A stretch of 64,000 nucleotides of DNA, taken from assembly GCA_002719295.1 (NCBI GenBank), contig PBHC01000016.1, positions 23,533-87,532 on the forward strand, in the 5' to 3' direction. Both the position numbers and the translations under genes were made by a program. The DNA is from Chloroflexota bacterium. GTDB lineage: Bacteria; Chloroflexota; Dehalococcoidia; Lucifugimonadales; Lucifugimonadaceae. Positions 1 through 64,000 of this stretch are shown piece by piece. Positions within the stretch are counted from its first letter, which is position 1. Every line of letters begins with the position of its first letter. Under the pieces are notes generated by a model that saw nothing but the letters and a program-made list of their open reading frames with translations, was not told the origin of the DNA and made no database searches.

Positions 1-1488
1 TACTGCCATTACTAAACTGTTTGATTCTAATGATTCATATCCTGTAAACTCTGTAGGTTTCAATTCTAATGATGAGTACAATTTTTGAGAAAGATTTTTA
101 GAGGATTTATCTTTTGAATTTTTTGATGAAGTTTTTTGTTCTTCCATTATTTTTAAAAATGAATTTTTATCTACATTTAAGCCGTTTTCCTGACATATTT
201 CTGTAGTTATTTCTATTGGGAATCCATATGTGTCATAAAGAATAAATGCTTCCATTCCTGATAATAGTTTTTTGCTGTTATCTAATTCTTGTTTTGAGTA
301 AATATCATTAGCTACTTCGATCGGTTCTTTGTAAGATTCATTACTTAATATTTCAATACCTCTCTTTTTAATTAAGTGTGTCAATACTTGAGTTCCAAAG
401 CTAAGAGTTTTATTGAAATTCTCTTCTTCTTTATCTAAAACTGATACTATAAAGTCTAATTTTTCAGAAAGTTCAGGATATACATGACTAAGTTTTTTAG
501 TAGTTATATTTGCTACAGGAGATAGGACAGGGAAACTAAGGTCTAATTTTTTTGCAGTGACCATAGCTCTTCTAATTAGCCTTCTGAGTACATAGCCTCT
601 TCCTGTGTTTTCAGGTAGAACTCCGTCAGCTATAAGAAAAGATGCAGATCTTCCATGCTCAGCAATAATCCTTTTATTTTTTTGTGTTTCCTTATCACTT
701 TTTGGCACTTTTTTATCTAGCATTACTAAGTGCTCTTTAAATATGTCTGTATCATATGCAGATTCTTTATTATTTAAAACAGAAACAGTTCTTTCTAAGC
801 CCATGCCTGTGTCAATGTTGTTGAAAGGAAGCGGTTTATCGTTACCATCTAAGTCTCTATAAAATTGTGTAAAAACCAAGTTATATAGTTCTATAAAATC
901 TTCATGGATATTAGGTCCCCAGCTTGGATTATCAAAATCCATTTTATTTATATCTCCTTGGTAATAATGAAGTTCAGAACATGGGCCACATGGACCTTCT
1001 TCTCCCGCTGGCCCCCACCAGTTATCTTCATCACCAAATTTATAAATAAACTTTTTTTCAATTCCTAGATCCATCCAGATTTCTTTGGTTTCATCATCGT
1101 CTTTATATACTGTAAAAAAGAGTCTCTTTTTATCAAATCCAAGAACTTCTGTCATGAATTCCAAAGCCCATTCACAAGCTTCTTTTTTGAAATAATCACC
1201 AAAACTAAAATTTCCGAGCATTTCAAACAAAGTTAAATGAGTATCATCTCCCACTTCTTCAATATCAGTAGTTCTGAAGCACTTTTGTGATGTTGTTATA
1301 CGCTTATTGGGAGGCTCTTTTTCACCAGAAAAATATGCTTTGAATTGGGCCATGCCAGAGTTAGTTAATAAAAGAGTAGGATCACCACTTGGAATTAATG
1401 ATGAAGAAGGTAAAACAAGATGGTTTTTTGATTCAAAAAAACTCAAAAATCTATCTCTTAGTTCATCTGCTGTTTTAGGTTTTTTCAT
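1..1488 (-). CDS. alaS: Alanine--tRNA ligase, 5' part (runs off the window start)
   Basis: Not in the ORF track. Read manually from ATG at 1488: MKKPKTADELRDRFLSFFESKNHLVLPSSSLIPSGDPTLLLTNSGMAQFK...SQKCFRTTDIEEVGDDTHLTLFEMLGNFSFGDYFKKEA...GPCGPCSE...IDTGMGLER, all canonical AlaRS motifs. Confidence 0.97.
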   Translation of the reverse strand, partial: MKKPKTADELRDRFLSFFESKNHLVLPSSSLIPSGDPTLLLTNSGMAQFKAYFSGEKEPPNKRITTSQKCFRTTDIEEVGDDTHLTLFEMLGNFSFGDYFKKEACEWALEFMTEVLGFDKKRLFFTVYKDDDETKEIWMDLGIEKKFIYKFGDEDNWWGPAGEEGPCGPCSELHYYQGDINKMDFDNPSWGPNIHEDFIELYNLVFTQFYRDLDGNDKPLPFNNIDTGMGLERTVSVLNNKESAYDTDIFKEHLVMLDKKVPKSDKETQKNKRIIAEHGRSASFLIADGVLPENTGRGYVLRRLIRRAMVTAKKLDLSFPVLSPVANITTKKLSHVYPELSEKLDFIVSVLDKEEENFNKTLSFGTQVLTHLIKKRGIEILSNESYKEPIEVANDIYSKQELDNSKKLLSGMEAFILYDTYGFPIEITTEICQENGLNVDKNSFLKIMEEQKTSSKNSKDKSSKNLSQKLYSSLELKPTEFTGYESLESNSLVMAV

Positions 1489-1514
1489 AAATTTTAGTAT
1501 TAATTATCTATATA

Positions 1515-2588
1515 TTACGATAAAGACTCTTCGTTTGTCTTGGCTTTTATCACTTCAAATATTTTCTTCCTCCATCCATTTATTTTGATTTTATTTGATC
1601 CGAAATATTTTTCTAAATCTTTTTTAGTAGCCACGAGTTGTTGCGAAATATTAAGTTCAATTGATAAATCTTGTAATATTTTTTGATATTTTTTTACATT
1701 TGTTCTTTTTGATTTAACTTTTTCAAATACATTTTTTGAGAAATCAAATTTATCAAAAATATCCAAGTAATCATTAGAATTAAAAAATCTATTTGAAGAT
1801 AAGTTTTCTTTTTTTAATTCGTTTATATTTGTATATTTTTTTGACGACAACCTAATGATATTTTTATCACTTAGATACCAAGTCTTAGGTATATTTCTTT
1901 TTCTACATATTTCTTCTCTATATTTAGATAATAGAATGAAAAGTTTTTGATTTATTCCTGAGAAGTCACTTAACTTTATTTTTTCCCATGCATTTTTTGG
2001 CTCTTTTTTGAACTTGTTATCTTTTACTATTTTTTCTAATTCTTCCTTGTACCAATTTTCTTTTTTATCAAGAATCAGCAATTGGGATATTTTGTAGTAT
2101 ATTTTTTCTAAATATAAAACATCGTTAGCAGCATAATTAATTTGAAGTTTACTAAGTGGCCTTCTTATCCAATTTGAAGTTTGTAATTCTTTATCTAAAT
2201 CAATATTTAAATATTTCTTAACTAGGTTTTTATAACTTATATGATGTTCTAGATCAATAAATGCATTTGCTAATTGAGTATCGAAGAAATTTTTTAGTTC
2301 TAAAGAAAAAAAATCATTAATGATTTCTATATCTTGTTCTGCATCATGAAATATTTTTATATATTTATTATTTTTGAAAATATTACTTAATTCTTTCAAG
2401 TTCTTATTGTTTCCAAGACAATCAAATATGAATACTTTATTATTTACAGCTAATTGAATTAAACTAAGGACAGGATAGTAGGTTTTTTCTCTAATAAATT
2501 CTGTATCAACAGATATAACTTTACTTTTATTTATCTCTTCTAAAAATAATTTATTATCAGATTCATCTGTAATTAAGTTAATGTTCAT
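1515..2588 (-). CDS. rnd: Ribonuclease D (DEDDy 3'-5' exonuclease plus HRDC-like C-terminus)
   Basis: DTEFIREKTYYP-LIQL, FHDAEQD, DTQLA, SNWIRRPLS-Q-YAANDV motifs. Confidence 0.9.
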   Translation of the reverse strand: MNINLITDESDNKLFLEEINKSKVISVDTEFIREKTYYPVLSLIQLAVNNKVFIFDCLGNNKNLKELSNIFKNNKYIKIFHDAEQDIEIINDFFSLELKNFFDTQLANAFIDLEHHISYKNLVKKYLNIDLDKELQTSNWIRRPLSKLQINYAANDVLYLEKIYYKISQLLILDKKENWYKEELEKIVKDNKFKKEPKNAWEKIKLSDFSGINQKLFILLSKYREEICRKRNIPKTWYLSDKNIIRLSSKKYTNINELKKENLSSNRFFNSNDYLDIFDKFDFSKNVFEKVKSKRTNVKKYQKILQDLSIELNISQQLVATKKDLEKYFGSNKIKINGWRKKIFEVIKAKTNEESLS

Positions 2589-3376
2589 AATTTTTCAATA
2601 ATAGTGGTAAGGTCCTTTAGTGAATTAATAATATGATCTGGTTTAATTGATTGTTCTTGTAAATTATTTTTTCTATTAATAAGAACGTTTTTAATATTCA
2701 GTTTTTGTGCACCCAAGATATCTCCATCTAATGTGTCTCCAACCATAATTATTTCATTTAAGTCTAAGGATAGTTTTTCACAAATGTATTTATATGGCTT
2801 GCTGAAAGGCTTTCCTTGTAAGCACTCTGAAGAAGTTACAATTTCTGAGTTTGGGGTTGAAAAAAAATCCATTAAACCGGAAATACTTATTTTTTTCCTT
2901 TGGTGCAATTGCATTCCATTTGTCAGGATTCCTAGTTTATATCTTTTTAATTTCGTAAGTGTAGGGATTACGTCATCAAATGATTTTATTCCCTCCCACA
3001 TGAAAAATTTATATTTATCAATAATACTTTTGATATTTATTTTCTTACTTAAAATACCTAAATTTTTTATAACATTTATCCACATTTCATTTTGAGCTTC
3101 TAAATGAATATTTTTAAGATGTTGAGCTATTTCACCAAATCCTCCACAATCAGCCCATAATATATCTCTTCCACCAAATTTAGCATCTAAGTAATCAGCG
3201 AAATATTTTTTTGAACCAACAGAATCTATTGTCTCTATCATTATTTTCAAGACTTCAGTATTTTTCATATTAAAATCGGGAAAAAATGTTTTTATTGTTC
3301 TTAAATAATTAAAATCATATAGATCATCATGAACGGTTAATGTATCGTCTAAATCAAAAATTATACCTTTGATCAT
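2585..3376 (-). CDS. HAD-superfamily hydrolase (subfamily IA)
   Basis: FDLDDTL motif I, LTNG, KP, VGDTLDGDILGA motif IV. Confidence 0.9.
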   Translation of the reverse strand: MIKGIIFDLDDTLTVHDDLYDFNYLRTIKTFFPDFNMKNTEVLKIMIETIDSVGSKKYFADYLDAKFGGRDILWADCGGFGEIAQHLKNIHLEAQNEMWINVIKNLGILSKKINIKSIIDKYKFFMWEGIKSFDDVIPTLTKLKRYKLGILTNGMQLHQRKKISISGLMDFFSTPNSEIVTSSECLQGKPFSKPYKYICEKLSLDLNEIIMVGDTLDGDILGAQKLNIKNVLINRKNNLQEQSIKPDHIINSLKDLTTIIEKL

Positions 3377-4434
3377 AAATTTGAAATTATTGATCTTGTT
3401 ACTTCTGATGTACTAGAGTTCCCTCCTAAGTCAGGAGATATTGATTCGCCTAATTCTAAAACATTTTTTACAGAATTTTCTATAATTTCTGCACTTTCAT
3501 TTTCTCCAAGATGTTTCATCATTATTCCAGCTGTTAGTATTTGAGCCATAGGGTTTGCTATACCTTTACCTGCAATATCTGGTGCTGAACCATGAGTTGG
3601 TTCAAACATTGATGGACTCGTTTTTGTTGGATCAATATTTCCACTAGAAGCTAATCCCATAGATCCTGTAATAATTGCTCCTATATCTGTTAGAATATCT
3701 CCAAAAAGATTACTTGCTACTACTACGTCAAAGTTTTGTGGCTTTCTTATGAAGTCCATACATGCAGCATCAATTAATAATGAATCTGTTGTAACCTGAG
3801 GGTAATCTTTTTTTACTTCCTCAAATGTTCTATCCCATAGAACCATTGAATATCCTTGAGCGTTGGATTTAGTTATTGAAGTTAGATGCTTCTTTTTGTT
3901 TCTTTCTATTGCTAACTCAAATGCAAATCTTATAACTCTTTCACAACCTTTTCTTGTAAACACTGCACTTTGAACAGCAACTTCATCAGGGAATCCTTGA
4001 TATTGAAATCCTCCAACATTAGCATATTCTCCTTCAGTGTTTTCTCTTACCACGACAAGATCTATATCATATGGCTTTAAGTCTTTTAGAGGAGTATTAA
4101 CTCCTGGATATAATACAGATGGTCTTACACATGCAAATTGATCGAATGCTCTTCGGATTGGAAGAAGTAATCCATTTAGAGTTATATGATCTTGAATATC
4201 CGGGTGTCCTACGGCTCCTAAGAAAATGGCATCAAAAGATTCTAATTGTTCAATCCCATCTTTAGGCATCATAATCCCATTTTTAAAATAATATTCTGAG
4301 CTCCAGTCAAATTCATGAAAATCAAGCTTGTAATCTTTGTTTTTTTCTAAAGCCTTTAGAACTTCAATAGAACTATTAACTACTTCTACACCAATTCCAT
4401 CTCCTGGAATTACGGCTATTTTATAAGTTTTCAT
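3373..4434 (-). CDS. Tartrate dehydrogenase / D-malate dehydrogenase (decarboxylating), isocitrate/isopropylmalate dehydrogenase family
   Basis: IAVIPGDGIG, LLLPIRRAFDQFACVRP, VRENTEGEY, TKSNA, NLFGDILTD, EPTHGSAPDIAGKG. Start set at ATG 4434 behind an AGGAGA RBS. Confidence 0.85.
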   Translation of the reverse strand: MKTYKIAVIPGDGIGVEVVNSSIEVLKALEKNKDYKLDFHEFDWSSEYYFKNGIMMPKDGIEQLESFDAIFLGAVGHPDIQDHITLNGLLLPIRRAFDQFACVRPSVLYPGVNTPLKDLKPYDIDLVVVRENTEGEYANVGGFQYQGFPDEVAVQSAVFTRKGCERVIRFAFELAIERNKKKHLTSITKSNAQGYSMVLWDRTFEEVKKDYPQVTTDSLLIDAACMDFIRKPQNFDVVVASNLFGDILTDIGAIITGSMGLASSGNIDPTKTSPSMFEPTHGSAPDIAGKGIANPMAQILTAGIMMKHLGENESAEIIENSVKNVLELGESISPDLGGNSSTSEVTRSIISNL

Positions 4435-4444
4435 ATATTTTCTC

Positions 4445-5317
4445 CTAATTTTGCTTCTCAATTATTTGAATTATTCCAGCCATATCATCCATTTCTTTTC
4501 CATCTTTTTTTAGTTCATCATATAATTTTTTTGAAGTTTTTGTTAATGGTAAATTTACTGATAAATCTTTTCCTAATTGATCTATTATAGAAATATCTTT
4601 ATGTAAGTTTCTTGCTGGTACAGGAGAACCTTTAAATTTCCTGTCCCTTATTATAGGAGCACATCTTTCTAACATTCTTGAATAACCAAAGCTAACCTGT
4701 AATATTTCCATTGCAGAGTCTATGTCAACATTTGTGGCATTTGTTAATGCAAGGGCTTCTGCTGCTGCAGTTGTGTGTACAGCAGTTAGTAGTTGATTAA
4801 TTAATTTCATAGATGTTCCTGATCCGCTATCACCCATATGTTTAATTGTCGTCCCCATCATTTTGAAATAATTTAAGGCAGCATTATATGCTTCTTTATT
4901 TCCTCCAACCATAATAGATAATGTTCCATCATTTGCACCAACTGGTCCTCCTGATATAGGAGCGTCAAGAAAATCAGAACCTTTTTCTTTTGAATATTCA
5001 AAACATTTTTTAGATGTTGAGAGGTCTACGGTAGAGTGGTCTATAATGATTTTTTTATCATTAGTATTAGACAAGATTCCTTCTTTTCCTGTTATTATTT
5101 CAATTGATGTTTCAGTATCAGGTAGGCATGTCAAAATTATGTCGCATTTCTCTGCAAGTTCTTGAATAGAAGAAGCTCCTTTTGCCCCAACTTTCTCCAT
5201 AGCAATTATTTTTTCTCTACTTCTTGTGTAAACAGTAAGATCAGCTCCTTTTTCAAGTAGATTATTTGCCATACCTTGACCCATGTTTCCTAATCCTATA
5301 AATCCTATCTTATTCAT
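4445..5317 (-). CDS. NAD(P)-dependent beta-hydroxyacid dehydrogenase (tartronate semialdehyde reductase / 3-hydroxyisobutyrate dehydrogenase family)
   Basis: IGFIGLGNMG, DAPISGG, catalytic K in MKLINQ, LHKD. Start at ATG 5317 with GAGGT RBS. Confidence 0.88.
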   Translation of the reverse strand: MNKIGFIGLGNMGQGMANNLLEKGADLTVYTRSREKIIAMEKVGAKGASSIQELAEKCDIILTCLPDTETSIEIITGKEGILSNTNDKKIIIDHSTVDLSTSKKCFEYSKEKGSDFLDAPISGGPVGANDGTLSIMVGGNKEAYNAALNYFKMMGTTIKHMGDSGSGTSMKLINQLLTAVHTTAAAEALALTNATNVDIDSAMEILQVSFGYSRMLERCAPIIRDRKFKGSPVPARNLHKDISIIDQLGKDLSVNLPLTKTSKKLYDELKKDGKEMDDMAGIIQIIEKQN

Positions 5318-5325
5318 ATCTAACC

Positions 5326-6267
5326 TCAATCTAAATTTGTGTTTATATTTTTAATTAATTTTTTTATACTTTCCTTAATTATCTCGTGTGAATTTGCAGC
5401 GTTATGTGGGGTAAGTATAACATTGTGTAAGCTTTTCAATTGATTATTTTTTGATAGTGGCTCATTTTCAAATACATCTAATGCAGCTCCTGCAATTTTT
5501 CCACTAACTAATGAATCATATAAGGCCTTTTCATTTATCAACTTTCCTCTAGCTGTATTAATTATGAAAGCATTTGACTTCATCCTTGAAAATTCATTTG
5601 AACTTATTAAATATTCAGTTTCTTCTACAATTCTAGTATGAAGAGTTATTACGTCAGAGTTTTCTAAAAGATAATCTAATTCAGAAACTTTTCCAAATTC
5701 TTGAAAACTTAATGTCCTTACGTTATCCATTCGGATTACAGGAGTAACAATGATATTCATGCCTAAATTGGAGCCAATTTTGGCAACTTTTTCTCCAATT
5801 GCTCCTGCACCAACTATACCTAAAGTTTTCCCTTCAAAAAGATCAACTTCAATTGATGGCCATTCGTTATTTCTTACTCTTCTATCTAACTCAGGAATTT
5901 TCTTTAATAATGAAATCATTAAACCGATTGAGTGTTCAGCAACAGAATTTGTTAATATATCAGGAATGTTTGAAACAATAATATTGTTTCTTTTTGCAGA
6001 ATCTACATCTATATGATCTAAAGCTATTCCAAAAACAGCTATATGTTTTAAGCTTGGTAAGCTCTCAATTATATTATTATTTATTTTTGTAGTTGCTTTA
6101 GTTATGACAGCTGTGTGAGCATCATTTAATCTTGATAGAATTTCTCTAGAATCAGATGGTAATGATCTGAAAACTTCTATTTCATTTTCATTTTTCAAAT
6201 CATTAAATAATGAAGGATCATATGAAACTACCTGAGGTTCGTCATCAACTATTACTATTTTGGACAT
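5326..6267 (-). CDS. D-isomer-specific 2-hydroxyacid dehydrogenase (PGDH-like, no ACT domain)
   Basis: VAEH, GIVGAGAIG, INTARG, DVFENEP, TPHNA. Confidence 0.9.
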   Translation of the reverse strand: MSKIVIVDDEPQVVSYDPSLFNDLKNENEIEVFRSLPSDSREILSRLNDAHTAVITKATTKINNNIIESLPSLKHIAVFGIALDHIDVDSAKRNNIIVSNIPDILTNSVAEHSIGLMISLLKKIPELDRRVRNNEWPSIEVDLFEGKTLGIVGAGAIGEKVAKIGSNLGMNIIVTPVIRMDNVRTLSFQEFGKVSELDYLLENSDVITLHTRIVEETEYLISSNEFSRMKSNAFIINTARGKLINEKALYDSLVSGKIAGAALDVFENEPLSKNNQLKSLHNVILTPHNAANSHEIIKESIKKLIKNINTNLD

Positions 6268-6331
6268 TATAAAAAAACTCCAGTGAAAATTCTATTATAA
6301 TGTTCTTATCATCTATAAAAAACATTATTTC

Positions 6332-6664
6332 ATGTCAGCATATAAAATTTTATACTGGAAAGAAATTCCTACACAACTAAAATTTAAAGATAATGAAGGA
6401 AATGAAGGCTCATATCCACTTAGTCTGTTTTTTCAAACAGCAATAGATGCTATTGCTATGCATGATGGATCAATTGAAAGTGGAGCATATCTAGATGCTT
6501 GGGATTGGGGCCCAGAGTTAGAAACAAACCAGGACCCTGAGGAAATTATTAAAGAATTTGATGATAATATTCCTAAATCATTTATTAATAAAATCAAATC
6601 TTTACACGACGAAGGAAAAAGATCAGGATTACCTGGTTCGATAGACTCATGGTTCAAAACTTAA
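6332..6664 (+). CDS. Small protein resembling the Pfam Virulence_fact family (stand-alone form); function unknown
   Basis: ILYWKEIP-Q...F-AID-AM-G...AYL-W-W pattern recalled for this family; first gene of the corrinoid operon. Confidence 0.6.
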   Translation: MSAYKILYWKEIPTQLKFKDNEGNEGSYPLSLFFQTAIDAIAMHDGSIESGAYLDAWDWGPELETNQDPEEIIKEFDDNIPKSFINKIKSLHDEGKRSGLPGSIDSWFKT

Positions 6665-7572
6665 AAAGTAGCTCAAAAAAAATTCTTGATGACATAAAAA
6701 AAGGTAAAATATTTTTACTTGATGGCGCCACCGGTACTTTTTTACAGAATAATGGTCTTGAACCAGGAGGATGCCCTGAACTTATGAATATTGAATCCCC
6801 AGAAGTTATTTCTAAAATGGCTCATAACTACTTTTCAAACGGAAGTGATATTGTTCTTACTAATACATTCGGAGGTAATTACTATAGGCTAAAACATTAT
6901 GGATTGGAACAAAAAGTATTTGAAATAAATAAATTAGCCACTGAGATTGCCAAAAGTGCAGCATCAGAATATCAAGAAAAATATGTATTTGGATCTATTG
7001 GTCCTACTGGAGAATTTTTAGAACCATTAGGGAATGTTTCTGAAAAAGAAATGTATGATTGCCTTTTTAATCAAATGAAAGGATTGTATGAAGGTGGGGT
7101 TGATGGATTTGTAATAGAAACTCAAATAGCAACAGAAGAAACATTGCTTGCATTAAAAGTTGCAAAGGAAAACTTTAATATTTTAAATATAGTCTCATTT
7201 GTATATGATAAAGGGCCAAAAGGTTATTTTACTATGTTTGGACTTACTCCATCTCAAAGTGTTGAAATGTTTTTTAATTCAGGAGCAGATATTGTAGGGA
7301 CAAACTGTGGTAACGGTTCAGAAAAAATGGTTGAAATTTCTACAGAAATTCGAGCTGAAACAGATAATCCTATTTTAGTACAAGCTAATGCAGGTATTCC
7401 AATAATTAAGAAAAACGATATAATTTACCCAGAATCTCCTGAAGATATGGTGAAAGAATATAAAAAATTAATAGATTTGAACATAAATATATTAGGTGGA
7501 TGTTGTGGTACAAACGAGAAGCATATTAATGAGTTTTCAAAAATAATAAGGAGTCACAATGAAAGTATCTGA
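6649..7572 (+). CDS. Stand-alone homocysteine S-methyltransferase domain (MetH N-terminal/BHMT-like)
   Basis: LLDGATGT, TNTFGGN, GSIGPTG, Zn ligands GTNC and GGCCGT, NAGIP. Confidence 0.92.
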   Translation: MVQNLKSSSKKILDDIKKGKIFLLDGATGTFLQNNGLEPGGCPELMNIESPEVISKMAHNYFSNGSDIVLTNTFGGNYYRLKHYGLEQKVFEINKLATEIAKSAASEYQEKYVFGSIGPTGEFLEPLGNVSEKEMYDCLFNQMKGLYEGGVDGFVIETQIATEETLLALKVAKENFNILNIVSFVYDKGPKGYFTMFGLTPSQSVEMFFNSGADIVGTNCGNGSEKMVEISTEIRAETDNPILVQANAGIPIIKKNDIIYPESPEDMVKEYKKLIDLNINILGGCCGTNEKHINEFSKIIRSHNESI

Positions 7573-8203
7573 AGTTAAAATTAAATTCGGAAAATGCCTT
7601 GAACTTGTTTCAATGGATCCAAATTTTCATAATATAAGTGTAGGTTTATTTATAAAAAATGATATCTTAACTGTTTGGTCTTACAGTAAAAAAGAAGGAA
7701 TTGAAAAAAGGCTAAACATTATAAGAGATAAAATGGTTGAATTTGGTGGGTTAAATAATTTAGAAGAAGACTATAAGATGTCAATTCCAAAAGGAGCTCT
7801 TATTGAAAGGCCACTGAAATTTTTGTTTAGTCAATGTGTGGAAATGTCTCCTGATAAAGAACCTGAAAAAGGCATAATTACAGCAAAAGATAATAAAACA
7901 AAATTGACTTTTTTAATCAAAGGATCTCAGGAATCAGACAAGTATCTCTATACTGTGACTTCTGAAGGAGATCATGAAAAACCAGGACTCAGAATTAGGG
8001 CAGTTGTTGGAGGTTTTATGAAATATGGTGAATGTATAAGAAATGATGTTGATTCATTTTACTTCCCTGATAAAAAAGATCATGAAGAATACGTTAGAGT
8101 TTTGCTTCCCTTCGCAAGAAATGTAAGCGCAGTTGAACAAATGTTAGAAGCATCTGATCAAGCTGGACAAATGACAACACAAAGTTTAGGGTTTTCGCAA
8201 TAA
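7559..8203 (+). CDS. Hypothetical protein within the corrinoid methyltransferase operon
   Basis: 214-aa ORF overlapping the upstream stop, AGGAG RBS, no motif recognised. Confidence 0.8.
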   Translation: MKVSEVKIKFGKCLELVSMDPNFHNISVGLFIKNDILTVWSYSKKEGIEKRLNIIRDKMVEFGGLNNLEEDYKMSIPKGALIERPLKFLFSQCVEMSPDKEPEKGIITAKDNKTKLTFLIKGSQESDKYLYTVTSEGDHEKPGLRIRAVVGGFMKYGECIRNDVDSFYFPDKKDHEEYVRVLLPFARNVSAVEQMLEASDQAGQMTTQSLGFSQ

Positions 8204-8218
8204 TAGGGAGAAAATATT

Positions 8219-9247
8219 ATGAAACAAATGACAAAAAAGGAAAGAGTTCTAGCAGCTCTAAATAGATCAGAAGTAGATAGGCCTCCAGTAGCTAACCCTA
8301 CATCTGTTGCTACTGTAGAAATGATGGATTTAGTTGATGCTCCTTTCCCTGATGCTTGTAGGTCGGCAGAATTAAACGCCAGACTTGCAGCTACAGAAAT
8401 TACAGAATTTGATTTTGATGCTATCGCGCCATACTTTTCAATAATTCAAGAATCTAGTGCTATTGGATGTGAAATGCAATGGGAGCAGAAAGATAATTGG
8501 CCTACTGTTAGAATGACTAATCCAATATGGAAAACATCAAGTGATATTAAAGTTCCATCAGATTTTTTAGATCATCCAGATGTTAAGGTGATACTAGATT
8601 CAATAAGAATTTTAAAAAAAGAATTTGGAAACGATGTTCCTATAATTGGAAAAACTATGGGACCTTGGACTCTTGCGTATCATGTTTTTGGTGTTGAAAC
8701 ATTCCTTTTGGGATCAGTAGATAGTCCAGATGAAACTATAAAGTCTTTAGAAAAACTTCAAGAGTTTACATATTTATTTGGAGAGGCACAAGTTGATGCA
8801 GGAGCAGATGTATTAACTATTCCAGATCATGCAACAGGAGATTTAGTTTCTGGTCAATATTATCAAAAATTCCTTCAAGAAATTCATTCAGAAATGGCTC
8901 AAAAATTCACAGTCCCTTTAATCCTTCATATTTGTGGGAGAACAGTAGACAGAATGCCATATATTGCAGACACAGGTATGCATGCATTTCATTTTGATTC
9001 AAAAAATTCTCCTCAAGAAGCCATGGATGCTGTAGATAATAAAATTGCCTTAGTTGGAAATATTAATAATCCAGAAACGCTATATTCTAAAGACGCTGAT
9101 GATGTAAAAAAAGAGGTATTTGAATGCCTAAATGCTGGAGTTCAGCTAATAGCACCTGAATGTGCGATCCCATTAAAAACTAAAGCTGAGAATTTGGTAG
9201 CAATAAACGAAGGTATTTCGGATTGGCTAGCAGAAACTAATTCATAG
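8219..9247 (+). CDS. MtaA/CmuA-family (URO-D fold) methylcobamide:thiol methyltransferase
   Basis: MTKKERVLAAL...DRPP start, GPWTLA, Zn motif LHICG, GNINNP, third Zn ligand in APECAIP. Confidence 0.88.
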   Translation: MKQMTKKERVLAALNRSEVDRPPVANPTSVATVEMMDLVDAPFPDACRSAELNARLAATEITEFDFDAIAPYFSIIQESSAIGCEMQWEQKDNWPTVRMTNPIWKTSSDIKVPSDFLDHPDVKVILDSIRILKKEFGNDVPIIGKTMGPWTLAYHVFGVETFLLGSVDSPDETIKSLEKLQEFTYLFGEAQVDAGADVLTIPDHATGDLVSGQYYQKFLQEIHSEMAQKFTVPLILHICGRTVDRMPYIADTGMHAFHFDSKNSPQEAMDAVDNKIALVGNINNPETLYSKDADDVKKEVFECLNAGVQLIAPECAIPLKTKAENLVAINEGISDWLAETNS

Positions 9248-9300
9248 ATTTGATAAAATAAAAATATACTTTACATATTCGAAAAATAATAGGAAAATTT

Positions 9301-10044
9301 ATGTTTGATCATGAAGGACTTTCAAAAGAATTTGAGTGGGTAACCAAAGAAAGTGAAAAAAACCATATAGGTGGAGCTATTTCTAAAACTTCGCTTGAAA
9401 TGCAAGAAATTTCTTATGCTCTTATTACTGGAGATAATAACTTAGTAGATGAACTTACAAAAAAAGCACTAGATAATGGATCTACTGCAAATGAAATACT
9501 TGATGATGGATTATTAAATGGAATGGCAATTGTAGGGGTTAAATTTAGAGACAATGTAATTTTTGTACCAGAAGTTCTAATATCAGCCAGAGCTATGAAA
9601 GCTGGAATGGCACACATTGAGCCAATATTATCTGAATCAGGAATTGAACCTCAAGGTATTGTATTAATGGGTACAGTCAAAGGAGATTTACATGATATCG
9701 GAAAGAATCTGTGCATAATGATGCTACGAGGCGCAGGATTTACTGTTCATGATTTGGGTGTTGATACCTCTCCTGAAGATTTTGTTGATGGCTTTGAAGA
9801 ACATGAACCCCAAGTAATAGGAATGTCTGCTCTTTTAACCACAACCATGCCTAATATGGGAAGAACTATACAGTATTTTGAAGATATTGGTTTGAGAGAA
9901 GACGTTAGAATGATGGTAGGCGGAGCCCCTGTCACTCAAGAATTTGCAGATGAAATGGGAGCAGACGGATATGGAGAGAGTGCTGTTGACGCTGTAGATA
10001 AAGCAAAGGAGCTTGTTGAGCTTCTAAAAGATCTAAAGAGCTAA
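9301..10044 (+). CDS. Corrinoid (B12-binding) protein, MtaC/MtbC/MttC-like, with cap domain
   Basis: Cap motif F-PEVL-ARAM, GTVKGDLHDIGKNL (DxHxxG), SALLTTTM, VGGAPV. Confidence 0.95.
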   Translation: MFDHEGLSKEFEWVTKESEKNHIGGAISKTSLEMQEISYALITGDNNLVDELTKKALDNGSTANEILDDGLLNGMAIVGVKFRDNVIFVPEVLISARAMKAGMAHIEPILSESGIEPQGIVLMGTVKGDLHDIGKNLCIMMLRGAGFTVHDLGVDTSPEDFVDGFEEHEPQVIGMSALLTTTMPNMGRTIQYFEDIGLREDVRMMVGGAPVTQEFADEMGADGYGESAVDAVDKAKELVELLKDLKS

Positions 10045-10051
10045 ATTAAAA

Positions 10052-10330
10052 ATGACTTATAAAAAGTCTAATTCAAATAATAAAAAAAGATTACAGAAGA
10101 GTTTAGATAACCTATATAATATTTTTCAAGATATATCTTCTCATGCTGATGAAATCAGTAAAACTAGATGTCCTTACAAAAATGCTAAAAATTTATGTAC
10201 GGCAAATTTTTCTTGCAGGAATCAGCATTTTACTGAAAAAAATATAGAACTCCCCTATTGTGTTGGTTCTCATAAATTAGATTATAGATTTGCATGGGAA
10301 GTAGATAAACCTATTAAAAAAAATGACTAG
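10052..10330 (+). CDS. Small Cys-rich hypothetical protein (Cx8Cx5Cx14C)
   Basis: 92-aa ORF between the corrinoid protein and the activator, overlapping the activator start. Confidence 0.75.
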   Translation: MTYKKSNSNNKKRLQKSLDNLYNIFQDISSHADEISKTRCPYKNAKNLCTANFSCRNQHFTEKNIELPYCVGSHKLDYRFAWEVDKPIKKND

Positions 10331-11954
10331 CAATAAATTTATTAATGACAAAGAATCTATAGAATTAACAAAAAATAAATCTCTGTTCGAGTATGCAGAT
10401 AAAGTTAAAATGAGAATTCCAACATCTTGTGGCCGGGTTGGTGATTGCCATGAGTGTATAGTTGAGGTGTCTGAAGGATATGAATTATTATCAAAACCAA
10501 CAGATCATGAATTTTTTTTAAAGGAACCATTTAGATTAGCATGTCAAGCTATCACTACTTCAACAGAAACTAATTTAATCTTTAGTCCTAGAAAAAGAGA
10601 TCGAAAAATTTTGACAAATTTTTCTAATGAATCTTCATACGAAGTAGATCATAACTATAGTTATCAAGATAATGCATTAATTTATAAGTCTGACAAAGAT
10701 GAAAAAGTTTTATCGAAATCTAAAAATTTCTATGGATTAGCTATTGATGTTGGAACTACCACGGTAGCAATTAATTTAGTTGATATTAATAATGGAAAAG
10801 TCATTATTACTTCCTCTTTTGAAAACCCTCAGATATTTGGAGGCTCAGATGTAATGAATAGAATCTCTTATGATTCAAGTAATTATAAAGGAGAGTTGTC
10901 AAAAGCTATCATATCTTCAGTAAATTTTGAAATAGGAGAGTTTGTTAAAAAGTTGAAAATCAGAAGAAATGAAATTGTTGAAGTTACTATTGTTGGAAAC
11001 TCAACAATGAGAGATTTGTTTTTTAGTTTAGATGTAGAACCAATTGGAGTTAAACCTTATAAATCAATAATTGAAACTAATTATTTAGATTCTAAAATAC
11101 CAACTACTGAATTATTTACTACTGCAAAGGATTTAAACTTAAGAATTAATTCACAAGCTATGATTTATAGCCCTCCTCTTATTGCTTCCCACATTGGATC
11201 TGATGTTTCTGCAGGTTTGATAGCTACTGATTTTTTTCTAAATAATAAGATGAAAATGTTAATAGATATTGGAACAAATACAGAAGTTGTTTTAGGAACT
11301 CCAGATAGAATGCTTGCTGCTTCATGTCCAGCTGGCCCCGCATTTGAGGGAGGGGAAATAACATATGGAATGCCAGGTTATGATGGAGCAATAGAGAAGG
11401 TAAATTTTGAAAAAAATAATTTTATATACCAAACTATAGGTAATTCAAAACCATTGGGTCTTTGTGGTTCTGGATTAATCGATTTTCTTTCAGTGCTAGT
11501 AGATAATAATATTATGAATCCGCTAGGTAAATTTGAACTTGAAAAAGAGTCTGTTTTTATTGATGATAATGAATCTATAAATTTATCTAGAAGAGATGTA
11601 TCTAGCCTAGCTCAAGCAAAAGCAGCCAATGTCTGTGGACAAGCTTTAGTTATAAAGGATTTTGGAACTAATATAGATGCTATTGATAACATTTATCTTG
11701 CTGGAGGTTTTGCAAATTATATAGATATTGAAAATGCAAGAAATATAGGGTTTATACTTGATTTCCCTTTAGAAAAAATAAAAAAAATAGGAAATACTGC
11801 TTTAGAAGGAGCTACAAAGTTATTATTATCAAATAAACTTAGGAAAAATCTTGTTGAATATGTGAAAAAAATAGATCACTTAGAACTTGAAACAAAAGCA
11901 GAGTTTTTTGATTATTTTGTTGAAGGTTGTCAATTTAAGAAAATTTCAATATAG
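10323..11954 (+). CDS. ATP-dependent reductive activator of corrinoid proteins (RamA/RACE/RACo, DUF4445, ASKHA fold) with N-terminal [2Fe-2S] domain
   Basis: CGRVGDCHEC...RLACQ ferredoxin motif, DVGTTT, NPQ-FGGSDVMNR, DIGTNTE, GPAFEG, GLCGSG, LAGGF. Confidence 0.92.
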   Translation: MTSNKFINDKESIELTKNKSLFEYADKVKMRIPTSCGRVGDCHECIVEVSEGYELLSKPTDHEFFLKEPFRLACQAITTSTETNLIFSPRKRDRKILTNFSNESSYEVDHNYSYQDNALIYKSDKDEKVLSKSKNFYGLAIDVGTTTVAINLVDINNGKVIITSSFENPQIFGGSDVMNRISYDSSNYKGELSKAIISSVNFEIGEFVKKLKIRRNEIVEVTIVGNSTMRDLFFSLDVEPIGVKPYKSIIETNYLDSKIPTTELFTTAKDLNLRINSQAMIYSPPLIASHIGSDVSAGLIATDFFLNNKMKMLIDIGTNTEVVLGTPDRMLAASCPAGPAFEGGEITYGMPGYDGAIEKVNFEKNNFIYQTIGNSKPLGLCGSGLIDFLSVLVDNNIMNPLGKFELEKESVFIDDNESINLSRRDVSSLAQAKAANVCGQALVIKDFGTNIDAIDNIYLAGGFANYIDIENARNIGFILDFPLEKIKKIGNTALEGATKLLLSNKLRKNLVEYVKKIDHLELETKAEFFDYFVEGCQFKKISI

Positions 11955-11962
11955 AGGGGAAT

Positions 11963-12952
11963 ATGAAATATAAAGCAGTAATTACAGATTATGTGTGGCC
12001 TAATCTTGATATCGAAACAAAAATTCTTAATGATAATAATATAGAGGTTGTTGATTGTAAAAATAAAAACGATCAAGAACTCATGAATGAATTGAAAGAT
12101 GCTGATGCTATTCTTTTTTGCTTTAGAGAAGTACCTGCGGAATTTCTTGAAGTATCTACAAAATGTAAGGTTGCATCAAGATATGGAATTGGTGTAGATA
12201 ATATAGATATAAAAAAATGTACAGAATTAGGCATTGTTGTAACGAATATTCCTGATTATTGTTTAGAAGAAGTATCAGATCATGCAATAGCTATGATCCT
12301 TAGTTTAAATAGAAGAATAAATGATCATTCAAATATGGTAAAAAAAGGTGGATGGAATGATCTAAATTTAAACATACCTGTTCAAAGACTTAGTGAATCA
12401 ACTTTAGGGATTGTTGGGTTTGGAAGAATAGGCAGAACTATTGCTTCAAGGGTATCTGCTTTAGGTATAAAGTCTGTGGCATTCGATCCTTTATTACAAC
12501 CAGGAAAAATAATTGATAACGTAGAAATCGTATCTTTTGAAAATTTATTGAAAGATTCTGATTTTATTACAGTTCATGTCCCGTTGAATGAAAAAACACA
12601 TCATCTTTTCTCTGAAAATGAATTTAATCAAATGAAAAATAACGCAATTCTAGTTAACTGTGCAAGAGGAGGATTGATTGATGAAAATGCAGCCTCAAAA
12701 GCACTTTCAAAAGGTCAAATAGGAGGAGTTGGATTAGATGTTATTGAAGATACTTCTAATTCTCCTTCAAGCCCTCTATTTAATAATGAAAATGTGATAA
12801 TTACTCCACATACAGCTTTTTTCTCTAAAGCCTCAGGTGAAGAACTCCAAAAAAGGACAGCAGAAGAAATTGTTAGAGTTATAAATAATGACAAACCTGA
12901 AAATTTTATTAACCCTGAAGTTTTAGGAAACACTAGGTCTAATATAAGTTAA
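11963..12952 (+). CDS. D-2-hydroxyacid dehydrogenase, CtBP-like
   Basis: RYGIGVDNID, PDYCLEEVSDH, GFGRIG, NCARG, TPHTA. Confidence 0.9.
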   Translation: MKYKAVITDYVWPNLDIETKILNDNNIEVVDCKNKNDQELMNELKDADAILFCFREVPAEFLEVSTKCKVASRYGIGVDNIDIKKCTELGIVVTNIPDYCLEEVSDHAIAMILSLNRRINDHSNMVKKGGWNDLNLNIPVQRLSESTLGIVGFGRIGRTIASRVSALGIKSVAFDPLLQPGKIIDNVEIVSFENLLKDSDFITVHVPLNEKTHHLFSENEFNQMKNNAILVNCARGGLIDENAASKALSKGQIGGVGLDVIEDTSNSPSSPLFNNENVIITPHTAFFSKASGEELQKRTAEEIVRVINNDKPENFINPEVLGNTRSNIS

Positions 12953-14109
12953 TTTTCTAGAGTCATTTGCCCTTGGTTATCCTCAGATTTTTTGTTTAAA
13001 ATTTGTTCGTCTATTACTTCTTCAATTATTGATACATCAAGAGCTTTATCAGGGTTTTTATCAAGTTGTGTTTCAAGATCCTTAACTGTACTAAATTTTT
13101 TATCTAATGCTTTTCTTCTTCTTCCTTCCAAATATTCAAAATGAGTCGTTGCTGTTTTTAATGCTCTGCTAACAACTGACTGTTCTTCAACATAATTATC
13201 CCATTCTTTTTTTAGTTCATCTAAAATAGTCATGATTTGATTTTGGTTTTCTCCTATAGTTACAACTTTCATAAATTCTTTTATAACTCCCACAACTAAG
13301 AGTAAATTTCCAGGAGAAGTTATAGTAACTTTTTTACTCTGTGCATATTGAATTAGATCCATTCTTTTCTCGTATATAAATGAGAGAATATGATCACTAG
13401 GAACAAAAACAATTACGTTATCAAGAGTATTTTCTTTTGTATTAATATACTTATTTCCAACTTCATCAATTATTCTTTTTAGAGAATCAAAAAATTTTTT
13501 CTCCCTATTCTGTATATCAACTATTTCATTATCTTCATCCATAAGAGGTTGGAAATATTCCCATACAAACTTTGAATCCATATGTATTACTTTGCCATCA
13601 GGTAGATTTATTGTGAAATCAGGTCTGGTACCATTTTCTAGTACTTGTTGGGTTTCATACTGGACACCCTTAATAAATCCTGCGCTTCTAAAAATATCTT
13701 CAGCCATAAGTTCTCCAAGTTGTCCTCTGGTTTGACTTCCAGATAGGACATTTGTAAGTTTGCTAAATTCATCTTTAGCTATATTTATCGCTTCTTCTGT
13801 ACTTTTATTTTGTTTTCTTAATAGATCATTTGTAGTAACAAGCTTAACTGTTTCCTGCATAGTTTTATCGTATTGTCTTGTCATCAAATCTTTTACTGTT
13901 TGTAAATCTTTATTAAACTTTTCATCTTTTTCAGAAAGCAATTCTTTTACCTTACTTTGAACTCCCTCTTTTGTTTCATCTGCAAATTCTTTAAATTTTA
14001 ACCCTGAAAAATATTTTGAAAATCTAATAAAGAATAGTATTGAGATTCCTGCTAGTGAAAAAATTAGGATTATTAACAAAAAAATTATAGTTAAATTGAA
14101 TGCATTCAT
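12949..14109 (-). CDS. rmuC: DNA recombination protein RmuC
   Basis: N-terminal TM helix, coiled coil, RGQLGE, RPDFTINLP, DSKF, FVPSD. Confidence 0.88.
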   Translation of the reverse strand: MNAFNLTIIFLLIILIFSLAGISILFFIRFSKYFSGLKFKEFADETKEGVQSKVKELLSEKDEKFNKDLQTVKDLMTRQYDKTMQETVKLVTTNDLLRKQNKSTEEAINIAKDEFSKLTNVLSGSQTRGQLGELMAEDIFRSAGFIKGVQYETQQVLENGTRPDFTINLPDGKVIHMDSKFVWEYFQPLMDEDNEIVDIQNREKKFFDSLKRIIDEVGNKYINTKENTLDNVIVFVPSDHILSFIYEKRMDLIQYAQSKKVTITSPGNLLLVVGVIKEFMKVVTIGENQNQIMTILDELKKEWDNYVEEQSVVSRALKTATTHFEYLEGRRRKALDKKFSTVKDLETQLDKNPDKALDVSIIEEVIDEQILNKKSEDNQGQMTLEN

Positions 14110-14224
14110 AAAGTTATTCTAAATCATCGTATAAGATAATTTTAGAGTTTTTATATAAAATAAGTCAAATTACATTTTTGCTTGTTATAACGATTAAGTG
14201 GAATATATAAGTTAGAATATAACT

Positions 14225-15379
14225 ATGCTAGAAAAAACTCCTGATTATAGAGAATATTTTAATATTGACGATAATATTTCTTACTTAAATAGTGCTTATA
14301 TGGGTTTATTGCCTAAAAGTTCCGTTCAAAAAGGTAATTATGGTTTTGAATTAAAATCTAAATCATGGGAAATACAATGGAATGATTTTTACGACAAACC
14401 TGAAAATACGAGAAAATTATTTTCTAAATTAATTAATGCAGATAATGATTCAGTCTTTTTCGTTCCTTCTGCAAGTTATGGTTTTTCAGTATTTGCTAAT
14501 AACTTTAAATTAGACCATCGTAAAACAATCTTGCTTCTGGAGGAAGAATTCCCTTCAAATGTATGGATATGGAAAGAGCTCGCAAAAAATCAAAATGGTA
14601 ATGTAAAGTTTGTTCGAAGACCTGATGATGATGATTGGACATCTGCTATCTTGAATGACTTAAATGCTGATACTGCTTTAGTATCTGTTCCAAATTGTCA
14701 CTGGACGGATGGAGGATTAATTAATTTAGAAATACTTTCTAAAGAATTAAGAGAAAAAAATATTTCACTAGCAATTGATGGAACTCAATCAGTTGGGGTA
14801 ATGCCTATAGATTTACAGAAAATTAAACCTGATTTTATGGTTGTATCTGGATATAAGTGGTGTTTAGGTCCTTATAGTTTGGGCTTAGCTTACATAGATA
14901 GTAAATACCATTCAGGAGAACCTATTGAATATAATTGGTTATCAAAATTACCAATGCCTGCAGATAGCAAGTTTCCTGACATGACTGCTTATGATGAATT
15001 TGAGTTTGAAAATGCTAGAAAATTTGATTTTGGACAGAGAGGTAATTTTCATTTAATTCCAGCTTTAGAATCATCATTGCAATTGATAACAAATATAGGA
15101 CCTGAAAATATCTATAAATATGTTGATAACCTAAATGAGGAAATCATAAAATCTACTTCAGAAATGGGATTTTCTAATATTGTTAGAAATCTTAGAGCGA
15201 GGCACTATCTTGGGTTAAGATTTGAAAATGAAATCCCAAATAATTTTGTTGAAAATTTAGCTAAAGAAAATGTATTCATAAGTGCTAGGGGGAAAAAAGC
15301 AATTAGAGTTACACCACATATATGGAATAATCTAAATGATATAGATAAATTTTTAAATGCCTTGAAGAGAGTTTTATAA
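14225..15379 (+). CDS. PLP-dependent aminotransferase class V fold enzyme (kynureninase/C-S lyase-like)
   Basis: YLNSAYMG, EFPSN, DGTQSVG, PLP lysine in SGYKWCLGP, IRVTPH. Confidence 0.88.
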   Translation: MLEKTPDYREYFNIDDNISYLNSAYMGLLPKSSVQKGNYGFELKSKSWEIQWNDFYDKPENTRKLFSKLINADNDSVFFVPSASYGFSVFANNFKLDHRKTILLLEEEFPSNVWIWKELAKNQNGNVKFVRRPDDDDWTSAILNDLNADTALVSVPNCHWTDGGLINLEILSKELREKNISLAIDGTQSVGVMPIDLQKIKPDFMVVSGYKWCLGPYSLGLAYIDSKYHSGEPIEYNWLSKLPMPADSKFPDMTAYDEFEFENARKFDFGQRGNFHLIPALESSLQLITNIGPENIYKYVDNLNEEIIKSTSEMGFSNIVRNLRARHYLGLRFENEIPNNFVENLAKENVFISARGKKAIRVTPHIWNNLNDIDKFLNALKRVL

Positions 15380-15380
15380 C

Positions 15381-16310
15381 ATGACAATTATTATTACAGA
15401 AGATCAAGTAAAAGAAATATTAAGTGTAGACACTACGGTAGATTTATTAGAAGAAGCTATGAAGTCTATTTCTTCAGGAAAAGGCTTCAATAGCCCTCGT
15501 AAAAGGCTTCCTACTAGTTATAACGGAGGAAACTTACATTTTATGGCAGCATCATGGCCAGAAAAAGGAATAGCTGGGCATAAGAGCTATGTTGTGACAA
15601 AAGGGAAAGCATCTTTTGTAGTAATTCTTTACTCTACTGAAGGAGAAGGAATGTTAGCAGTTATTGAAGGTAATTTATTAGGACAAATAAGAACAGGTGC
15701 TGCATCAGGTCTTGCTTCAAAATATTTAGCCAATCCTAATTCTAAAAAATTAGCCGTTATTGGATCAGGTTTTCAAGCCGAAACTCAACTTGAAGCAATA
15801 AATTCACAATTCAATTTAGAGAAAGTAAAAGTTTATTCAAGAACAAAAGAAAAACGAAATTCATTCGCAGAAAAAATGAGTAATAAATTAAGTCTGAATA
15901 TTCAAGCCTTTGAATCTTCTGAAGAAGCAACTGATAATTGTGATATTGTTTCGCTAATTACTAATTCAAGCACTCCTGTTATCTCAGAAGATCAAATCAC
16001 TAAAGGAGTTCACATTAATGCTGCTGGTGGTAATAGTTGGTTGAGATCAGAATTACCTTCTAGCTCAATTGAAAAATTTGATTTTATTTCATGTGATGAT
16101 TTAAATCAGGCTAAAACTGAATGTAAAGAGCTAATGGAAGCGACAGAAAAAGGTATTACTTCATGGAATAATATCCATGAATTATCTGATGTAATAGATA
16201 ATAAAATTATTGGGCGAAAAAATCATCAAGACATAACTTTGTATGAATCTTTAGGTATAGCTATTCAGGACATTGCAGCTGCTAAATATGTATATGACCA
16301 ACTTATATAA
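15381..16310 (+). CDS. Ornithine cyclodeaminase / mu-crystallin family protein (imine reductase-like)
   Basis: RTGAASG, IGSGFQA, HINAAG, ESLGIAIQD. Confidence 0.9.
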   Translation: MTIIITEDQVKEILSVDTTVDLLEEAMKSISSGKGFNSPRKRLPTSYNGGNLHFMAASWPEKGIAGHKSYVVTKGKASFVVILYSTEGEGMLAVIEGNLLGQIRTGAASGLASKYLANPNSKKLAVIGSGFQAETQLEAINSQFNLEKVKVYSRTKEKRNSFAEKMSNKLSLNIQAFESSEEATDNCDIVSLITNSSTPVISEDQITKGVHINAAGGNSWLRSELPSSSIEKFDFISCDDLNQAKTECKELMEATEKGITSWNNIHELSDVIDNKIIGRKNHQDITLYESLGIAIQDIAAAKYVYDQLI

Positions 16311-16324
16311 TCCTACTAAATCAA

Positions 16325-16921
16325 TTATTCATTTAAGTTTATAAATTCTTTTTGTGTAACTTTTTTTAGAGAATTAAGTTCAGAATTATTACTTATTATT
16401 AAATAAGAAATATTATCCTTATTAAGTTTTTTGACCATCTCATTTATATCATTTTGATAATTCAATATAGTTTCAAAATGATTTTCTGATAAATTTCTGT
16501 TTTTAAGAACTCTTATTTTGGATAATTCAACTTTTGAATCAACAATCCATATGAAATCAAATAGTTTATGCCATCCAGCTTCTATGATTAATGCGCCTTC
16601 AAATATAATTAGTTTTGAGGTGTTCTCAATTTTATTGAAAATATATTTCTCTACTGCTGGCCAAATTATTTCTTGTAAAATCTTAAGCTTTTCTGGATTA
16701 TTAAAAACTGTTTGACCTAATTTATTCGTGTCTATTTCATCATCTTTAGATTTTACATGTGGAAATATCTCTAAAACTTTATTTTTAATATTAGTGTCTG
16801 TTGTATAAAAGTTTTTAGCAATTTCATCTAAGTCATATGTAGTATTTCCCATTTCTTTGAGAAATTTTAATACTGTAGATTTTCCACTTCCTATATTTCC
16901 TGTTATTCCAAGTGATTTCAT
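16325..16921 (-). CDS. coaE: Dephospho-CoA kinase
   Basis: GITGNIGSGKST P-loop, D-D-IA, LGQTVF. Confidence 0.9.
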   Translation of the reverse strand: MKSLGITGNIGSGKSTVLKFLKEMGNTTYDLDEIAKNFYTTDTNIKNKVLEIFPHVKSKDDEIDTNKLGQTVFNNPEKLKILQEIIWPAVEKYIFNKIENTSKLIIFEGALIIEAGWHKLFDFIWIVDSKVELSKIRVLKNRNLSENHFETILNYQNDINEMVKKLNKDNISYLIISNNSELNSLKKVTQKEFINLNE

Positions 16922-17009
16922 AATTATTAAATCAGGTTTTTAATTCAACATGTGATTTTTTTTTATATTTAATATCATAATAAAAATACCCCCAGAGGTC
17001 TGAGCAATT

Positions 17010-17045
17010 AAATAAGAGGCCCTAATTATTTAGGGCTTTTTATTT
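17010..17045. terminator. Intrinsic terminator-like hairpin, possibly bidirectional
   Basis: GCCCTAA-TTAT-TTAGGGC stem followed by TTTTTATTT on the + strand; lies directly after the stop of the minus-strand gene at 17044. Confidence 0.7.
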
Positions 17046-17367
17046 AGAGACCTCTTTCCTTCAATTTATCTTCAGTTACTACCTCATGAAATTCAATTTC
17101 ATATTTGTCTATATTATCCTGTAATTCTTCAGATAATTTATTCCTGATTTTATCAGGTACATTCCCAAAAGCATTTGCTTCTAATTTTTCTTGAGTCCAT
17201 TCTGCACAAACAGAATAATCCTCTGAAGGAGTCCCCCATCCAGATACGTATATTGTAGCCTCTCCTCTTCCCTTTTCTTCATATTCTGAACATATCTGCT
17301 TTAACAAACTTGCAACTTTCCATAACTTGTCTCTTGATGTAATACATTTTCTTCTTACTAAGAACAT
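17044..17367 (-). CDS. Hypothetical protein (107 aa)
   Basis: ATG at 17367 preceded by AAGGAG RBS; ends at the hairpin. Confidence 0.8.
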   Translation of the reverse strand: MFLVRRKCITSRDKLWKVASLLKQICSEYEEKGRGEATIYVSGWGTPSEDYSVCAEWTQEKLEANAFGNVPDKIRNKLSEELQDNIDKYEIEFHEVVTEDKLKERGL

Positions 17368-17399
17368 TTTGACTCCTTTCTTTGATATAAAATGACTAA

Positions 17400-18239
17400 A
17401 TGCCATTAATAATTATCATCACAGTTATAATCTCTACCTTCATACATGCTACATGGAATTTTTTAATAAAAAAATCTAACCACCCTTATGAATATGTTCA
17501 ATTATTAGCAGTTATAAGTGGTATTATTTCCTTCCCTTTTGCTCTAGCTTTTATTTTTACAGATAATTTCACATTTTCTGGAATTATTCTAAGTATTTTG
17601 TCTGGATTAATTCATGTATTTTATTTTTATTTTTTAGGAACAGCTTATAAAAATGGAGATTTGTCATTTGTTTATCCTATTGCTAGAGGAACTGCTGTAG
17701 CTCTCGTTCCTGTAGCAGGATTTTTTATTATTAATGAATCCATTTCTTCAATTTCATTATTTGGTGTATTTGTAGTTTTTATTGGAATTTTTACACTTGG
17801 AAATATAGCGCACATCCGTTCTGTGAACTTAAATGATCTTTTCTTATCACTTATTACAGGAATTACAGTAACTATGTATACCATTGTTGATAAATATGCA
17901 GTGTCTATGATAAATCCATTTTTTGTATTTTCAATTTCATCATTTTTAGGAGGATTTTTGTCTATTACTTTATTTGATAGGCGTATAAATCATTTTTATC
18001 TAATAACTAAAAATAATCTAAGAATTGTACTAGTTATCTCTTTTTTAAGTGCCATTGCTTATCCGATGGTTCTTTATGCCTATAAATATTCTGATGTATC
18101 ACTTGTTTCTCCATTAAGAGAAATTTCTACAGCAATAGCTGCAGTTATGGGGATTGTTTTATTAAAAGAAAAACTGAGTCTTTATAAAGTTCTAGGGATT
18201 TCGCTAATAGTTATTGGAGCTATATTGATTACTATATAA
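17400..18239 (+). CDS. EamA/DMT family transporter
   Basis: About 10 TM helices, HATWN, GDLSFVYPIARG, YTIVDK, SPLRE. Confidence 0.9.
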   Translation: MPLIIIITVIISTFIHATWNFLIKKSNHPYEYVQLLAVISGIISFPFALAFIFTDNFTFSGIILSILSGLIHVFYFYFLGTAYKNGDLSFVYPIARGTAVALVPVAGFFIINESISSISLFGVFVVFIGIFTLGNIAHIRSVNLNDLFLSLITGITVTMYTIVDKYAVSMINPFFVFSISSFLGGFLSITLFDRRINHFYLITKNNLRIVLVISFLSAIAYPMVLYAYKYSDVSLVSPLREISTAIAAVMGIVLLKEKLSLYKVLGISLIVIGAILITI

Positions 18240-18240
18240 T

Positions 18241-18747
18241 TTATTTTTCTTCTATTTCAATAGAATTTATCATATCTCCAGGATTAGGATCACTCATTGG
18301 ATCTCTTTCCCTTATGCTTAAAACAACTTCCATACTTTTTTTATCTAAGACTTTCCCAAATACAGTGTGTGCACCATCAAGATGTGGTGTTGGAGCATGT
18401 GTAATGAAAAATTGAGACCCGTTTGTTCCTGGCCCAGCATTTGCCATAGATAATATACCTTCTGAATCATGTTTTAATGATGAAACAAATTCATCTTCAA
18501 ATTGATATCCAGGTCCTCCAGAGCCAGTCCCTGTTGGATCTCCTCCTTGAACCATAAAACCAGGTATTACTCTATGAAAAGTTGTTTCATTGTAGTAACC
18601 AGCATTAGCAAGATTTATAAAATTTTCACATGTAATTGGTGTTTGGTCTGAGTATAAATGAATAATTATCTCACCTTTTTCAGTTTTAATTTTTGCTTTA
18701 TATGTTTTTGAAGTATCTAAGTTTCCTTTGGGAGGTTCTAAATTCAT
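18241..18747 (-). CDS. Cyclophilin-type peptidyl-prolyl cis-trans isomerase
   Basis: [43 protein letters not shown]. Confidence 0.96.
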
Positions 18748-18979
18748 AATTATTTTTCCTATTGTTTATCTTTCTCTATTAAATTAATCTTACCTTATTT
18801 ATTGACATTTATATGTTTTAGTTATTAGATAAATTTAAGTACTTTATTAAGAGTTTTTATCAATTAGTTTAAAGATAAAATCATCACTATTGATTCTGAA
18901 GGTCTTTGTCTTGGTGTAAAGTGAGATTGTAAACTTACAAAGAAATTCAAAATTAATTTATTAGAAATATATTAATTTA

Positions 18980-19705
18980 ATGGCAAAAAAAAATACATAC
19001 AGTTCTTATAAAGATGCAATAAAAGATTTAAAAGACAATATTAGTATCATGATAGGTGGATTTGGAGTCCAAGGAGGCCAACCAACAAATTTAATGATTG
19101 CACTTAGAGACATGAATTTAAAAAATCTCACACTCATTGGAAACGTTGCAGGAATTTCTATGATTACTGGATATGGTTGGAAAGATTCAGATAAAGATAA
19201 AATTATTGATCAAAGTATTTTTTTTGAAAAAAAACAAGTAAAAAAAATTATTTGTTCATTTCCTATACCATCTCAACGAAATCCAGTTTCTGAAATAGAG
19301 AAAGCTTGGATAAATAACGAATCTGAAGTAGAAATTATCCCTCAGGGAACTTTAGCTGAGAAGATAAGAGCAGGAGGAGCTGGTATCCCTGCTTTCTACA
19401 CAAAAACAGGAGTGGGTACAATTATTGAAAATAATAAAGAATCAAAAATTATAAATGGAGAAAAATATTTACTAGAATATGCATTGAAAGCAGATGTTGC
19501 TTTAATAAAAGCCCATATATCTGATGAAAAAGGAAATTTAGTTTATAAAGGAACTTCAAGGGCATTCAATCCAATTATGGCAACAGCTTCTCGATTAACT
19601 GTGGCTGAGGTAGATAAAATAATACCTTCTAAGGATATTGATCCAGAGAGAATAGGAACACCAGGAGTTTATGTAGATAGAATAGTTGCTAAAAATAATG
19701 AATAA
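18980..19705 (+). CDS. 3-oxoacid CoA-transferase subunit A (family I)
   Basis: IMIGGFG, PQGTLAEKIRAGGAGIPAFYT, GNL, FNP-MA, TPGVYVD. Confidence 0.92.
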   Translation: MAKKNTYSSYKDAIKDLKDNISIMIGGFGVQGGQPTNLMIALRDMNLKNLTLIGNVAGISMITGYGWKDSDKDKIIDQSIFFEKKQVKKIICSFPIPSQRNPVSEIEKAWINNESEVEIIPQGTLAEKIRAGGAGIPAFYTKTGVGTIIENNKESKIINGEKYLLEYALKADVALIKAHISDEKGNLVYKGTSRAFNPIMATASRLTVAEVDKIIPSKDIDPERIGTPGVYVDRIVAKNNE

Positions 19706-20369
19706 CCCTAAAAAATTAAATAAAGAAGATATTGCATATAGAGCATCTCTAGAATTACCTCCAGATTCATACGTAAATTTAGGCATAGGTTTACCTTCTT
19801 TATGTTCAAAATATCTCAAAAAAGAAAATAATATTACCTTTCAAGCAGAAAATGGAATATTGGGATTTAATAAACTTTCAAAAAATAATGAACAAGATGA
19901 AAATTTTATTGATGCTGGAGGCCAATTTTTAGAACAAACTCCTGGTATATCATTTTTTGACTCTGCAGATTCATTTGGTATGATAAGAGGCGGTCATATT
20001 GATGTAACAGTATTAGGAGGGCTTCAAGTATCTGAAAAAGGAGATCTCGCTAATTGGATGATAAAAAGCAGAGGAATAGGCTCTATAGGAGGAGCAATGG
20101 ATCTGGTAACTGGTGCTAAAGAAGTAATAGTTACAATGGAACATATCACAAAAGAAAATAAATACAAAATTCTAAAAGAATGTGACTTCCCATTAACTGG
20201 TATTAATTGTGTGAATAAAATAATAACAGATATAGCTGTTATAGAAGTCGAAAAACAAGGATTAGTTATAACTGAAATTGCTGATGGATGGACTCTTGAA
20301 CAAGTTCAATTTCTTACTGAACCTAAATTACATGTAAACAAAGGAATAGCTCGTTATATTACTAAATAA
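19698..20369 (+). CDS. 3-oxoacid CoA-transferase subunit B
   Basis: VNLGIGLP, catalytic E in QAENG, IRGGHID, GDLANW, GGAMDL; start overlaps the subunit A stop. Confidence 0.92.
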   Translation: MNNPKKLNKEDIAYRASLELPPDSYVNLGIGLPSLCSKYLKKENNITFQAENGILGFNKLSKNNEQDENFIDAGGQFLEQTPGISFFDSADSFGMIRGGHIDVTVLGGLQVSEKGDLANWMIKSRGIGSIGGAMDLVTGAKEVIVTMEHITKENKYKILKECDFPLTGINCVNKIITDIAVIEVEKQGLVITEIADGWTLEQVQFLTEPKLHVNKGIARYITK

Positions 20370-20373
20370 TTAG

Positions 20374-21378
20374 TTATCTAACATCAACTATCAATTTTCC
20401 GAAATTTTCTCCTTCAAATAACTTCATGAAGGTTGAAGGTATATTTTCAAACCCTTTGTAAATGTCTTCTTTATATACTATATCTCCAGATTTTATCCAT
20501 TTGGAAATTGATTGTATTGCTTCTAAATATTTATGTTCAAAATTAAAAACAATAAACCCTTGCATTGTTGATTGTTTGGTCAACAAAGTTCTTGCCACTC
20601 TAGGACCTTGTGGGGGAACTTTAGCATTATAGTTTGCTATTTGACCGCAAACGGCTGTTCTTGAAAAATTAGAAATATGATTTAATACAGTGTCAGATAT
20701 TTCTCCACCGACATTATCAAAATACATATCTACAAAATTTTCTCCCATTGAACCAAGTTCTTTATCAATATCTTGTTCTTTATAATTTAAGCAGTAGTCA
20801 AAATTTAATTCGTTTTTACAGTATTCTACTTTTTCTTTTGAACCAGCAATTCCTATCACATTACAGCCCATTATTTTAGCAATTTGACCTACTATAGATC
20901 CAACTGCTCCTGATGCTGCTGAAACGACAATGGTTTCTCCTGGTTTTGGTTTGCATACTTCTAAAAACCCTAAATATGCTGTTCTACCGGGCATTCCTAG
21001 AACACCTAAAGAATATGTGATTGGTAAGCTTTTATCTTGAATAATTTTAGAAATATTGTTTTCGTTTAATGTTGCATATTGTTGCCAGCCGGATTTGGCA
21101 TTTACCATATCGCCAACTTTAAAATTTTTAGATTTTGATTCCACAATTTTTCCAACAATTTCACCTTCCATAACACCACCAATTTCAACAGGAGATGAAT
21201 AAGATGGCCCAGCATTCATTCTGCCTCTCATATAAGGATCTAGAGATAAATATTCAGCTTTAATTAAAACATCCCCATAATCTAGAGATTCCGTCTCTGT
21301 GACATTTATTTTCAGATCTTCTTCAATATTTGGAGTTCCAGATGGCCTTTTGCTTAGGATCCATTGTTTATTTTTCAT
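20374..21378 (-). CDS. NADP-dependent oxidoreductase (MDR, prostaglandin reductase/CurA-like)
   Basis: LSLDPYMRGRM, LGMPGRTAY, SAASGAVG, FDNVGG, GENFGK. Confidence 0.92.
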   Translation of the reverse strand: MKNKQWILSKRPSGTPNIEEDLKINVTETESLDYGDVLIKAEYLSLDPYMRGRMNAGPSYSSPVEIGGVMEGEIVGKIVESKSKNFKVGDMVNAKSGWQQYATLNENNISKIIQDKSLPITYSLGVLGMPGRTAYLGFLEVCKPKPGETIVVSAASGAVGSIVGQIAKIMGCNVIGIAGSKEKVEYCKNELNFDYCLNYKEQDIDKELGSMGENFVDMYFDNVGGEISDTVLNHISNFSRTAVCGQIANYNAKVPPQGPRVARTLLTKQSTMQGFIVFNFEHKYLEAIQSISKWIKSGDIVYKEDIYKGFENIPSTFMKLFEGENFGKLIVDVR

Positions 21379-21393
21379 TAATTCCTCTTTAAT

Positions 21394-22248
21394 TTAAATA
21401 TTAATTTCTAACAAATCTTCACCAACTATTATATTACCATCAAAAAAATCTGAAACACCTTGCTTCCATATTTCATTTAAATCATATTCAGGGGAACCAG
21501 TAGGAACAAGATGGTTTAAAATTAGATTTTTTACATTAGATTTTTTTGCAACATATCCGACTTCTTCTATAGAAGTATGCCCATTAATTATATGTTTCTT
21601 AAATGCTTCATTTCCTGGATAAGTTTTTTCTATAATTGCATCTACTCCTTCTAAATTTAGAACCTCATGTATTAAGTATTCTGAGTTTAAAGCAAATTTA
21701 ATAAGTTTTTCACTTTTTGAGGTGTCTCCTGAAAATACAACAAACTTATTTTCTAATTTGAATTTATAAGCAAAACTAGGCTTTGCTGCTGCATGAGGAA
21801 CAGTAATGCATTCAACTGAAATATTTTTATCTTTATAAATATGTGAGTCTTTTTCAATTTCATTTACATTGAAAATAGTTTCAAAATGCGGTCTGTTTTC
21901 TTCTCTTATTCTTAATTCAATGTCCCATTTCATATATTCTTTATATGAATCAATTATTGATCTTAAGGGAGTTGGTCCATAACATTGAATTTTTCCTTTA
22001 TGTCCGCTTTGCCAAGTTCTTAATAATAATGTTCCAAAATCAGCTACATGATCAGAATGATTATGAGTAATAAAAATAGCTTTGATTTTTTCTGGATCTA
22101 GATTAGCATTTGCTAATTGATTACAGACACCATCACCAGTATCTATAATATAAATATCATCTTCTATAACTAAGGCGCTTGAAGGTTGTGATCTTTGAGA
22201 CCATATTCTTGGACCTCCACCTGTTCCTAATAAAACTATTTTATTCAT
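21394..22248 (-). CDS. MBL-fold hydrolase, RNase Z / AtsA-type arylsulfatase-like
   Basis: LLGTGGGP, THNHSDH, FSGDT, LIHE, HTS, LNHLVP. Confidence 0.85.
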   Translation of the reverse strand: MNKIVLLGTGGGPRIWSQRSQPSSALVIEDDIYIIDTGDGVCNQLANANLDPEKIKAIFITHNHSDHVADFGTLLLRTWQSGHKGKIQCYGPTPLRSIIDSYKEYMKWDIELRIREENRPHFETIFNVNEIEKDSHIYKDKNISVECITVPHAAAKPSFAYKFKLENKFVVFSGDTSKSEKLIKFALNSEYLIHEVLNLEGVDAIIEKTYPGNEAFKKHIINGHTSIEEVGYVAKKSNVKNLILNHLVPTGSPEYDLNEIWKQGVSDFFDGNIIVGEDLLEINI

Positions 22249-22380
22249 GATGTTATTCTATTTGATAACTAAACATTTATTATCATTTATATCTTTTGAA
22301 ATAACATTATTATTAATTTTATTTATTTTCATATTTACGTTATGCTAAATATAATACTAACTACAATTAGTGAGGTATGA

Positions 22381-23241
22381 TTGAAAAGCTTAATTGATTT
22401 AGAGTTAAAAAACCCAATTCTTTTATGTAGTTGGCAAGGATGGCCGGATGCTGCTGAATCTGCTACAAAATCTATAGAAGAAATTATTTCTCAATTAGAA
22501 ATCATTGAATCTTATAAGATTTCTTCAGAGTCTTATTATATTTATTCAGACAAAAGACCTCATGTTTCTAACCCAAAGCCTGAAAATAGAAAAATTGATT
22601 GGCCTGAAAATAAATTCTCTTTTATCAAAACTAACGGTGAAAATGATCTTATTATTTTTGAAGGTATTGAACCAGATTTATACTGGAAAAAATACATTAA
22701 AGAATTTTTATCAGTTGTTAATTTTTTCAATGTTAATCAAGTTATAATGGTCGGGTCATTATTAGATTCAGTTCCACATACAAGAGAACCCAGAATAAGT
22801 GTTACAGCTACAAGATCCAAAAATAATAAGATTTTAAAGGGTATAAAGTTTCTTCCTCCTACATATGAAGGACCTGCAGGCATAACATCTGCTATTGGAG
22901 AAAAACTTGATGCAAAAAAGATTTCCGCTATTTCAATTTGGGGACATACTCCTCACTATTTACAAGTCACTCATAATCCTATTTTGTCTGCTGCAATAAT
23001 GAGAGAAATTGATAAAATGCTAAACCTAAATTTAGATTTTGATAAAATTTCAAAAAAATCAGAAGAATTCAGATCTTCTTTAAATTTGGCACTTGAAGAT
23101 CATAAAGAGATAACTAAATATGTTGAAAGACTTGAAGAGTCATATGACACAGAAGAAATGTCTAAAATAGATCCAGAACCCAAGCTGATTATAAAAGATC
23201 TTGAAAATTTTTTAAAAGAATCTAGAGAAAATCAAAATTGA
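22381..23241 (+). CDS. PAC2 family (proteasome assembly chaperone-like) protein
   Basis: GWPDAAESAT, G-EPD-W, VPHTR, YEGPAGI, PHY, YVERLE; TTG start with GAGGT RBS. Confidence 0.85.
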   Translation: MKSLIDLELKNPILLCSWQGWPDAAESATKSIEEIISQLEIIESYKISSESYYIYSDKRPHVSNPKPENRKIDWPENKFSFIKTNGENDLIIFEGIEPDLYWKKYIKEFLSVVNFFNVNQVIMVGSLLDSVPHTREPRISVTATRSKNNKILKGIKFLPPTYEGPAGITSAIGEKLDAKKISAISIWGHTPHYLQVTHNPILSAAIMREIDKMLNLNLDFDKISKKSEEFRSSLNLALEDHKEITKYVERLEESYDTEEMSKIDPEPKLIIKDLENFLKESRENQN

Positions 23242-23867
23242 AATCACTAGATAAACTTTTAAGCTCAAATTCATCTGAAATTGGTTTCTTTAGACAAAGT
23301 AATAAATCAATTGAGAAGCTAAATATTTTGGGAATTACAGAAATTCATTCTAATGAAAATAAATTTGATTGTGATGCATACATTGTTTCAAAAAAGAAAA
23401 AAACATCTCGTAAAAGTATTGGGAAATACATTAGTTCTTCTGACACGAATGATTCAATAAAAGATTTTGATTTTATAATTTTAGAAAATACAAAAGAGAC
23501 AAAAATTAATCTTCTAAGTTATGAAAAACCAATTTCCATTCAAATAGATCATACTAATCAATTAACTGAACTAAGATTAGCTACTCTAGACTCATTTGAT
23601 TTTGATTTTTATGTTTACAAAATTGAAAAAGATTTCATTTTTAATTTCCAAGAATTATTAAAAATGAAAGAAATATTGAATTCTATTAGATCTAATTGGT
23701 TCATTTTCTTAGATAAAAATACTCTCTCGGAAGAAGATATACAGTATATATATGATTTAGGGTTCTTAGGATTGATTATTGATTTAGATAAAGTTAATAT
23801 AAAAGATTTTAATAAAATTAAGACAAGTATAAAAAAAATAGAAGAAAAGAAAAATGGGAAAATTTGA
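23238..23867 (+). CDS. Hypothetical protein
   Basis: 209-aa ORF overlapping both neighbours in the PAC2-tyrA-aroA-gmk run; no motif recognised. Confidence 0.7.
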   Translation: MKSLDKLLSSNSSEIGFFRQSNKSIEKLNILGITEIHSNENKFDCDAYIVSKKKKTSRKSIGKYISSSDTNDSIKDFDFIILENTKETKINLLSYEKPISIQIDHTNQLTELRLATLDSFDFDFYVYKIEKDFIFNFQELLKMKEILNSIRSNWFIFLDKNTLSEEDIQYIYDLGFLGLIIDLDKVNIKDFNKIKTSIKKIEEKKNGKI

Positions 23868-24837
23868 CAATAAAAAAATATCAATATTTGGATTAGGAAA
23901 TATAGGTTACAATATAGCTCAAAAACTTGTAGAGCAGAATAATAATGTTAGTGTTCATGGGTTTGATATCAATAGAGAAAAATCAAGTATAGCAAATCAA
24001 TCTAAGGTTATTACGAAAGAAATGAAAAGTTATATTGATTCTATTGATGACTGTGATTTATTGATTATTTCAACTCCAACATCATCAACCTATGAGATAT
24101 TTGAATCATTACAGAATGTAATAAATGAAAAGACTTTGATTTTTGACATCTGTTCTTCAAAAAGAGCAATAAATGAGTGGTCTAATGAATTATTGCCAAA
24201 TAATCAAATTATAGGCCTTTACCCTTTTATTAATCATGATTCAATCCTTAATAATAATTGGGGTGTTGTCTCATATAAAAACACAAATTCTCAAGTTACT
24301 GACTTAGCTAATACTTTTGTACAAGAAATGCAAGGATTAGTAATAAACCTTGATCTTTCTGAACACGATAGTTTTATTGCATTGACAGAAACTATGCCTA
24401 TGATTTTGACTTCAAATCTACTTAATTTATCAAATAGCTCTTCATGGAAAGAATTATACAAATATTTTAATAATGATGAATTTAAATTATTTTCAAAGCC
24501 TCTTGATAACGACCCTGTTAAAATATTTTCTTCCATATCAACTAACAATGACTTGCTACTTGAATGGATAAAATTATACATAAATGACTTAGTTGAATTT
24601 CAGAAGCTTTTAGAAAAAAACTCAGAAGCTGAAATTGCAGAATTAGTCAAGAAGACATGGGAAGATAGATTGAAAATAACTAATAATATAGATCCAAGCT
24701 TAGATTCAGGTGAAAATATTATCCCTTCATCTTCTGAAAATATATTATCTTTATTTATAGGATCTAGAGCAGCTAGATTTTTTACAAAATCAAAAGAGAT
24801 TGATAAAGATAAATATGGATTTGAAAAAAGGATTTGA
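23854..24837 (+). CDS. tyrA: Prephenate/arogenate dehydrogenase-like protein (divergent)
   Basis: GLGNIG Rossmann motif, STP, DICSSK, EHD, position directly upstream of aroA; HPMAG motif replaced. Confidence 0.72.
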   Translation: MGKFDNKKISIFGLGNIGYNIAQKLVEQNNNVSVHGFDINREKSSIANQSKVITKEMKSYIDSIDDCDLLIISTPTSSTYEIFESLQNVINEKTLIFDICSSKRAINEWSNELLPNNQIIGLYPFINHDSILNNNWGVVSYKNTNSQVTDLANTFVQEMQGLVINLDLSEHDSFIALTETMPMILTSNLLNLSNSSSWKELYKYFNNDEFKLFSKPLDNDPVKIFSSISTNNDLLLEWIKLYINDLVEFQKLLEKNSEAEIAELVKKTWEDRLKITNNIDPSLDSGENIIPSSSENILSLFIGSRAARFFTKSKEIDKDKYGFEKRI

Positions 24838-24840
24838 TTT

Positions 24841-26121
24841 ATGGAATATTCATTATCTAGCAAAGAGTCATTAAGGGGAGATATTACTATTCCTCCAGAT
24901 AAATCTTTATCACATAGAGCTGTAATGTTTAATTCTCTTGCAGATGGAAAAGCTAACATATCTAATTTTCTAATGGGTGAAGATTGCTTGTCCACTATTT
25001 CAGTTCTTAGAGATTTAGGAGTTAAAATTGAAGTTTCAGATAATAATGTTACAACTTATGGAAAAGGGATAAATTCGTTATCAAAACCTGACAAAATATT
25101 AGATGTTGGAAATTCAGGAACAACAATAAGACTTATGTCTGGAATACTTGCAGGAAGAAATTTTGATTGTACATTAGACGGTGATTCATCAATAAGAAAA
25201 CGTCCAATGAATCGAATAATCAAGCCATTGAATATGATGGGTGCTAATATTTCTGCAAATAATAATAATGATAATGCTCCTATTCATTTCAATGGTGGGA
25301 ACCTTAAAAGAATCGATTACTCTTTGCCTGTAGCAAGTGCTCAGTTAAAAAGCTCATTGATTTTAGCAGGATTAAGATCTGAAAATGGAATCAAAATAAA
25401 AGAAAAAGCTACTTCTAGAGATCATACTGAGAGGCTTTTAAGAAATATGGGAGCAGATATTATTACGAATGGCCTTGAAATTACAGTTAATCCTTCTGAA
25501 ATTGAATCAAGAGATATAATTGTTCCGGGAGATATATCAAGTGCTTCTTTTTGGCTAGTGGCAGCTTGCATACATAATGATGCAGAATTAACAATCAGAA
25601 ATGTAGGTATTAATAAAACTCGATCTGGAATTATCAGTGTTTTAGAGAGAATGGGAGCTTCTATAGAATTCTTTAATGAAAAAGATTACTCTGGAGAACC
25701 TGCATGTGATATTTTTGTTAAGACCTCTTCCTTGAAATCTACAGAAATTTCAGGTAGTGAAATACCTTTATTGATAGATGAAATTCCGATAATTGCTTTA
25801 GCTGCTGTATTTGCAGAAGGTCAAACCAAAATTATTGATGCTGAAGAACTAAGATATAAAGAATCTGATAGGATATCTCTTACTGTAAACTGGATGAAAA
25901 AAGCTGGAGCTATTGTTGAAGAACTACAAGATGGAATGATTATAACTGGGAATCAAACCATTAATGGAGGAAATTTTTCTTCTAACGGTGATCATAGATT
26001 AGCAATGACATTAGGAATTGCAAGTTTAGTCTCTAAAAACGACATAATAGTTACAAATCCTGAAGCATCTAATGTTTCATATCCTGGTTTTTGGGAATAC
26101 TTAAACAATTTAGAGGATTGA
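24841..26121 (+). CDS. aroA: 3-phosphoshikimate 1-carboxyvinyltransferase (EPSP synthase, class II)
   Basis: DKSLSHRA, GNSGTTIRL, RPMNR, SAQLKS, RDHTE, DEIP, KESDR, DHRLAM. Confidence 0.97.
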   Translation: MEYSLSSKESLRGDITIPPDKSLSHRAVMFNSLADGKANISNFLMGEDCLSTISVLRDLGVKIEVSDNNVTTYGKGINSLSKPDKILDVGNSGTTIRLMSGILAGRNFDCTLDGDSSIRKRPMNRIIKPLNMMGANISANNNNDNAPIHFNGGNLKRIDYSLPVASAQLKSSLILAGLRSENGIKIKEKATSRDHTERLLRNMGADIITNGLEITVNPSEIESRDIIVPGDISSASFWLVAACIHNDAELTIRNVGINKTRSGIISVLERMGASIEFFNEKDYSGEPACDIFVKTSSLKSTEISGSEIPLLIDEIPIIALAAVFAEGQTKIIDAEELRYKESDRISLTVNWMKKAGAIVEELQDGMIITGNQTINGGNFSSNGDHRLAMTLGIASLVSKNDIIVTNPEASNVSYPGFWEYLNNLED

Positions 26122-26122
26122 T

Positions 26123-26692
26123 TTGTCAAATAATAGTCCACAAATATTCTTAATTTCCGGACCTTCAGGAGTAGGAAAAGATTCCATTATTGATGAAATA
26201 AGAAAATCATATAAAAATTTTCATTTTGTTATAACAGCTGTTACAAGAAAAAAAAGATCTGACGAGAAAGACGGAGTTAACCATTTTTTTATTTCAGAAG
26301 AAAAATTTCAATTAATGATTGATAACGATGAACTCATTGAATGGTCAAAAGTATATAAAAATTTTTATGGTGTTCCAAAATCGCAAATTGAAAAACCTTT
26401 AAGTGAGGGTAAATCAATTATATTAAGAGTTGATGTTCAAGGTGCTCAGAAAATAAAAGAAATAATGCCTAATATTGTTTTAATTTTTATTAAACCTGAA
26501 AATTTAGATTTTATAAATAAACATCTAAGAGATAGAGGAGAAAATTCAGAGGAAGAGATTAAAAGAAGATTAGATACAGCTGAGAAAGAAATATTGTTAT
26601 CTAGGAATTTTGATTATGTTATTACTAATCCAGAGGGTAATATTGAGTATGTTATTGATACTGTAAAAGATATAATTAATAAAAATTTATAA
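26123..26692 (+). CDS. gmk: Guanylate kinase
   Basis: SGPSGVGKD, TRKKR-E-DG, YG, DVQGA; TTG start. Confidence 0.95.
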   Translation: MSNNSPQIFLISGPSGVGKDSIIDEIRKSYKNFHFVITAVTRKKRSDEKDGVNHFFISEEKFQLMIDNDELIEWSKVYKNFYGVPKSQIEKPLSEGKSIILRVDVQGAQKIKEIMPNIVLIFIKPENLDFINKHLRDRGENSEEEIKRRLDTAEKEILLSRNFDYVITNPEGNIEYVIDTVKDIINKNL

Positions 26693-26696
26693 ATAT

Positions 26697-27833
26697 ATGA
26701 ATATACGAAAAATACTAATATCTCCACAAGAATTTAAGGAAAGTTTAACAGGACTTGAAGTTGCAAAAGCAATACAAGTTGGAATTAATAATATTGATTC
26801 GAGCATAGAAACTGTATTAGTTCCCGTCGCTGATGGAGGAGACGGAACTTTACAGACTATGGTTGACGTTACTGGTGGTGAAATTGTCGAAGAAACTGTT
26901 AGTGACCCCTTAGGAAGAAAAATTAGCTCAGTATGGGGGAAATTAGGTGATGATAACAGTGCAGTTATAGAAATGGCAAAGGCATCTGGGTTGGCTCTAT
27001 TAAAAGATAAAGAAAAATCGGCAACACTAACTTCCACTTACGGGACAGGTGAATTATTTAAAAAAGCACTTGATAATGGGATATCTAATTTTATAGTAGG
27101 TATCGGAGGGAGTGCTACTAATGATGGAGGAGCTGGATTTATTTCTGCTTTAGGGGCAAAGCTTCTTGATGAAAATAATAACCTAATAGAACCTTGTGGG
27201 AAAAATTTAAATCAAATAACTAAAATTGATATGACAAATTTTGATAACAGAATTCAGAACATATCTGTAAAAGTTGCATGTGATGTAACTAATCCACTTT
27301 GTGGTGAAGAAGGAGCATCTGCGATTTTTGGACCTCAAAAAGGTGCTTCACCTTCTGAGATTAAGTTTCTTGATGAAAATTTATTGCATTGGGCAAACCT
27401 AATAAAAGACCATCTAGGAAAAGATATTTTAAATGTTCCAGGATCTGGAGCAGCAGGAGGTTTAGGGGCAGGATTGATGGCATTTACTAATGCTGAATTG
27501 TCTATAGGAGCTAATATAGTTTTAGATTCTTTAGAATATGAAAAGCATTTAGAAGGTGTAGACTTAGTAATTGTTGGTGAAGGAAGTACAGATAAATCTA
27601 CACAATTCAATAAATCTCCAGTAGCTGTAGCTATGAGAGCAAAAAAACTTGGGATTCCTGTTATATGTTTATCAGGATCTATTGGAGATGGATATAAAGA
27701 TTCAAGAGAATTAGGTATAACCTCATTTTTTAGCATTGTCTCTGGACCAACAGACTTAAAATATGCTATTGATAATGCTTATGACTTAATAATTAAGTCT
27801 TCTGAAGAAATTATAAGATCAGTTTTAATCTAG
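26697..27833 (+). CDS. garK: Glycerate kinase (GarK/GlxK class I)
   Basis: FKESL, ADGGDGT, EMAKASG, GGSATNDGG, FGPQKGA, GAAGGLG, GEG. Confidence 0.93.
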   Translation: MNIRKILISPQEFKESLTGLEVAKAIQVGINNIDSSIETVLVPVADGGDGTLQTMVDVTGGEIVEETVSDPLGRKISSVWGKLGDDNSAVIEMAKASGLALLKDKEKSATLTSTYGTGELFKKALDNGISNFIVGIGGSATNDGGAGFISALGAKLLDENNNLIEPCGKNLNQITKIDMTNFDNRIQNISVKVACDVTNPLCGEEGASAIFGPQKGASPSEIKFLDENLLHWANLIKDHLGKDILNVPGSGAAGGLGAGLMAFTNAELSIGANIVLDSLEYEKHLEGVDLVIVGEGSTDKSTQFNKSPVAVAMRAKKLGIPVICLSGSIGDGYKDSRELGITSFFSIVSGPTDLKYAIDNAYDLIIKSSEEIIRSVLI

Positions 27834-27841
27834 GAGTAGTT

Positions 27842-29053
27842 ATGTTAAAAGAGAATGTAGATTTAGTGATAATAGGTGGTGGAATCATTGGTTTAGCAAC
27901 AGCTAATGAAATATTGAGAACTAAAAAAAATATAAATATTATAGTTTTAGAAAAGAGTTCTTCTGTAGCTTCGCAACAATCTGGTCATAACTCTGGTGTG
28001 ATTCATTCCGGAATATATTATAAACCAGGATCATTCAAGGCTCAGTTTTGTGTTGAAGGCAGAAAAACTATGACTGAATTTTGTGAAAAAAACGAAATCC
28101 CTGTTTGGACTTGTGGTAAATTAATAGTTGCTACCAAAGAATCAGATTTGGATAAAATAGATAATCTTTATGAGAGAGGAACAGAAAATAAAGTTGAAGG
28201 GTTAAAAGTAGTATCTCAAGACGAAATGAAAGAAATTGAGCCTCATGTAAAAGCAATTAAGGCATTGCATGCACCAAAAACAGGAATTGTAGACTATATA
28301 AAAGTTACTGAAGTGTACGCTGATCAATTTAGACACAATGGTGGAGAAGTATTTTTAGATACTGAAGTATTAGGATCAGAAGAGTCAAATGGTAAATTAA
28401 TTATAAAAACTAACAAAGGTGATATTGAGACTAAAAAAGTGATAAATTGTGCTGGCTTACATTCAGATAGAATAGCTAAAATGTTTGGCATGAAAACTGA
28501 TTTGAAAATAATTCCTTTTAGAGGTGAATATTACACTTTGAAAAAATCTAAAGAACATCTTGTTAAAGGATTGATTTATCCTGTTCCAAATCCAGAATTA
28601 CCTTTTCTTGGAGTTCATTTTACTCAAACTATGAAAGGCTTTGTTGAAGCTGGCCCTAACGCAGTTTTGGCAACAAAAAGAGAAGGATATAGAAAAAGAG
28701 ACATATCATTACGTGATACATTAGAAACTTTTACATATAGTGGTTTTTGGAATCTTTTAAAAAATGATTGGAAAACAGGAATATGGGAAATTAACAGATC
28801 GCTTAGAAAATCTGTTTTTGTTAAAAGCTTAAGAGAATTAATTCCAGAAGTGAATAGTTCTGATCTTGATGTAGGAGGATCTGGAGTGAGGGCTCAAGCT
28901 GTTGCACCTGACGGTTCATTAATTGATGATTTTAAAATTGAAGGTTCTGAAAATGCTATACATGTCTTAAATGCTCCTTCACCTGGAGCAACATCTTCAT
29001 TAGTTATTGGAAAATATATTAGTAATCTTGCTGTAAAAGAATTAGGAATATAA
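27842..29053 (+). CDS. lhgO: L-2-hydroxyglutarate oxidase/dehydrogenase
   Basis: GGGIIG, QSGHNSGVIHSGIYY, PFRGEY, YPVP-P-LPFLGVH, GVRAQA, NAPSPGAT. Confidence 0.93.
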   Translation: MLKENVDLVIIGGGIIGLATANEILRTKKNINIIVLEKSSSVASQQSGHNSGVIHSGIYYKPGSFKAQFCVEGRKTMTEFCEKNEIPVWTCGKLIVATKESDLDKIDNLYERGTENKVEGLKVVSQDEMKEIEPHVKAIKALHAPKTGIVDYIKVTEVYADQFRHNGGEVFLDTEVLGSEESNGKLIIKTNKGDIETKKVINCAGLHSDRIAKMFGMKTDLKIIPFRGEYYTLKKSKEHLVKGLIYPVPNPELPFLGVHFTQTMKGFVEAGPNAVLATKREGYRKRDISLRDTLETFTYSGFWNLLKNDWKTGIWEINRSLRKSVFVKSLRELIPEVNSSDLDVGGSGVRAQAVAPDGSLIDDFKIEGSENAIHVLNAPSPGATSSLVIGKYISNLAVKELGI

Positions 29054-29215
29054 TTATTCAACAAAAAAAGAGTCTACTAGAAATACTAGTGGAATAGCTA
29101 ATATAAAAAATAATATTAATCCGAATAAACCGTTAATACTAGCGCCTACTATTCCTGCAAAAAGTATTACTAAAACTAATGCTGGGTATGATATTTTGTC
29201 ATTTTTTAGATTCAT
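29054..29215 (-). CDS. Small hydrophobic membrane protein (53 aa), below the ORF-track size range
   Basis: Manual translation MNLKNDKISYPALVLVILFAGIVGASINGLFGLILFFILAIPLVFLVDSFFVE*; AAGGA RBS; fills the gap between tRNA-Sec and lhgO exactly. Confidence 0.65.
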   Translation of the reverse strand: MNLKNDKISYPALVLVILFAGIVGASINGLFGLILFFILAIPLVFLVDSFFVE

Positions 29216-29226
29216 AAGAGTTTCCT

Positions 29227-29319
29227 TGGCGGGAGAGAAAGGGAATCGAACCCTCCTTGATAAATAATACCAATCATAGTTTTGAAGACTAGAAAATTCA
29301 CCAGAATATACTCACTCCC
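29227..29319 (-). tRNA. selC: tRNA-Sec (anticodon UCA)
   Basis: GGGAGTGA-GT-ATATTC-TGGT-GAATTT-TCTAGT-CTTCAAA-ACTATG-long variable arm-GAGGG-TTCGATT-CCCTT-TCTCTCCC-G-CCA: 8/5 acceptor/T fold, 6-bp D stem with 4-nt loop, UCA anticodon, G discriminator. Confidence 0.9.
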
Positions 29320-29329
29320 TTATAATTTT

Positions 29330-29653
29330 TTATACTACAGAATTAAGTTTTTCTTCAAAATGTTGTTTTCCAACAGCTCCGATTATTTGATCAACTGGCT
29401 TACCGTCTTTAAAAATAACATTCATTGGAATAGACCTAACAAAAAACTTAACTGAAAGGTTTGGATTACTATCAACATCAACTTTGGCAAATAAAACTTT
29501 ACCATCATACTCTTCTGCAAGTTGATCTAATGTAGGTGCAATCATTTTGCAAGGTCCACACCAATCAGCCCAAAAGTCAACCATTACGGGGATATCAGAA
29601 TTTTCTACTAACTGTTCAAAATCTGCTTCTGTTACATTTATAGGCTTTGACAT
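29330..29653 (-). CDS. trxA: Thioredoxin
   Basis: DFWADWCGPCKMIAP, SIP. Confidence 0.97.
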   Translation of the reverse strand: MSKPINVTEADFEQLVENSDIPVMVDFWADWCGPCKMIAPTLDQLAEEYDGKVLFAKVDVDSNPNLSVKFFVRSIPMNVIFKDGKPVDQIIGAVGKQHFEEKLNSVV

Positions 29654-29666
29654 ATCATCCTCTCAA

Positions 29667-32222
29667 TTATTTTTTTATTTTTATTTTTTTACATTCAAGC
29701 TGAGGGACTATTGAAGAGAAATCAGGATTCTTACTAGATTCTAGATCAGTAACCATTCTTCCAAAATAATCAGTTGAAGTTATCATTCCTTCAATTTCAC
29801 CATCTGCTAAAAACTCAGAAGAAATTATTATATTTCCATTTTCATCTTCCAAAGTTATTTTTGTTGAATCATTTAAATTGTACGCTGATGCATCATTAGG
29901 ATGCAATCTTAATTTCACTGGTGTTTTAATTTTGTTCATATCTTCTTCAGATTCTACTGTTATTTCTTCAGGTCTATTCAAAATTCTTCCAGGTAAATAA
30001 TATAGGGATTTTGATTCATATTGACCAAGTTCAGTGTCCGAAAATTTTATCAAATTAGATAATGGTTTTTTACTAATGCTTAAATTATCATCTGATATTT
30101 TTGATATAAATGTATTTTTTGCATTTACTATATCTATTTTTTTATCATTATAAATTTTTTCTGATATTTCCCATATAGACAGTAGATTATTACTTACTGG
30201 TTGTATCATCTTAGGAGCATTTTTAATTTTTCCTGCTAAGTTAATAACTGTTGATTCTTGCTCTGCATAAGTTTTTGTTGGAATAACAAAATCAGCATTA
30301 TCAAAAACTTTATTTTTTAAGTGATTTGCATAAATCATTACTTCTAAATTTTCTGAAATTTCATCTAACTTGTTTTCAAATAAAAGATCAGGATTAATTC
30401 CGTCTCCAAATATAATCAATGCTTTAATTGATTTATCATTTATCTTTTCTAATATTTCTTTAGTAGTTGTGAATGGTTGTTTATTAGATTCAAATATTTG
30501 ATAAAAAGAAGAAGATCCTATACCGTTAAATGTTGGATATAATCCTTTTCCTTCACCTTCTAAATTATCAGTTATTACAGCTAAGTTATAAATTGAATCA
30601 ATATAATTATTTGTTTCAAGATCATTTATTGTATCTTGTCCAAAAGTAAATGAAGTTTTATTTGATTTAGAAATTAATTCTGCAGCTTCATATAATTTTT
30701 TTTCTGGGACTTTAGTTATGTTAGAAATTTTAACTGGGTCAAAATTCCACATGAATTTCTTGAAATTATCTACTTGATCTGAATCTAAATCTTTATTTTC
30801 AAGGTTTTGGTCAAAAATTATTTTACTAATAGCATTTACAATCAATCCTTCAGTTCCGGGGACAGGCTTTAACCAAAGCTTTGCATACCTAGTTAAGTCT
30901 ATTTCACGTGGATCAATGACAATAAGTTTAGATTGTTCTTTTGATGCTTTTTTAATTGGCAGAGAAATCAAATTGTTTTCTTCTGTAATGTTTGACGAAA
31001 TAACAACATTGCAATCGGACTTTTCTAGATTCCATATATTAGAAGAGGAAGATAGGTAACCTATCCTTTCTGATAACGTTTTATAATAAGGAATATTGTT
31101 AAGATATGCACTAGCAACATACTTAGTATTTACTTTTTTTGCTAAATTCAATATTCCTAAATTATCTTCCACAGATGCCCTAGGAGAGGATATTATTGCT
31201 ATCTCATTTGAATCTAAATTAGATAGCTTTGAGTTCAATTCAGAAAAAACCTGATCATTTTCAATTGTTTTGTGTTTATAAACTTCTTTGATATATGATT
31301 TCTTAATTCTTGATGTTGAGTTCGGATAATCATATCCAAATTTTCCTTTGTAACATAGTTGGCCTCTTGTTGATTCAGAAGATAAATCTCCTTTGAACCT
31401 AACTAATTTCTCTGATTTATTTACTTCAACCAGTGCATCACACCCACCTGCGCAGTTAAAACATGTTGCATTGAATTCTTTGTCAGATTTTTCCCATTTA
31501 TAGTTTCTTTCAACTAAAGCTCCTGTTGGGCAAACATCAATACATGCTCCACAAAATTCACATCCTGACTCTAGTAATGAAGTCCCATTTGATGTTCCTA
31601 CCAAAGAAACTCCAGATCTAGAAACTAAAGTCAAAGCTGAATCTATTCTGATTTCATCACAAACCCTAACACATCTAGCACAAACAATACACAAATTGTA
31701 ATCTCTATCGTAAAAAGGGTCATCAACATGAATAGGTAAATCTCTTCTGTTGTAATTTAGAGGAATCGTCATATCTAGCTGAACAAATCTTGCAGTATCC
31801 TTAAGTTCACATCTTTCATTTTTTGGACAGATAGTGCATCTATCCGTAACTGCAACATGTCTTTGACAGATGTCTTGAGGCCCACATAATTCAGTCCTAT
31901 GACAAGTAAGACAACCATGTGGATGTTCACTCATCAATAACTCAACAACACCTTTTCTAAGATCATTAACAGAATCATTTTCACTTTCTACTTTCATAGA
32001 GTCGCCTGCTGGAGTAGTACATGAAGCAACTGTCATTTTTCTTCCATTTGGCATCTCAACTTCAACTAAACAAGCTCTGCATGCTCCATATGGCTTCATG
32101 CTTGGATAATAGCAAAGATATGGGATATAAATATCGTTATCCATTGCTACTTGAAGAATAGTTTGACCAGACTTTATGTCTAAGTTTTTACCATTTATAT
32201 TTATTTTTTGTTCATCAGCCAA
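29667..32222 (-). CDS. NuoG/FdsA-like Fe-S protein with degenerate molybdopterin-binding region
   Basis: [2Fe-2S] YLCYY..GACRAC..ASC; HxxxCxxC; CIVCARCVRVC; CEFCGACIDVCP; CFNCAGGC..LCYKG; C-terminal IDPR, PGT, P-YAE remnants; TTG start. Confidence 0.85.
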   Translation of the reverse strand: MADEQKININGKNLDIKSGQTILQVAMDNDIYIPYLCYYPSMKPYGACRACLVEVEMPNGRKMTVASCTTPAGDSMKVESENDSVNDLRKGVVELLMSEHPHGCLTCHRTELCGPQDICQRHVAVTDRCTICPKNERCELKDTARFVQLDMTIPLNYNRRDLPIHVDDPFYDRDYNLCIVCARCVRVCDEIRIDSALTLVSRSGVSLVGTSNGTSLLESGCEFCGACIDVCPTGALVERNYKWEKSDKEFNATCFNCAGGCDALVEVNKSEKLVRFKGDLSSESTRGQLCYKGKFGYDYPNSTSRIKKSYIKEVYKHKTIENDQVFSELNSKLSNLDSNEIAIISSPRASVEDNLGILNLAKKVNTKYVASAYLNNIPYYKTLSERIGYLSSSSNIWNLEKSDCNVVISSNITEENNLISLPIKKASKEQSKLIVIDPREIDLTRYAKLWLKPVPGTEGLIVNAISKIIFDQNLENKDLDSDQVDNFKKFMWNFDPVKISNITKVPEKKLYEAAELISKSNKTSFTFGQDTINDLETNNYIDSIYNLAVITDNLEGEGKGLYPTFNGIGSSSFYQIFESNKQPFTTTKEILEKINDKSIKALIIFGDGINPDLLFENKLDEISENLEVMIYANHLKNKVFDNADFVIPTKTYAEQESTVINLAGKIKNAPKMIQPVSNNLLSIWEISEKIYNDKKIDIVNAKNTFISKISDDNLSISKKPLSNLIKFSDTELGQYESKSLYYLPGRILNRPEEITVESEEDMNKIKTPVKLRLHPNDASAYNLNDSTKITLEDENGNIIISSEFLADGEIEGMITSTDYFGRMVTDLESSKNPDFSSIVPQLECKKIKIKK

Positions 32223-32225
32223 TTT

Positions 32226-33929
32226 TTACTCCGTAGAATTTGGTCTTGTTCTAGTTGGTGTAAGCATTTTTTCTAATGGTTCTACTTTATTATTTAGTGA
32301 ATCAATAATTTCAGATTCAAAGTATTTCAAAGACGAGGATATAGGATTGTATCCTAATTGTCCATGTCCACATAGGGATCCAATTTTCATACTGTTTCCT
32401 ATTCGTTCAAGCAATTGTAAGTCATTTGTATTACTTTTTGAGTCAGCTAATCTCTGAAGTACATCATACATATGAGTATTTCCTAATCTACATGGGAAAC
32501 ATTTTCCACATGACTCAAATTGGTTAAATGCAACTAAGTTTCTAATCAAATCAACTACAGATACTGAATCGTCACAAACAATAATTCCTCCTGACCCTAG
32601 TATTGCTCCAGATTGAGCCATTTCATCAAAATCTATCTTTGTTGAAAAAGCTTCTTTTCCAAGAACTCCACCCAAGGGGCCACCAGTTTGAAGCATCTTT
32701 ATTGGTTTATTTGAGTTTGATCCTCCCCCAACCTCTTCTAATACTTCATCAATTGTCATACCCATTGGTATTTCATACATTCCGGGTCTATTTATATGCC
32801 CTGACAAACAAACAATTGCAGTGCCACTAGATTTTTCGGTTCCTGTAGACTTAAACCAATCTGATCCATTTTTAATAATTTGTGGAACATAAGAAATAGT
32901 TTTCACATTATTTATATTTGTAGGCTTTTTCCATAATCCAGATGCAGCAGGAAAAGGTGGTTTGAAACGAGGAGTAGATCTTTTACCTTCTATTGCTTCC
33001 ATTAAGGCTGTTTCTTCTCCCGCAACATAAGAGTCTCCTGTAAGAGAAACTTCCATATCAAATGAGAAATCCGAACCTAAAATATTTTTTCCTAAAAGTC
33101 CTTTTTCATAAGCTTCAGCAATGGCTCTTTCAATTGCATTAATTGGAATATCGTGACCTTGTCGGATAAATACATAAGATTTGTTAGAGTTTGTTGCATA
33201 TCCATTTAATATTAGACCTTCGACAAGTGTGTGAGGATCAGTTTCCATTATTCCTTTATCATTATATGCTCCAGGATCTCCCTCTTCACAATTACATAAA
33301 ACATACTTAACGGGAGCTTTATTTGGTGCTAGAAAGCTCCATTTTACTCCTGTCGGGAATGCGGCCCCTCCTCTTCCTCTAAGACCAGAATTTTTTACTT
33401 CTTCAACAACATCTTCAGGAGACATTTCAAAAAGTGCTTTATTTAATGCTGCATATCCACCTGTAGAAATATATTGCAAAATATCTCCAGGTGTTACTTC
33501 ACCAAAGTTTCTAGTAGCGATTCTCAATTGCTTTGCAAACTGAGGAAGTTCATTTAATTTTGGTATAGATGCGTCTAGATTGCGAGAAGATTCATAAGCA
33601 AACGAGTTTTCTTTAAGTATTTCGTTAGAAGATGAGTAATGATTAAATATTTTCTCGCTTATTTTTTCATCAACATTTGCATAAAAAATCTGATCATTAT
33701 TGGGCAGAATCACAACAATTAAAGGCTCAAGATACATCAATCCCATAGATCCAACTTCAATTACATTTATTTTGTCAGATTTTTTTGAACTAAGTAATGA
33801 AAAAATCTCATCAGCTCCAACAGCTTGTCCTGATGTACCAGTTTGTACCTTTATTACAACTTTATTTTTGTAAATACTATCAATGTATTCATTTGCTAAT
33901 TTTTCTAAATTTTTATATTGTTCTGTCAT
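32226..33929 (-). CDS. nuoF: NuoF/FdsB/HoxF-like NADH-binding flavoprotein with N-terminal thioredoxin-like domain
   Basis: SGLRGRGGAAFPTG-KW, NCEEGDPG, GEETAL, NNVKT, GGPLGG, ESCGKCFPCR..SLCGHG. Confidence 0.9.
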   Translation of the reverse strand: MTEQYKNLEKLANEYIDSIYKNKVVIKVQTGTSGQAVGADEIFSLLSSKKSDKINVIEVGSMGLMYLEPLIVVILPNNDQIFYANVDEKISEKIFNHYSSSNEILKENSFAYESSRNLDASIPKLNELPQFAKQLRIATRNFGEVTPGDILQYISTGGYAALNKALFEMSPEDVVEEVKNSGLRGRGGAAFPTGVKWSFLAPNKAPVKYVLCNCEEGDPGAYNDKGIMETDPHTLVEGLILNGYATNSNKSYVFIRQGHDIPINAIERAIAEAYEKGLLGKNILGSDFSFDMEVSLTGDSYVAGEETALMEAIEGKRSTPRFKPPFPAASGLWKKPTNINNVKTISYVPQIIKNGSDWFKSTGTEKSSGTAIVCLSGHINRPGMYEIPMGMTIDEVLEEVGGGSNSNKPIKMLQTGGPLGGVLGKEAFSTKIDFDEMAQSGAILGSGGIIVCDDSVSVVDLIRNLVAFNQFESCGKCFPCRLGNTHMYDVLQRLADSKSNTNDLQLLERIGNSMKIGSLCGHGQLGYNPISSSLKYFESEIIDSLNNKVEPLEKMLTPTRTRPNSTE

Positions 33930-33932
33930 ATA

Positions 33933-34412
33933 TTAATTTTTCAATTTATCAATTATTTTTGTAACTTTTGTTTCATCCAATTTTCCATACATTTTATGAT
34001 CGATTGCAAAAACTGGACTTTGTGCACATGCACCTAAGCAAGTAGAATATCTTAGAGTAACTTTTTTATCTTCAGATTCTCCTTCACCTTTTATTTCTAA
34101 TTCATCATGAGCTTGATTTATTAGTTTTTGAGCTCCATTAATATGACAACTTGGCCCCCAACAAACATCAAGTGTTTTGTCTCCTGGTGGTGTAAATCTG
34201 AAATTTGTATAAAATGAGGCTACGCTCCATACATCGTTAATAGTTACACTACAATGGATTGATATTTCTTCTATGGCTTCATCAGGAATATAGTGAAGAG
34301 TGTCTTGCACTGCTAAAAGTGAAGATAATACTGTAACTGTTTTTCTTTTTTGATTAGAAATAGAATCTTTAATAATATTTCTTAATTTTTCAGAACTTTG
34401 ATTTTCTGACAA
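33933..34412 (-). CDS. nuoE: NuoE/FdsG-like [2Fe-2S] subunit
   Basis: VASFY-F, CWGPSC and CLGAC ligands; TTG start with GGAGAG RBS. Confidence 0.9.
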   Translation of the reverse strand: MSENQSSEKLRNIIKDSISNQKRKTVTVLSSLLAVQDTLHYIPDEAIEEISIHCSVTINDVWSVASFYTNFRFTPPGDKTLDVCWGPSCHINGAQKLINQAHDELEIKGEGESEDKKVTLRYSTCLGACAQSPVFAIDHKMYGKLDETKVTKIIDKLKN

Positions 34413-34489
34413 ATTCTCTCCTGAGTTTATATATTAATTTTATCAATTCAATTTTTAGCTAACAAGATATTATTGTTACAAAATAAGTA

Positions 34490-35266
34490 TTATTTCTTAC
34501 CTAATGATTTTGCAATCTTCATATCTTCACTTACATCTCTCTGTATTGTTGGACTAATAATTAAGTCTTGCACAATAGTTCTTTGAGGCATTCTCATACA
34601 TAATAATATAGCATCTGCTATATCTTCAGGCATCATCATGGTTGATCTTGCTTTAGCATCTGGAGGAAGTGGCCTATTATCAAGAATTGGCGTATCCACC
34701 TCTGCAGGATAAATGGTACAAGTTCTTATATTGTGTTCTCTTAATTCCTGTCTCATTGCCGTCATCATTGCAGCTACTGCAGATTTGGCAGATGAATAAG
34801 GCACTCCACCCATCAAGCCAGGAGTTACTGCTGCCATAGATGAAATAGTAACAATTGTTCCTTCAGCATTTTTTATCATATTTGGGATAATTGCTTGTGA
34901 CAGTCTATAAACGCCTTCAACATTAACATTAAAAACAGATTGCCAGTCTTCTTTTTCTACGTATCTTATAGCTCTTACTTTACTACTATGACCTGCATTG
35001 TTTACTAAATACTGAATGTTCCCAAATTCTTTAATCGCTTCGTTTGCAACATTTGCTGCAGCATCTCCGTCTTCTAAGTCTGCTGAAATATATGCAGCAT
35101 TTCCACCTGCTTCTATGATTTCTTTTACAGATTCTTTAAGTAAATTTTCTCTTCTTCCAACAATGAAGACATTTGCACCTAATTCACCTAGCATTTTTGC
35201 TGTTATTCTACCTATGCCTGACCCAGCACCTGTTAAAATAACTGATTTGTCTTTTAATGATTCCAT
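34490..35266 (-). CDS. Short-chain dehydrogenase/reductase
   Basis: TGAGSGIG, NNAG, SS, YSSAK. Confidence 0.93.
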   Translation of the reverse strand: MESLKDKSVILTGAGSGIGRITAKMLGELGANVFIVGRRENLLKESVKEIIEAGGNAAYISADLEDGDAAANVANEAIKEFGNIQYLVNNAGHSSKVRAIRYVEKEDWQSVFNVNVEGVYRLSQAIIPNMIKNAEGTIVTISSMAAVTPGLMGGVPYSSAKSAVAAMMTAMRQELREHNIRTCTIYPAEVDTPILDNRPLPPDAKARSTMMMPEDIADAILLCMRMPQRTIVQDLIISPTIQRDVSEDMKIAKSLGKK

Positions 35267-35398
35267 TATTCCCCCTTAATTAGTTAGAAAACTATAAATC
35301 TATTATTCACTATAAAAAAGACATATCCAACGTTAACAGACAATATATTGAATTTTTTATGTGTATTATTTATAAATTTGACTAATTCAATTGAAAAT

Positions 35399-36709
35399 CT
35401 AATAATCTTTTTCAATCAATTTTATGATTTTATCTGCTATATCAACCGAATAATTTGTTCCTCTGTCTTCAGGATATATTTGAGCTGTATTGCCACTATA
35501 CAATCCTTTTATAGGTAATCTTAATGGAATTATTTTTGATGAATAGTTTATTGGAAATATTGGTTGGGCATAATGTATTTTGCTGAATCGAAATTCCTTG
35601 ATCCATTTTTTAGTAAATTCATTGTTTATTTTTTTCATAAATGGTAAATATAAATCTAGTAATTCTTCATAATTCAATTCAAGTAAAGGGTTATCTTTTT
35701 CAACGTAATTAGTTATATATAAAATATTACGGTTTGAATATGATTCTTTAGGAACAAGATTAGTGTGTTCAATTAAACCTAAAAATGGAAAATTATTATC
35801 AGCTATAGAAAGCCAATAATAATCAGAAACTTTCTTTTCAAGCACTAAAATCATTACTATAGCTGACATGTAATCAACTTCATTCATGTCCTTTTTTAAA
35901 GAGCTGTCAAGATCAACTAATTTACCAAGGACACTATATGGAACAGTTGATATCACAATATCAAATTCTATGTTAGAAATGTTTGATTCAATGTCTTCAA
36001 AATTTATTGATTCAATTTGATTTGATTTTTCTATAATTTCAGTAACTTTTGTATTTAAAAAAAATTCACCTCCATTATTCTTTATCTCATTTTCAAGTGT
36101 TTGAATTAAGTGTGAAAAAGAGTTTTTAGGATAACATAGAACCTCCTGTAATTTATAGTTGCGTGAAGAGACTCTTGTTTGAATTTTTGACCAGAACCAA
36201 GGCATAGGTATTTTATTGTAATATTTTCCAAATTTACCTTTCAAAAGTGGCTTAAAAATTATTTCAAAAGTTTTATTATTAACTTTTTTAGCAAGCCATT
36301 CAAAAGCTGTTTCATTTTCAATTTTTTTCCAATTTCTTAATAACTTTAATCTTATAGATATCAGAAAAAGCTTTATTCTTTCTGTAAAAGGAATTAAGGA
36401 CAATCTTAACAAATCAAATGGTGATGTTGTTCTCCAAATTTTACCTTCTGAATATGTAGCTACCGTAGATTTATACCAATTAAGTTCGTTCTTAATTCCT
36501 AATTCTTTATATAAATCGAGTATAGACTTGTCTGTCGCAAATAAGTGATGATATGCTTTTTCAATTTCAAAGTCTTCAATCTTTATGGTAGATGCTTGTC
36601 CACCTAAAAATGATCCAGATTCAAAAATAGAAATTTTGTGTCCTAATTTAGATAATTTATAACCGGCAGATAGACCGGTTATTCCTCCTCCAATTATACA
36701 TATTCTCAT
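35399..36709 (-). CDS. FAD-dependent oxidoreductase (amine oxidase/protoporphyrinogen oxidase-like, glycosylation-cluster type)
   Basis: IIGGGITGL, E-LGG-A, YHH-F, EHTN, YAQP, YPEDRG. Confidence 0.85.
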   Translation of the reverse strand: MRICIIGGGITGLSAGYKLSKLGHKISIFESGSFLGGQASTIKIEDFEIEKAYHHLFATDKSILDLYKELGIKNELNWYKSTVATYSEGKIWRTTSPFDLLRLSLIPFTERIKLFLISIRLKLLRNWKKIENETAFEWLAKKVNNKTFEIIFKPLLKGKFGKYYNKIPMPWFWSKIQTRVSSRNYKLQEVLCYPKNSFSHLIQTLENEIKNNGGEFFLNTKVTEIIEKSNQIESINFEDIESNISNIEFDIVISTVPYSVLGKLVDLDSSLKKDMNEVDYMSAIVMILVLEKKVSDYYWLSIADNNFPFLGLIEHTNLVPKESYSNRNILYITNYVEKDNPLLELNYEELLDLYLPFMKKINNEFTKKWIKEFRFSKIHYAQPIFPINYSSKIIPLRLPIKGLYSGNTAQIYPEDRGTNYSVDIADKIIKLIEKDY

Positions 36710-36710
36710 A

Positions 36711-37673
36711 TTATTTCTTTAAAGCTATTTTTTGCATTGATAATATTATAAATCCAAGAATAGAAATTGGAATAAATAAAACTAAATGAACAATAATTAT
36801 TACTGTAGCTCCTATAGATGATGTAATTCCCATCGCAAGGAAAGCTAATGTACCAAAAAATTCAAAATTTCCTAAATTTCCAGGTAATGATGGAATTATT
36901 CCAGATAAATTAGTAATAGAACAAACAATTAAAATTATAGTGAATAAATATTTGTTTGAAATATCTATAATAAAATAATCTGCAATAACAAAGTATACTA
37001 AGCTTTCAACTAGCCAAATAAGTATAGAAAGAAGCATTACAATTAGGTACTTATTATATGACTTGCATTCATAAAAAAAGGATAACAAATCGTTAAATAG
37101 TGATAAAAATTTATGGATTATTTTTTCAAAAACACTTATTTTCTTCATTAAAAATAATGCTACTAATCCTAAGAAAAATATTCCCAAAAGCAATATTGCT
37201 GAATTCTTGATTTGAAAGAGCTTAAAATCAAATTTATCTATAAAAGGTAATGCAAATATCAATAATAATACTAAAGCAACTACGTCAAAAAGTCTTTCAG
37301 TAAAAATAGTTGATAAAACTCTTATAAATGTTTTGCTTTCTGATTTTACAATTCTGTTTACTCTGTATAGTTCACCTATTCTAAAAGGAAGTAAATTATT
37401 AGCCATATAACCTATTATTGTTTCATTTATCATATTAAATTTGTAATTATCAAAGAGTTCTAAATAAATAACTTTCCATCTTAGATACCTCAATATCACA
37501 GATAAAAAATAAATTATTGTAGATATAAACAAAATTGGAAAAGTAATCTTTGAAATATTTTCAGTTATTTCACTAAAATCATTTACTATTTTATAAATTC
37601 CAAATATAAATAAAGATGAAAAAAGTATAGAAAGTAAATTGTTAGTTTTTATAAATTTATTCAATGGATTCAA
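36711..37673 (-). CDS. Lysylphosphatidylglycerol synthase TM / flippase-like protein (UPF0104)
   Basis: LR-RW, GYMANNLLPFRIGELYR, ERLFD, PSLPGNLGNFE. Confidence 0.87.
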   Translation of the reverse strand: MNPLNKFIKTNNLLSILFSSLFIFGIYKIVNDFSEITENISKITFPILFISTIIYFLSVILRYLRWKVIYLELFDNYKFNMINETIIGYMANNLLPFRIGELYRVNRIVKSESKTFIRVLSTIFTERLFDVVALVLLLIFALPFIDKFDFKLFQIKNSAILLLGIFFLGLVALFLMKKISVFEKIIHKFLSLFNDLLSFFYECKSYNKYLIVMLLSILIWLVESLVYFVIADYFIIDISNKYLFTIILIVCSITNLSGIIPSLPGNLGNFEFFGTLAFLAMGITSSIGATVIIIVHLVLFIPISILGFIILSMQKIALKK

Positions 37674-39660
37674 ATTTTTTGGATTTTATTAAGACAAAAT
37701 TAGTGTCCCCAACTTTTGTTTGAAAGTCTCTATTTAAATAATATTCTGAGATTGAAACTCTTTTTTTATTACTTATTATCATATCCGGAATATCATTTAT
37801 GCTCATATTTCTATAGATACTTTCAGGAAACCATTTTCTATGGGGAATTGTTCTCTTAATATTATAATCTGACAAAAATTCTTCTGGTATTTTTTCCATG
37901 TTTTTAGAGTTAACAAGTAAATAATCATATTTATGATCTAAAATTTCTATATTATCTATCCAAACAACATTTTTATTCTCACGCAAATACCACATCCACG
38001 GCCAAGCAAATCCATCTAAAGTATCAACTCCTACAATTAGATCTTCTTTTTTTATATATGAATCTTGAATTTCTTTATTTAGTTGATGAATTGAGTTTGA
38101 TGATTGAGTATATATCAACATATCGTAAGGTTCATCAGATAAATCAAATATAACTTTTGATGTAGTTTTTATCGTAAGTAAACTGAGCAAAATAAAAATT
38201 ACTAACGATAATGAAATAGAAAACTGTTTTAGAGAAAAAATATCTTTTGATAAAAAACTAAATGAAATAATTAAAATTGAAATAATCAAAAAAATAATAT
38301 CGTAAAAATAGTTATTGTTTTCAACTGAATAATTAGTAAATATTAACTTTAGAGTTAGAAATATTATTACAGAAGCTGATACAAAATATAGTAACAAAAT
38401 TTCTTTTGATTTATCTAATAAACTTATTGATTTAGATATAAAAAAAGAAACAAGGAATATAAATGGAATAACTAAATTTATCATTAGCCATGGCATTTTT
38501 TCTCCTGCTAAAGAAAAAGCCACTAGAGAAAAAATAGCAGTAAACGATAGAAATCTTTCAAAAAACTCTCCCTTTGTAAGGTAATAAATAGATAAAGGAA
38601 GTCCCATAAAAAAAATCAAAAATTCGTTTGTAAATAATATTATTATGTAGTAATAATATGGCTGCCCTCCTCTAGCAACATCATGTTGTGATAACCAATA
38701 ACCTAATGATTGCCAATGACCTGTAATAATTCCAGAAGGATTTATAAAAAAAGTAGTAAACATAAGTATAAAAATAATTAAAAATATACTTATTGATTTG
38801 AACCAAAGTTTTTTATCAATCATAAATCCAAATATGTTTGAAATAACAAATAACAAAAAAGTAATAATTACAGCAACAACTATACCATTTCCAACTGGGA
38901 GTCCTGCAGGTATACCAGGGTAACTTTCAGGTGTAGATAATATCACTCCTAATGAAGACTGAAAGACAGATAACATTGGCGCAGCTAATGGAATTGTTAT
39001 TAAAGATAAAATTAGAAATAATTTAGTAATATGATTTATTTCTATGATGTTAATTTTACCCAAGGCAACATTTAATAAATCTTTAAATGAATAAAAAGAT
39101 AAAAATATCAACACTCCTAAAAGATTCAAGTACATACTTTCTTTTATAGTAAAACCTAGTGCAATAATTCCTACTATTTGAAATAACCAAATTTCTTTTT
39201 TTGTATTTACGTACTTTAGTATAAAAATAAAAAGCATTATCAATATTACTGACATAAAGACGTCATTTCTAGCAAATCTACTAAAATAAGCTAAAGAAGG
39301 AGAAATAGATATTAGAAAAGCAATTAATAAAGTTGATTTATCACCTATTTCTTTTCTTATTAAAACAGGAGATAACACTATCAAGAGACCTGCAATTGCA
39401 AAAGGAAGCCTTAGCAAAAAATCATTACTACCTAATATCCAAAAAACGCCTGAAAGAATGTTAAATAGAAACATACCATGGGTTAAAGGATTGTGTGAAT
39501 AGTAATCACCGTTAGATGTAACGAATGAAAAATAACCATGCAAGCTTTCATCATGGTGAACTGCCCTATTTCCTAGATCAATAAATCTAAACAAAAAAGC
39601 AATTATCAGGATATTAAGATAAGAAAAAAGATAAATGTTATTTTTAATTATGTTAGTCAT
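37657..39660 (-). CDS. TIGR03663 / Agl23-like GT-C fold membrane protein
   Basis: HHDESLH, P-HG, SRFARND, KES, YWL-QH-RG-QP-YY, GEKMPWL, YTQ, WPW-WYLR; start at 39660 overlapping the upstream stop. Confidence 0.82.
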   Translation of the reverse strand: MTNIIKNNIYLFSYLNILIIAFLFRFIDLGNRAVHHDESLHGYFSFVTSNGDYYSHNPLTHGMFLFNILSGVFWILGSNDFLLRLPFAIAGLLIVLSPVLIRKEIGDKSTLLIAFLISISPSLAYFSRFARNDVFMSVILIMLFIFILKYVNTKKEIWLFQIVGIIALGFTIKESMYLNLLGVLIFLSFYSFKDLLNVALGKINIIEINHITKLFLILSLITIPLAAPMLSVFQSSLGVILSTPESYPGIPAGLPVGNGIVVAVIITFLLFVISNIFGFMIDKKLWFKSISIFLIIFILMFTTFFINPSGIITGHWQSLGYWLSQHDVARGGQPYYYYIIILFTNEFLIFFMGLPLSIYYLTKGEFFERFLSFTAIFSLVAFSLAGEKMPWLMINLVIPFIFLVSFFISKSISLLDKSKEILLLYFVSASVIIFLTLKLIFTNYSVENNNYFYDIIFLIISILIISFSFLSKDIFSLKQFSISLSLVIFILLSLLTIKTTSKVIFDLSDEPYDMLIYTQSSNSIHQLNKEIQDSYIKKEDLIVGVDTLDGFAWPWMWYLRENKNVVWIDNIEILDHKYDYLLVNSKNMEKIPEEFLSDYNIKRTIPHRKWFPESIYRNMSINDIPDMIISNKKRVSISEYYLNRDFQTKVGDTNFVLIKSKKFESIE

Positions 39661-41845
39661 ATAAGCCAAAAATCTTAAAATCTTTGTTTTCAAAAATCAA
39701 ATTAAATTCATCAAAATTTGAATCATTATTAAGATCATATCTCTTTTTTTCAAATGTTGATAACAATATATATTTGACGTTGTGCTGATTAAGCATCTCA
39801 TTATCTATAGAGGGTGTGGTATAAAATTCTTCTATTTGATTATTTAGCTTTAAGATCATTTGAGAATCTGATCTCCATTGTAATTGATGGTTAACCCATG
39901 CTAATACAGTCGCACGACCTGTAGATGCAGAAATAATATTTGACCTAGTATAAGACTTTCCAACTCCTTCAAGAATAATAGATTCTTTAGGAATATTATT
40001 ATTTATAAAATTAATTACTTCTTTCTCTGATTGATTTAAGAAATCTAAACCATTTGTGTTGAATGATCCTATATTATCAATAGACCTTGATCTTATTGCT
40101 GATACGTTCCACCATACTGATGGAATTATCAATAAAATTATTAATGTAATAGCTATATTTTTTTTTATTTTACTTATTAATTTGATCAAATAAAAAATCA
40201 AGTAAAGAGATATTAAATTAAGAATTATATAGTTTATAAAATAGAACTTAAATACAGTGTTCATTCGATTGTTAAATTTATCAACGATGTATATAAATTC
40301 TGTTCCAAAAATAACTACAAGTGAGCTAAATAGCAAAATCAATATATTTTTCATAAGATTTTCTTCATTTTTTATAATTATTATCAAGGAAGATAACAAG
40401 AATGAGAAAAATATATTATTTATAAGAAAATTAAGAAATAGTTCAAAATTGAGATAAAAGCCAGGAAGAATTAAAGGGAACAATAAAGAGGTAATCAAAA
40501 TCAATAAATAAGTCCTCAAAAGATCTTTTGAAAAACCTATCATAAATACTTTGTATGTTATGAAAACAAAAATAGGAATATAAGAAAAACCCCAATAAAA
40601 AAATAAATGATGAAATCTAGAAATAATTTTTACATTAGAAACATATGGGAATTCTAATAAATTATTAGGATTAATTAGAAATATAAATATAATGATTTCA
40701 AAAACTAAAATACCAATAAAAAATCTTATATATTTAAGTTCGAAATTGTTATTTTTTTTATAAAAAAGAATATTTACAATCACATACCAAAGAAGGATCA
40801 CTGAGTACCATGGGTTTATCATTATTGTAATAATAAATGTTATATTTATCCAAAATGTTGAAACTATTGAAAAATCATTTTTGTAGAACATATTAAATAT
40901 TAGACTGAAGCCTAAAATCACAAATGGAATAACTAGTATATGTGGATGAATATCTCCTAAAATAAAGGAAAAACTAGGAAATTCATTAATTGTGTAATCT
41001 GATAAAAAAAGATTCGGTTTATTGTAGCTAATTATTCTAGAAACTGAAAACCACCACCAATTATCATTTGGCCAGAATAATTCGAAGTTTTCTTTTTTTG
41101 TGATTCCATCTATATCAATTAAATTAAATAAAAAGTTAGATCCTAGAGAGCTATGACTAATCATTTCTAGAATGGTTGCAAATGGAGTTATAAAATAAAT
41201 ATAAGTAAAAACAATTGGTAAAAGAAAATATATTCGAATTTTAGAGTTTCCAAAAATATGAATAATCAGTTTATAAGATGATAGAAAAGTCATAGAAACA
41301 ACTGTTGGTAATACAAAATTATAGGCTATTGAACTATTCATACTTAAAACAGAAGGGATAGATGAAAAAACGAAATAGCCAAATGAATAATATGATATAG
41401 ATTTATTATGAAACCACAAATCTTCAGAGATTATAGAAGTAGATGACATGGAAGATGATAGGATCATATATTCCATAATCTTTTCAGTATTTAATATATC
41501 CGAATTACTCATTCTTAATAAAAGAATTAATCCAAAAATAATTATAAAAAACAAATATTTAAAATCAAAAAAGGATTTGAATAACTCTTTTAGTAATTTA
41601 TTTTTACTAATTGAAATAAATGAAAAAGAAATAACTAATAAATAAGATATTTTCCATATATTTGAATTAGAAATGTTATTAAATGAAAAAATAGAAATTA
41701 ATGATCCAATAATAACAAGGATAATAAAACCAATTAATACATTTGGTAAATCTATATAAAACTTTTTGTTGAATAGTTGATTGTATGTAAAGCCAACAAC
41801 ATTAAGTAACAGTAAAAGAATAATAAAAAGAATTGTATCAATCAT
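39653..41845 (-). CDS. DUF2298 / TIGR03662 (Chlor_Arch_YYY) membrane protein
   Basis: EKIME, SYYSFG, WWW-SR, INEFP-FSF-GD-HPH, RMNTVFKFY, W-H-QWR. Confidence 0.85.
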   Translation of the reverse strand: MIDTILFIILLLLLNVVGFTYNQLFNKKFYIDLPNVLIGFIILVIIGSLISIFSFNNISNSNIWKISYLLVISFSFISISKNKLLKELFKSFFDFKYLFFIIIFGLILLLRMSNSDILNTEKIMEYMILSSSMSSTSIISEDLWFHNKSISYYSFGYFVFSSIPSVLSMNSSIAYNFVLPTVVSMTFLSSYKLIIHIFGNSKIRIYFLLPIVFTYIYFITPFATILEMISHSSLGSNFLFNLIDIDGITKKENFELFWPNDNWWWFSVSRIISYNKPNLFLSDYTINEFPSFSFILGDIHPHILVIPFVILGFSLIFNMFYKNDFSIVSTFWINITFIITIMINPWYSVILLWYVIVNILFYKKNNNFELKYIRFFIGILVFEIIIFIFLINPNNLLEFPYVSNVKIISRFHHLFFYWGFSYIPIFVFITYKVFMIGFSKDLLRTYLLILITSLLFPLILPGFYLNFELFLNFLINNIFFSFLLSSLIIIIKNEENLMKNILILLFSSLVVIFGTEFIYIVDKFNNRMNTVFKFYFINYIILNLISLYLIFYLIKLISKIKKNIAITLIILLIIPSVWWNVSAIRSRSIDNIGSFNTNGLDFLNQSEKEVINFINNNIPKESIILEGVGKSYTRSNIISASTGRATVLAWVNHQLQWRSDSQMILKLNNQIEEFYTTPSIDNEMLNQHNVKYILLSTFEKKRYDLNNDSNFDEFNLIFENKDFKIFGLYD

Positions 41846-42521
41846 TTTTTTTGAAATTATTGTATTTTTTCAAAGCATCTTTAGCTGCAATTTTTTCAGC
41901 ATCTATTTTTTTTCTACCATGACCTTTAGAGACTAATTCGTTCTTTATAAATAGTTTTATTAGAAATGAACCATCTTTTAAAATTTCAGGTTTATAAACG
42001 GGTAACTCTTCTCCAATTTCTTGAAGCTTTTCCTGAAGTAGTGATTTTGAATCAAAATAAGATTTATTACTATATATTTCATCAATCTGATTTTTAAATA
42101 AATCAATTAGATAAATTGAGGTTTGTTCAAGTCCAAGATTTATTGAAAGATAACCTACAACAGATTCAAATAAATTACACAATGTTGAAACTTTATTTCT
42201 ACCGTTGCTCATTTCTTCACCTTTTCCTAAAATCAATTGATTTCCAAGTTGAAGTTTTTTTGAGTAGTTCGATAATGATTTTTGATTAACTATTTCAGAT
42301 CTGATTTTTGATAAGTCTCCTTCAGGTAATCCAGGATAGTTCTGGTACAAATATTCACTTACAACATAACTTATTACTGAGTCTCCTAAATATTCTAAAC
42401 GTTCATTTGATTCTAAATATTCGTTACTAGAATTCTCATTTATGTATGAACTATGAGTCAAAGCAACTTTAAATTTATCAAAGTCATCTTTTATAAGTTT
42501 TTGTATTATCTCAAACATCAT
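41838..42521 (-). CDS. rnc: Ribonuclease III
   Basis: ALTHSS, NERLEYLGDS, EGDLSK-R, dsRBD KSLLQE...G-G-K-AE-AA. Confidence 0.95.
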   Translation of the reverse strand: MMFEIIQKLIKDDFDKFKVALTHSSYINENSSNEYLESNERLEYLGDSVISYVVSEYLYQNYPGLPEGDLSKIRSEIVNQKSLSNYSKKLQLGNQLILGKGEEMSNGRNKVSTLCNLFESVVGYLSINLGLEQTSIYLIDLFKNQIDEIYSNKSYFDSKSLLQEKLQEIGEELPVYKPEILKDGSFLIKLFIKNELVSKGHGRKKIDAEKIAAKDALKKYNNFKKND

Positions 42522-43141
42522 ATTTGATGTTGTTTAGGCCATGGTGGTTGAGGCTTTTTTAATTCTCCAAAATAGGAATTATTAGTAGATAAAATTTTCA
42601 ATGCATCAAAAAATGATATGGAATCTTTATCTGGAGGAGTAAATGTTTTTAAAAAGACAGTATTTCCATCAGAAAATTCAATTGTAGGAGTTCCAAATAT
42701 ACCTTTTGTTTCGGCTTCTATATGTGAAGAGGATATTAAATCTAAAGATTTTTTTGAGTCTAAATTTTCTTGATATTTATCTGAGTATATATCAAGTGAT
42801 TTAGCTAAATTAACTACATAATCCCTGCTTCTTACATCTATTCTTTTGACATGTTTATCTTCAAAAATAGCCTTCATATATGAATTGCCAGCTTCTTTAG
42901 AAACATTTCTAGCAGCTATTCCACCTAAGTGAGGCCAAATCCCTCTGCTTACATATTCAGACAGGTCCTGATCCCATGCTAACCAGTTCTCATCGTTTTC
43001 TGAGTTAATTTGCTCTAATAAAAAAGGTTTCCAAGTTATATCTATTTGTGATTTTTCTTCAAGGTCTAATAACCAGAAACCGGCTTGCCTAACCCATGGA
43101 CAAGTGTAATCAAAAAATATTTTCACTTTCTCTATATTCAT
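42518..43141 (-). CDS. DsbA/FrnE-like thioredoxin-fold protein
   Basis: FFDYTCPW, W-PF-L, GIFGTPT; start at ATG 43141 with AAGGAG RBS. Confidence 0.8.
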   Translation of the reverse strand: MNIEKVKIFFDYTCPWVRQAGFWLLDLEEKSQIDITWKPFLLEQINSENDENWLAWDQDLSEYVSRGIWPHLGGIAARNVSKEAGNSYMKAIFEDKHVKRIDVRSRDYVVNLAKSLDIYSDKYQENLDSKKSLDLISSSHIEAETKGIFGTPTIEFSDGNTVFLKTFTPPDKDSISFFDALKILSTNNSYFGELKKPQPPWPKQHQI

Positions 43142-43185
43142 AATTTTCTCCTTTAGCATAAAATAAATATAAAAAAATATTTAAA

Positions 43186-44190
43186 TTGAGCAAGACTTTA
43201 AACAAAATAAATACATTTATTCAATCAAATAATAATCTTTCTTCTATTATAGATTATTGCAGAGAGTACAAATCAAAAAATGAAATAAAAATATATTTGG
43301 TTGGAGGAATTATAAGAGATATTTTATTAGATACTGATATAGAATTTATTGATTTAGACATAATCGTTGATGGTGATATTGATGATTTTTCAAATAAAAT
43401 TTCTAGTAGATATAAATCTAAAATTAAAAAAATACATGATTTTCCAAATTATAAGTTATTTCTGGATAGTGACTTACAGATTGATCTAGCCCACACTAGA
43501 AAGGAGAAATATAAATCTTCGGGATCATTACCACAATGGACCAAATCAACTATCAATGAAGATTTATATAGACGAGATTTTAGTATTAATTCTATAGCTT
43601 TGGAAATAAAGTCAGATGGTTTCAAAATACTAGATCCTATAAATTCTATAAATGATATTAATAAAAAAATTATAAGGGTTTTACATAAAGACTCATTTAA
43701 GGACGATCCCACAAGAATTTATAGAGCTATAAGATATAAATCAAGGCTTGGATTTGATTTTGATGATCAAACAAAATCACTGTTTTATAACTCATTTATG
43801 TATATAAATAACATATCTCTATATAGAAAAAATAATGAAATTTTAAAATTTCTAAATGAACCATTATTAGCGAATTTTGTAAGTTTAATGAATAATGATC
43901 AGAAAATAAGTTCATTGTTCCCAAAACTTTTCATGAACAAAATAAATTATATAAATAAAAAATTCTGGGATGAATCAAATATTAGAGAAAAAATATTCTT
44001 TTCTTTCTTCTCTGTAAAGGAAAATAAGAGAGATGAATTTTTAAATTCATTGAGTTTTCCAAAAAATGAATTAAGAGAAATTATGTATTTTTATGAAATA
44101 AAACAAATTATAAACAAGAATAAGATTCATAATCAAAATGATATGACTCTAAGCAATGATTTTATTTCTAATTTATATCATTGTTTATAG
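43186..44190 (+). CDS. tRNA nucleotidyltransferase (class II), probably A-adding type
   Basis: VGGIIRD, DLD, R-E-Y-G-LP, RRDFSINSIA, SFKDDPTRIYRAIRY. Confidence 0.85.
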   Translation: MSKTLNKINTFIQSNNNLSSIIDYCREYKSKNEIKIYLVGGIIRDILLDTDIEFIDLDIIVDGDIDDFSNKISSRYKSKIKKIHDFPNYKLFLDSDLQIDLAHTRKEKYKSSGSLPQWTKSTINEDLYRRDFSINSIALEIKSDGFKILDPINSINDINKKIIRVLHKDSFKDDPTRIYRAIRYKSRLGFDFDDQTKSLFYNSFMYINNISLYRKNNEILKFLNEPLLANFVSLMNNDQKISSLFPKLFMNKINYINKKFWDESNIREKIFFSFFSVKENKRDEFLNSLSFPKNELREIMYFYEIKQIINKNKIHNQNDMTLSNDFISNLYHCL

Positions 44191-45049
44191 CATGTATCTT
44201 ATGAGTTCCTCCCCACATATCTGCCCTACTAGCTAATCTTTGTCTATGAAAAATATATTGTTGTGCATGTGATGACAATTTTCCAAATTTTCTTTTAGCT
44301 TTATCACTTGCTTTTTCAGGAGTAATTTTTTTAGGATATTTATACCATCTAATTAAACCTTTTAAAACATGACGATCTACAGGAAATGATTCTTTTTTAT
44401 CAAAAGAATAAGCTAAAATACAATCAGCAACTTTCCTGCCTATCCCTTTTATTTGTATAAGGCTATTTAAACATTCATCATAAGCAGATTGATTTAGAGT
44501 ATTTATGCTTATTTCTTCATCTAACATTGATTTAGCCAAGTTGATTATATAAGGAGCCCTAAAACCAAACCCTAGTTCTCTTAGTTTATTCTCACCTATT
44601 TTAAATATTTGATATGGTTCAGGGAAGATATTATTATTTATTTCTCTTAGTAACCTCATGTGATATTTGATCCTTTCAAGATTAGAACAAGAAGAAGTGA
44701 TAAAACCTACCATACATTCCCAAGGTTCTTGTTTTAAGATTCTTAATCTGGGATATTTATCAATTACTGGAGATATAACATTATCATTTAATAAATTATT
44801 AAAATCTTCTAAAGAAAAAGGATCTTCTCCTAGATAGTATAAAAACTTATCCTTAAGATCATCTTCTAATACATCATTTAATACTTGTACATTAATGGAA
44901 TCTTCAAGTTCCGTAACTAGCAATTCAGAATTCCTAAAAAATCCTTTATAAGATTTTTGATTATCTGATGTTTTTTCCCATGCAAATGATTGGCCAGAGT
45001 CTAAAGTATTTAACAAATCTATATTTTCTTTAAGGGTAAAATTATTCAT
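44168..45049 (-). CDS. 8-oxoguanine DNA glycosylase (OGG1-type, HhH-GPD)
   Basis: TLDSGQSFAW, LRILKQEPWEC-FI-S, GFGFRA, KGIGRKVADC, FPVDRHV. Confidence 0.88.
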   Translation of the reverse strand: MNNFTLKENIDLLNTLDSGQSFAWEKTSDNQKSYKGFFRNSELLVTELEDSINVQVLNDVLEDDLKDKFLYYLGEDPFSLEDFNNLLNDNVISPVIDKYPRLRILKQEPWECMVGFITSSCSNLERIKYHMRLLREINNNIFPEPYQIFKIGENKLRELGFGFRAPYIINLAKSMLDEEISINTLNQSAYDECLNSLIQIKGIGRKVADCILAYSFDKKESFPVDRHVLKGLIRWYKYPKKITPEKASDKAKRKFGKLSSHAQQYIFHRQRLASRADMWGGTHKIHAINNDIN

Positions 45050-45443
45050 ATTTATCAAATGCCAAAGACAGTAATGTTGGATAGGTAAAGCCTATATTTA
45101 TAATTGTAATTAATACAAGTAAAAAAATGTGTCTTATGGAAATTTTTTCAAAAATATACAAATAAATACCATAAATAATCAAAATCCAAAAGGTAAGTAG
45201 CATTAAGAAAAAATATGGTAAAAATTCATAAGATTTAATTGAGTTGAACTGAAAGAAAATGTTAGGTAAAAGATAAGAAATGAAAATAAAAATAAAAGTG
45301 AATATATTTATAACTAGAATATTATTAGGAATATTATTATTTCTTTCATAGTCAAAAAATTTATAAATATTTAAATATGAAGATATAAATAACCAGTTTG
45401 CAAATATTAATATCAATGACAAAGCAACATTATAAATACTCAT
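45042..45443 (-). CDS. Hypothetical membrane protein (about 4 TM)
   Basis: 133-aa hydrophobic ORF overlapping both neighbours (ATGA with ispE). Confidence 0.65.
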   Translation of the reverse strand: MSIYNVALSLILIFANWLFISSYLNIYKFFDYERNNNIPNNILVINIFTFIFIFISYLLPNIFFQFNSIKSYEFLPYFFLMLLTFWILIIYGIYLYIFEKISIRHIFLLVLITIINIGFTYPTLLSLAFDKYE

Positions 45444-46273
45444 AAAATTTTTGCTTTTATGGCTAATAAATCTAAATCAGATCTATCTACTAACTGTTTT
45501 ATATTTTCTGCATCATCATCATTCTTTTGGATAGAAAAATAAGTAGGACCCGCTCCAGTCATAGAAAGATTATTCACTCCTAAAGATTTCAACTTTTCTT
45601 TGATCTCCTTTAAATTATTAAAAGTTTTCAATGCTGAATTTTCTAATCCATTAAAAAATGGGCCTTTGATTTTTTGATTGTTTTTTATTTGGTTCAATAA
45701 ATCATTTTGTAACCTACCATTTGTAAATTCAGTATTGGTTTCAAATATTTGCTTAGTTTTATCCTGAATTTTGTGTTTCGGATGGAAAATAACAAGATTA
45801 TTAATTATCGGGTTTTGTATAAATGAAATTTTATCTCCTCTTCCCGTTATCATTGCAGATGAACTAGAAAGAAAAAAAGGGATGTCTGAACCAAAATTTA
45901 AAGCTATATCAAATTTTTCTTTTGAATCTAAGTTTAAGTTAAATAATTTATTAATACCTTCAATTGATGTAGCTGCATTAGAAGATCCTCCTCCCATACC
46001 AGAGGAATAAGGAATATTTTTTATAATATTTATAGATAATTTATTATGTATTTTATATTTTTTAGACATAAATTCTAAAATTTTAAAAACAATATTATTT
46101 TCTTGAATTAATCCTTTTTGTTTAACTTCATTTTGATCTGATTTTTCAAAAATAATTTCATCACAAAGATCTATTTTTGAAATAATTGTAGAAATATCAT
46201 GAAAACCATCATCTCGTTTACTAATGACTTCTAAACCTAAATTTATTTTTGCATAACTATTATATTTGATCAT
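45440..46273 (-). CDS. ispE: 4-(cytidine 5'-diphospho)-2-C-methyl-D-erythritol kinase
   Basis: AKINLGL, R-DGFH, K-IP-GMGGGSSNAA, GSDIPFF, MTGAGPT. Confidence 0.93.
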   Translation of the reverse strand: MIKYNSYAKINLGLEVISKRDDGFHDISTIISKIDLCDEIIFEKSDQNEVKQKGLIQENNIVFKILEFMSKKYKIHNKLSINIIKNIPYSSGMGGGSSNAATSIEGINKLFNLNLDSKEKFDIALNFGSDIPFFLSSSSAMITGRGDKISFIQNPIINNLVIFHPKHKIQDKTKQIFETNTEFTNGRLQNDLLNQIKNNQKIKGPFFNGLENSALKTFNNLKEIKEKLKSLGVNNLSMTGAGPTYFSIQKNDDDAENIKQLVDRSDLDLLAIKAKIL

Positions 46274-47018
46274 ATTTTTGGTAATTTTTAAACAAACTTT
46301 TCCAATTATCCAAATCAAGATGTTGAGGCCTTAAGTTTTCTTCAACATTTGATAAATCAAGTAAAGTTTTAACTTCTTTAGAATTCAAATTTAGTCCCAT
46401 ACCTAATGAATTAGATATTTTTTTCCTTGGATTTGAAAATCCCTTTTTAAGAAACTCTACATAATTATCATCAATATTATTTGATATTGGTGTTAATTTG
46501 ACAGTCATAGAATCAACCTTTGGAATAGGATAAAATTCATGATTTTTGATAATCAAAAGTTTTTCTACATTACAAAATGATTGAATAAACAAGCTTAGAA
46601 AACTTTTTTTTCCAGGGCCTGCTACAATTTGTTCGCCAACTTCTTTTTGAACTGTAAAAACCATTGAATTAACTTTATCTTGAGTCATGAAATTTCTAAT
46701 AATCACATTAGAAGCATAGTAAGGTAAATTACCAATAACATTTAAACTCGTACTACTTTTTATTTTATATGTTCTAGCATCGTCATTTATTATATTTATT
46801 GTATATTTTTTATATCTATTTTTTAGTGGAATTATAAGATCTGAGTCAAATTCTAAAAGAGTAAGGTTTTTGAATCTATCTATCAAAATATCTGTCAATG
46901 CACCATCACCTGGACCTATTTCAAAAACACCTATGTCATTTTCAAATCTAGATAATTCAACTATTTTTTCTGAGATTTCAGGATTTCTTAAGAAATTTTG
47001 ACCTAATTTTTTTTTCAT
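46260..47018 (-). CDS. rsmA: 16S rRNA (A1518/A1519) dimethyltransferase
   Basis: KKLGQNFL, EIGPGDG, GNLPY, QKEV, F-P-PKVDS. Confidence 0.95.
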   Translation of the reverse strand: MKKKLGQNFLRNPEISEKIVELSRFENDIGVFEIGPGDGALTDILIDRFKNLTLLEFDSDLIIPLKNRYKKYTINIINDDARTYKIKSSTSLNVIGNLPYYASNVIIRNFMTQDKVNSMVFTVQKEVGEQIVAGPGKKSFLSLFIQSFCNVEKLLIIKNHEFYPIPKVDSMTVKLTPISNNIDDNYVEFLKKGFSNPRKKISNSLGMGLNLNSKEVKTLLDLSNVEENLRPQHLDLDNWKSLFKNYQKYDQI

Positions 47019-47037
47019 AATTTCATTTGATTATCAA

Positions 47038-48225
47038 TTAAAATATTCTTTGTCCTGATGAAGTAGTATCAATTGAAATTACATTCCCAACTGTAAATCT
47101 ATCAAGAGCATTTTCATCAACTTCAATTCCTAATCCATCTCCATTAGGAATTTCAATTCTACTATTATCATGAATAAATATATCATTAGTAAGATTTTCT
47201 CTAACAGGATGAGGGGTTCTGTCGCATTCTAAAACCGATTCATTTTCATAAGGAATATCTGTCATTCCTATTTGAGAAATTGGTTGAACGGATAAAGAAT
47301 GAAGAGCTGCTGCAAATGAAATTCCTGTTCCCCAGAAGTGAGGATTAAATTTCTTTCCTAAAGTTTGTGCAATAACACCAACTTTATGCATTTCTGATGG
47401 ACCACCTACAGCACAAATATCTGGTTGAAATATATCAAATACATTTTTTACCATTCTTGGAACAATATCCCATCTGGTAGATAGACTTTCAGCTCCTGAA
47501 ATAGGAATATGAGAGTTAGATTGAACATATATGTTTGAAACATCGTCTCTTGATGCACAAGGTTCTTCAAACCATTCTAAATCTGCCGTAGATACTAATT
47601 TAGTAAATTTTATAGCAGAGATTGGATCATAGGCTTCATTTGCATCAAACATTAATTTGATATTATCTCCAATTGTTTTCTTAACTTCTAAAACTCTTTT
47701 TGCATCTTCTTTTAAGGTCAGTGCACCAATCTTCATTTTCATTCCAGTATAACCATCTGAAGCATGCTCTTCTGCTTCTTTTATAAGATCATTAAATGAA
47801 TAGTTGTTTACATAATATAAACCTGTTGCATAAACTGGTATTGAATTTCTAAATTTTCCTCCTAATATTTCTGAAGCACTTTTATTCTCAGATTTTCCTA
47901 CAATGTCATATAAAGCTGTATCTAAAGCACTTATTGCATATACTGCAGATTTAGCAAAAACATGGCCTTGAAATGTAGCTCTATACAGCTTATTCCATAT
48001 TTTTTGAATATATCGAGGATCTTCACCGATTGAAATCTTTAAAACAGAGGCTATTGAATCCATTGTTTCTAGAGATCCGAATGTTTCACCCCATCCAACT
48101 ATACCATCATCTGTAAAAACTTTTATGTTGATAACACTTCTGACATCGGTCCATCTTTGAGACCAAGCAAATGGTTGGTCTAGCTTACCTTCCAAGTATC
48201 TTAATTCAATTTTTTCTATTTTCAT
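47038..48225 (-). CDS. Mandelate racemase/muconate lactonizing enzyme family (enolase superfamily), sugar-acid dehydratase/cycloisomerase-like
   Basis: GWGE, D-ALYDI-GK, YATGLY, KMKIG, DAN, WFEEP, GAE, QPD, PHFWG, P-G-GLG. Confidence 0.92.
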   Translation of the reverse strand: MKIEKIELRYLEGKLDQPFAWSQRWTDVRSVINIKVFTDDGIVGWGETFGSLETMDSIASVLKISIGEDPRYIQKIWNKLYRATFQGHVFAKSAVYAISALDTALYDIVGKSENKSASEILGGKFRNSIPVYATGLYYVNNYSFNDLIKEAEEHASDGYTGMKMKIGALTLKEDAKRVLEVKKTIGDNIKLMFDANEAYDPISAIKFTKLVSTADLEWFEEPCASRDDVSNIYVQSNSHIPISGAESLSTRWDIVPRMVKNVFDIFQPDICAVGGPSEMHKVGVIAQTLGKKFNPHFWGTGISFAAALHSLSVQPISQIGMTDIPYENESVLECDRTPHPVRENLTNDIFIHDNSRIEIPNGDGLGIEVDENALDRFTVGNVISIDTTSSGQRIF

Positions 48226-48355
48226 ATTTTAATTTGATATAAATATTTTCTTAAATAATAAGGTATGACTTAAAGTTTTAGAACGATTTTTGCTATTTTT
48301 TCATTTTATATTTATCATTGGTTGATGAGGGCAAACTTTAAAATCATTAAAATTT

Positions 48356-49177
48356 ATGATTAATAATAAACTTAATTGGGCCGTAATTCCTTGTGCCGGT
48401 TTGGGTACAAGACTTATGCCAATAACTAAATCAGTTCCTAAATCCATGTTACCTGTTGGTAATTATCCTATAATTCATTTTGCTGTCAAAGAAGCTATTT
48501 CAATTGGTATCGAAAATATATTAATCATTATTGGAGATGGCATGGATTCTGTAAGGTCTTATTTTACTGAGTCTACTAAGAATAAATCGATTCCATCAAA
48601 TGATGAAAATATAGATATTGAAGAAATGATCAAATCCTCAGATATAAGGTTTTTACTTCAAGAAAAACCTCTTGGGACTGGACATGCTATTAAATTAACA
48701 AAAAGAATTATTGGAGATAATTCTTTTGCTGTAATTTTGCCAGATGATCTTATCTTTTCTAAACCAAACTCAATAGCTCAATTACAAAGTATCTACGAAA
48801 AATATGGCGGACACGTTATAGGATTGAATAAGCTCAAAAAAGCTGAAATTGAATCAAAAGGTATAGTTCAGTTTGACGAAGAAGCTGATAGGTATAAAAT
48901 CAAATCATTAGTTGAAAAACCCAAACTTTCAGAGGCTCCTACCAACATAGGAGTATTAGGTAGATATATTTTACATTACAGTATATTTGATGAGATTATT
49001 GATAATGAACAAGGGGAAACTGGTCTGACCGATGCAATAGCTGGAGCTCTCAGAAATTCAGAAGTTTCAGGAAAAATATTAGATGGATATCACTTTGATA
49101 CAGGAAATCCAAATGGATTAGTTAAAGCATCGAATTTCTTTATGAAAAATTCAAAATTGATACTAAAAAAATACTAA
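48356..49177 (+). CDS. galU: UTP--glucose-1-phosphate uridylyltransferase
   Basis: AVIPCAGLGTRLMPITKSVPK, Q-PLGTGHA, LPDD, VEKP, GRY, LTDA. Confidence 0.88.
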   Translation: MINNKLNWAVIPCAGLGTRLMPITKSVPKSMLPVGNYPIIHFAVKEAISIGIENILIIIGDGMDSVRSYFTESTKNKSIPSNDENIDIEEMIKSSDIRFLLQEKPLGTGHAIKLTKRIIGDNSFAVILPDDLIFSKPNSIAQLQSIYEKYGGHVIGLNKLKKAEIESKGIVQFDEEADRYKIKSLVEKPKLSEAPTNIGVLGRYILHYSIFDEIIDNEQGETGLTDAIAGALRNSEVSGKILDGYHFDTGNPNGLVKASNFFMKNSKLILKKY

Positions 49178-50982
49178 TCGATTTTTAATACAGCCATAAA
49201 TGCTTCTTGTGGGACTTCAACAGAACCGATCATCTTCATTCTTCTTTTTTTACCTTTAGCTTGTTGTTCAAGTAATTTTCTTTTCCTTGTAACATCACCA
49301 CCATAACATTTTGCAAGTACATTTTTTCTTAGAGCACTAATATTTTCTCTTGCTACTATTTTTCCTCCAATTGCTGCTTGAACTGGGACTTGAAACATTT
49401 GTCTTGGAATAAGCTCTTTTAGTTTACTTACAAGTTCTCTACCTTTATAAGAAGCTCGAGATTTTTCTGTAATTAAAGATAAAGAATCAACATTTTCATG
49501 ATTAACTAATATATCTAACTTAACTAGACTTGCTTGACGTTCTTCTATTAATTCGTAATCCATTGATGCGTAACCTGATGAACAAGATTTTAGTCCATCA
49601 AAAAAATCAATTAAGATTTCAGAAAGAGGGAGATAATGAGTTATTAGAACTCTTTGATTTGTTACATTTTTACTATTTTGTATGTAATCAATTTGACCAA
49701 ATTCTCCTCTTTTATTAGATAAAAACTCTGTGACTTTTCCAATATAATTTTCAGGAGTAATTATAGTTATTTTCACCCAAGGCTCAGTAATATAATCAAT
49801 ATTTTGCGTTTCAGGCCACTCAGAAGGATTTTGAATTTTATTTAGGTCTCCATTTTTCATATAGACGCTATGCGTAACACTTGGTGCGGTAGTAATAAGT
49901 TCTAAATCATATTCTCTTTCTAATCTTTCTTGAATTATTTCCATATGCAACATACCTAAAAATCCACATCTAAATCCAAAACCAAGAGCTGCAGAAGTTT
50001 CAGGTTCATATACTAAACTAGGATCATTTAAATAAAGTTTATCTAATGCATCTCTTAATTCTTGATATCTATCAGAATCTACTGGGTATAAACCTGTATA
50101 TACAGTAGGAGATGATTCTTTATATCCAATTAGTGGTTCTAATTCTTTATGATCTACATCAAATATTGTGTCACCAACTTTAATATCTTTTAGATTTTTT
50201 ATTCCTGTTTCTACATAACCTACAAAACCTGTTTCTAAAGATTTAGATGAAACTTGATTAGGTTTTAAAAATCCAATATCTATGGCCTCAAGTTCGGTTT
50301 TAGAATTATAAAAATAAAGTTTTTGCCCTTTATTTATTTTTCCATTAAAAACTTTAACATATGCAATAGCCCCCTTGAATGAATCATATATAGAGTCAAA
50401 AATTAAAGCTTTCAACCCATCCTTATCGACGGATTCTTTTGGCGGAGGTATTTTTTCAATTATTTTTTCAAGCAAAAGATCTACCCCAGTTCCGTCTTTA
50501 GCAGAGACTTTTAATATTTCCGATTCATCAAAACCTAATATTTCTGAGACTTCATTTATTATTTTTTCTGGTTCGGCCAAAGGAGAATCGATTTTGTTTA
50601 TTACAGGAATTATTACCAAGTCTTGATCAATTGCCTGATATACAGTGGATATTGTTTGAGCTTGAACACCTTGTGTAGCATCAATAAGTAGAAGTGCCCC
50701 CTCGCAAGCAGCTAAAGATCTAGAAACTTCATAGGTAAAGTCAACGTGTCCTGGAGTATCTATTAAATTTAATATGAAATCTTCTTTATCAAGCTTATAA
50801 TTAAGTTGAATAGTTTGAGCCTTAATTGTTATACCTCTCTCTCTTTCGAGGTCCATGGTATCAAGAACTTGATCTTTTAAGTTTCTAGAAGAAATAGTAT
50901 TAGTTAATTCAATAAATCTATCTGCTAAAGTAGATTTACCATGATCAATATGGGCAATAATGCTGAAGTTTCTAATATTCAT
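49174..50982 (-). CDS. lepA: Translation elongation factor 4
   Basis: IRNFSIIAHIDHGKSTLADR, ERERGITIK, DTPGH, GFRCGFLG, KCYGGD; start at ATG 50982. Confidence 0.98.
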   Translation of the reverse strand: MNIRNFSIIAHIDHGKSTLADRFIELTNTISSRNLKDQVLDTMDLERERGITIKAQTIQLNYKLDKEDFILNLIDTPGHVDFTYEVSRSLAACEGALLLIDATQGVQAQTISTVYQAIDQDLVIIPVINKIDSPLAEPEKIINEVSEILGFDESEILKVSAKDGTGVDLLLEKIIEKIPPPKESVDKDGLKALIFDSIYDSFKGAIAYVKVFNGKINKGQKLYFYNSKTELEAIDIGFLKPNQVSSKSLETGFVGYVETGIKNLKDIKVGDTIFDVDHKELEPLIGYKESSPTVYTGLYPVDSDRYQELRDALDKLYLNDPSLVYEPETSAALGFGFRCGFLGMLHMEIIQERLEREYDLELITTAPSVTHSVYMKNGDLNKIQNPSEWPETQNIDYITEPWVKITIITPENYIGKVTEFLSNKRGEFGQIDYIQNSKNVTNQRVLITHYLPLSEILIDFFDGLKSCSSGYASMDYELIEERQASLVKLDILVNHENVDSLSLITEKSRASYKGRELVSKLKELIPRQMFQVPVQAAIGGKIVARENISALRKNVLAKCYGGDVTRKRKLLEQQAKGKKRRMKMIGSVEVPQEAFMAVLKID

Positions 50983-51051
50983 ATTTATGAAATAGTTAAG
51001 TATAAAATAATTATACTCTAACAAGCTTTAATAAATATTTAATTATGTCTT

Positions 51052-52707
51052 TTAGTCAAGTAATTGGTCATGAGGTAATGTCCAAGGAGCTCTTCCAGCA
51101 AAAGGTCTAGGAACTTTATTCGTATCGAGCATATTTACTTCAATAAGTGTAGGTTTTTTAGCAGCTATACCTTCTTCAATTGCTTGGTTTACTTTAGTGG
51201 GATCGTCAACATATATACCTTTAGCTCCGTAAGTTTCAGCCATTTTAGCAAATTCTGGATTTACAAAACTAGTTTCATAATCTCCTCCCCAATCTAGCTC
51301 TAGATCTCTTCTTACATTCCCATAATATCCATCATTGAAAACTATAGCGATTACATTTATGCCATACTTTACAGCTGTTGATAATTCTTGAACATTGTAC
51401 ATAAAACCACCATCTCCAGAAATTGATACAACAGGTGTGTCAGGTTTTGCAACTTTTGCTCCTATAGCAGCAGGAAATGCCCAACCTAAATTACCTGAAT
51501 ACCCAGAATCAAAATAAGTTGATGTGTTATATGTCTTAAATGCTGCTCTGGAATAATAACCCATTTGTGTCATGTCCCAAACTGAAATAGTGTCTTGAGG
51601 CATTCCTTCTCTTAGAGAATTTAGAATTTCATGTTGAGGGTGCAACCCTTCTTTTCCAGAATCTAAAATTTCACGGATTTTTTTAACTTGGTCAGCAGGT
51701 GAATCTAAATTTGTTCCACCCATAGATTTAATTCCTTCTGTTATTTTATTTATAGAAACTTTTGCATCTCCAATAACAGGCAGAGCATCTTCATGAAACT
51801 TTCCAATTTCACTCTCATCTATTTCTACATGTATTTTTTTTGTGTTTTCTGCAGCAGGATATCTAATAGCAAATCTTGAACCTAATATAATTATAAGATC
51901 ACTATTTTCTAAATAATTCTTTATTTGCCCTTCTCCAGTAAGTCCAGAACCAAGTGAATGTGGATGTTCATCAGATATAACTCCTTTTCCAGCTGCACTC
52001 GTTACCACAGGAATATTAGTCAACTCTGTAAGAGCCTTTAATTCATCTTCTGCTTCAGATCTTATTACACCTGTTCCTGCATAAATTACAGGATTTTTTG
52101 CTTCTAATATCATTTTAACTGCTTCTGATATTGAACTTTCAGCAGGTTGTGTTCTCTGAAAAACTGATGATTCTAACAGTTGAACATCTTCAGATTCAAC
52201 CATTGTTTCAGGAGGCATTTCAATTTCTACTGGCCTTGGTCTACCATTTTTTAAATGACTAAATGCTTCAGAAACACCTTCTGGAATTTCGTGAGGCCTT
52301 AATAATCTTTTTTGAAATTTTGTAACGGGTTTTATTGTTTCAAGTTGATCATTAACTTCATGTAAACCACCCATGTCTTTTCCAATTGTAGCTCTTGGTA
52401 TTTGTCCAGCTATCATAAGCACTCTAGAGTTCGATGAGTAAGCCGTTGATAGTCCAGCTGCAGCATTATACAAACCAGGACCAGGTACAACCATAGCAAC
52501 TCCAATTCCTCTACTTGCTCTTGCGTAACCATCTGCCATATATGATGTAGCTTGTTCATGTCTTGGAACAATCATTTTTATATTTTTGTTTCTTCTTAGT
52601 GCATCTACAACACCATACATTTGAACTCCAGGTAAACCGAATATAACTTCTACTCCTTCTCGTTCTAATGAACTAATAAGAGCATCTCCTCCAGACATTT
52701 TACTCAT
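51052..52707 (-). CDS. Thiamine diphosphate-dependent enzyme (acetolactate synthase-like family, probably catabolic)
   Basis: FGLPG, RHEQ, PGPG, GRPRPV, GDGGF...N ThDP motif; no regulatory subunit adjacent. Confidence 0.9.
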   Translation of the reverse strand: MSKMSGGDALISSLEREGVEVIFGLPGVQMYGVVDALRRNKNIKMIVPRHEQATSYMADGYARASRGIGVAMVVPGPGLYNAAAGLSTAYSSNSRVLMIAGQIPRATIGKDMGGLHEVNDQLETIKPVTKFQKRLLRPHEIPEGVSEAFSHLKNGRPRPVEIEMPPETMVESEDVQLLESSVFQRTQPAESSISEAVKMILEAKNPVIYAGTGVIRSEAEDELKALTELTNIPVVTSAAGKGVISDEHPHSLGSGLTGEGQIKNYLENSDLIIILGSRFAIRYPAAENTKKIHVEIDESEIGKFHEDALPVIGDAKVSINKITEGIKSMGGTNLDSPADQVKKIREILDSGKEGLHPQHEILNSLREGMPQDTISVWDMTQMGYYSRAAFKTYNTSTYFDSGYSGNLGWAFPAAIGAKVAKPDTPVVSISGDGGFMYNVQELSTAVKYGINVIAIVFNDGYYGNVRRDLELDWGGDYETSFVNPEFAKMAETYGAKGIYVDDPTKVNQAIEEGIAAKKPTLIEVNMLDTNKVPRPFAGRAPWTLPHDQLLD

Positions 52708-52711
52708 AACT

Positions 52712-54259
52712 CTATTCCCTCCATAAATCTATAATTCTTTCTGCCATTAACATAACTGTCGCATTAGTATTTGCTCTGATACAATCTGGCATTATTGATG
52801 CATCAACTATCTTTAATTTATCAACACCTATTACTGAACCAGTTTGATCAACTACAGCCAATGGATCGGATCCCATTTTACATGTTCCACTACTATGGTG
52901 CCCTGTAACCATCTTTCCATGCAACCATTTTTTCAGTAGTTTATCATCTTTTCTTGTATTTGTGTCTGGAAGAATCATTTCATCAGCATATTTTTGAAAT
53001 TCTTTGTTATTTCCAATCTTTTCAAGAATTTTCACTCCTTCAACAAATCTATTCATGTCGTTCTCTGAGTCTAGATAATTGTAATTTAATTTAGGATATA
53101 AATTTGGATCGTTTTCATTGAGAGATACTTCTCCTGAACTTTCCTCTAAATTTAAAGTTAAATTTGCTCTTATTCCTTTTGGAGCAAGAGGATAAAAAGT
53201 TGTTTTATCATCGCTAGAATCCATATATACAATCATGTCATTTGTCCAATTTGAATCTTTTGATGTATACCTTAAAGCCATCGCTACTCGTGAATAATTG
53301 TTTACAGGAGCAATGTAATTCTGTTTAGAATTCCAAGTTATAAAAGTCATTGGATGATCTCTAAGATTTTGTCCTACTCCAGGAAGTTCGCATTGAGTAA
53401 CAATTCCATGTTTAGATAATTTTTTAGAATCACCAATTCCAGAGTTCATTAAAAGCTTTGGAGATTCAATAGCTCCAGCAGATACAATAATTTCATCTGC
53501 ATAAATTTCGAATACTTCAGATTCTGAAATAACTTCTATCCCTATTGCTTTATTATTATCTAAAATAATTTTATTTACGTAACAATTAGACTTAATATTT
53601 AGGTTTGGTCTATGCCTAGCATCCATCAAGTAAGTGATTGCAGTACTTTGCCTTACTCCATCAATTTGATTGAATCCTAAAGCTCCTACCCCTGTAGAAT
53701 CAGGTTTATTGTGATCTTCACAAGGAGGGAAACCATTTTCAACACAAGATTCATAAAAAGCTTTATGTAGAGGATCCCAATCTTTTTCAGGGACTCTTTT
53801 TACTTTTATATAACCTTCATTCCCATGATAAGGTTGATTTGGATAATCAAGATCGTTTTCTAATTTTATGAAATAAGGTAACACTTCATCAAAAGACCAT
53901 TTTTCATTACCAAATTCAGCCCATCTATCATAATCTTCTCTAATTCCTCTTAATAATATCTGAGCATTTATTGAGGATGAACCTCCTATTATTTTTCCTC
54001 TTGGAATAGGTATCTCGGGTCCATTTTTGGTACTTTCTGCTCTATATGCCCAATTACTTGGATCTGTTTCTAGTGAAGCTATTGAAGATACATTTCTATG
54101 CCCATAATATACATTTTCAGGAATTGATTCGATATTACTATAATCATTTCCTGCTTCAATTAGTAAAATATTGGTGTTTGGATCTTCAGATAGTCTATTA
54201 GCAAGTATGGAGCCAGCAGAACCAGAACCAATAATTATTTTGTCATATATATTTTTCAT
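52712..54259 (-). CDS. GMC family oxidoreductase (choline dehydrogenase-like)
   Basis: GSGSAG, RGKIIGGSSSIN, GVGQNLRDH, H-SGTCKMG, VDASIMP, ANTN. Confidence 0.93.
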   Translation of the reverse strand: MKNIYDKIIIGSGSAGSILANRLSEDPNTNILLIEAGNDYSNIESIPENVYYGHRNVSSIASLETDPSNWAYRAESTKNGPEIPIPRGKIIGGSSSINAQILLRGIREDYDRWAEFGNEKWSFDEVLPYFIKLENDLDYPNQPYHGNEGYIKVKRVPEKDWDPLHKAFYESCVENGFPPCEDHNKPDSTGVGALGFNQIDGVRQSTAITYLMDARHRPNLNIKSNCYVNKIILDNNKAIGIEVISESEVFEIYADEIIVSAGAIESPKLLMNSGIGDSKKLSKHGIVTQCELPGVGQNLRDHPMTFITWNSKQNYIAPVNNYSRVAMALRYTSKDSNWTNDMIVYMDSSDDKTTFYPLAPKGIRANLTLNLEESSGEVSLNENDPNLYPKLNYNYLDSENDMNRFVEGVKILEKIGNNKEFQKYADEMILPDTNTRKDDKLLKKWLHGKMVTGHHSSGTCKMGSDPLAVVDQTGSVIGVDKLKIVDASIMPDCIRANTNATVMLMAERIIDLWRE

Positions 54260-54261
54260 GT

Positions 54262-55224
54262 TTAACTAAGAAGCTTATACAGATCAACTAAGAACCAAGC
54301 TGATAATGATCCACCTCTATTATCAAATCCATTTTCCGTTTTTCTAATTAAATATGCATTTAGAGATTCCAATGAGCCTGTACCTGTACATGAATCATGG
54401 ACAATTCCAGAATCTTCAATTTTTGAATCAACAAATTCCCAGGCTTTTTCTAAAGGACTCATATATTTATCAGATAAAGTTCCAAGTCTTATCCCATTTG
54501 CCAACGCATATCCAACCATAGAAGTTACAGTTAATTCTTCGTAAGAATTTTCATTATCAATTACTTGTCTCCAAGCACCATTTTCTGTTTGTAAATTAAT
54601 AAGAGCATCGAGATGGGTTTTGTGCATCTCAATTAAATCATTTTTTCTATTATAATTATTTGGCGTATGCATAATCGCTTCTATAGCTCCATATGCAGCA
54701 AAACCATTACCTCTCCCCCAAGGGTATTCAGCTATTTTAGAATGTATATAAATACCATCATTTCTCATCAGTGGAGAATTTAGTACATGGTCTACCATAA
54801 AATCTATATATTTTATGTCTTCTGTATATTTATAAGCTCTACCCATAATTGCTGATACAAAAAATTGATCTTCAACTTGTATATTTGGATCTAATATTGA
54901 TTTTTCTAGGAATAAATTTGCCTGGTTAATAATAGGATTTATTATATTTTTTTCACCGTTTAATTCATATAAATCATCTAACCAAATTAAGCCCGCTCTA
55001 TTATCATTACGCCAATTATCTGATTCTTTAGTGATTCTAATACTAACCAAATCTTGGTATGTTTTTGTAGCAAATGATTTTCCTTCTGTATTAAATCCCA
55101 TTTTTTCAAGTCTTAAACGTGCAGATAAACCACAGCCTTGTGTATAGACTACTGTTTCTAAATTATTTCCATACACTTCAGCTAAAGTAATTGCCTTGTC
55201 TAGTAAAACAACCTTATCAATCAT
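54262..55224 (-). CDS. Glycoside hydrolase family 88/105-like (unsaturated glycuronyl hydrolase fold)
   Basis: WGRGNGF, Q-G-W-QVID, E-T-M-YA-G, C-GTG. Confidence 0.78.
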   Translation of the reverse strand: MIDKVVLLDKAITLAEVYGNNLETVVYTQGCGLSARLRLEKMGFNTEGKSFATKTYQDLVSIRITKESDNWRNDNRAGLIWLDDLYELNGEKNIINPIINQANLFLEKSILDPNIQVEDQFFVSAIMGRAYKYTEDIKYIDFMVDHVLNSPLMRNDGIYIHSKIAEYPWGRGNGFAAYGAIEAIMHTPNNYNRKNDLIEMHKTHLDALINLQTENGAWRQVIDNENSYEELTVTSMVGYALANGIRLGTLSDKYMSPLEKAWEFVDSKIEDSGIVHDSCTGTGSLESLNAYLIRKTENGFDNRGGSLSAWFLVDLYKLLS

Positions 55225-55631
55225 TACAAATCCTTTATTTTTTCTTCACAAAACTTAATAACTTCATTTGATAATTCTTTTGCTTTTTCAGCATCAGATA
55301 TATTAAATATTTCAAAAGGAGAACCAGATATAGAAAAGGTAGGGTATCTAGTAGAATACAAATATTTATCTAAAATAGGTCCATAAGATTTTAAAAAATC
55401 AAAGGTAGGGTCAATAGCTAAACAATCTTCTGCAAGATCAGATATTGAAGATCCCCAAACTTTATCCGTTCCTCTAAGAATCAAATAAGAAACTATTGAT
55501 TTTTCTGCAGCTTGTTGGAATAAAAAGCATGAAATCGAATAATCACTAGCTAACAATTTATTAGCTAATTGAAAATCATAATCACTTTGATCTTTCCATC
55601 TTTTTGATTCTTTTATGTTACTTTCAAGCAT
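55224..55631 (-). CDS. HEPN domain protein (MNT-associated type)
   Basis: W-Q-D, CF-QQAAEK, LD-TRYP, A-A helix pattern. Confidence 0.82.
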   Translation of the reverse strand: MLESNIKESKRWKDQSDYDFQLANKLLASDYSISCFLFQQAAEKSIVSYLILRGTDKVWGSSISDLAEDCLAIDPTFDFLKSYGPILDKYLYSTRYPTFSISGSPFEIFNISDAEKAKELSNEVIKFCEEKIKDL

Positions 55632-55990
55632 TAGCCTAAAACCTTATCATCATCTTGGAATATAATTTCCATAGAATTTTTTATATTATTTATAACATAA
55701 TTATTGTTCGAAAACTGTTTATATTCTTCTGGAGTATACACAAAAAACCTTGTGTGAACAGAAGGTCTTAAGTGAGTAATCCAAAATTCATCACGATTAA
55801 TAAATTCTTCTTCTGTTTCCTGAATTATCAATAGGTCTAAAGAAGTATCAGGAGAAATTTTACTTAATGTAAAGTCTCCAAAAACAGCTAATGATTTCGC
55901 TCCTAATTGTTTCGAATCATTAGAAAATTTTGACAATTCATTTTCTAAACAATTTTTTCTATGATTAGAAAAACCAAAAACTATAGGCAC
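55631..55990 (-). CDS. Minimal nucleotidyltransferase (MNT)-like protein, degenerate
   Basis: VFG...LDLLII..T...F-R...FVYTPEE pattern, paired with HEPN; GTG start. Confidence 0.7.
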   Translation of the reverse strand: MPIVFGFSNHRKNCLENELSKFSNDSKQLGAKSLAVFGDFTLSKISPDTSLDLLIIQETEEEFINRDEFWITHLRPSVHTRFFVYTPEEYKQFSNNNYVINNIKNSMEIIFQDDDKVLG

Positions 55991-55999
55991 AACTTCAGC

Positions 56000-57073
56000 C
56001 TAAACGTTATAAAGAGTAGGATGATTTGGTTGTTCAAATATCTCGTCTTTAGTTAGTGGATAACTTTCTTTTTCGTAAACTTGAAGTCTATGACAGCCAA
56101 AGTCTGGGATATAAATGAGTTTACCGTATGTTCTTACAGATGCAGGTGCTCTTAGTTTTCTCCAAACCTCTCTATTAGACATTTCTCTCAATCTTAAAAC
56201 TCTAGGGCTAGACATAATATAAGTTTTACCACTTTTTGAAAGTGTTGCATCTCCAGTAAATTGGGTTACATACTTACCATCTTTATCATAAATAACTATT
56301 CTGTCATTATTTCTGTCTGCTACGTATATATCTCCATCTTCATCAATGGATAATCCAGCAGGGCCACTAAGTTGAATATGTTCCTGATCCAATGATTTTG
56401 GAATATCTCCAAAAGAATTAAGGTACTTACCTTTTGAATCATATTTATTTATTCTGTTGTTTCTCCAATCTGATACTAATATGTCACCATTATAGTTAAC
56501 TGAAATACCCCAAGGCATATCTAGAGCAGCATCTCCTTCATCTGAGATTATGGTTTCAATAAACTTTCCGTCTTTGGTAAATTTTTGAACTCTATTATTT
56601 CCTGTATCAACAACTAATAAGTTGCCATCAAGATCGAAAGCTATTCCAGATGGTGAATCCAGTTGCCCATCACCTGATCCATATTCACCTATTTTTGTAG
56701 ATTTTGTAGATGATTCTTGAACTTCAGCAGTTTGTCCAATAGCAACATATCCTTTTTCTCCGTCATCAACTAGAGCATGAACACAATGTTCACCTTCATC
56801 ACTTACATATAACTTAGCTTCAGAATCTTGAATCATTTGAACAGGCCACTTAAAGTTTCCAAATACATCAAGATCTTCATCTTTCCAATTAATTCTTCTT
56901 ATGTTTCCACCGACTCCATCTGCTCTAATAAGAACATAAAGAACTTCTTTAGTTTCTACCATATCCATACAATAGGTTGTAACTCTTCTCATTCCTAAAG
57001 TTTCTTTATATTTATATCCTCCACGAATTATGGCATATGGTGGCTGATTTGTTCTTTCTTTTTGTTGTGTCAT
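56000..57073 (-). CDS. NHL-repeat beta-propeller protein
   Basis: Repeats GSGDGQLDSPSGIAFD..VVDTGNNRVQKF, PWGISV..VSDWRNNRI, PAGLSID..VADRNNDRI. Confidence 0.9.
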   Translation of the reverse strand: MTQQKERTNQPPYAIIRGGYKYKETLGMRRVTTYCMDMVETKEVLYVLIRADGVGGNIRRINWKDEDLDVFGNFKWPVQMIQDSEAKLYVSDEGEHCVHALVDDGEKGYVAIGQTAEVQESSTKSTKIGEYGSGDGQLDSPSGIAFDLDGNLLVVDTGNNRVQKFTKDGKFIETIISDEGDAALDMPWGISVNYNGDILVSDWRNNRINKYDSKGKYLNSFGDIPKSLDQEHIQLSGPAGLSIDEDGDIYVADRNNDRIVIYDKDGKYVTQFTGDATLSKSGKTYIMSSPRVLRLREMSNREVWRKLRAPASVRTYGKLIYIPDFGCHRLQVYEKESYPLTKDEIFEQPNHPTLYNV

Positions 57074-57083
57074 AATTACCTCT

Positions 57084-58247
57084 TTATTTAAATGGACTTA
57101 ATTGTTCAAAATTTCCAAGTACAATTTCAGTAGGATCTAGCCCTAAATGTTGTTCCAATAAAGTTCCATATACTCCTCTGTAGTCAAATGTATGTTTTAA
57201 ATCTTCTCCATTCAACCATTCGCTAGGATCAATAGAAGGATACTCAGAATAAAGTCCTCCATTTACTCTGTTACCTATTATGAATGCCCCTCCTCCAGAT
57301 CCATGATCTGTACCGGAACCATTATCTTTCATTCTTCTACCAAATTCAGAGAAAACCAATATTACAATTTCATCAGAAGCATCATGTTCCTCTAAATCAG
57401 CTAAGAAATCTTTTATTCCTTGAGATAACTCACCCATTAATCTATCGTGTGCAGGCATTTCTTGTGCATGATGATCATAACCTCCATGTTGAGTATAAAA
57501 AACTCTTGTTCCAAGTCCAGCTGTATGGACTCTAACAACATCTCTTAAAGCTTTTGCTATAGAATTATCTGCGTATTCAACAGAAGATTTATACTTTGAA
57601 GGGACTTCCTTAAGCATATCTGCTCCTTGTAGTACCCCAGAACCTGTATTTGCTAAATAATTCATAACCACACCAGATTCATGTCTACCACCCATCCACT
57701 CCTCAGCTGGAGTATACATTCTTGAAAAAACTTCAAGATTTGCCATTCTTTGGGTATTATCTTCTATTGAAGTCATAAGTCCGTAGTTATCTAAATTATC
57801 AACACTAGTAGCTATGACTCCTGGAGCAGCTAATGCTCGGGGTAATCCTTTTCCAAAACTAACAGCAGTCAAAGGATTTGAAGAATTAGGGTCTAACTCT
57901 CTAATAACTTTAGCTAGCCAGCCTTCAGTAGCAACAGCATTTGGTTCACATGTATGCCATATATCCATTGCTCTAAAATGAGATCTTGAAGAGTTTTCGT
58001 AACCTATTCCTTGTACAATTGCCATCTTACCTTCTTTGTAAATTTCCCTAAAAGGTTCTGCATTAGGATGAAAAGCCAATTCGTCTGTGAAAGGTAAAGA
58101 ATCTCCTTCTTTATGACCAACGTAATTTCTAACGTCATAATAAATTCCATTTGTAAAAGGTATAACTGTATTCAAGAAGTCATTACCACCTGATAATTGA
58201 ACAACTACTAGTACCGGATCTTTTTTAGTTTGTTTTTCTGCAACCAT
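57084..58247 (-). CDS. DUF1501 family protein
   Basis: VVVQLSGGND-LNTVIP, HP, RSHF-DIW, GW, GGYDHH, SEFGRR, GTDHG, DYR-VY. Confidence 0.9.
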   Translation of the reverse strand: MVAEKQTKKDPVLVVVQLSGGNDFLNTVIPFTNGIYYDVRNYVGHKEGDSLPFTDELAFHPNAEPFREIYKEGKMAIVQGIGYENSSRSHFRAMDIWHTCEPNAVATEGWLAKVIRELDPNSSNPLTAVSFGKGLPRALAAPGVIATSVDNLDNYGLMTSIEDNTQRMANLEVFSRMYTPAEEWMGGRHESGVVMNYLANTGSGVLQGADMLKEVPSKYKSSVEYADNSIAKALRDVVRVHTAGLGTRVFYTQHGGYDHHAQEMPAHDRLMGELSQGIKDFLADLEEHDASDEIVILVFSEFGRRMKDNGSGTDHGSGGGAFIIGNRVNGGLYSEYPSIDPSEWLNGEDLKHTFDYRGVYGTLLEQHLGLDPTEIVLGNFEQLSPFK

Positions 58248-58257
58248 AATTAACTCC

Positions 58258-59655
58258 TTATGCTAATTGAAATTCTGGTGAAGAAACTAAAAGAGTGTAT
58301 AGTTGAATAACTTTTTCTCTAACTTCTTCTGTATCTTTGTTGTTTCCTACTGATGGACCCTTAGATGCTATTTCTAAAAGTTGGTCAAACGTTTGTTCAC
58401 TAACTTCCAAATGACCTGCATTTTGTAAAACATTATTTACTAGTTGTTCAGCTGATAATTCTTGATCAGTATTTACAAGGCTGTCTACTAAATGCTTAGA
58501 GCCTGTATTATTCATATCAGTTACAAGTCCCACTGCATAATTAATTCTTTCGGTTAAAGATCCTCCATCAATCCATTCTTTCCCTGTATGCCATCCTTCT
58601 ACAGTAGGAGGGTCAAGAAGGGTTTGCCCCATAACAGTGCTTAGTCCATGAAGTGAGGCTAACCTGTCATCTTTTGGACCAATTTCAGATGTCAATTTTA
58701 GTGCTCCAGCAATAAATTCTGCAGGACACTTAACTCTTTTAAACATTGAATTTTTAAAGAAATCTGACTTAAATAAAGCCCTCATAACTTCTTTCATATC
58801 TGCATTAGAATCCATAAATGTTGAAACTAATATTTTCATTGCTTCTTGATCTTTAGGGGGCTCTATACTCCATGCAGGAATTTGTGGCTCATCAGCTACA
58901 AAAAAATTGTATAAATGACGAGAAATAAAATTAGCACAAGCTTCAGTTTTTACTATAATTTCTACAATATCTTCTCCGTTAAAATTACCTTTGTTACCTA
59001 AAAATTCTTTTTCTCCAAAGTCATGATCTTCTTCATCAAATATAAACTGAGACTTGAAATGTCCATATGGATAAAGAGGTATAGGTTGTTCAAAAGTCCA
59101 TCCAGTAAATGCTCTAGAAGCTTCTTTTATGTCATCTTCAGAATAATTTCCTATTCCCATCGAAAACAATTCTAGTAATTCTCTACCGAAATTTTCATTG
59201 ATATTTTTTCCATGATTTTCACAATTATCTAACCAGAAAATCATAGCAGGGTCAGAAGCTAAATCAGTAAGAAGAACTCTTAAGTTTAAAAGACAATTTT
59301 TTCTCAGCATTGCTATATGATCAATCATAGTTGGACCTTGTTCACTTTTTGTCCATCCTGTTGCAAATACATGATGCCAAAATAGTGTCATCTTTTCTTG
59401 TAATGGTTTATTAGAATTTATCATCCTATAAAACCATCTAGTATTATCCAAACCAAAATTATCTGTTGATTGTAGTTGAGGATAATACCTTGAAAGAATG
59501 TCCTCATCAGGCAAGTCTTCAATTTTATCTATTTCTACTAGATTATCAACTATTGAATCATAACTGTTTTTTGATAACTCTTCTAATAGGTCATGTGTTA
59601 TTCCAAAACCAGCTCTTCTATATAAGTGAGCTATGAGTGCTTTATCTGTTGTCAT
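58258..59655 (-). CDS. DUF1800 family protein
   Basis: HLYRRAGFG, LQEKMTLFWHHVFAT, M-WLD, NENFGRELLELFSMG, RAFTGW, PP-V-GW, SPEFQ. Confidence 0.92.
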   Translation of the reverse strand: MTTDKALIAHLYRRAGFGITHDLLEELSKNSYDSIVDNLVEIDKIEDLPDEDILSRYYPQLQSTDNFGLDNTRWFYRMINSNKPLQEKMTLFWHHVFATGWTKSEQGPTMIDHIAMLRKNCLLNLRVLLTDLASDPAMIFWLDNCENHGKNINENFGRELLELFSMGIGNYSEDDIKEASRAFTGWTFEQPIPLYPYGHFKSQFIFDEEDHDFGEKEFLGNKGNFNGEDIVEIIVKTEACANFISRHLYNFFVADEPQIPAWSIEPPKDQEAMKILVSTFMDSNADMKEVMRALFKSDFFKNSMFKRVKCPAEFIAGALKLTSEIGPKDDRLASLHGLSTVMGQTLLDPPTVEGWHTGKEWIDGGSLTERINYAVGLVTDMNNTGSKHLVDSLVNTDQELSAEQLVNNVLQNAGHLEVSEQTFDQLLEIASKGPSVGNNKDTEEVREKVIQLYTLLVSSPEFQLA

Positions 59656-59750
59656 ATAAACCCCTGTTAATTTAATTCTCTATTAATTCCTTAAAAATAT
59701 ATTTAATTTTCTAAATTTTCAATACAGTTATAGATAAAAAAACAAAAATA

Positions 59751-60830
59751 TTACATAAAGTCAAAATCAGTTACAGGGTCAGGGATATTATCCCATTTAT
59801 TTGAACCTTTAGTTCTCATAATAGTAATAATTCTTTTTACATCTGGATTTGCTAGTCCCCATAATTTTTGACCAGTTAAAATATTCACTGCATTTTGAGC
59901 CCATCTTCTAGAGCCTTCTTCAGCTGTAAAGTTAGAACCTCCTGCATAATGAGGAGTAATAAAAAGATTTTCTGTTTTCAACAATGGTGATTCAGCATCA
60001 AGTGGTTCAATTTCAGTTACATCAATACCAGCTGAATAAATAATATTATTATTCAATGCATGTGCCAAATCTGATTCGTTTACTATAGGACCTCTTGCAC
60101 AGTTGATAAATATTGCATTTTCTTTCATTTTAGAAAAAGCATCTAAATTAAAAGCATGATTATTTTCGGCAGTTGCAGGAGAATGTACAGTAATAATATC
60201 ACTTTCAGTGACTAATTCTTCAAAAGAAACTAATTTAACTCCATACAAATCAGCAACAGACTGAGGTATATAAGGATCATGAGCAATTATTCTTTCAGGT
60301 CCAAAACCTTTTATTCTGTTTGCAAATGCCCTACCTATATTTCCAAATCCATAAATTCCAACAGTAGTACCTGCAATCCGTCTTAATCTGTTTCTAGCGG
60401 CCATAAGTTTACTAGGATCATCAGACCAAGCACCTTCTTTAGTATGTTTATTCAATTCAGGTACTTGACGAGTAATGGTAAGCAACATTGCCATTGCGTG
60501 ATCTGCAACTTCTGATGTGTTTATTCCTGGTGTATTACAAACACATATACCTAATTCTGTAGCTGCTTCTAAATCAATAGAATCAACTCCTACTCCAGAT
60601 CTTCCAATCATTTTAAGATTAGGTAATTTTTCCATGACACTTCTTGTAGTATGAGGAACTGTTCCTACTAACAAGACATCAGCGTCTTTCCCTGCATTTA
60701 CAAGGTCATTTTCATTAGCACAAGCAACTACTGAAACATCTATACCCGCTTCTTTAAATACATCAAGCATTGCTTGAGGAGGTCCGCTTCTACCTGCTGA
60801 ACTTGCTGTAATAACTACTTTATGTGCCAT
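59751..60830 (-). CDS. D-2-hydroxyacid dehydrogenase, CtBP-like (third paralog in the window)
   Basis: RSGVGVD, EVADH, GFGNIG, NCARG, DVTEIEP, TPHYA. Confidence 0.9.
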   Translation of the reverse strand: MAHKVVITASSAGRSGPPQAMLDVFKEAGIDVSVVACANENDLVNAGKDADVLLVGTVPHTTRSVMEKLPNLKMIGRSGVGVDSIDLEAATELGICVCNTPGINTSEVADHAMAMLLTITRQVPELNKHTKEGAWSDDPSKLMAARNRLRRIAGTTVGIYGFGNIGRAFANRIKGFGPERIIAHDPYIPQSVADLYGVKLVSFEELVTESDIITVHSPATAENNHAFNLDAFSKMKENAIFINCARGPIVNESDLAHALNNNIIYSAGIDVTEIEPLDAESPLLKTENLFITPHYAGGSNFTAEEGSRRWAQNAVNILTGQKLWGLANPDVKRIITIMRTKGSNKWDNIPDPVTDFDFM

Positions 60831-60907
60831 AATTATCTCCTTTATTGAATATTTAGTAATATATATAGAAAAACAGTATACAGTAGTTATAAAAAAAAGT
60901 AAGAAAT

Positions 60908-62347
60908 ATGAATAAAAATAATTTTGGATATAAATCTATAAAAGAATTACAAAGTCTCTATAAATCGAAAGAAGTTTCTCCGGTGGAAGTTATAAAAGAA
61001 ACACTTGAAAATATAGAACATCTGAACGGCAAATTGAATGCATTTGTAACGATTACAACTGATCATGCTTTAGATAAAGCAAAAGAACTTGAAAAGAAAA
61101 TTTTAAATGGTGAAGATTTAAAGTTATTAAGCGGTATTCCAATACCTATAAAAGATGTAGAACCTATGATGGGTGTCAGATGTACATTTGGATCAATTCC
61201 AAGAGACGGAATACCAAATGAAGACTCTATGGTTGTTAGAAGAGTGAAACAAAATGATGGAATTATAATTGGAAAAACAAATACCCCTGAGTATGGACAA
61301 GCAGCTACTGCGGACAATAGAGTTTTCGGATCTACTTATAATCCTTGGGGAGATAATAAAACATCAGGTGGATCAAGTGGAGGTTCAGCTGCATCAGTTG
61401 CAGCAGGCATAACTTCAGTAAGTCAAGGAGGAGATGGAGGTGGGTCAATAAGAATTCCTGCTTCTTTTTGTGGAGTTTATGGTATAAAACCTACCCAAGG
61501 AAGAATACCTAGAATTGTAAGTGGATCTGTAAAGTATAACGTTGTTAACAATGCTCTCTCCGGACCAATAACCAGATTTGTTGAAGATTCAGCAATTTTG
61601 CTAGAAGCTTTATCTGGATTTTCTACTGAAGGAGAATATATAACAATAAATGAAAATTCATTGGGTTCAAAAATAGAAAGTAATAATAAAAAGTTTAAGA
61701 TTGGTTTTAGCAAGACAATTGGTGGAGCAAGCCTTGAAACTAAAATATCTGAAGTTGTTCAATCTTCAGTACTAAAATACCAAAATGAATTTAATGCCCA
61801 AGTAGATGAAATAAATTTTTACCCTGAGTCAATAGAAGAAATATATGATGTTTTCTTCGATTGGTTTTGTACAAAAGGATATGCAAGTGATCCAGAATTA
61901 ATAGATAATCCAGAAATTAAGTCAAAAGCAACAGATTATCTTGTTAGAAATTGGGAACATGGAAAAAAGGTTTCTGGGAGTAGGTTATTTGAGTGTTATA
62001 ACAAGATAGGATATTACAGAGATTATATGAATAATTTCTTTGAAAACTATGATTTTTTGATAACTCCTACTATGGCAACAACATCCTTTGTAGTAGACAA
62101 TCCACCAGAAGAAATCAATTCTAAGAAAGTTCATGACAAACTCTGGGACTTTACTCCGTTTACTTATTATTTTAATCTTACTGGAAATCCTGCTGCTACA
62201 ATTCCTGTAGGATTTGATGATAGTAAAATGCCTATAGGTTTACAAATTGTAGGTAAAATGGGTAGAGAGATAGACGTATTTAAAATATCCAAAGAATTTG
62301 AGCAAATTTTTAAATGGTATGAATATAGGGCTGATACTTCTATATAG
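60908..62347 (+). CDS. Amidase signature family protein
   Basis: PIKD (Lys), GKTNTPE, GGSSGGSAA, DGGGSIRIPA, FNLTGNPA. Confidence 0.93.
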   Translation: MNKNNFGYKSIKELQSLYKSKEVSPVEVIKETLENIEHLNGKLNAFVTITTDHALDKAKELEKKILNGEDLKLLSGIPIPIKDVEPMMGVRCTFGSIPRDGIPNEDSMVVRRVKQNDGIIIGKTNTPEYGQAATADNRVFGSTYNPWGDNKTSGGSSGGSAASVAAGITSVSQGGDGGGSIRIPASFCGVYGIKPTQGRIPRIVSGSVKYNVVNNALSGPITRFVEDSAILLEALSGFSTEGEYITINENSLGSKIESNNKKFKIGFSKTIGGASLETKISEVVQSSVLKYQNEFNAQVDEINFYPESIEEIYDVFFDWFCTKGYASDPELIDNPEIKSKATDYLVRNWEHGKKVSGSRLFECYNKIGYYRDYMNNFFENYDFLITPTMATTSFVVDNPPEEINSKKVHDKLWDFTPFTYYFNLTGNPAATIPVGFDDSKMPIGLQIVGKMGREIDVFKISKEFEQIFKWYEYRADTSI

Positions 62348-63161
62348 GATCCCAGTAAAAACCATTTTCATTAGACTTTATTCGTCCAATAGCTTTATCG
62401 TCAGACAAATGTCCTGTACAAATTATCCATTCATTTTTATATGCACTATTTAGAAGACCAACTCTAGAAATAGTACTCATAACTGTATTCCAGTCGAAAA
62501 TTGGGCACCAATATTGTTCATTTATCTGTGCTTCATTATGAAACAAATCTCCGGTAAGAATTATTTTTTCAGTCGTATTAGTTTCTAAGTATAAACATTG
62601 GTGACCAGGAGTATGTCCATTTGTGGGGAGAGAGAATACATTTGTTGCAATCTCTTTTCTCCCTTCAATAAGTTGAAGTGCTCCTAGTTCGTCTAATGGA
62701 ATAATTTGTTTTTCAAAATCATCATTAAGATTCTCACTATAATAATCAAAATCAAATTTAGAAACTAAATATTTTGCATTTGGAAATGTTAATTCAGGCA
62801 CATTATCTTTCCAAGTAATATTCCATCCTATGTGATCACCGTGAGTGTGCGATATAAAGACAATATCAATATCTTCAACAGAAACTCCTAATTTTTCAAG
62901 ATTATTTAAGTATTGTCCAGAAAAATCAACATGATCATATGGACCTGGCCCCATACCTGTATCTATAAGAATGTTTTTATTATCAGTTTGAAGAAGATAT
63001 CCACGCCAAGTTGATTGAATTGTTCCATCAGAATTTTGAGCAAATGATTTATAAGTATTCCAATCACTTGCTTCAACATTGGGATAAACTACTGACGGGT
63101 CTCTTTTTACACCAATTAAATCATTTACTAAATTAATTTTAAAGTTTCCTATATTCAACAT
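62340..63161 (-). CDS. MBL-fold hydrolase (lactonase-like)
   Basis: IDTG, SHTHGDHIG, FPNA, GHTPGH, GDL-H. Confidence 0.88.
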   Translation of the reverse strand: MLNIGNFKINLVNDLIGVKRDPSVVYPNVEASDWNTYKSFAQNSDGTIQSTWRGYLLQTDNKNILIDTGMGPGPYDHVDFSGQYLNNLEKLGVSVEDIDIVFISHTHGDHIGWNITWKDNVPELTFPNAKYLVSKFDFDYYSENLNDDFEKQIIPLDELGALQLIEGRKEIATNVFSLPTNGHTPGHQCLYLETNTTEKIILTGDLFHNEAQINEQYWCPIFDWNTVMSTISRVGLLNSAYKNEWIICTGHLSDDKAIGRIKSNENGFYWDPI

Positions 63162-63228
63162 CAATAATCCTATCTAAATATAAATTTTTGTTATTATTAT
63201 AATTAATAATTATTTCGGAGGCGAAAAT

Positions 63229-63423
63229 ATGACTACTTATTCTTGTGATCAAGGGTGTGGAATGACTGTTAAAGGTTTAACATGTGGAAGTTGCGGTAAA
63301 GAACTTGTTCATGAAACATTAACTAAAGATGATGGTAGCACTGTTGGAGTTGCTCAATGTCCTGATGGATGTGGCAAGATAAAATCTCCTATGTGTTGCG
63401 CTCATGACATGTCGCATTCTTAG
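63229..63423 (+). CDS. Small Cys-rich putative metal-binding protein (64 aa)
   Basis: GGAGG RBS; 8 Cys arranged CxxxC, CxxC, CxxxC, CC, plus 3 His. Confidence 0.8.
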   Translation: MTTYSCDQGCGMTVKGLTCGSCGKELVHETLTKDDGSTVGVAQCPDGCGKIKSPMCCAHDMSHS

Positions 63424-63461
63424 ATAACTAAAGGTTAAGTATTTATAAAAAGGAGAACAAA

Positions 63462-63905
63462 TTGAAAATCCCTGATATAAGTTTACTTGACTTAGATAGA
63501 AACCCTATAAACTTAAAAAGTTACGAAGGCAAAAAGACTATAATTGCTTTTTTCCCTGCTGCATTTACGGGTGGTTGCACAGAAGAACTTTGTACTTTTC
63601 AAAATGATTTAGATGAATTCAATAATTTGAATGTAAATGTTGTTGGGATTTCTGTAGATACTCCCTTTGCACTTGGTGGCTGGGCTGAAGCGAATAACAT
63701 AAAATTTGATTTATTAAGTGACTATAAAAAAGAATGTATAGAATTATTCGATGTTGTATTCCATGGTTTAGCTGGAATGGAAGGATATGTTTCTTCAAAC
63801 AGAGCTGTCTTTATATCAAATGAATCAGGTGAAATTGTATATAAATGGATTGCTGAAAATCCAGGTGTTTTGCCTGATTTCAAAGAAATTAAAAATAATT
63901 TATAA
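63462..63905 (+). CDS. Peroxiredoxin (AhpE/BCP-like, AhpC/TSA family)
   Basis: FFPAAFTGGCTEELC (PxxxTxxC), GISVD, LLSD, RAVF; TTG start with AGGAGA RBS. Confidence 0.9.
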   Translation: MKIPDISLLDLDRNPINLKSYEGKKTIIAFFPAAFTGGCTEELCTFQNDLDEFNNLNVNVVGISVDTPFALGGWAEANNIKFDLLSDYKKECIELFDVVFHGLAGMEGYVSSNRAVFISNESGEIVYKWIAENPGVLPDFKEIKNNL

Positions 63906-63915
63906 TTATTTATAA

Positions 63916-63999
63916 GCGGATGTGGTGAAATGGTAGACACGCATGCCTTAGGAGCATGTGCCGCAAGGCGTGGGGGTTCGACTCCCTTCATCCGCACCA
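63916..63999 (+). tRNA. tRNA-Leu (anticodon UAG)
   Basis: GCGGATG acceptor, TGGTAGAC D-loop, CATGC-CTTAGGA-GCATG anticodon arm, long variable arm, GTTCGACTC, ends ACCA. Confidence 0.96.
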
Positions 64000-64000
64000 T

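Follow-up and report, generated by a model that had tools for sequence, protein, structure and literature searches.

The window analyzed here, a 64,000-nucleotide stretch of DNA, comes from a marine Chloroflexota bacterium of the SAR202/Dehalococcoidia kind, as a preliminary description of this DNA had supposed. It carries an eight-gene operon which probably (about 60% in our estimate) encodes a corrinoid methyl-transfer hub, i.e., a split MetH completed by a pterin protein encoded on another contig (C12), with an MtaA-type third module on the same carrier. In the proposed mechanism, the corrinoid protein would be held in the Co(I) state by a RamA/RACE activase and, in this genome (G000), would be loaded from 5-methyl-THF by the pterin methyltransferase encoded on C12, and the Hcy module would pass the corrinoid methyl group to homocysteine, giving methionine. 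The MtaA-type enzyme would act as a third substrate module on the common corrinoid carrier. It would most likely demethylate a small methylated sulfur (or selenium or halide) compound, handing the methyl group to Co(I), from where it could end up either on homocysteine or, by reverse operation of the pterin module, in the folate C1 pool.

The preliminary description listed eight co-oriented, overlapping or closely spaced genes with named families and motifs, and the ORF check (eight + strand ORFs), the profiles and the translations agree with it (Table 1). Consecutive genes are spaced by -16, -14, +15, +53, +7, -8, and +8 bases. A scan of the window for a cobalamin riboswitch was negative at gathering thresholds. 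The scans for promoter-like sites (43 vs. 37 expected) and for + strand terminators within the operon (none) are uninformative in DNA of 30% GC. The operon is covered in part by marine metatranscriptome contigs (at least 99% alike), which bridge two gene junctions, with the caveat that contigs of RNA libraries may include DNA; cover is absent at 6200-6880 and 10286-11420 and no inference is drawn for these parts. A tRNA-Sec gene is also present in the window.

Table 1. Genes of the operon, with their positions in the window and the matches or motifs found.
Gene product	Position	Strand	Evidence
110-aa PF13769 Virulence_fact protein, operon gene 1	6332..6664	+	34.5 bits, cut-off 25
307-aa stand-alone Hcy S-methyltransferase module (MetH Hcy domain, MtgE/Bmt-like)	6649..7572	+	PF02574 200.6 bits
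214-aa conserved protein, family-less	7559..8203	+	without Pfam match
342-aa MtaA/CmuA-family URO-D-fold zinc methyltransferase	8219..9247	+	PF01208 220.6 bits; TIGR01463 mtaA_cmuA 242.3
247-aa corrinoid protein, B12 cap + B12-binding domain	9301..10044	+	PF02607 73.4 bits; PF02310 98.2 bits; DLHDIG
92-aa four-Cys protein, family-less	10052..10330	+	invariant Cys
543-aa RamA/RACE-type ATP-dependent reductive activase, N-terminal 2Fe-2S ferredoxin (Fer2) domain	10323..11954	+	PF00111, PF17651, PF14574 (228.1 bits)
329-aa D-2-hydroxyacid dehydrogenase, last operon gene	11963..12952	+	PF02826 186.9 bits; PF00389 83.1 bits

The gene order is not a product of chance, as it recurs across 78 related loci in which a URO-D ORF was called, and the survey of these neighbourhoods showed the cluster to be conserved. 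Within 8 kb of the URO-D ORF, the 214-aa gene was found in 68 loci, the Hcy gene in 67, the corrinoid gene in 65, the 92-aa gene in 61, the activase gene in 58, and the dehydrogenase gene in 52, the last usually right behind the activase gene. The Virulence_fact gene is present in 49 of the 78, always immediately 5' of the Hcy gene. Conservation is highest in the MtaA-like enzyme, which forms with the corrinoid protein the most conserved pair (67-76% and 64-79% identity, vs. 44-59% for Hcy); the corrinoid protein is 64-95% identical across the related loci. A full-text literature search, extending to the main text of PMC12478193, returned no description of this cluster in SAR202 or Dehalococcoidia; Chloroflexota might be listed in Dataset S2 or among the Fig. 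4 genomes of that paper.

The operon and the C12 pterin protein are predicted from sequence to be the sole recognizable methionine synthase of the cell, a split MetH of the MtgC/D/E type that would be reactivated by the RamA/RACE activase. This reading is based on the co-conservation of the pterin gene and on the finding of no MetH reactivation domain, MetE or MttB. The genome has two PF00809 matches, on contigs C8 and C12, and none on the contig of the window. The match on C12 is a 332-aa stand-alone pterin-binding methyltransferase adjoining a PF02219-like (MTHFR-like) gene. All 10 examined genomes that have the cluster and lack MetH carry its orthologue, and the pterin gene lies inside the cluster in 8 of the 78 related loci, with a long MTHFR gene ahead of it in three (L068, L076, and L077). 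In a sample of 151 genomes of the class, full-length orthologues of the pterin, Hcy, and MtaA-like proteins were present in an identical set of five genomes, all of one family (f1), at identities of 49-73%, 51-72%, and 69-90%, respectively. Neither a MetH reactivation domain (PF02965) nor MetE or MttB (PF06253) was found in the genome, which is 81% complete, or in four close relatives (95-97% complete); because of the incompleteness of the former, these absences rest mainly on the relatives. Five further genomes (G156-G160) gave PF02965 in 0/5 and the pterin orthologue in 5/5. The components of a split MetH/MtgCDE system are thus present as stand-alone Hcy (PF02574), corrinoid (PF02607 and PF02310), and pterin (PF00809) proteins, the last on another contig, with a RamA-like activase (PF14574, PF17651) in place of PF02965. 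The DUF1638 partner (PF07796) of such systems had no match in the genome at E up to 10. The single polypeptide of canonical MetH, with Hcy, pterin, B12, and reactivation domains, is not what the genome encodes, the genes being separate and PF02965 absent.

These results bear directly on the preliminary description, which correctly reported no pterin, MttB or MtaB gene in the operon or the window (the 81%-complete genome also has no MtaB) and went on to call the operon free of a folate module. It proposed a folate-independent route, by which the MtaA-like enzyme would demethylate a methyl halide or methylated sulfur compound and the corrinoid and Hcy proteins would deliver the methyl group into methionine. 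For this organism neither label is supported, given the C12 methyltransferase beside its MTHFR-like gene and the distribution of its orthologues. A strictly folate-independent route accords with a window without a pterin gene, with a zinc site of the thiol type, and with the persistence of the gene set in five relatives without a stand-alone pterin orthologue or MttB (G151-G155, see below). However, it is quite improbable beside a dedicated pterin methyltransferase that is co-conserved with, and sometimes inside, the cluster in a genome that has neither MetE nor a MetH reactivation domain to account for that gene otherwise. The preliminary description had itself named a co-conserved methyl-THF methyltransferase elsewhere as an observation that would tell against the route. 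The search of the genome found one, and it accounts for the Hcy, corrinoid, and activase genes as a split MetH but leaves the MtaA-like gene unexplained.

The Hcy enzyme matches PRK08645 (233.5) and PRK07534 (216.1) best among NCBIfam models, both under their cut-offs. Its translation contains GTNCG and GGCCG, and all of 29 sequences share C220, C285, and C286. The corrinoid protein is under every NCBIfam cut-off, the best model being MtgC_2 (212.6; cut-off 370), the activase is under the cut-off as AcsV-like (322.7 bits; cut-off 800), and the dehydrogenase is so as PGDH (253) and glyoxylate reductase (217.3). In one report, Bmt, the homologue of the Hcy module in Phaeobacter, works alone and needs no cofactors to make methionine from DMSP or betaine in vitro (PMC12366255), and hence the Hcy enzyme need not depend on the corrinoid. 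The operon could accordingly be imagined to hold two systems, with the Hcy enzyme working alone on betaine, DMSP or SMM, and the pterin protein joining the MtaA-like enzyme, corrinoid protein, and activase in a catabolic demethylase that feeds the folate pool only. The name of PRK07534, 'betaine--homocysteine S-methyltransferase', and the position of the pterin gene next to MTHFR agree with such a division. It is nevertheless very unlikely, since searches of 10 genomes with the compact system gave no other methionine synthase and since mutants of Phaeobacter and Ruegeria show the homologous Hcy, corrinoid, and pterin genes all to be required for methionine synthesis (PMC5764234, PMC12478193); moreover, such a demethylase would be without a pterin outlet in G151-G155.

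The placement of the 8219..9247 protein by profiles and tree confirmed it as a member of the MtaA/CmuA family, in a bacterial clade distinct from the methanogen MtaA/MtbA. It exceeds the cut-offs of TIGR01463 (242.3 vs. 235.4 bits) and PRK06252 (266.4 vs. 244), and falls below those of the equivalogs MtaA NF040654 (238.3/400) and MtbA NF041608 (198.7/600). The sole name returned for its nearest 50% clusters was 'MtaA/CmuA family methyltransferase', the nearest solved structure is MtaA (4ay7, E 6e-51), and the protein is the only PF01208 match in the genome. In a quick tree with midpoint root, sampled outside CmuA, MtsA, MtpA, and Mlp1-3, it fell into a 32-row clade (SH-aLRT 99) apart from the 62-row clade holding the MtaA and MtbA equivalogs. 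Retrieval of cmuA by tblastn on a plasmid collection gave hemE-like matches only, at no more than 28% identity. The motifs LHICG and PECA are read from its translation, and the thiol-type zinc site is intact as previously described, with H237, C239, and C315, which we take by analogy with MtaA to be the zinc ligands, invariant in 15/15 aligned sequences. A further basis for this assignment is given by PMC10418091.

A His-Cys-Cys site suits an acceptor thiol equally well as a donor thioether. The MtaA-like enzyme might then take a methyl group from a methyl-corrinoid loaded by methyl-THF or methionine and methylate a thiol (sulfide, methanethiol or a mercapto acid), the thioether serving biosynthesis, detoxification or volatile release. 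In PMC10418091 the His-Cys-Cys site activates a thiolate and ClMlp2 was assayed in this direction, and the characterized close structural and family relatives, MtaA and MtbA, are all methyl-corrinoid:thiol methyltransferases. However, no acceptor pathway is seen in the neighbourhood, and in G151-G155 the Hcy enzyme is the only other module found, so the enzyme would need methionine demethylation there, the reverse of the known Hcy reaction. We therefore regard an acceptor role as unlikely, if somewhat less so than the two alternatives above. As for the donor, no transporter or catabolic gene hints at the substrate; DMS, MMPA, and methyl halide, suggested in the preliminary description, were guesses and may or may not be the donors. 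Methyl-selenide demethylation for selenocysteine supply, an idea prompted by the tRNA-Sec in the window and by PMC10418091, was not supported as a general function, as the distribution of SelA does not follow the cluster. True SelA occurs in two genomes with the cluster, this one and G142; in three others with it, G029, G064, and G088, the matches are no better than E 9e-9 to 3e-6. A true SelA is thus missing in 3/5 f1 genomes, and SelA is common in cluster-free families of the class.

The retention of genes in five larger relatives (G151-G155) is informative for the sharing of the carrier. They keep orthologues of the MtaA-like, corrinoid, 92-aa, Hcy, 214-aa, and activase genes, have MetH-like frames (1251-1269 aa in G151-G154; shorter, 342-518 aa, in G155), and contain no stand-alone pterin orthologue and no MttB (PF06253, 0/5). 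A search of G152 and G154 revealed no further URO-D methyltransferase. The core genes are dispersed in these genomes and a shared function is therefore deduced from retention alone, in what is probably one lineage, to be counted as roughly one observation. In G151, the dispersed genes have as neighbours toxin-antitoxin genes, dehydrogenases, a TPP enzyme, and a MIP channel, and none of these gives a substrate clue. The retention of these genes where no other module was found supports two zinc methyltransferases on one corrinoid, as the preliminary description had it; the conservation of both enzymes with the corrinoid protein and activase is borne out, and the sharing itself is what we infer from the comparative sequence data. 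It is also supported by the adjacency of the MtaA-like and corrinoid genes, by their being the best-conserved pair, and by a clade member (P0134, 42% identical) in which URO-D and B12-binding domains are fused.

A more far-reaching possibility, which we put forward tentatively, is that the conserved core (MtaA-like, corrinoid, Hcy, and activase) is a corrinoid-dependent methyl-thioether (or methyl halide or selenide):homocysteine methyltransferase, i.e., a fifth methionine route, independent of folate, in aerobic and globally abundant SAR202. The pterin module would then be a later add-on that allowed the loss of MetH in most lineages, and corrinoid methyltransferases would gain the 214-aa, 92-aa, and PF13769 proteins as new accessory subunits. 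If this is true, there would be a direct tie between the demethylation of compounds such as methanethiol, DMS or methylmercaptopropionate on one side and methionine synthesis and the B12 demand of the ocean on the other.

These three small proteins are themselves well conserved. All of 26 sequences of the Virulence_fact protein share W9, K10, E11, P13, D45, G46, and S47, and a search for longer, fused forms of PF13769 proteins gave none. The four cysteines of the 92-aa protein (C40, C49, C55, and C70) are invariant in 24/24 sequences; no known family was found for it, and its gene adjoins the corrinoid orthologue in 4 of the 5 regions examined in G151-G155, being undetected in L095. The 214-aa gene remains next to the Hcy gene in the same genomes, where the cluster is dispersed. 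Its product has an AlphaFold2 model (pLDDT 89.2) with a tandem alpha/beta repeat and a disordered yet conserved C-terminal tail. Assignment to a known fold was rejected (best Foldseek E 0.064; best VIA-align Z 6.9 over 89 residues), and an Atlas search gave no match above 0.82. A divergent DUF1638 was also rejected, as neither the protein nor 29 homologues had any Pfam match, PF07796 included, and PF07796 is absent from the genome. The predicted complex of the Hcy enzyme and the 214-aa protein scored 0.00, which is uninformative either way and gives no verdict.

The dark ocean has SAR202 among its most abundant bacteria. The present results indicate that many of them would make methionine only via a B12-dependent multi-protein system, adding to the oceanic B12 demand. 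If the MtaA-like enzyme acts on a methylated sulfur compound, marine organosulfur turnover would be linked directly to methionine synthesis. Present annotation overlooks the system under labels such as 'CoM methyltransferase', 'virulence factor', and 'hypothetical'. The cultured Candidatus Lucifugimonas marina carries the entire cluster and thus the question is open to bench testing.

Among known systems, the closest parallel is the roseobacter split MetH, that of Phaeobacter inhibens consisting of PGA1_c13370/c13350/c16040 with RamA-like and DUF1638 proteins, the latter required (PMC5764234), and that of Ruegeria pomeroyi forming a hub of MtgB, C, D, and E (PMC12478193). According to these papers, the two have in common with the system described here stand-alone Hcy, corrinoid, and pterin proteins, the pterin gene beside a metF paralogue, a RamA-like activase replacing the MetH reactivation domain, the absence of MetH and MetE, and one corrinoid proposed to serve several substrate modules. 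In contrast, the host here is a member of Chloroflexota, the Hcy, corrinoid, and activase genes are united in one operon, PF13769, 214-aa, and 92-aa four-Cys proteins occur instead of DUF1638, and an MtaA/CmuA-family URO-D enzyme takes the place of the MttB-family MtgB (PF06253 without a match in this genome, in 0/4 relatives, and in 0/5 of G151-G155). The main text of PMC12478193 mentions neither SAR202 nor an MtaA-type module. The split MetH/Mtg hub would thereby be extended from Proteobacteria to Chloroflexota, with a different, methanogen-type donor module.

With methanogen MtaA, MtbA, and MtsA, the enzyme shares the TIGR01463 family, the URO-D fold, the His-Cys-Cys zinc ligands, a neighbouring corrinoid protein, and an ATP-dependent activase (RamA). 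It differs in its sub-equivalog scores, its separate well-supported bacterial clade, its non-methanogen host, and its partner, a homocysteine module rather than MtaB, MtbB or MttB. Type 1 mlp clusters, for which methyl-sulfur or methyl-selenium substrates are likewise proposed (PMC10418091, Kountz and Balskus preprint), have two or three Mlp paralogues and no Hcy module, and are reported from obligate anaerobes only (PMC10418091). The operon is set apart from them by gene content: in place of Mlp2 and Mlp3 with a corrinoid protein and RACE, a single URO-D-family gene in operon and genome is accompanied by an Hcy module. The CmuA/CmuB system of Alphaproteobacteria, to whose CmuA the roseobacter MtgC is said to be close (PMC12478193), is the same by gene content in its MtaA-type enzyme, corrinoid carrier, pterin methyl-corrinoid:THF methyltransferase, and MTHFR gene. 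The methyltransferase and corrinoid domains of CmuA are fused in one protein (PMC13222342), whereas they are encoded by separate genes here, though fused in the clade member P0134.

Eight ORFs, overlapping or 7-53 bases apart, make up the operon in a window (G000:C16:23533-87532) of about 30% GC content; the source genome (G000) comprises 1.27 Mb on 20 contigs and is 81% complete. ORF calling, Pfam and NCBIfam searches and the translations bore out all genes, coordinates and motifs of the preliminary description, and the motifs (GTNCG and GGCCG, LHICG ... PECA, and DLHDIG) are invariant among the relatives. The window had also been described as devoid of pterin-binding, MttB and MtaB genes, which holds: no pterin gene is present on the window's contig, and neither MTTB nor MtaB was found in the 81% complete genome. 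The MtaA-like (URO-D) protein passed the MtaA/CmuA subfamily model (TIGR01463, 242.3 vs. a cut-off of 235.4) and stayed under the equivalog cut-offs of MtaA (238.3 of 400) and MtbA (198.7 of 600).

Features of the operon, its surroundings and related stretches
Feature	Location	Strand	Assignment
Gene 1		+	PF13769 Virulence_fact, 34.5 bits
Gene 2		+	PF02574 homocysteine S-methyltransferase (Hcy), 200.6 bits
Gene 3		+	214-aa protein, no Pfam/NCBIfam family
Gene 4		+	PF01208 URO-D (MtaA-like), 220.6 bits
Gene 5		+	Corrinoid protein, B12 cap and B12-binding domains
Gene 6		+	92-aa protein, no Pfam/NCBIfam family
Gene 7		+	Activase, Fer2 and RACo
Gene 8		+	D-2-hydroxyacid dehydrogenase
Stretch divergent from operon	window 3373-6267	-	Tartrate dehydrogenase (TIGR02089, 488 bits, above cut-off), tartronate-semialdehyde-reductase-like gene, second D-2-hydroxyacid dehydrogenase
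tRNA-Sec	window 29231-29319	-	Rfam, 68.4 bits
Thioredoxin gene	window 29330-29653		Between tRNA-Sec and the next ORF
851-aa ORF	window 29667-32222	-	Fdh-alpha/NuoG-like
ORF	window 32226-33929	-	NuoF-like
ORF	window 33933-34412	-	NuoE-like
Tandem MtaA-like copies	L015 8930-11014		62% and 68% identical to the window's, then pterin methyltransferase
MtaA-like frame	G040:C40:1546-2499		41% identical, one TGA and one TAG
Channel gene	L094 8485-9393	-	Major intrinsic protein (PF00230)
Toxin-antitoxin-like genes	L094 11415-12446; L104 7104-8638		DarT-domain gene; DUF433 and PIN pair
Membrane protein gene	L002 2242-3153; L106-L112		BrkB/YihY family (PF03631)

The tartrate dehydrogenase neighbourhood upstream of the operon recurs at 9 to 19 of 78 related loci. 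Farther along the window, the tRNA-Sec lies about 350 bases from the Fdh-alpha/NuoG-like ORF, and a true SelA is encoded on contig C9 of G000; the tRNA-Sec and the Fdh-alpha, NuoF and NuoE genes probably represent a selenocysteine-dependent, NAD-linked formate dehydrogenase.

The closest proteins are titled Chloroflexota, Dehalococcoidia or SAR202. Scanning a single genome for each species gave at least 599 candidate stretches, and in at least 569 of them a URO-D relative is encoded; the best 80 of these loci all have Chloroflexota/Dehalococcoidia/SAR202-type titles, Candidatus Lucifugimonas marina JH545 among them. For these loci, a simple script called the ORFs, which were then named from their blastp matches to proteins of the window (E 1e-8); 78 loci were counted, leaving aside two where ORF selection missed the URO-D ORF. 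At these best loci, the 214-aa gene (68/78), Hcy gene (67/78), corrinoid gene (65/78), 92-aa gene (61/78), activase (58/78), conserved downstream dehydrogenase (52/78) and PF13769 gene (49/78) occur no more than 8 kb from the URO-D gene, many of the absences being contigs that end within the cluster. The gene order is nearly always that of the window, and at nine loci (L040, L042-L045, L060, L061, L064 and L073) the URO-D gene has different surroundings. Beyond the closest relatives, conservation across the 78 loci is far higher for the URO-D (67-76% identity) and corrinoid (64-79%) proteins than for the Hcy (44-59%), activase (43-54%) and 214-aa (33-55%) proteins.

At eight of the stand-alone loci (L040, L042-L045, L060, L061 and L073) a dehydrogenase of the HIBADH family (27-30% identity with the gene at window 4445-5329) is adjacent to the MtaA-like gene or one small ORF away, so that a hydroxyacid dehydrogenase accompanies this gene in both clustered and stand-alone contexts. 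No corrinoid gene is near the tandem MtaA-like copies of L015, a SAR202 MAG. The interrupted frame of G040, a genome from a different family in this class, could be either a pseudogene or recoded.

The further statement that there is no folate module is true of the window but false for the organism. Two PF00809 matches were found in G000, on C8 and C12. The 283-aa open frame on C8 is taken, by its high score and length, as a putative gene of the dihydropteroate-synthase type. The C12 frame encodes a pterin protein of 332 aa (70.2 bits). Upstream of its gene is a weak MTHFR homologue of 262 aa (24.6 bits), and downstream a membrane protein of the BrkB/YihY family, which also directly follows the pterin gene at all seven distant sites studied. 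When 151 genomes of the class were searched, full-length pterin (49-73%), Hcy (51-72%) and URO-D (69-90%) orthologues occurred in the same five, namely G000 plus the four members of its family that were sampled. In the rest of the sample, the best pterin match was 39% identical over a partial length, and Hcy domains were at most 35% identical and mostly part of 600-1370-aa frames, suggestive of MetH or fused forms. Moreover, the pterin gene falls within the cluster at 8/78 loci, directly upstream of the PF13769 gene at six (L056, L066, L068, L076, L077 and L082) and just downstream of the URO-D gene at two (L015 and L067, the corrinoid gene being next in L067); it is likewise adjacent to the cluster in genome G088. 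Directly upstream of the pterin gene, seven loci encode a long MTHFR (529-575 aa), namely L106, where Pfam shows a C-terminal PF12225 domain, and L107, L108, L112, L068, L076 and L077, where it is 55-65% identical to that of L106; G000, L109 and L111 have a short MetF-like form there. Co-occurrence, in-cluster copies and the pairing with MTHFR tie the C12 protein to the operon.

Neither the MetH reactivation domain (PF02965) nor MetE (PF01717) or MttB (PF06253) was found in G000 (81% complete) or in four relatives of its family (95-97% complete). Another five genomes with a compact cluster (G156-G160, Ca. L. marina among them) all have the pterin orthologue (47-51% identity), far from the cluster, and PF02965 was found in none of them. 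In Ca. L. marina (locus L020) the cluster is complete. Therefore, the Hcy, corrinoid and activase proteins, together with the distant pterin protein, would be the only recognisable methionine synthase, of the split, RamA-reactivated type. Genetic work has demonstrated this type in Phaeobacter (PMC5764234) and in Ruegeria (PMC12478193). The Phaeobacter system needs a DUF1638 protein (PMC5764234); a search of G000 for DUF1638 gave none. The co-conserved methyl-THF methyltransferase accounts for the Hcy, corrinoid and activase genes as an ordinary split MetH, an outcome that the preliminary description itself had named as counting against its reading. The MtaA-like gene is surplus to such a system, yet it is the best-conserved cluster member.

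The genomes behind five stand-alone URO-D loci (G151-G155, 3.0-4.3 Mb) bear on this gene. Apart from the URO-D locus, three further sites in each carry counterparts of operon genes: one the corrinoid orthologue (65-67%), with the 92-aa gene adjacent in 4/5 regions, another the Hcy (46-49%) and 214-aa (47-48%) genes as a neighbouring pair, and the last the activase (49-50%). A MetH-like frame of 1251-1269 aa is present in G151-G154, and on contig C18 of G155 the frames are shorter (342 and 518 aa). A stand-alone pterin orthologue was not found in these five genomes, the sole match being MetH's own pterin domain (29-32%), nor was MttB. Among the genomes examined, the stand-alone pterin gene and MetH thus substitute for one another: ten carry the former and lack a MetH reactivation domain, and five carry a MetH-like frame but lack the former. 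Both groups retain the trio of MtaA-like, corrinoid and Hcy genes. Any corrinoid carrier requires an enzyme to load it and another to unload it. In G152 and G154 the MtaA-like and Hcy enzymes are the only candidates found for these roles, and the MtaA-like gene is the only PF01208 match in these two as well as in G000 and G156 (G151 has one extra match, scoring like HemE). This pattern is the best evidence here for the central proposal of the preliminary description, and supports two zinc methyltransferases sharing one corrinoid carrier, with the cautions that the genes are dispersed, that a module of unknown family could have been missed, and that G151-G155 are probably close kin, worth about one event.

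In L094, from a MetH-bearing relative, the channel gene follows the corrinoid and 92-aa pair; L095-L098 have ORFs of similar size (294-298 aa) at the same position, the family being assigned in L094 only. The channel may hint at a small uncharged substrate. The toxin-antitoxin-like genes flank the dispersed corrinoid and Hcy loci of G151.

The nearest solved relative of the MtaA-like protein is MtaA 4ay7 (E 6e-51). Among 1.84 billion cluster representatives, its full-length neighbours are 35-49% identical and methanogen-type proteins 25-33%. In a quick-search, midpoint-rooted IQ-TREE tree of 94 domain sequences, its clade of 7 rows (SH-aLRT 100) belongs to a larger one of 32 rows (support 99); the sequences above the MtaA or MtbA equivalog cut-offs fall, along with most corrinoid-fused forms, in a separate clade of 62 rows (support 99). 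A member of the 32-row clade, P0134 (42% identical), is a fusion of URO-D and B12-binding domains, which supports the enzyme working directly with a corrinoid domain. Because characterised relatives methylate thiols, the step may run in either direction. The His-Cys-Cys ligand set goes with sulfur or selenium substrates, not oxygen ones (PMC10418091).

In the mechanism that we infer, the activase would reduce the corrinoid from Co(II) to Co(I). Either of two enzymes would then load a methyl group onto it, the pterin protein with 5-methyl-THF as the source or the MtaA-like enzyme with a methylated donor, and the Hcy enzyme would hand the group on to homocysteine. Where the pterin protein is present, the donor-derived methyl group might also enter the THF pool and undergo oxidation via MTHFR, as proposed for MtgBCD (PMC12478193).

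The 214-aa protein has a confidently predicted model of two alpha/beta repeats (pLDDT 89.2) and a conserved, disordered tail ending G-Q-M-T-T-x-T-L-G-F, and neither family nor structure searches matched it to a family or fold. The 92-aa protein has four invariant Cys. Because each pair is still adjacent after dispersal, physical partnerships of Hcy with the 214-aa protein and of the corrinoid protein with the 92-aa protein are suggested. The PF13769 protein has a core of W-K-E-x-P and D-G-S, and its relatives, where named, are Chloroflexi, Dehalococcoidia or SAR202.

Four marine metatranscriptome runs from two studies yielded contigs that match the operon at 99% or more. Seven genes are partly represented (Hcy, 214-aa, URO-D, corrinoid, 92-aa, activase and dehydrogenase), and the contigs span the 214-aa/URO-D and corrinoid/92-aa junctions. 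This is a weak sign of expression, because such libraries can carry DNA.

The hub principle and split MetH were in print in 2018 (PMC5764234) and 2025 (PMC12478193), and MtaA-like clusters of anaerobic bacteria are in a preprint (PMC10418091). The Phaeobacter Hcy homologue alone acts on DMSP and betaine in vitro (PMC12366255). In a full-text literature search and the main texts of PMC12478193 and PMC11245477, no description was found of the cluster in Chloroflexota, of an MtaA-type module on a methionine-synthase hub, or of any of the three accessory proteins. The pairing of the pterin gene with MTHFR, on the other hand, matches the mtgD-metF2 arrangement of Ruegeria (PMC12478193).
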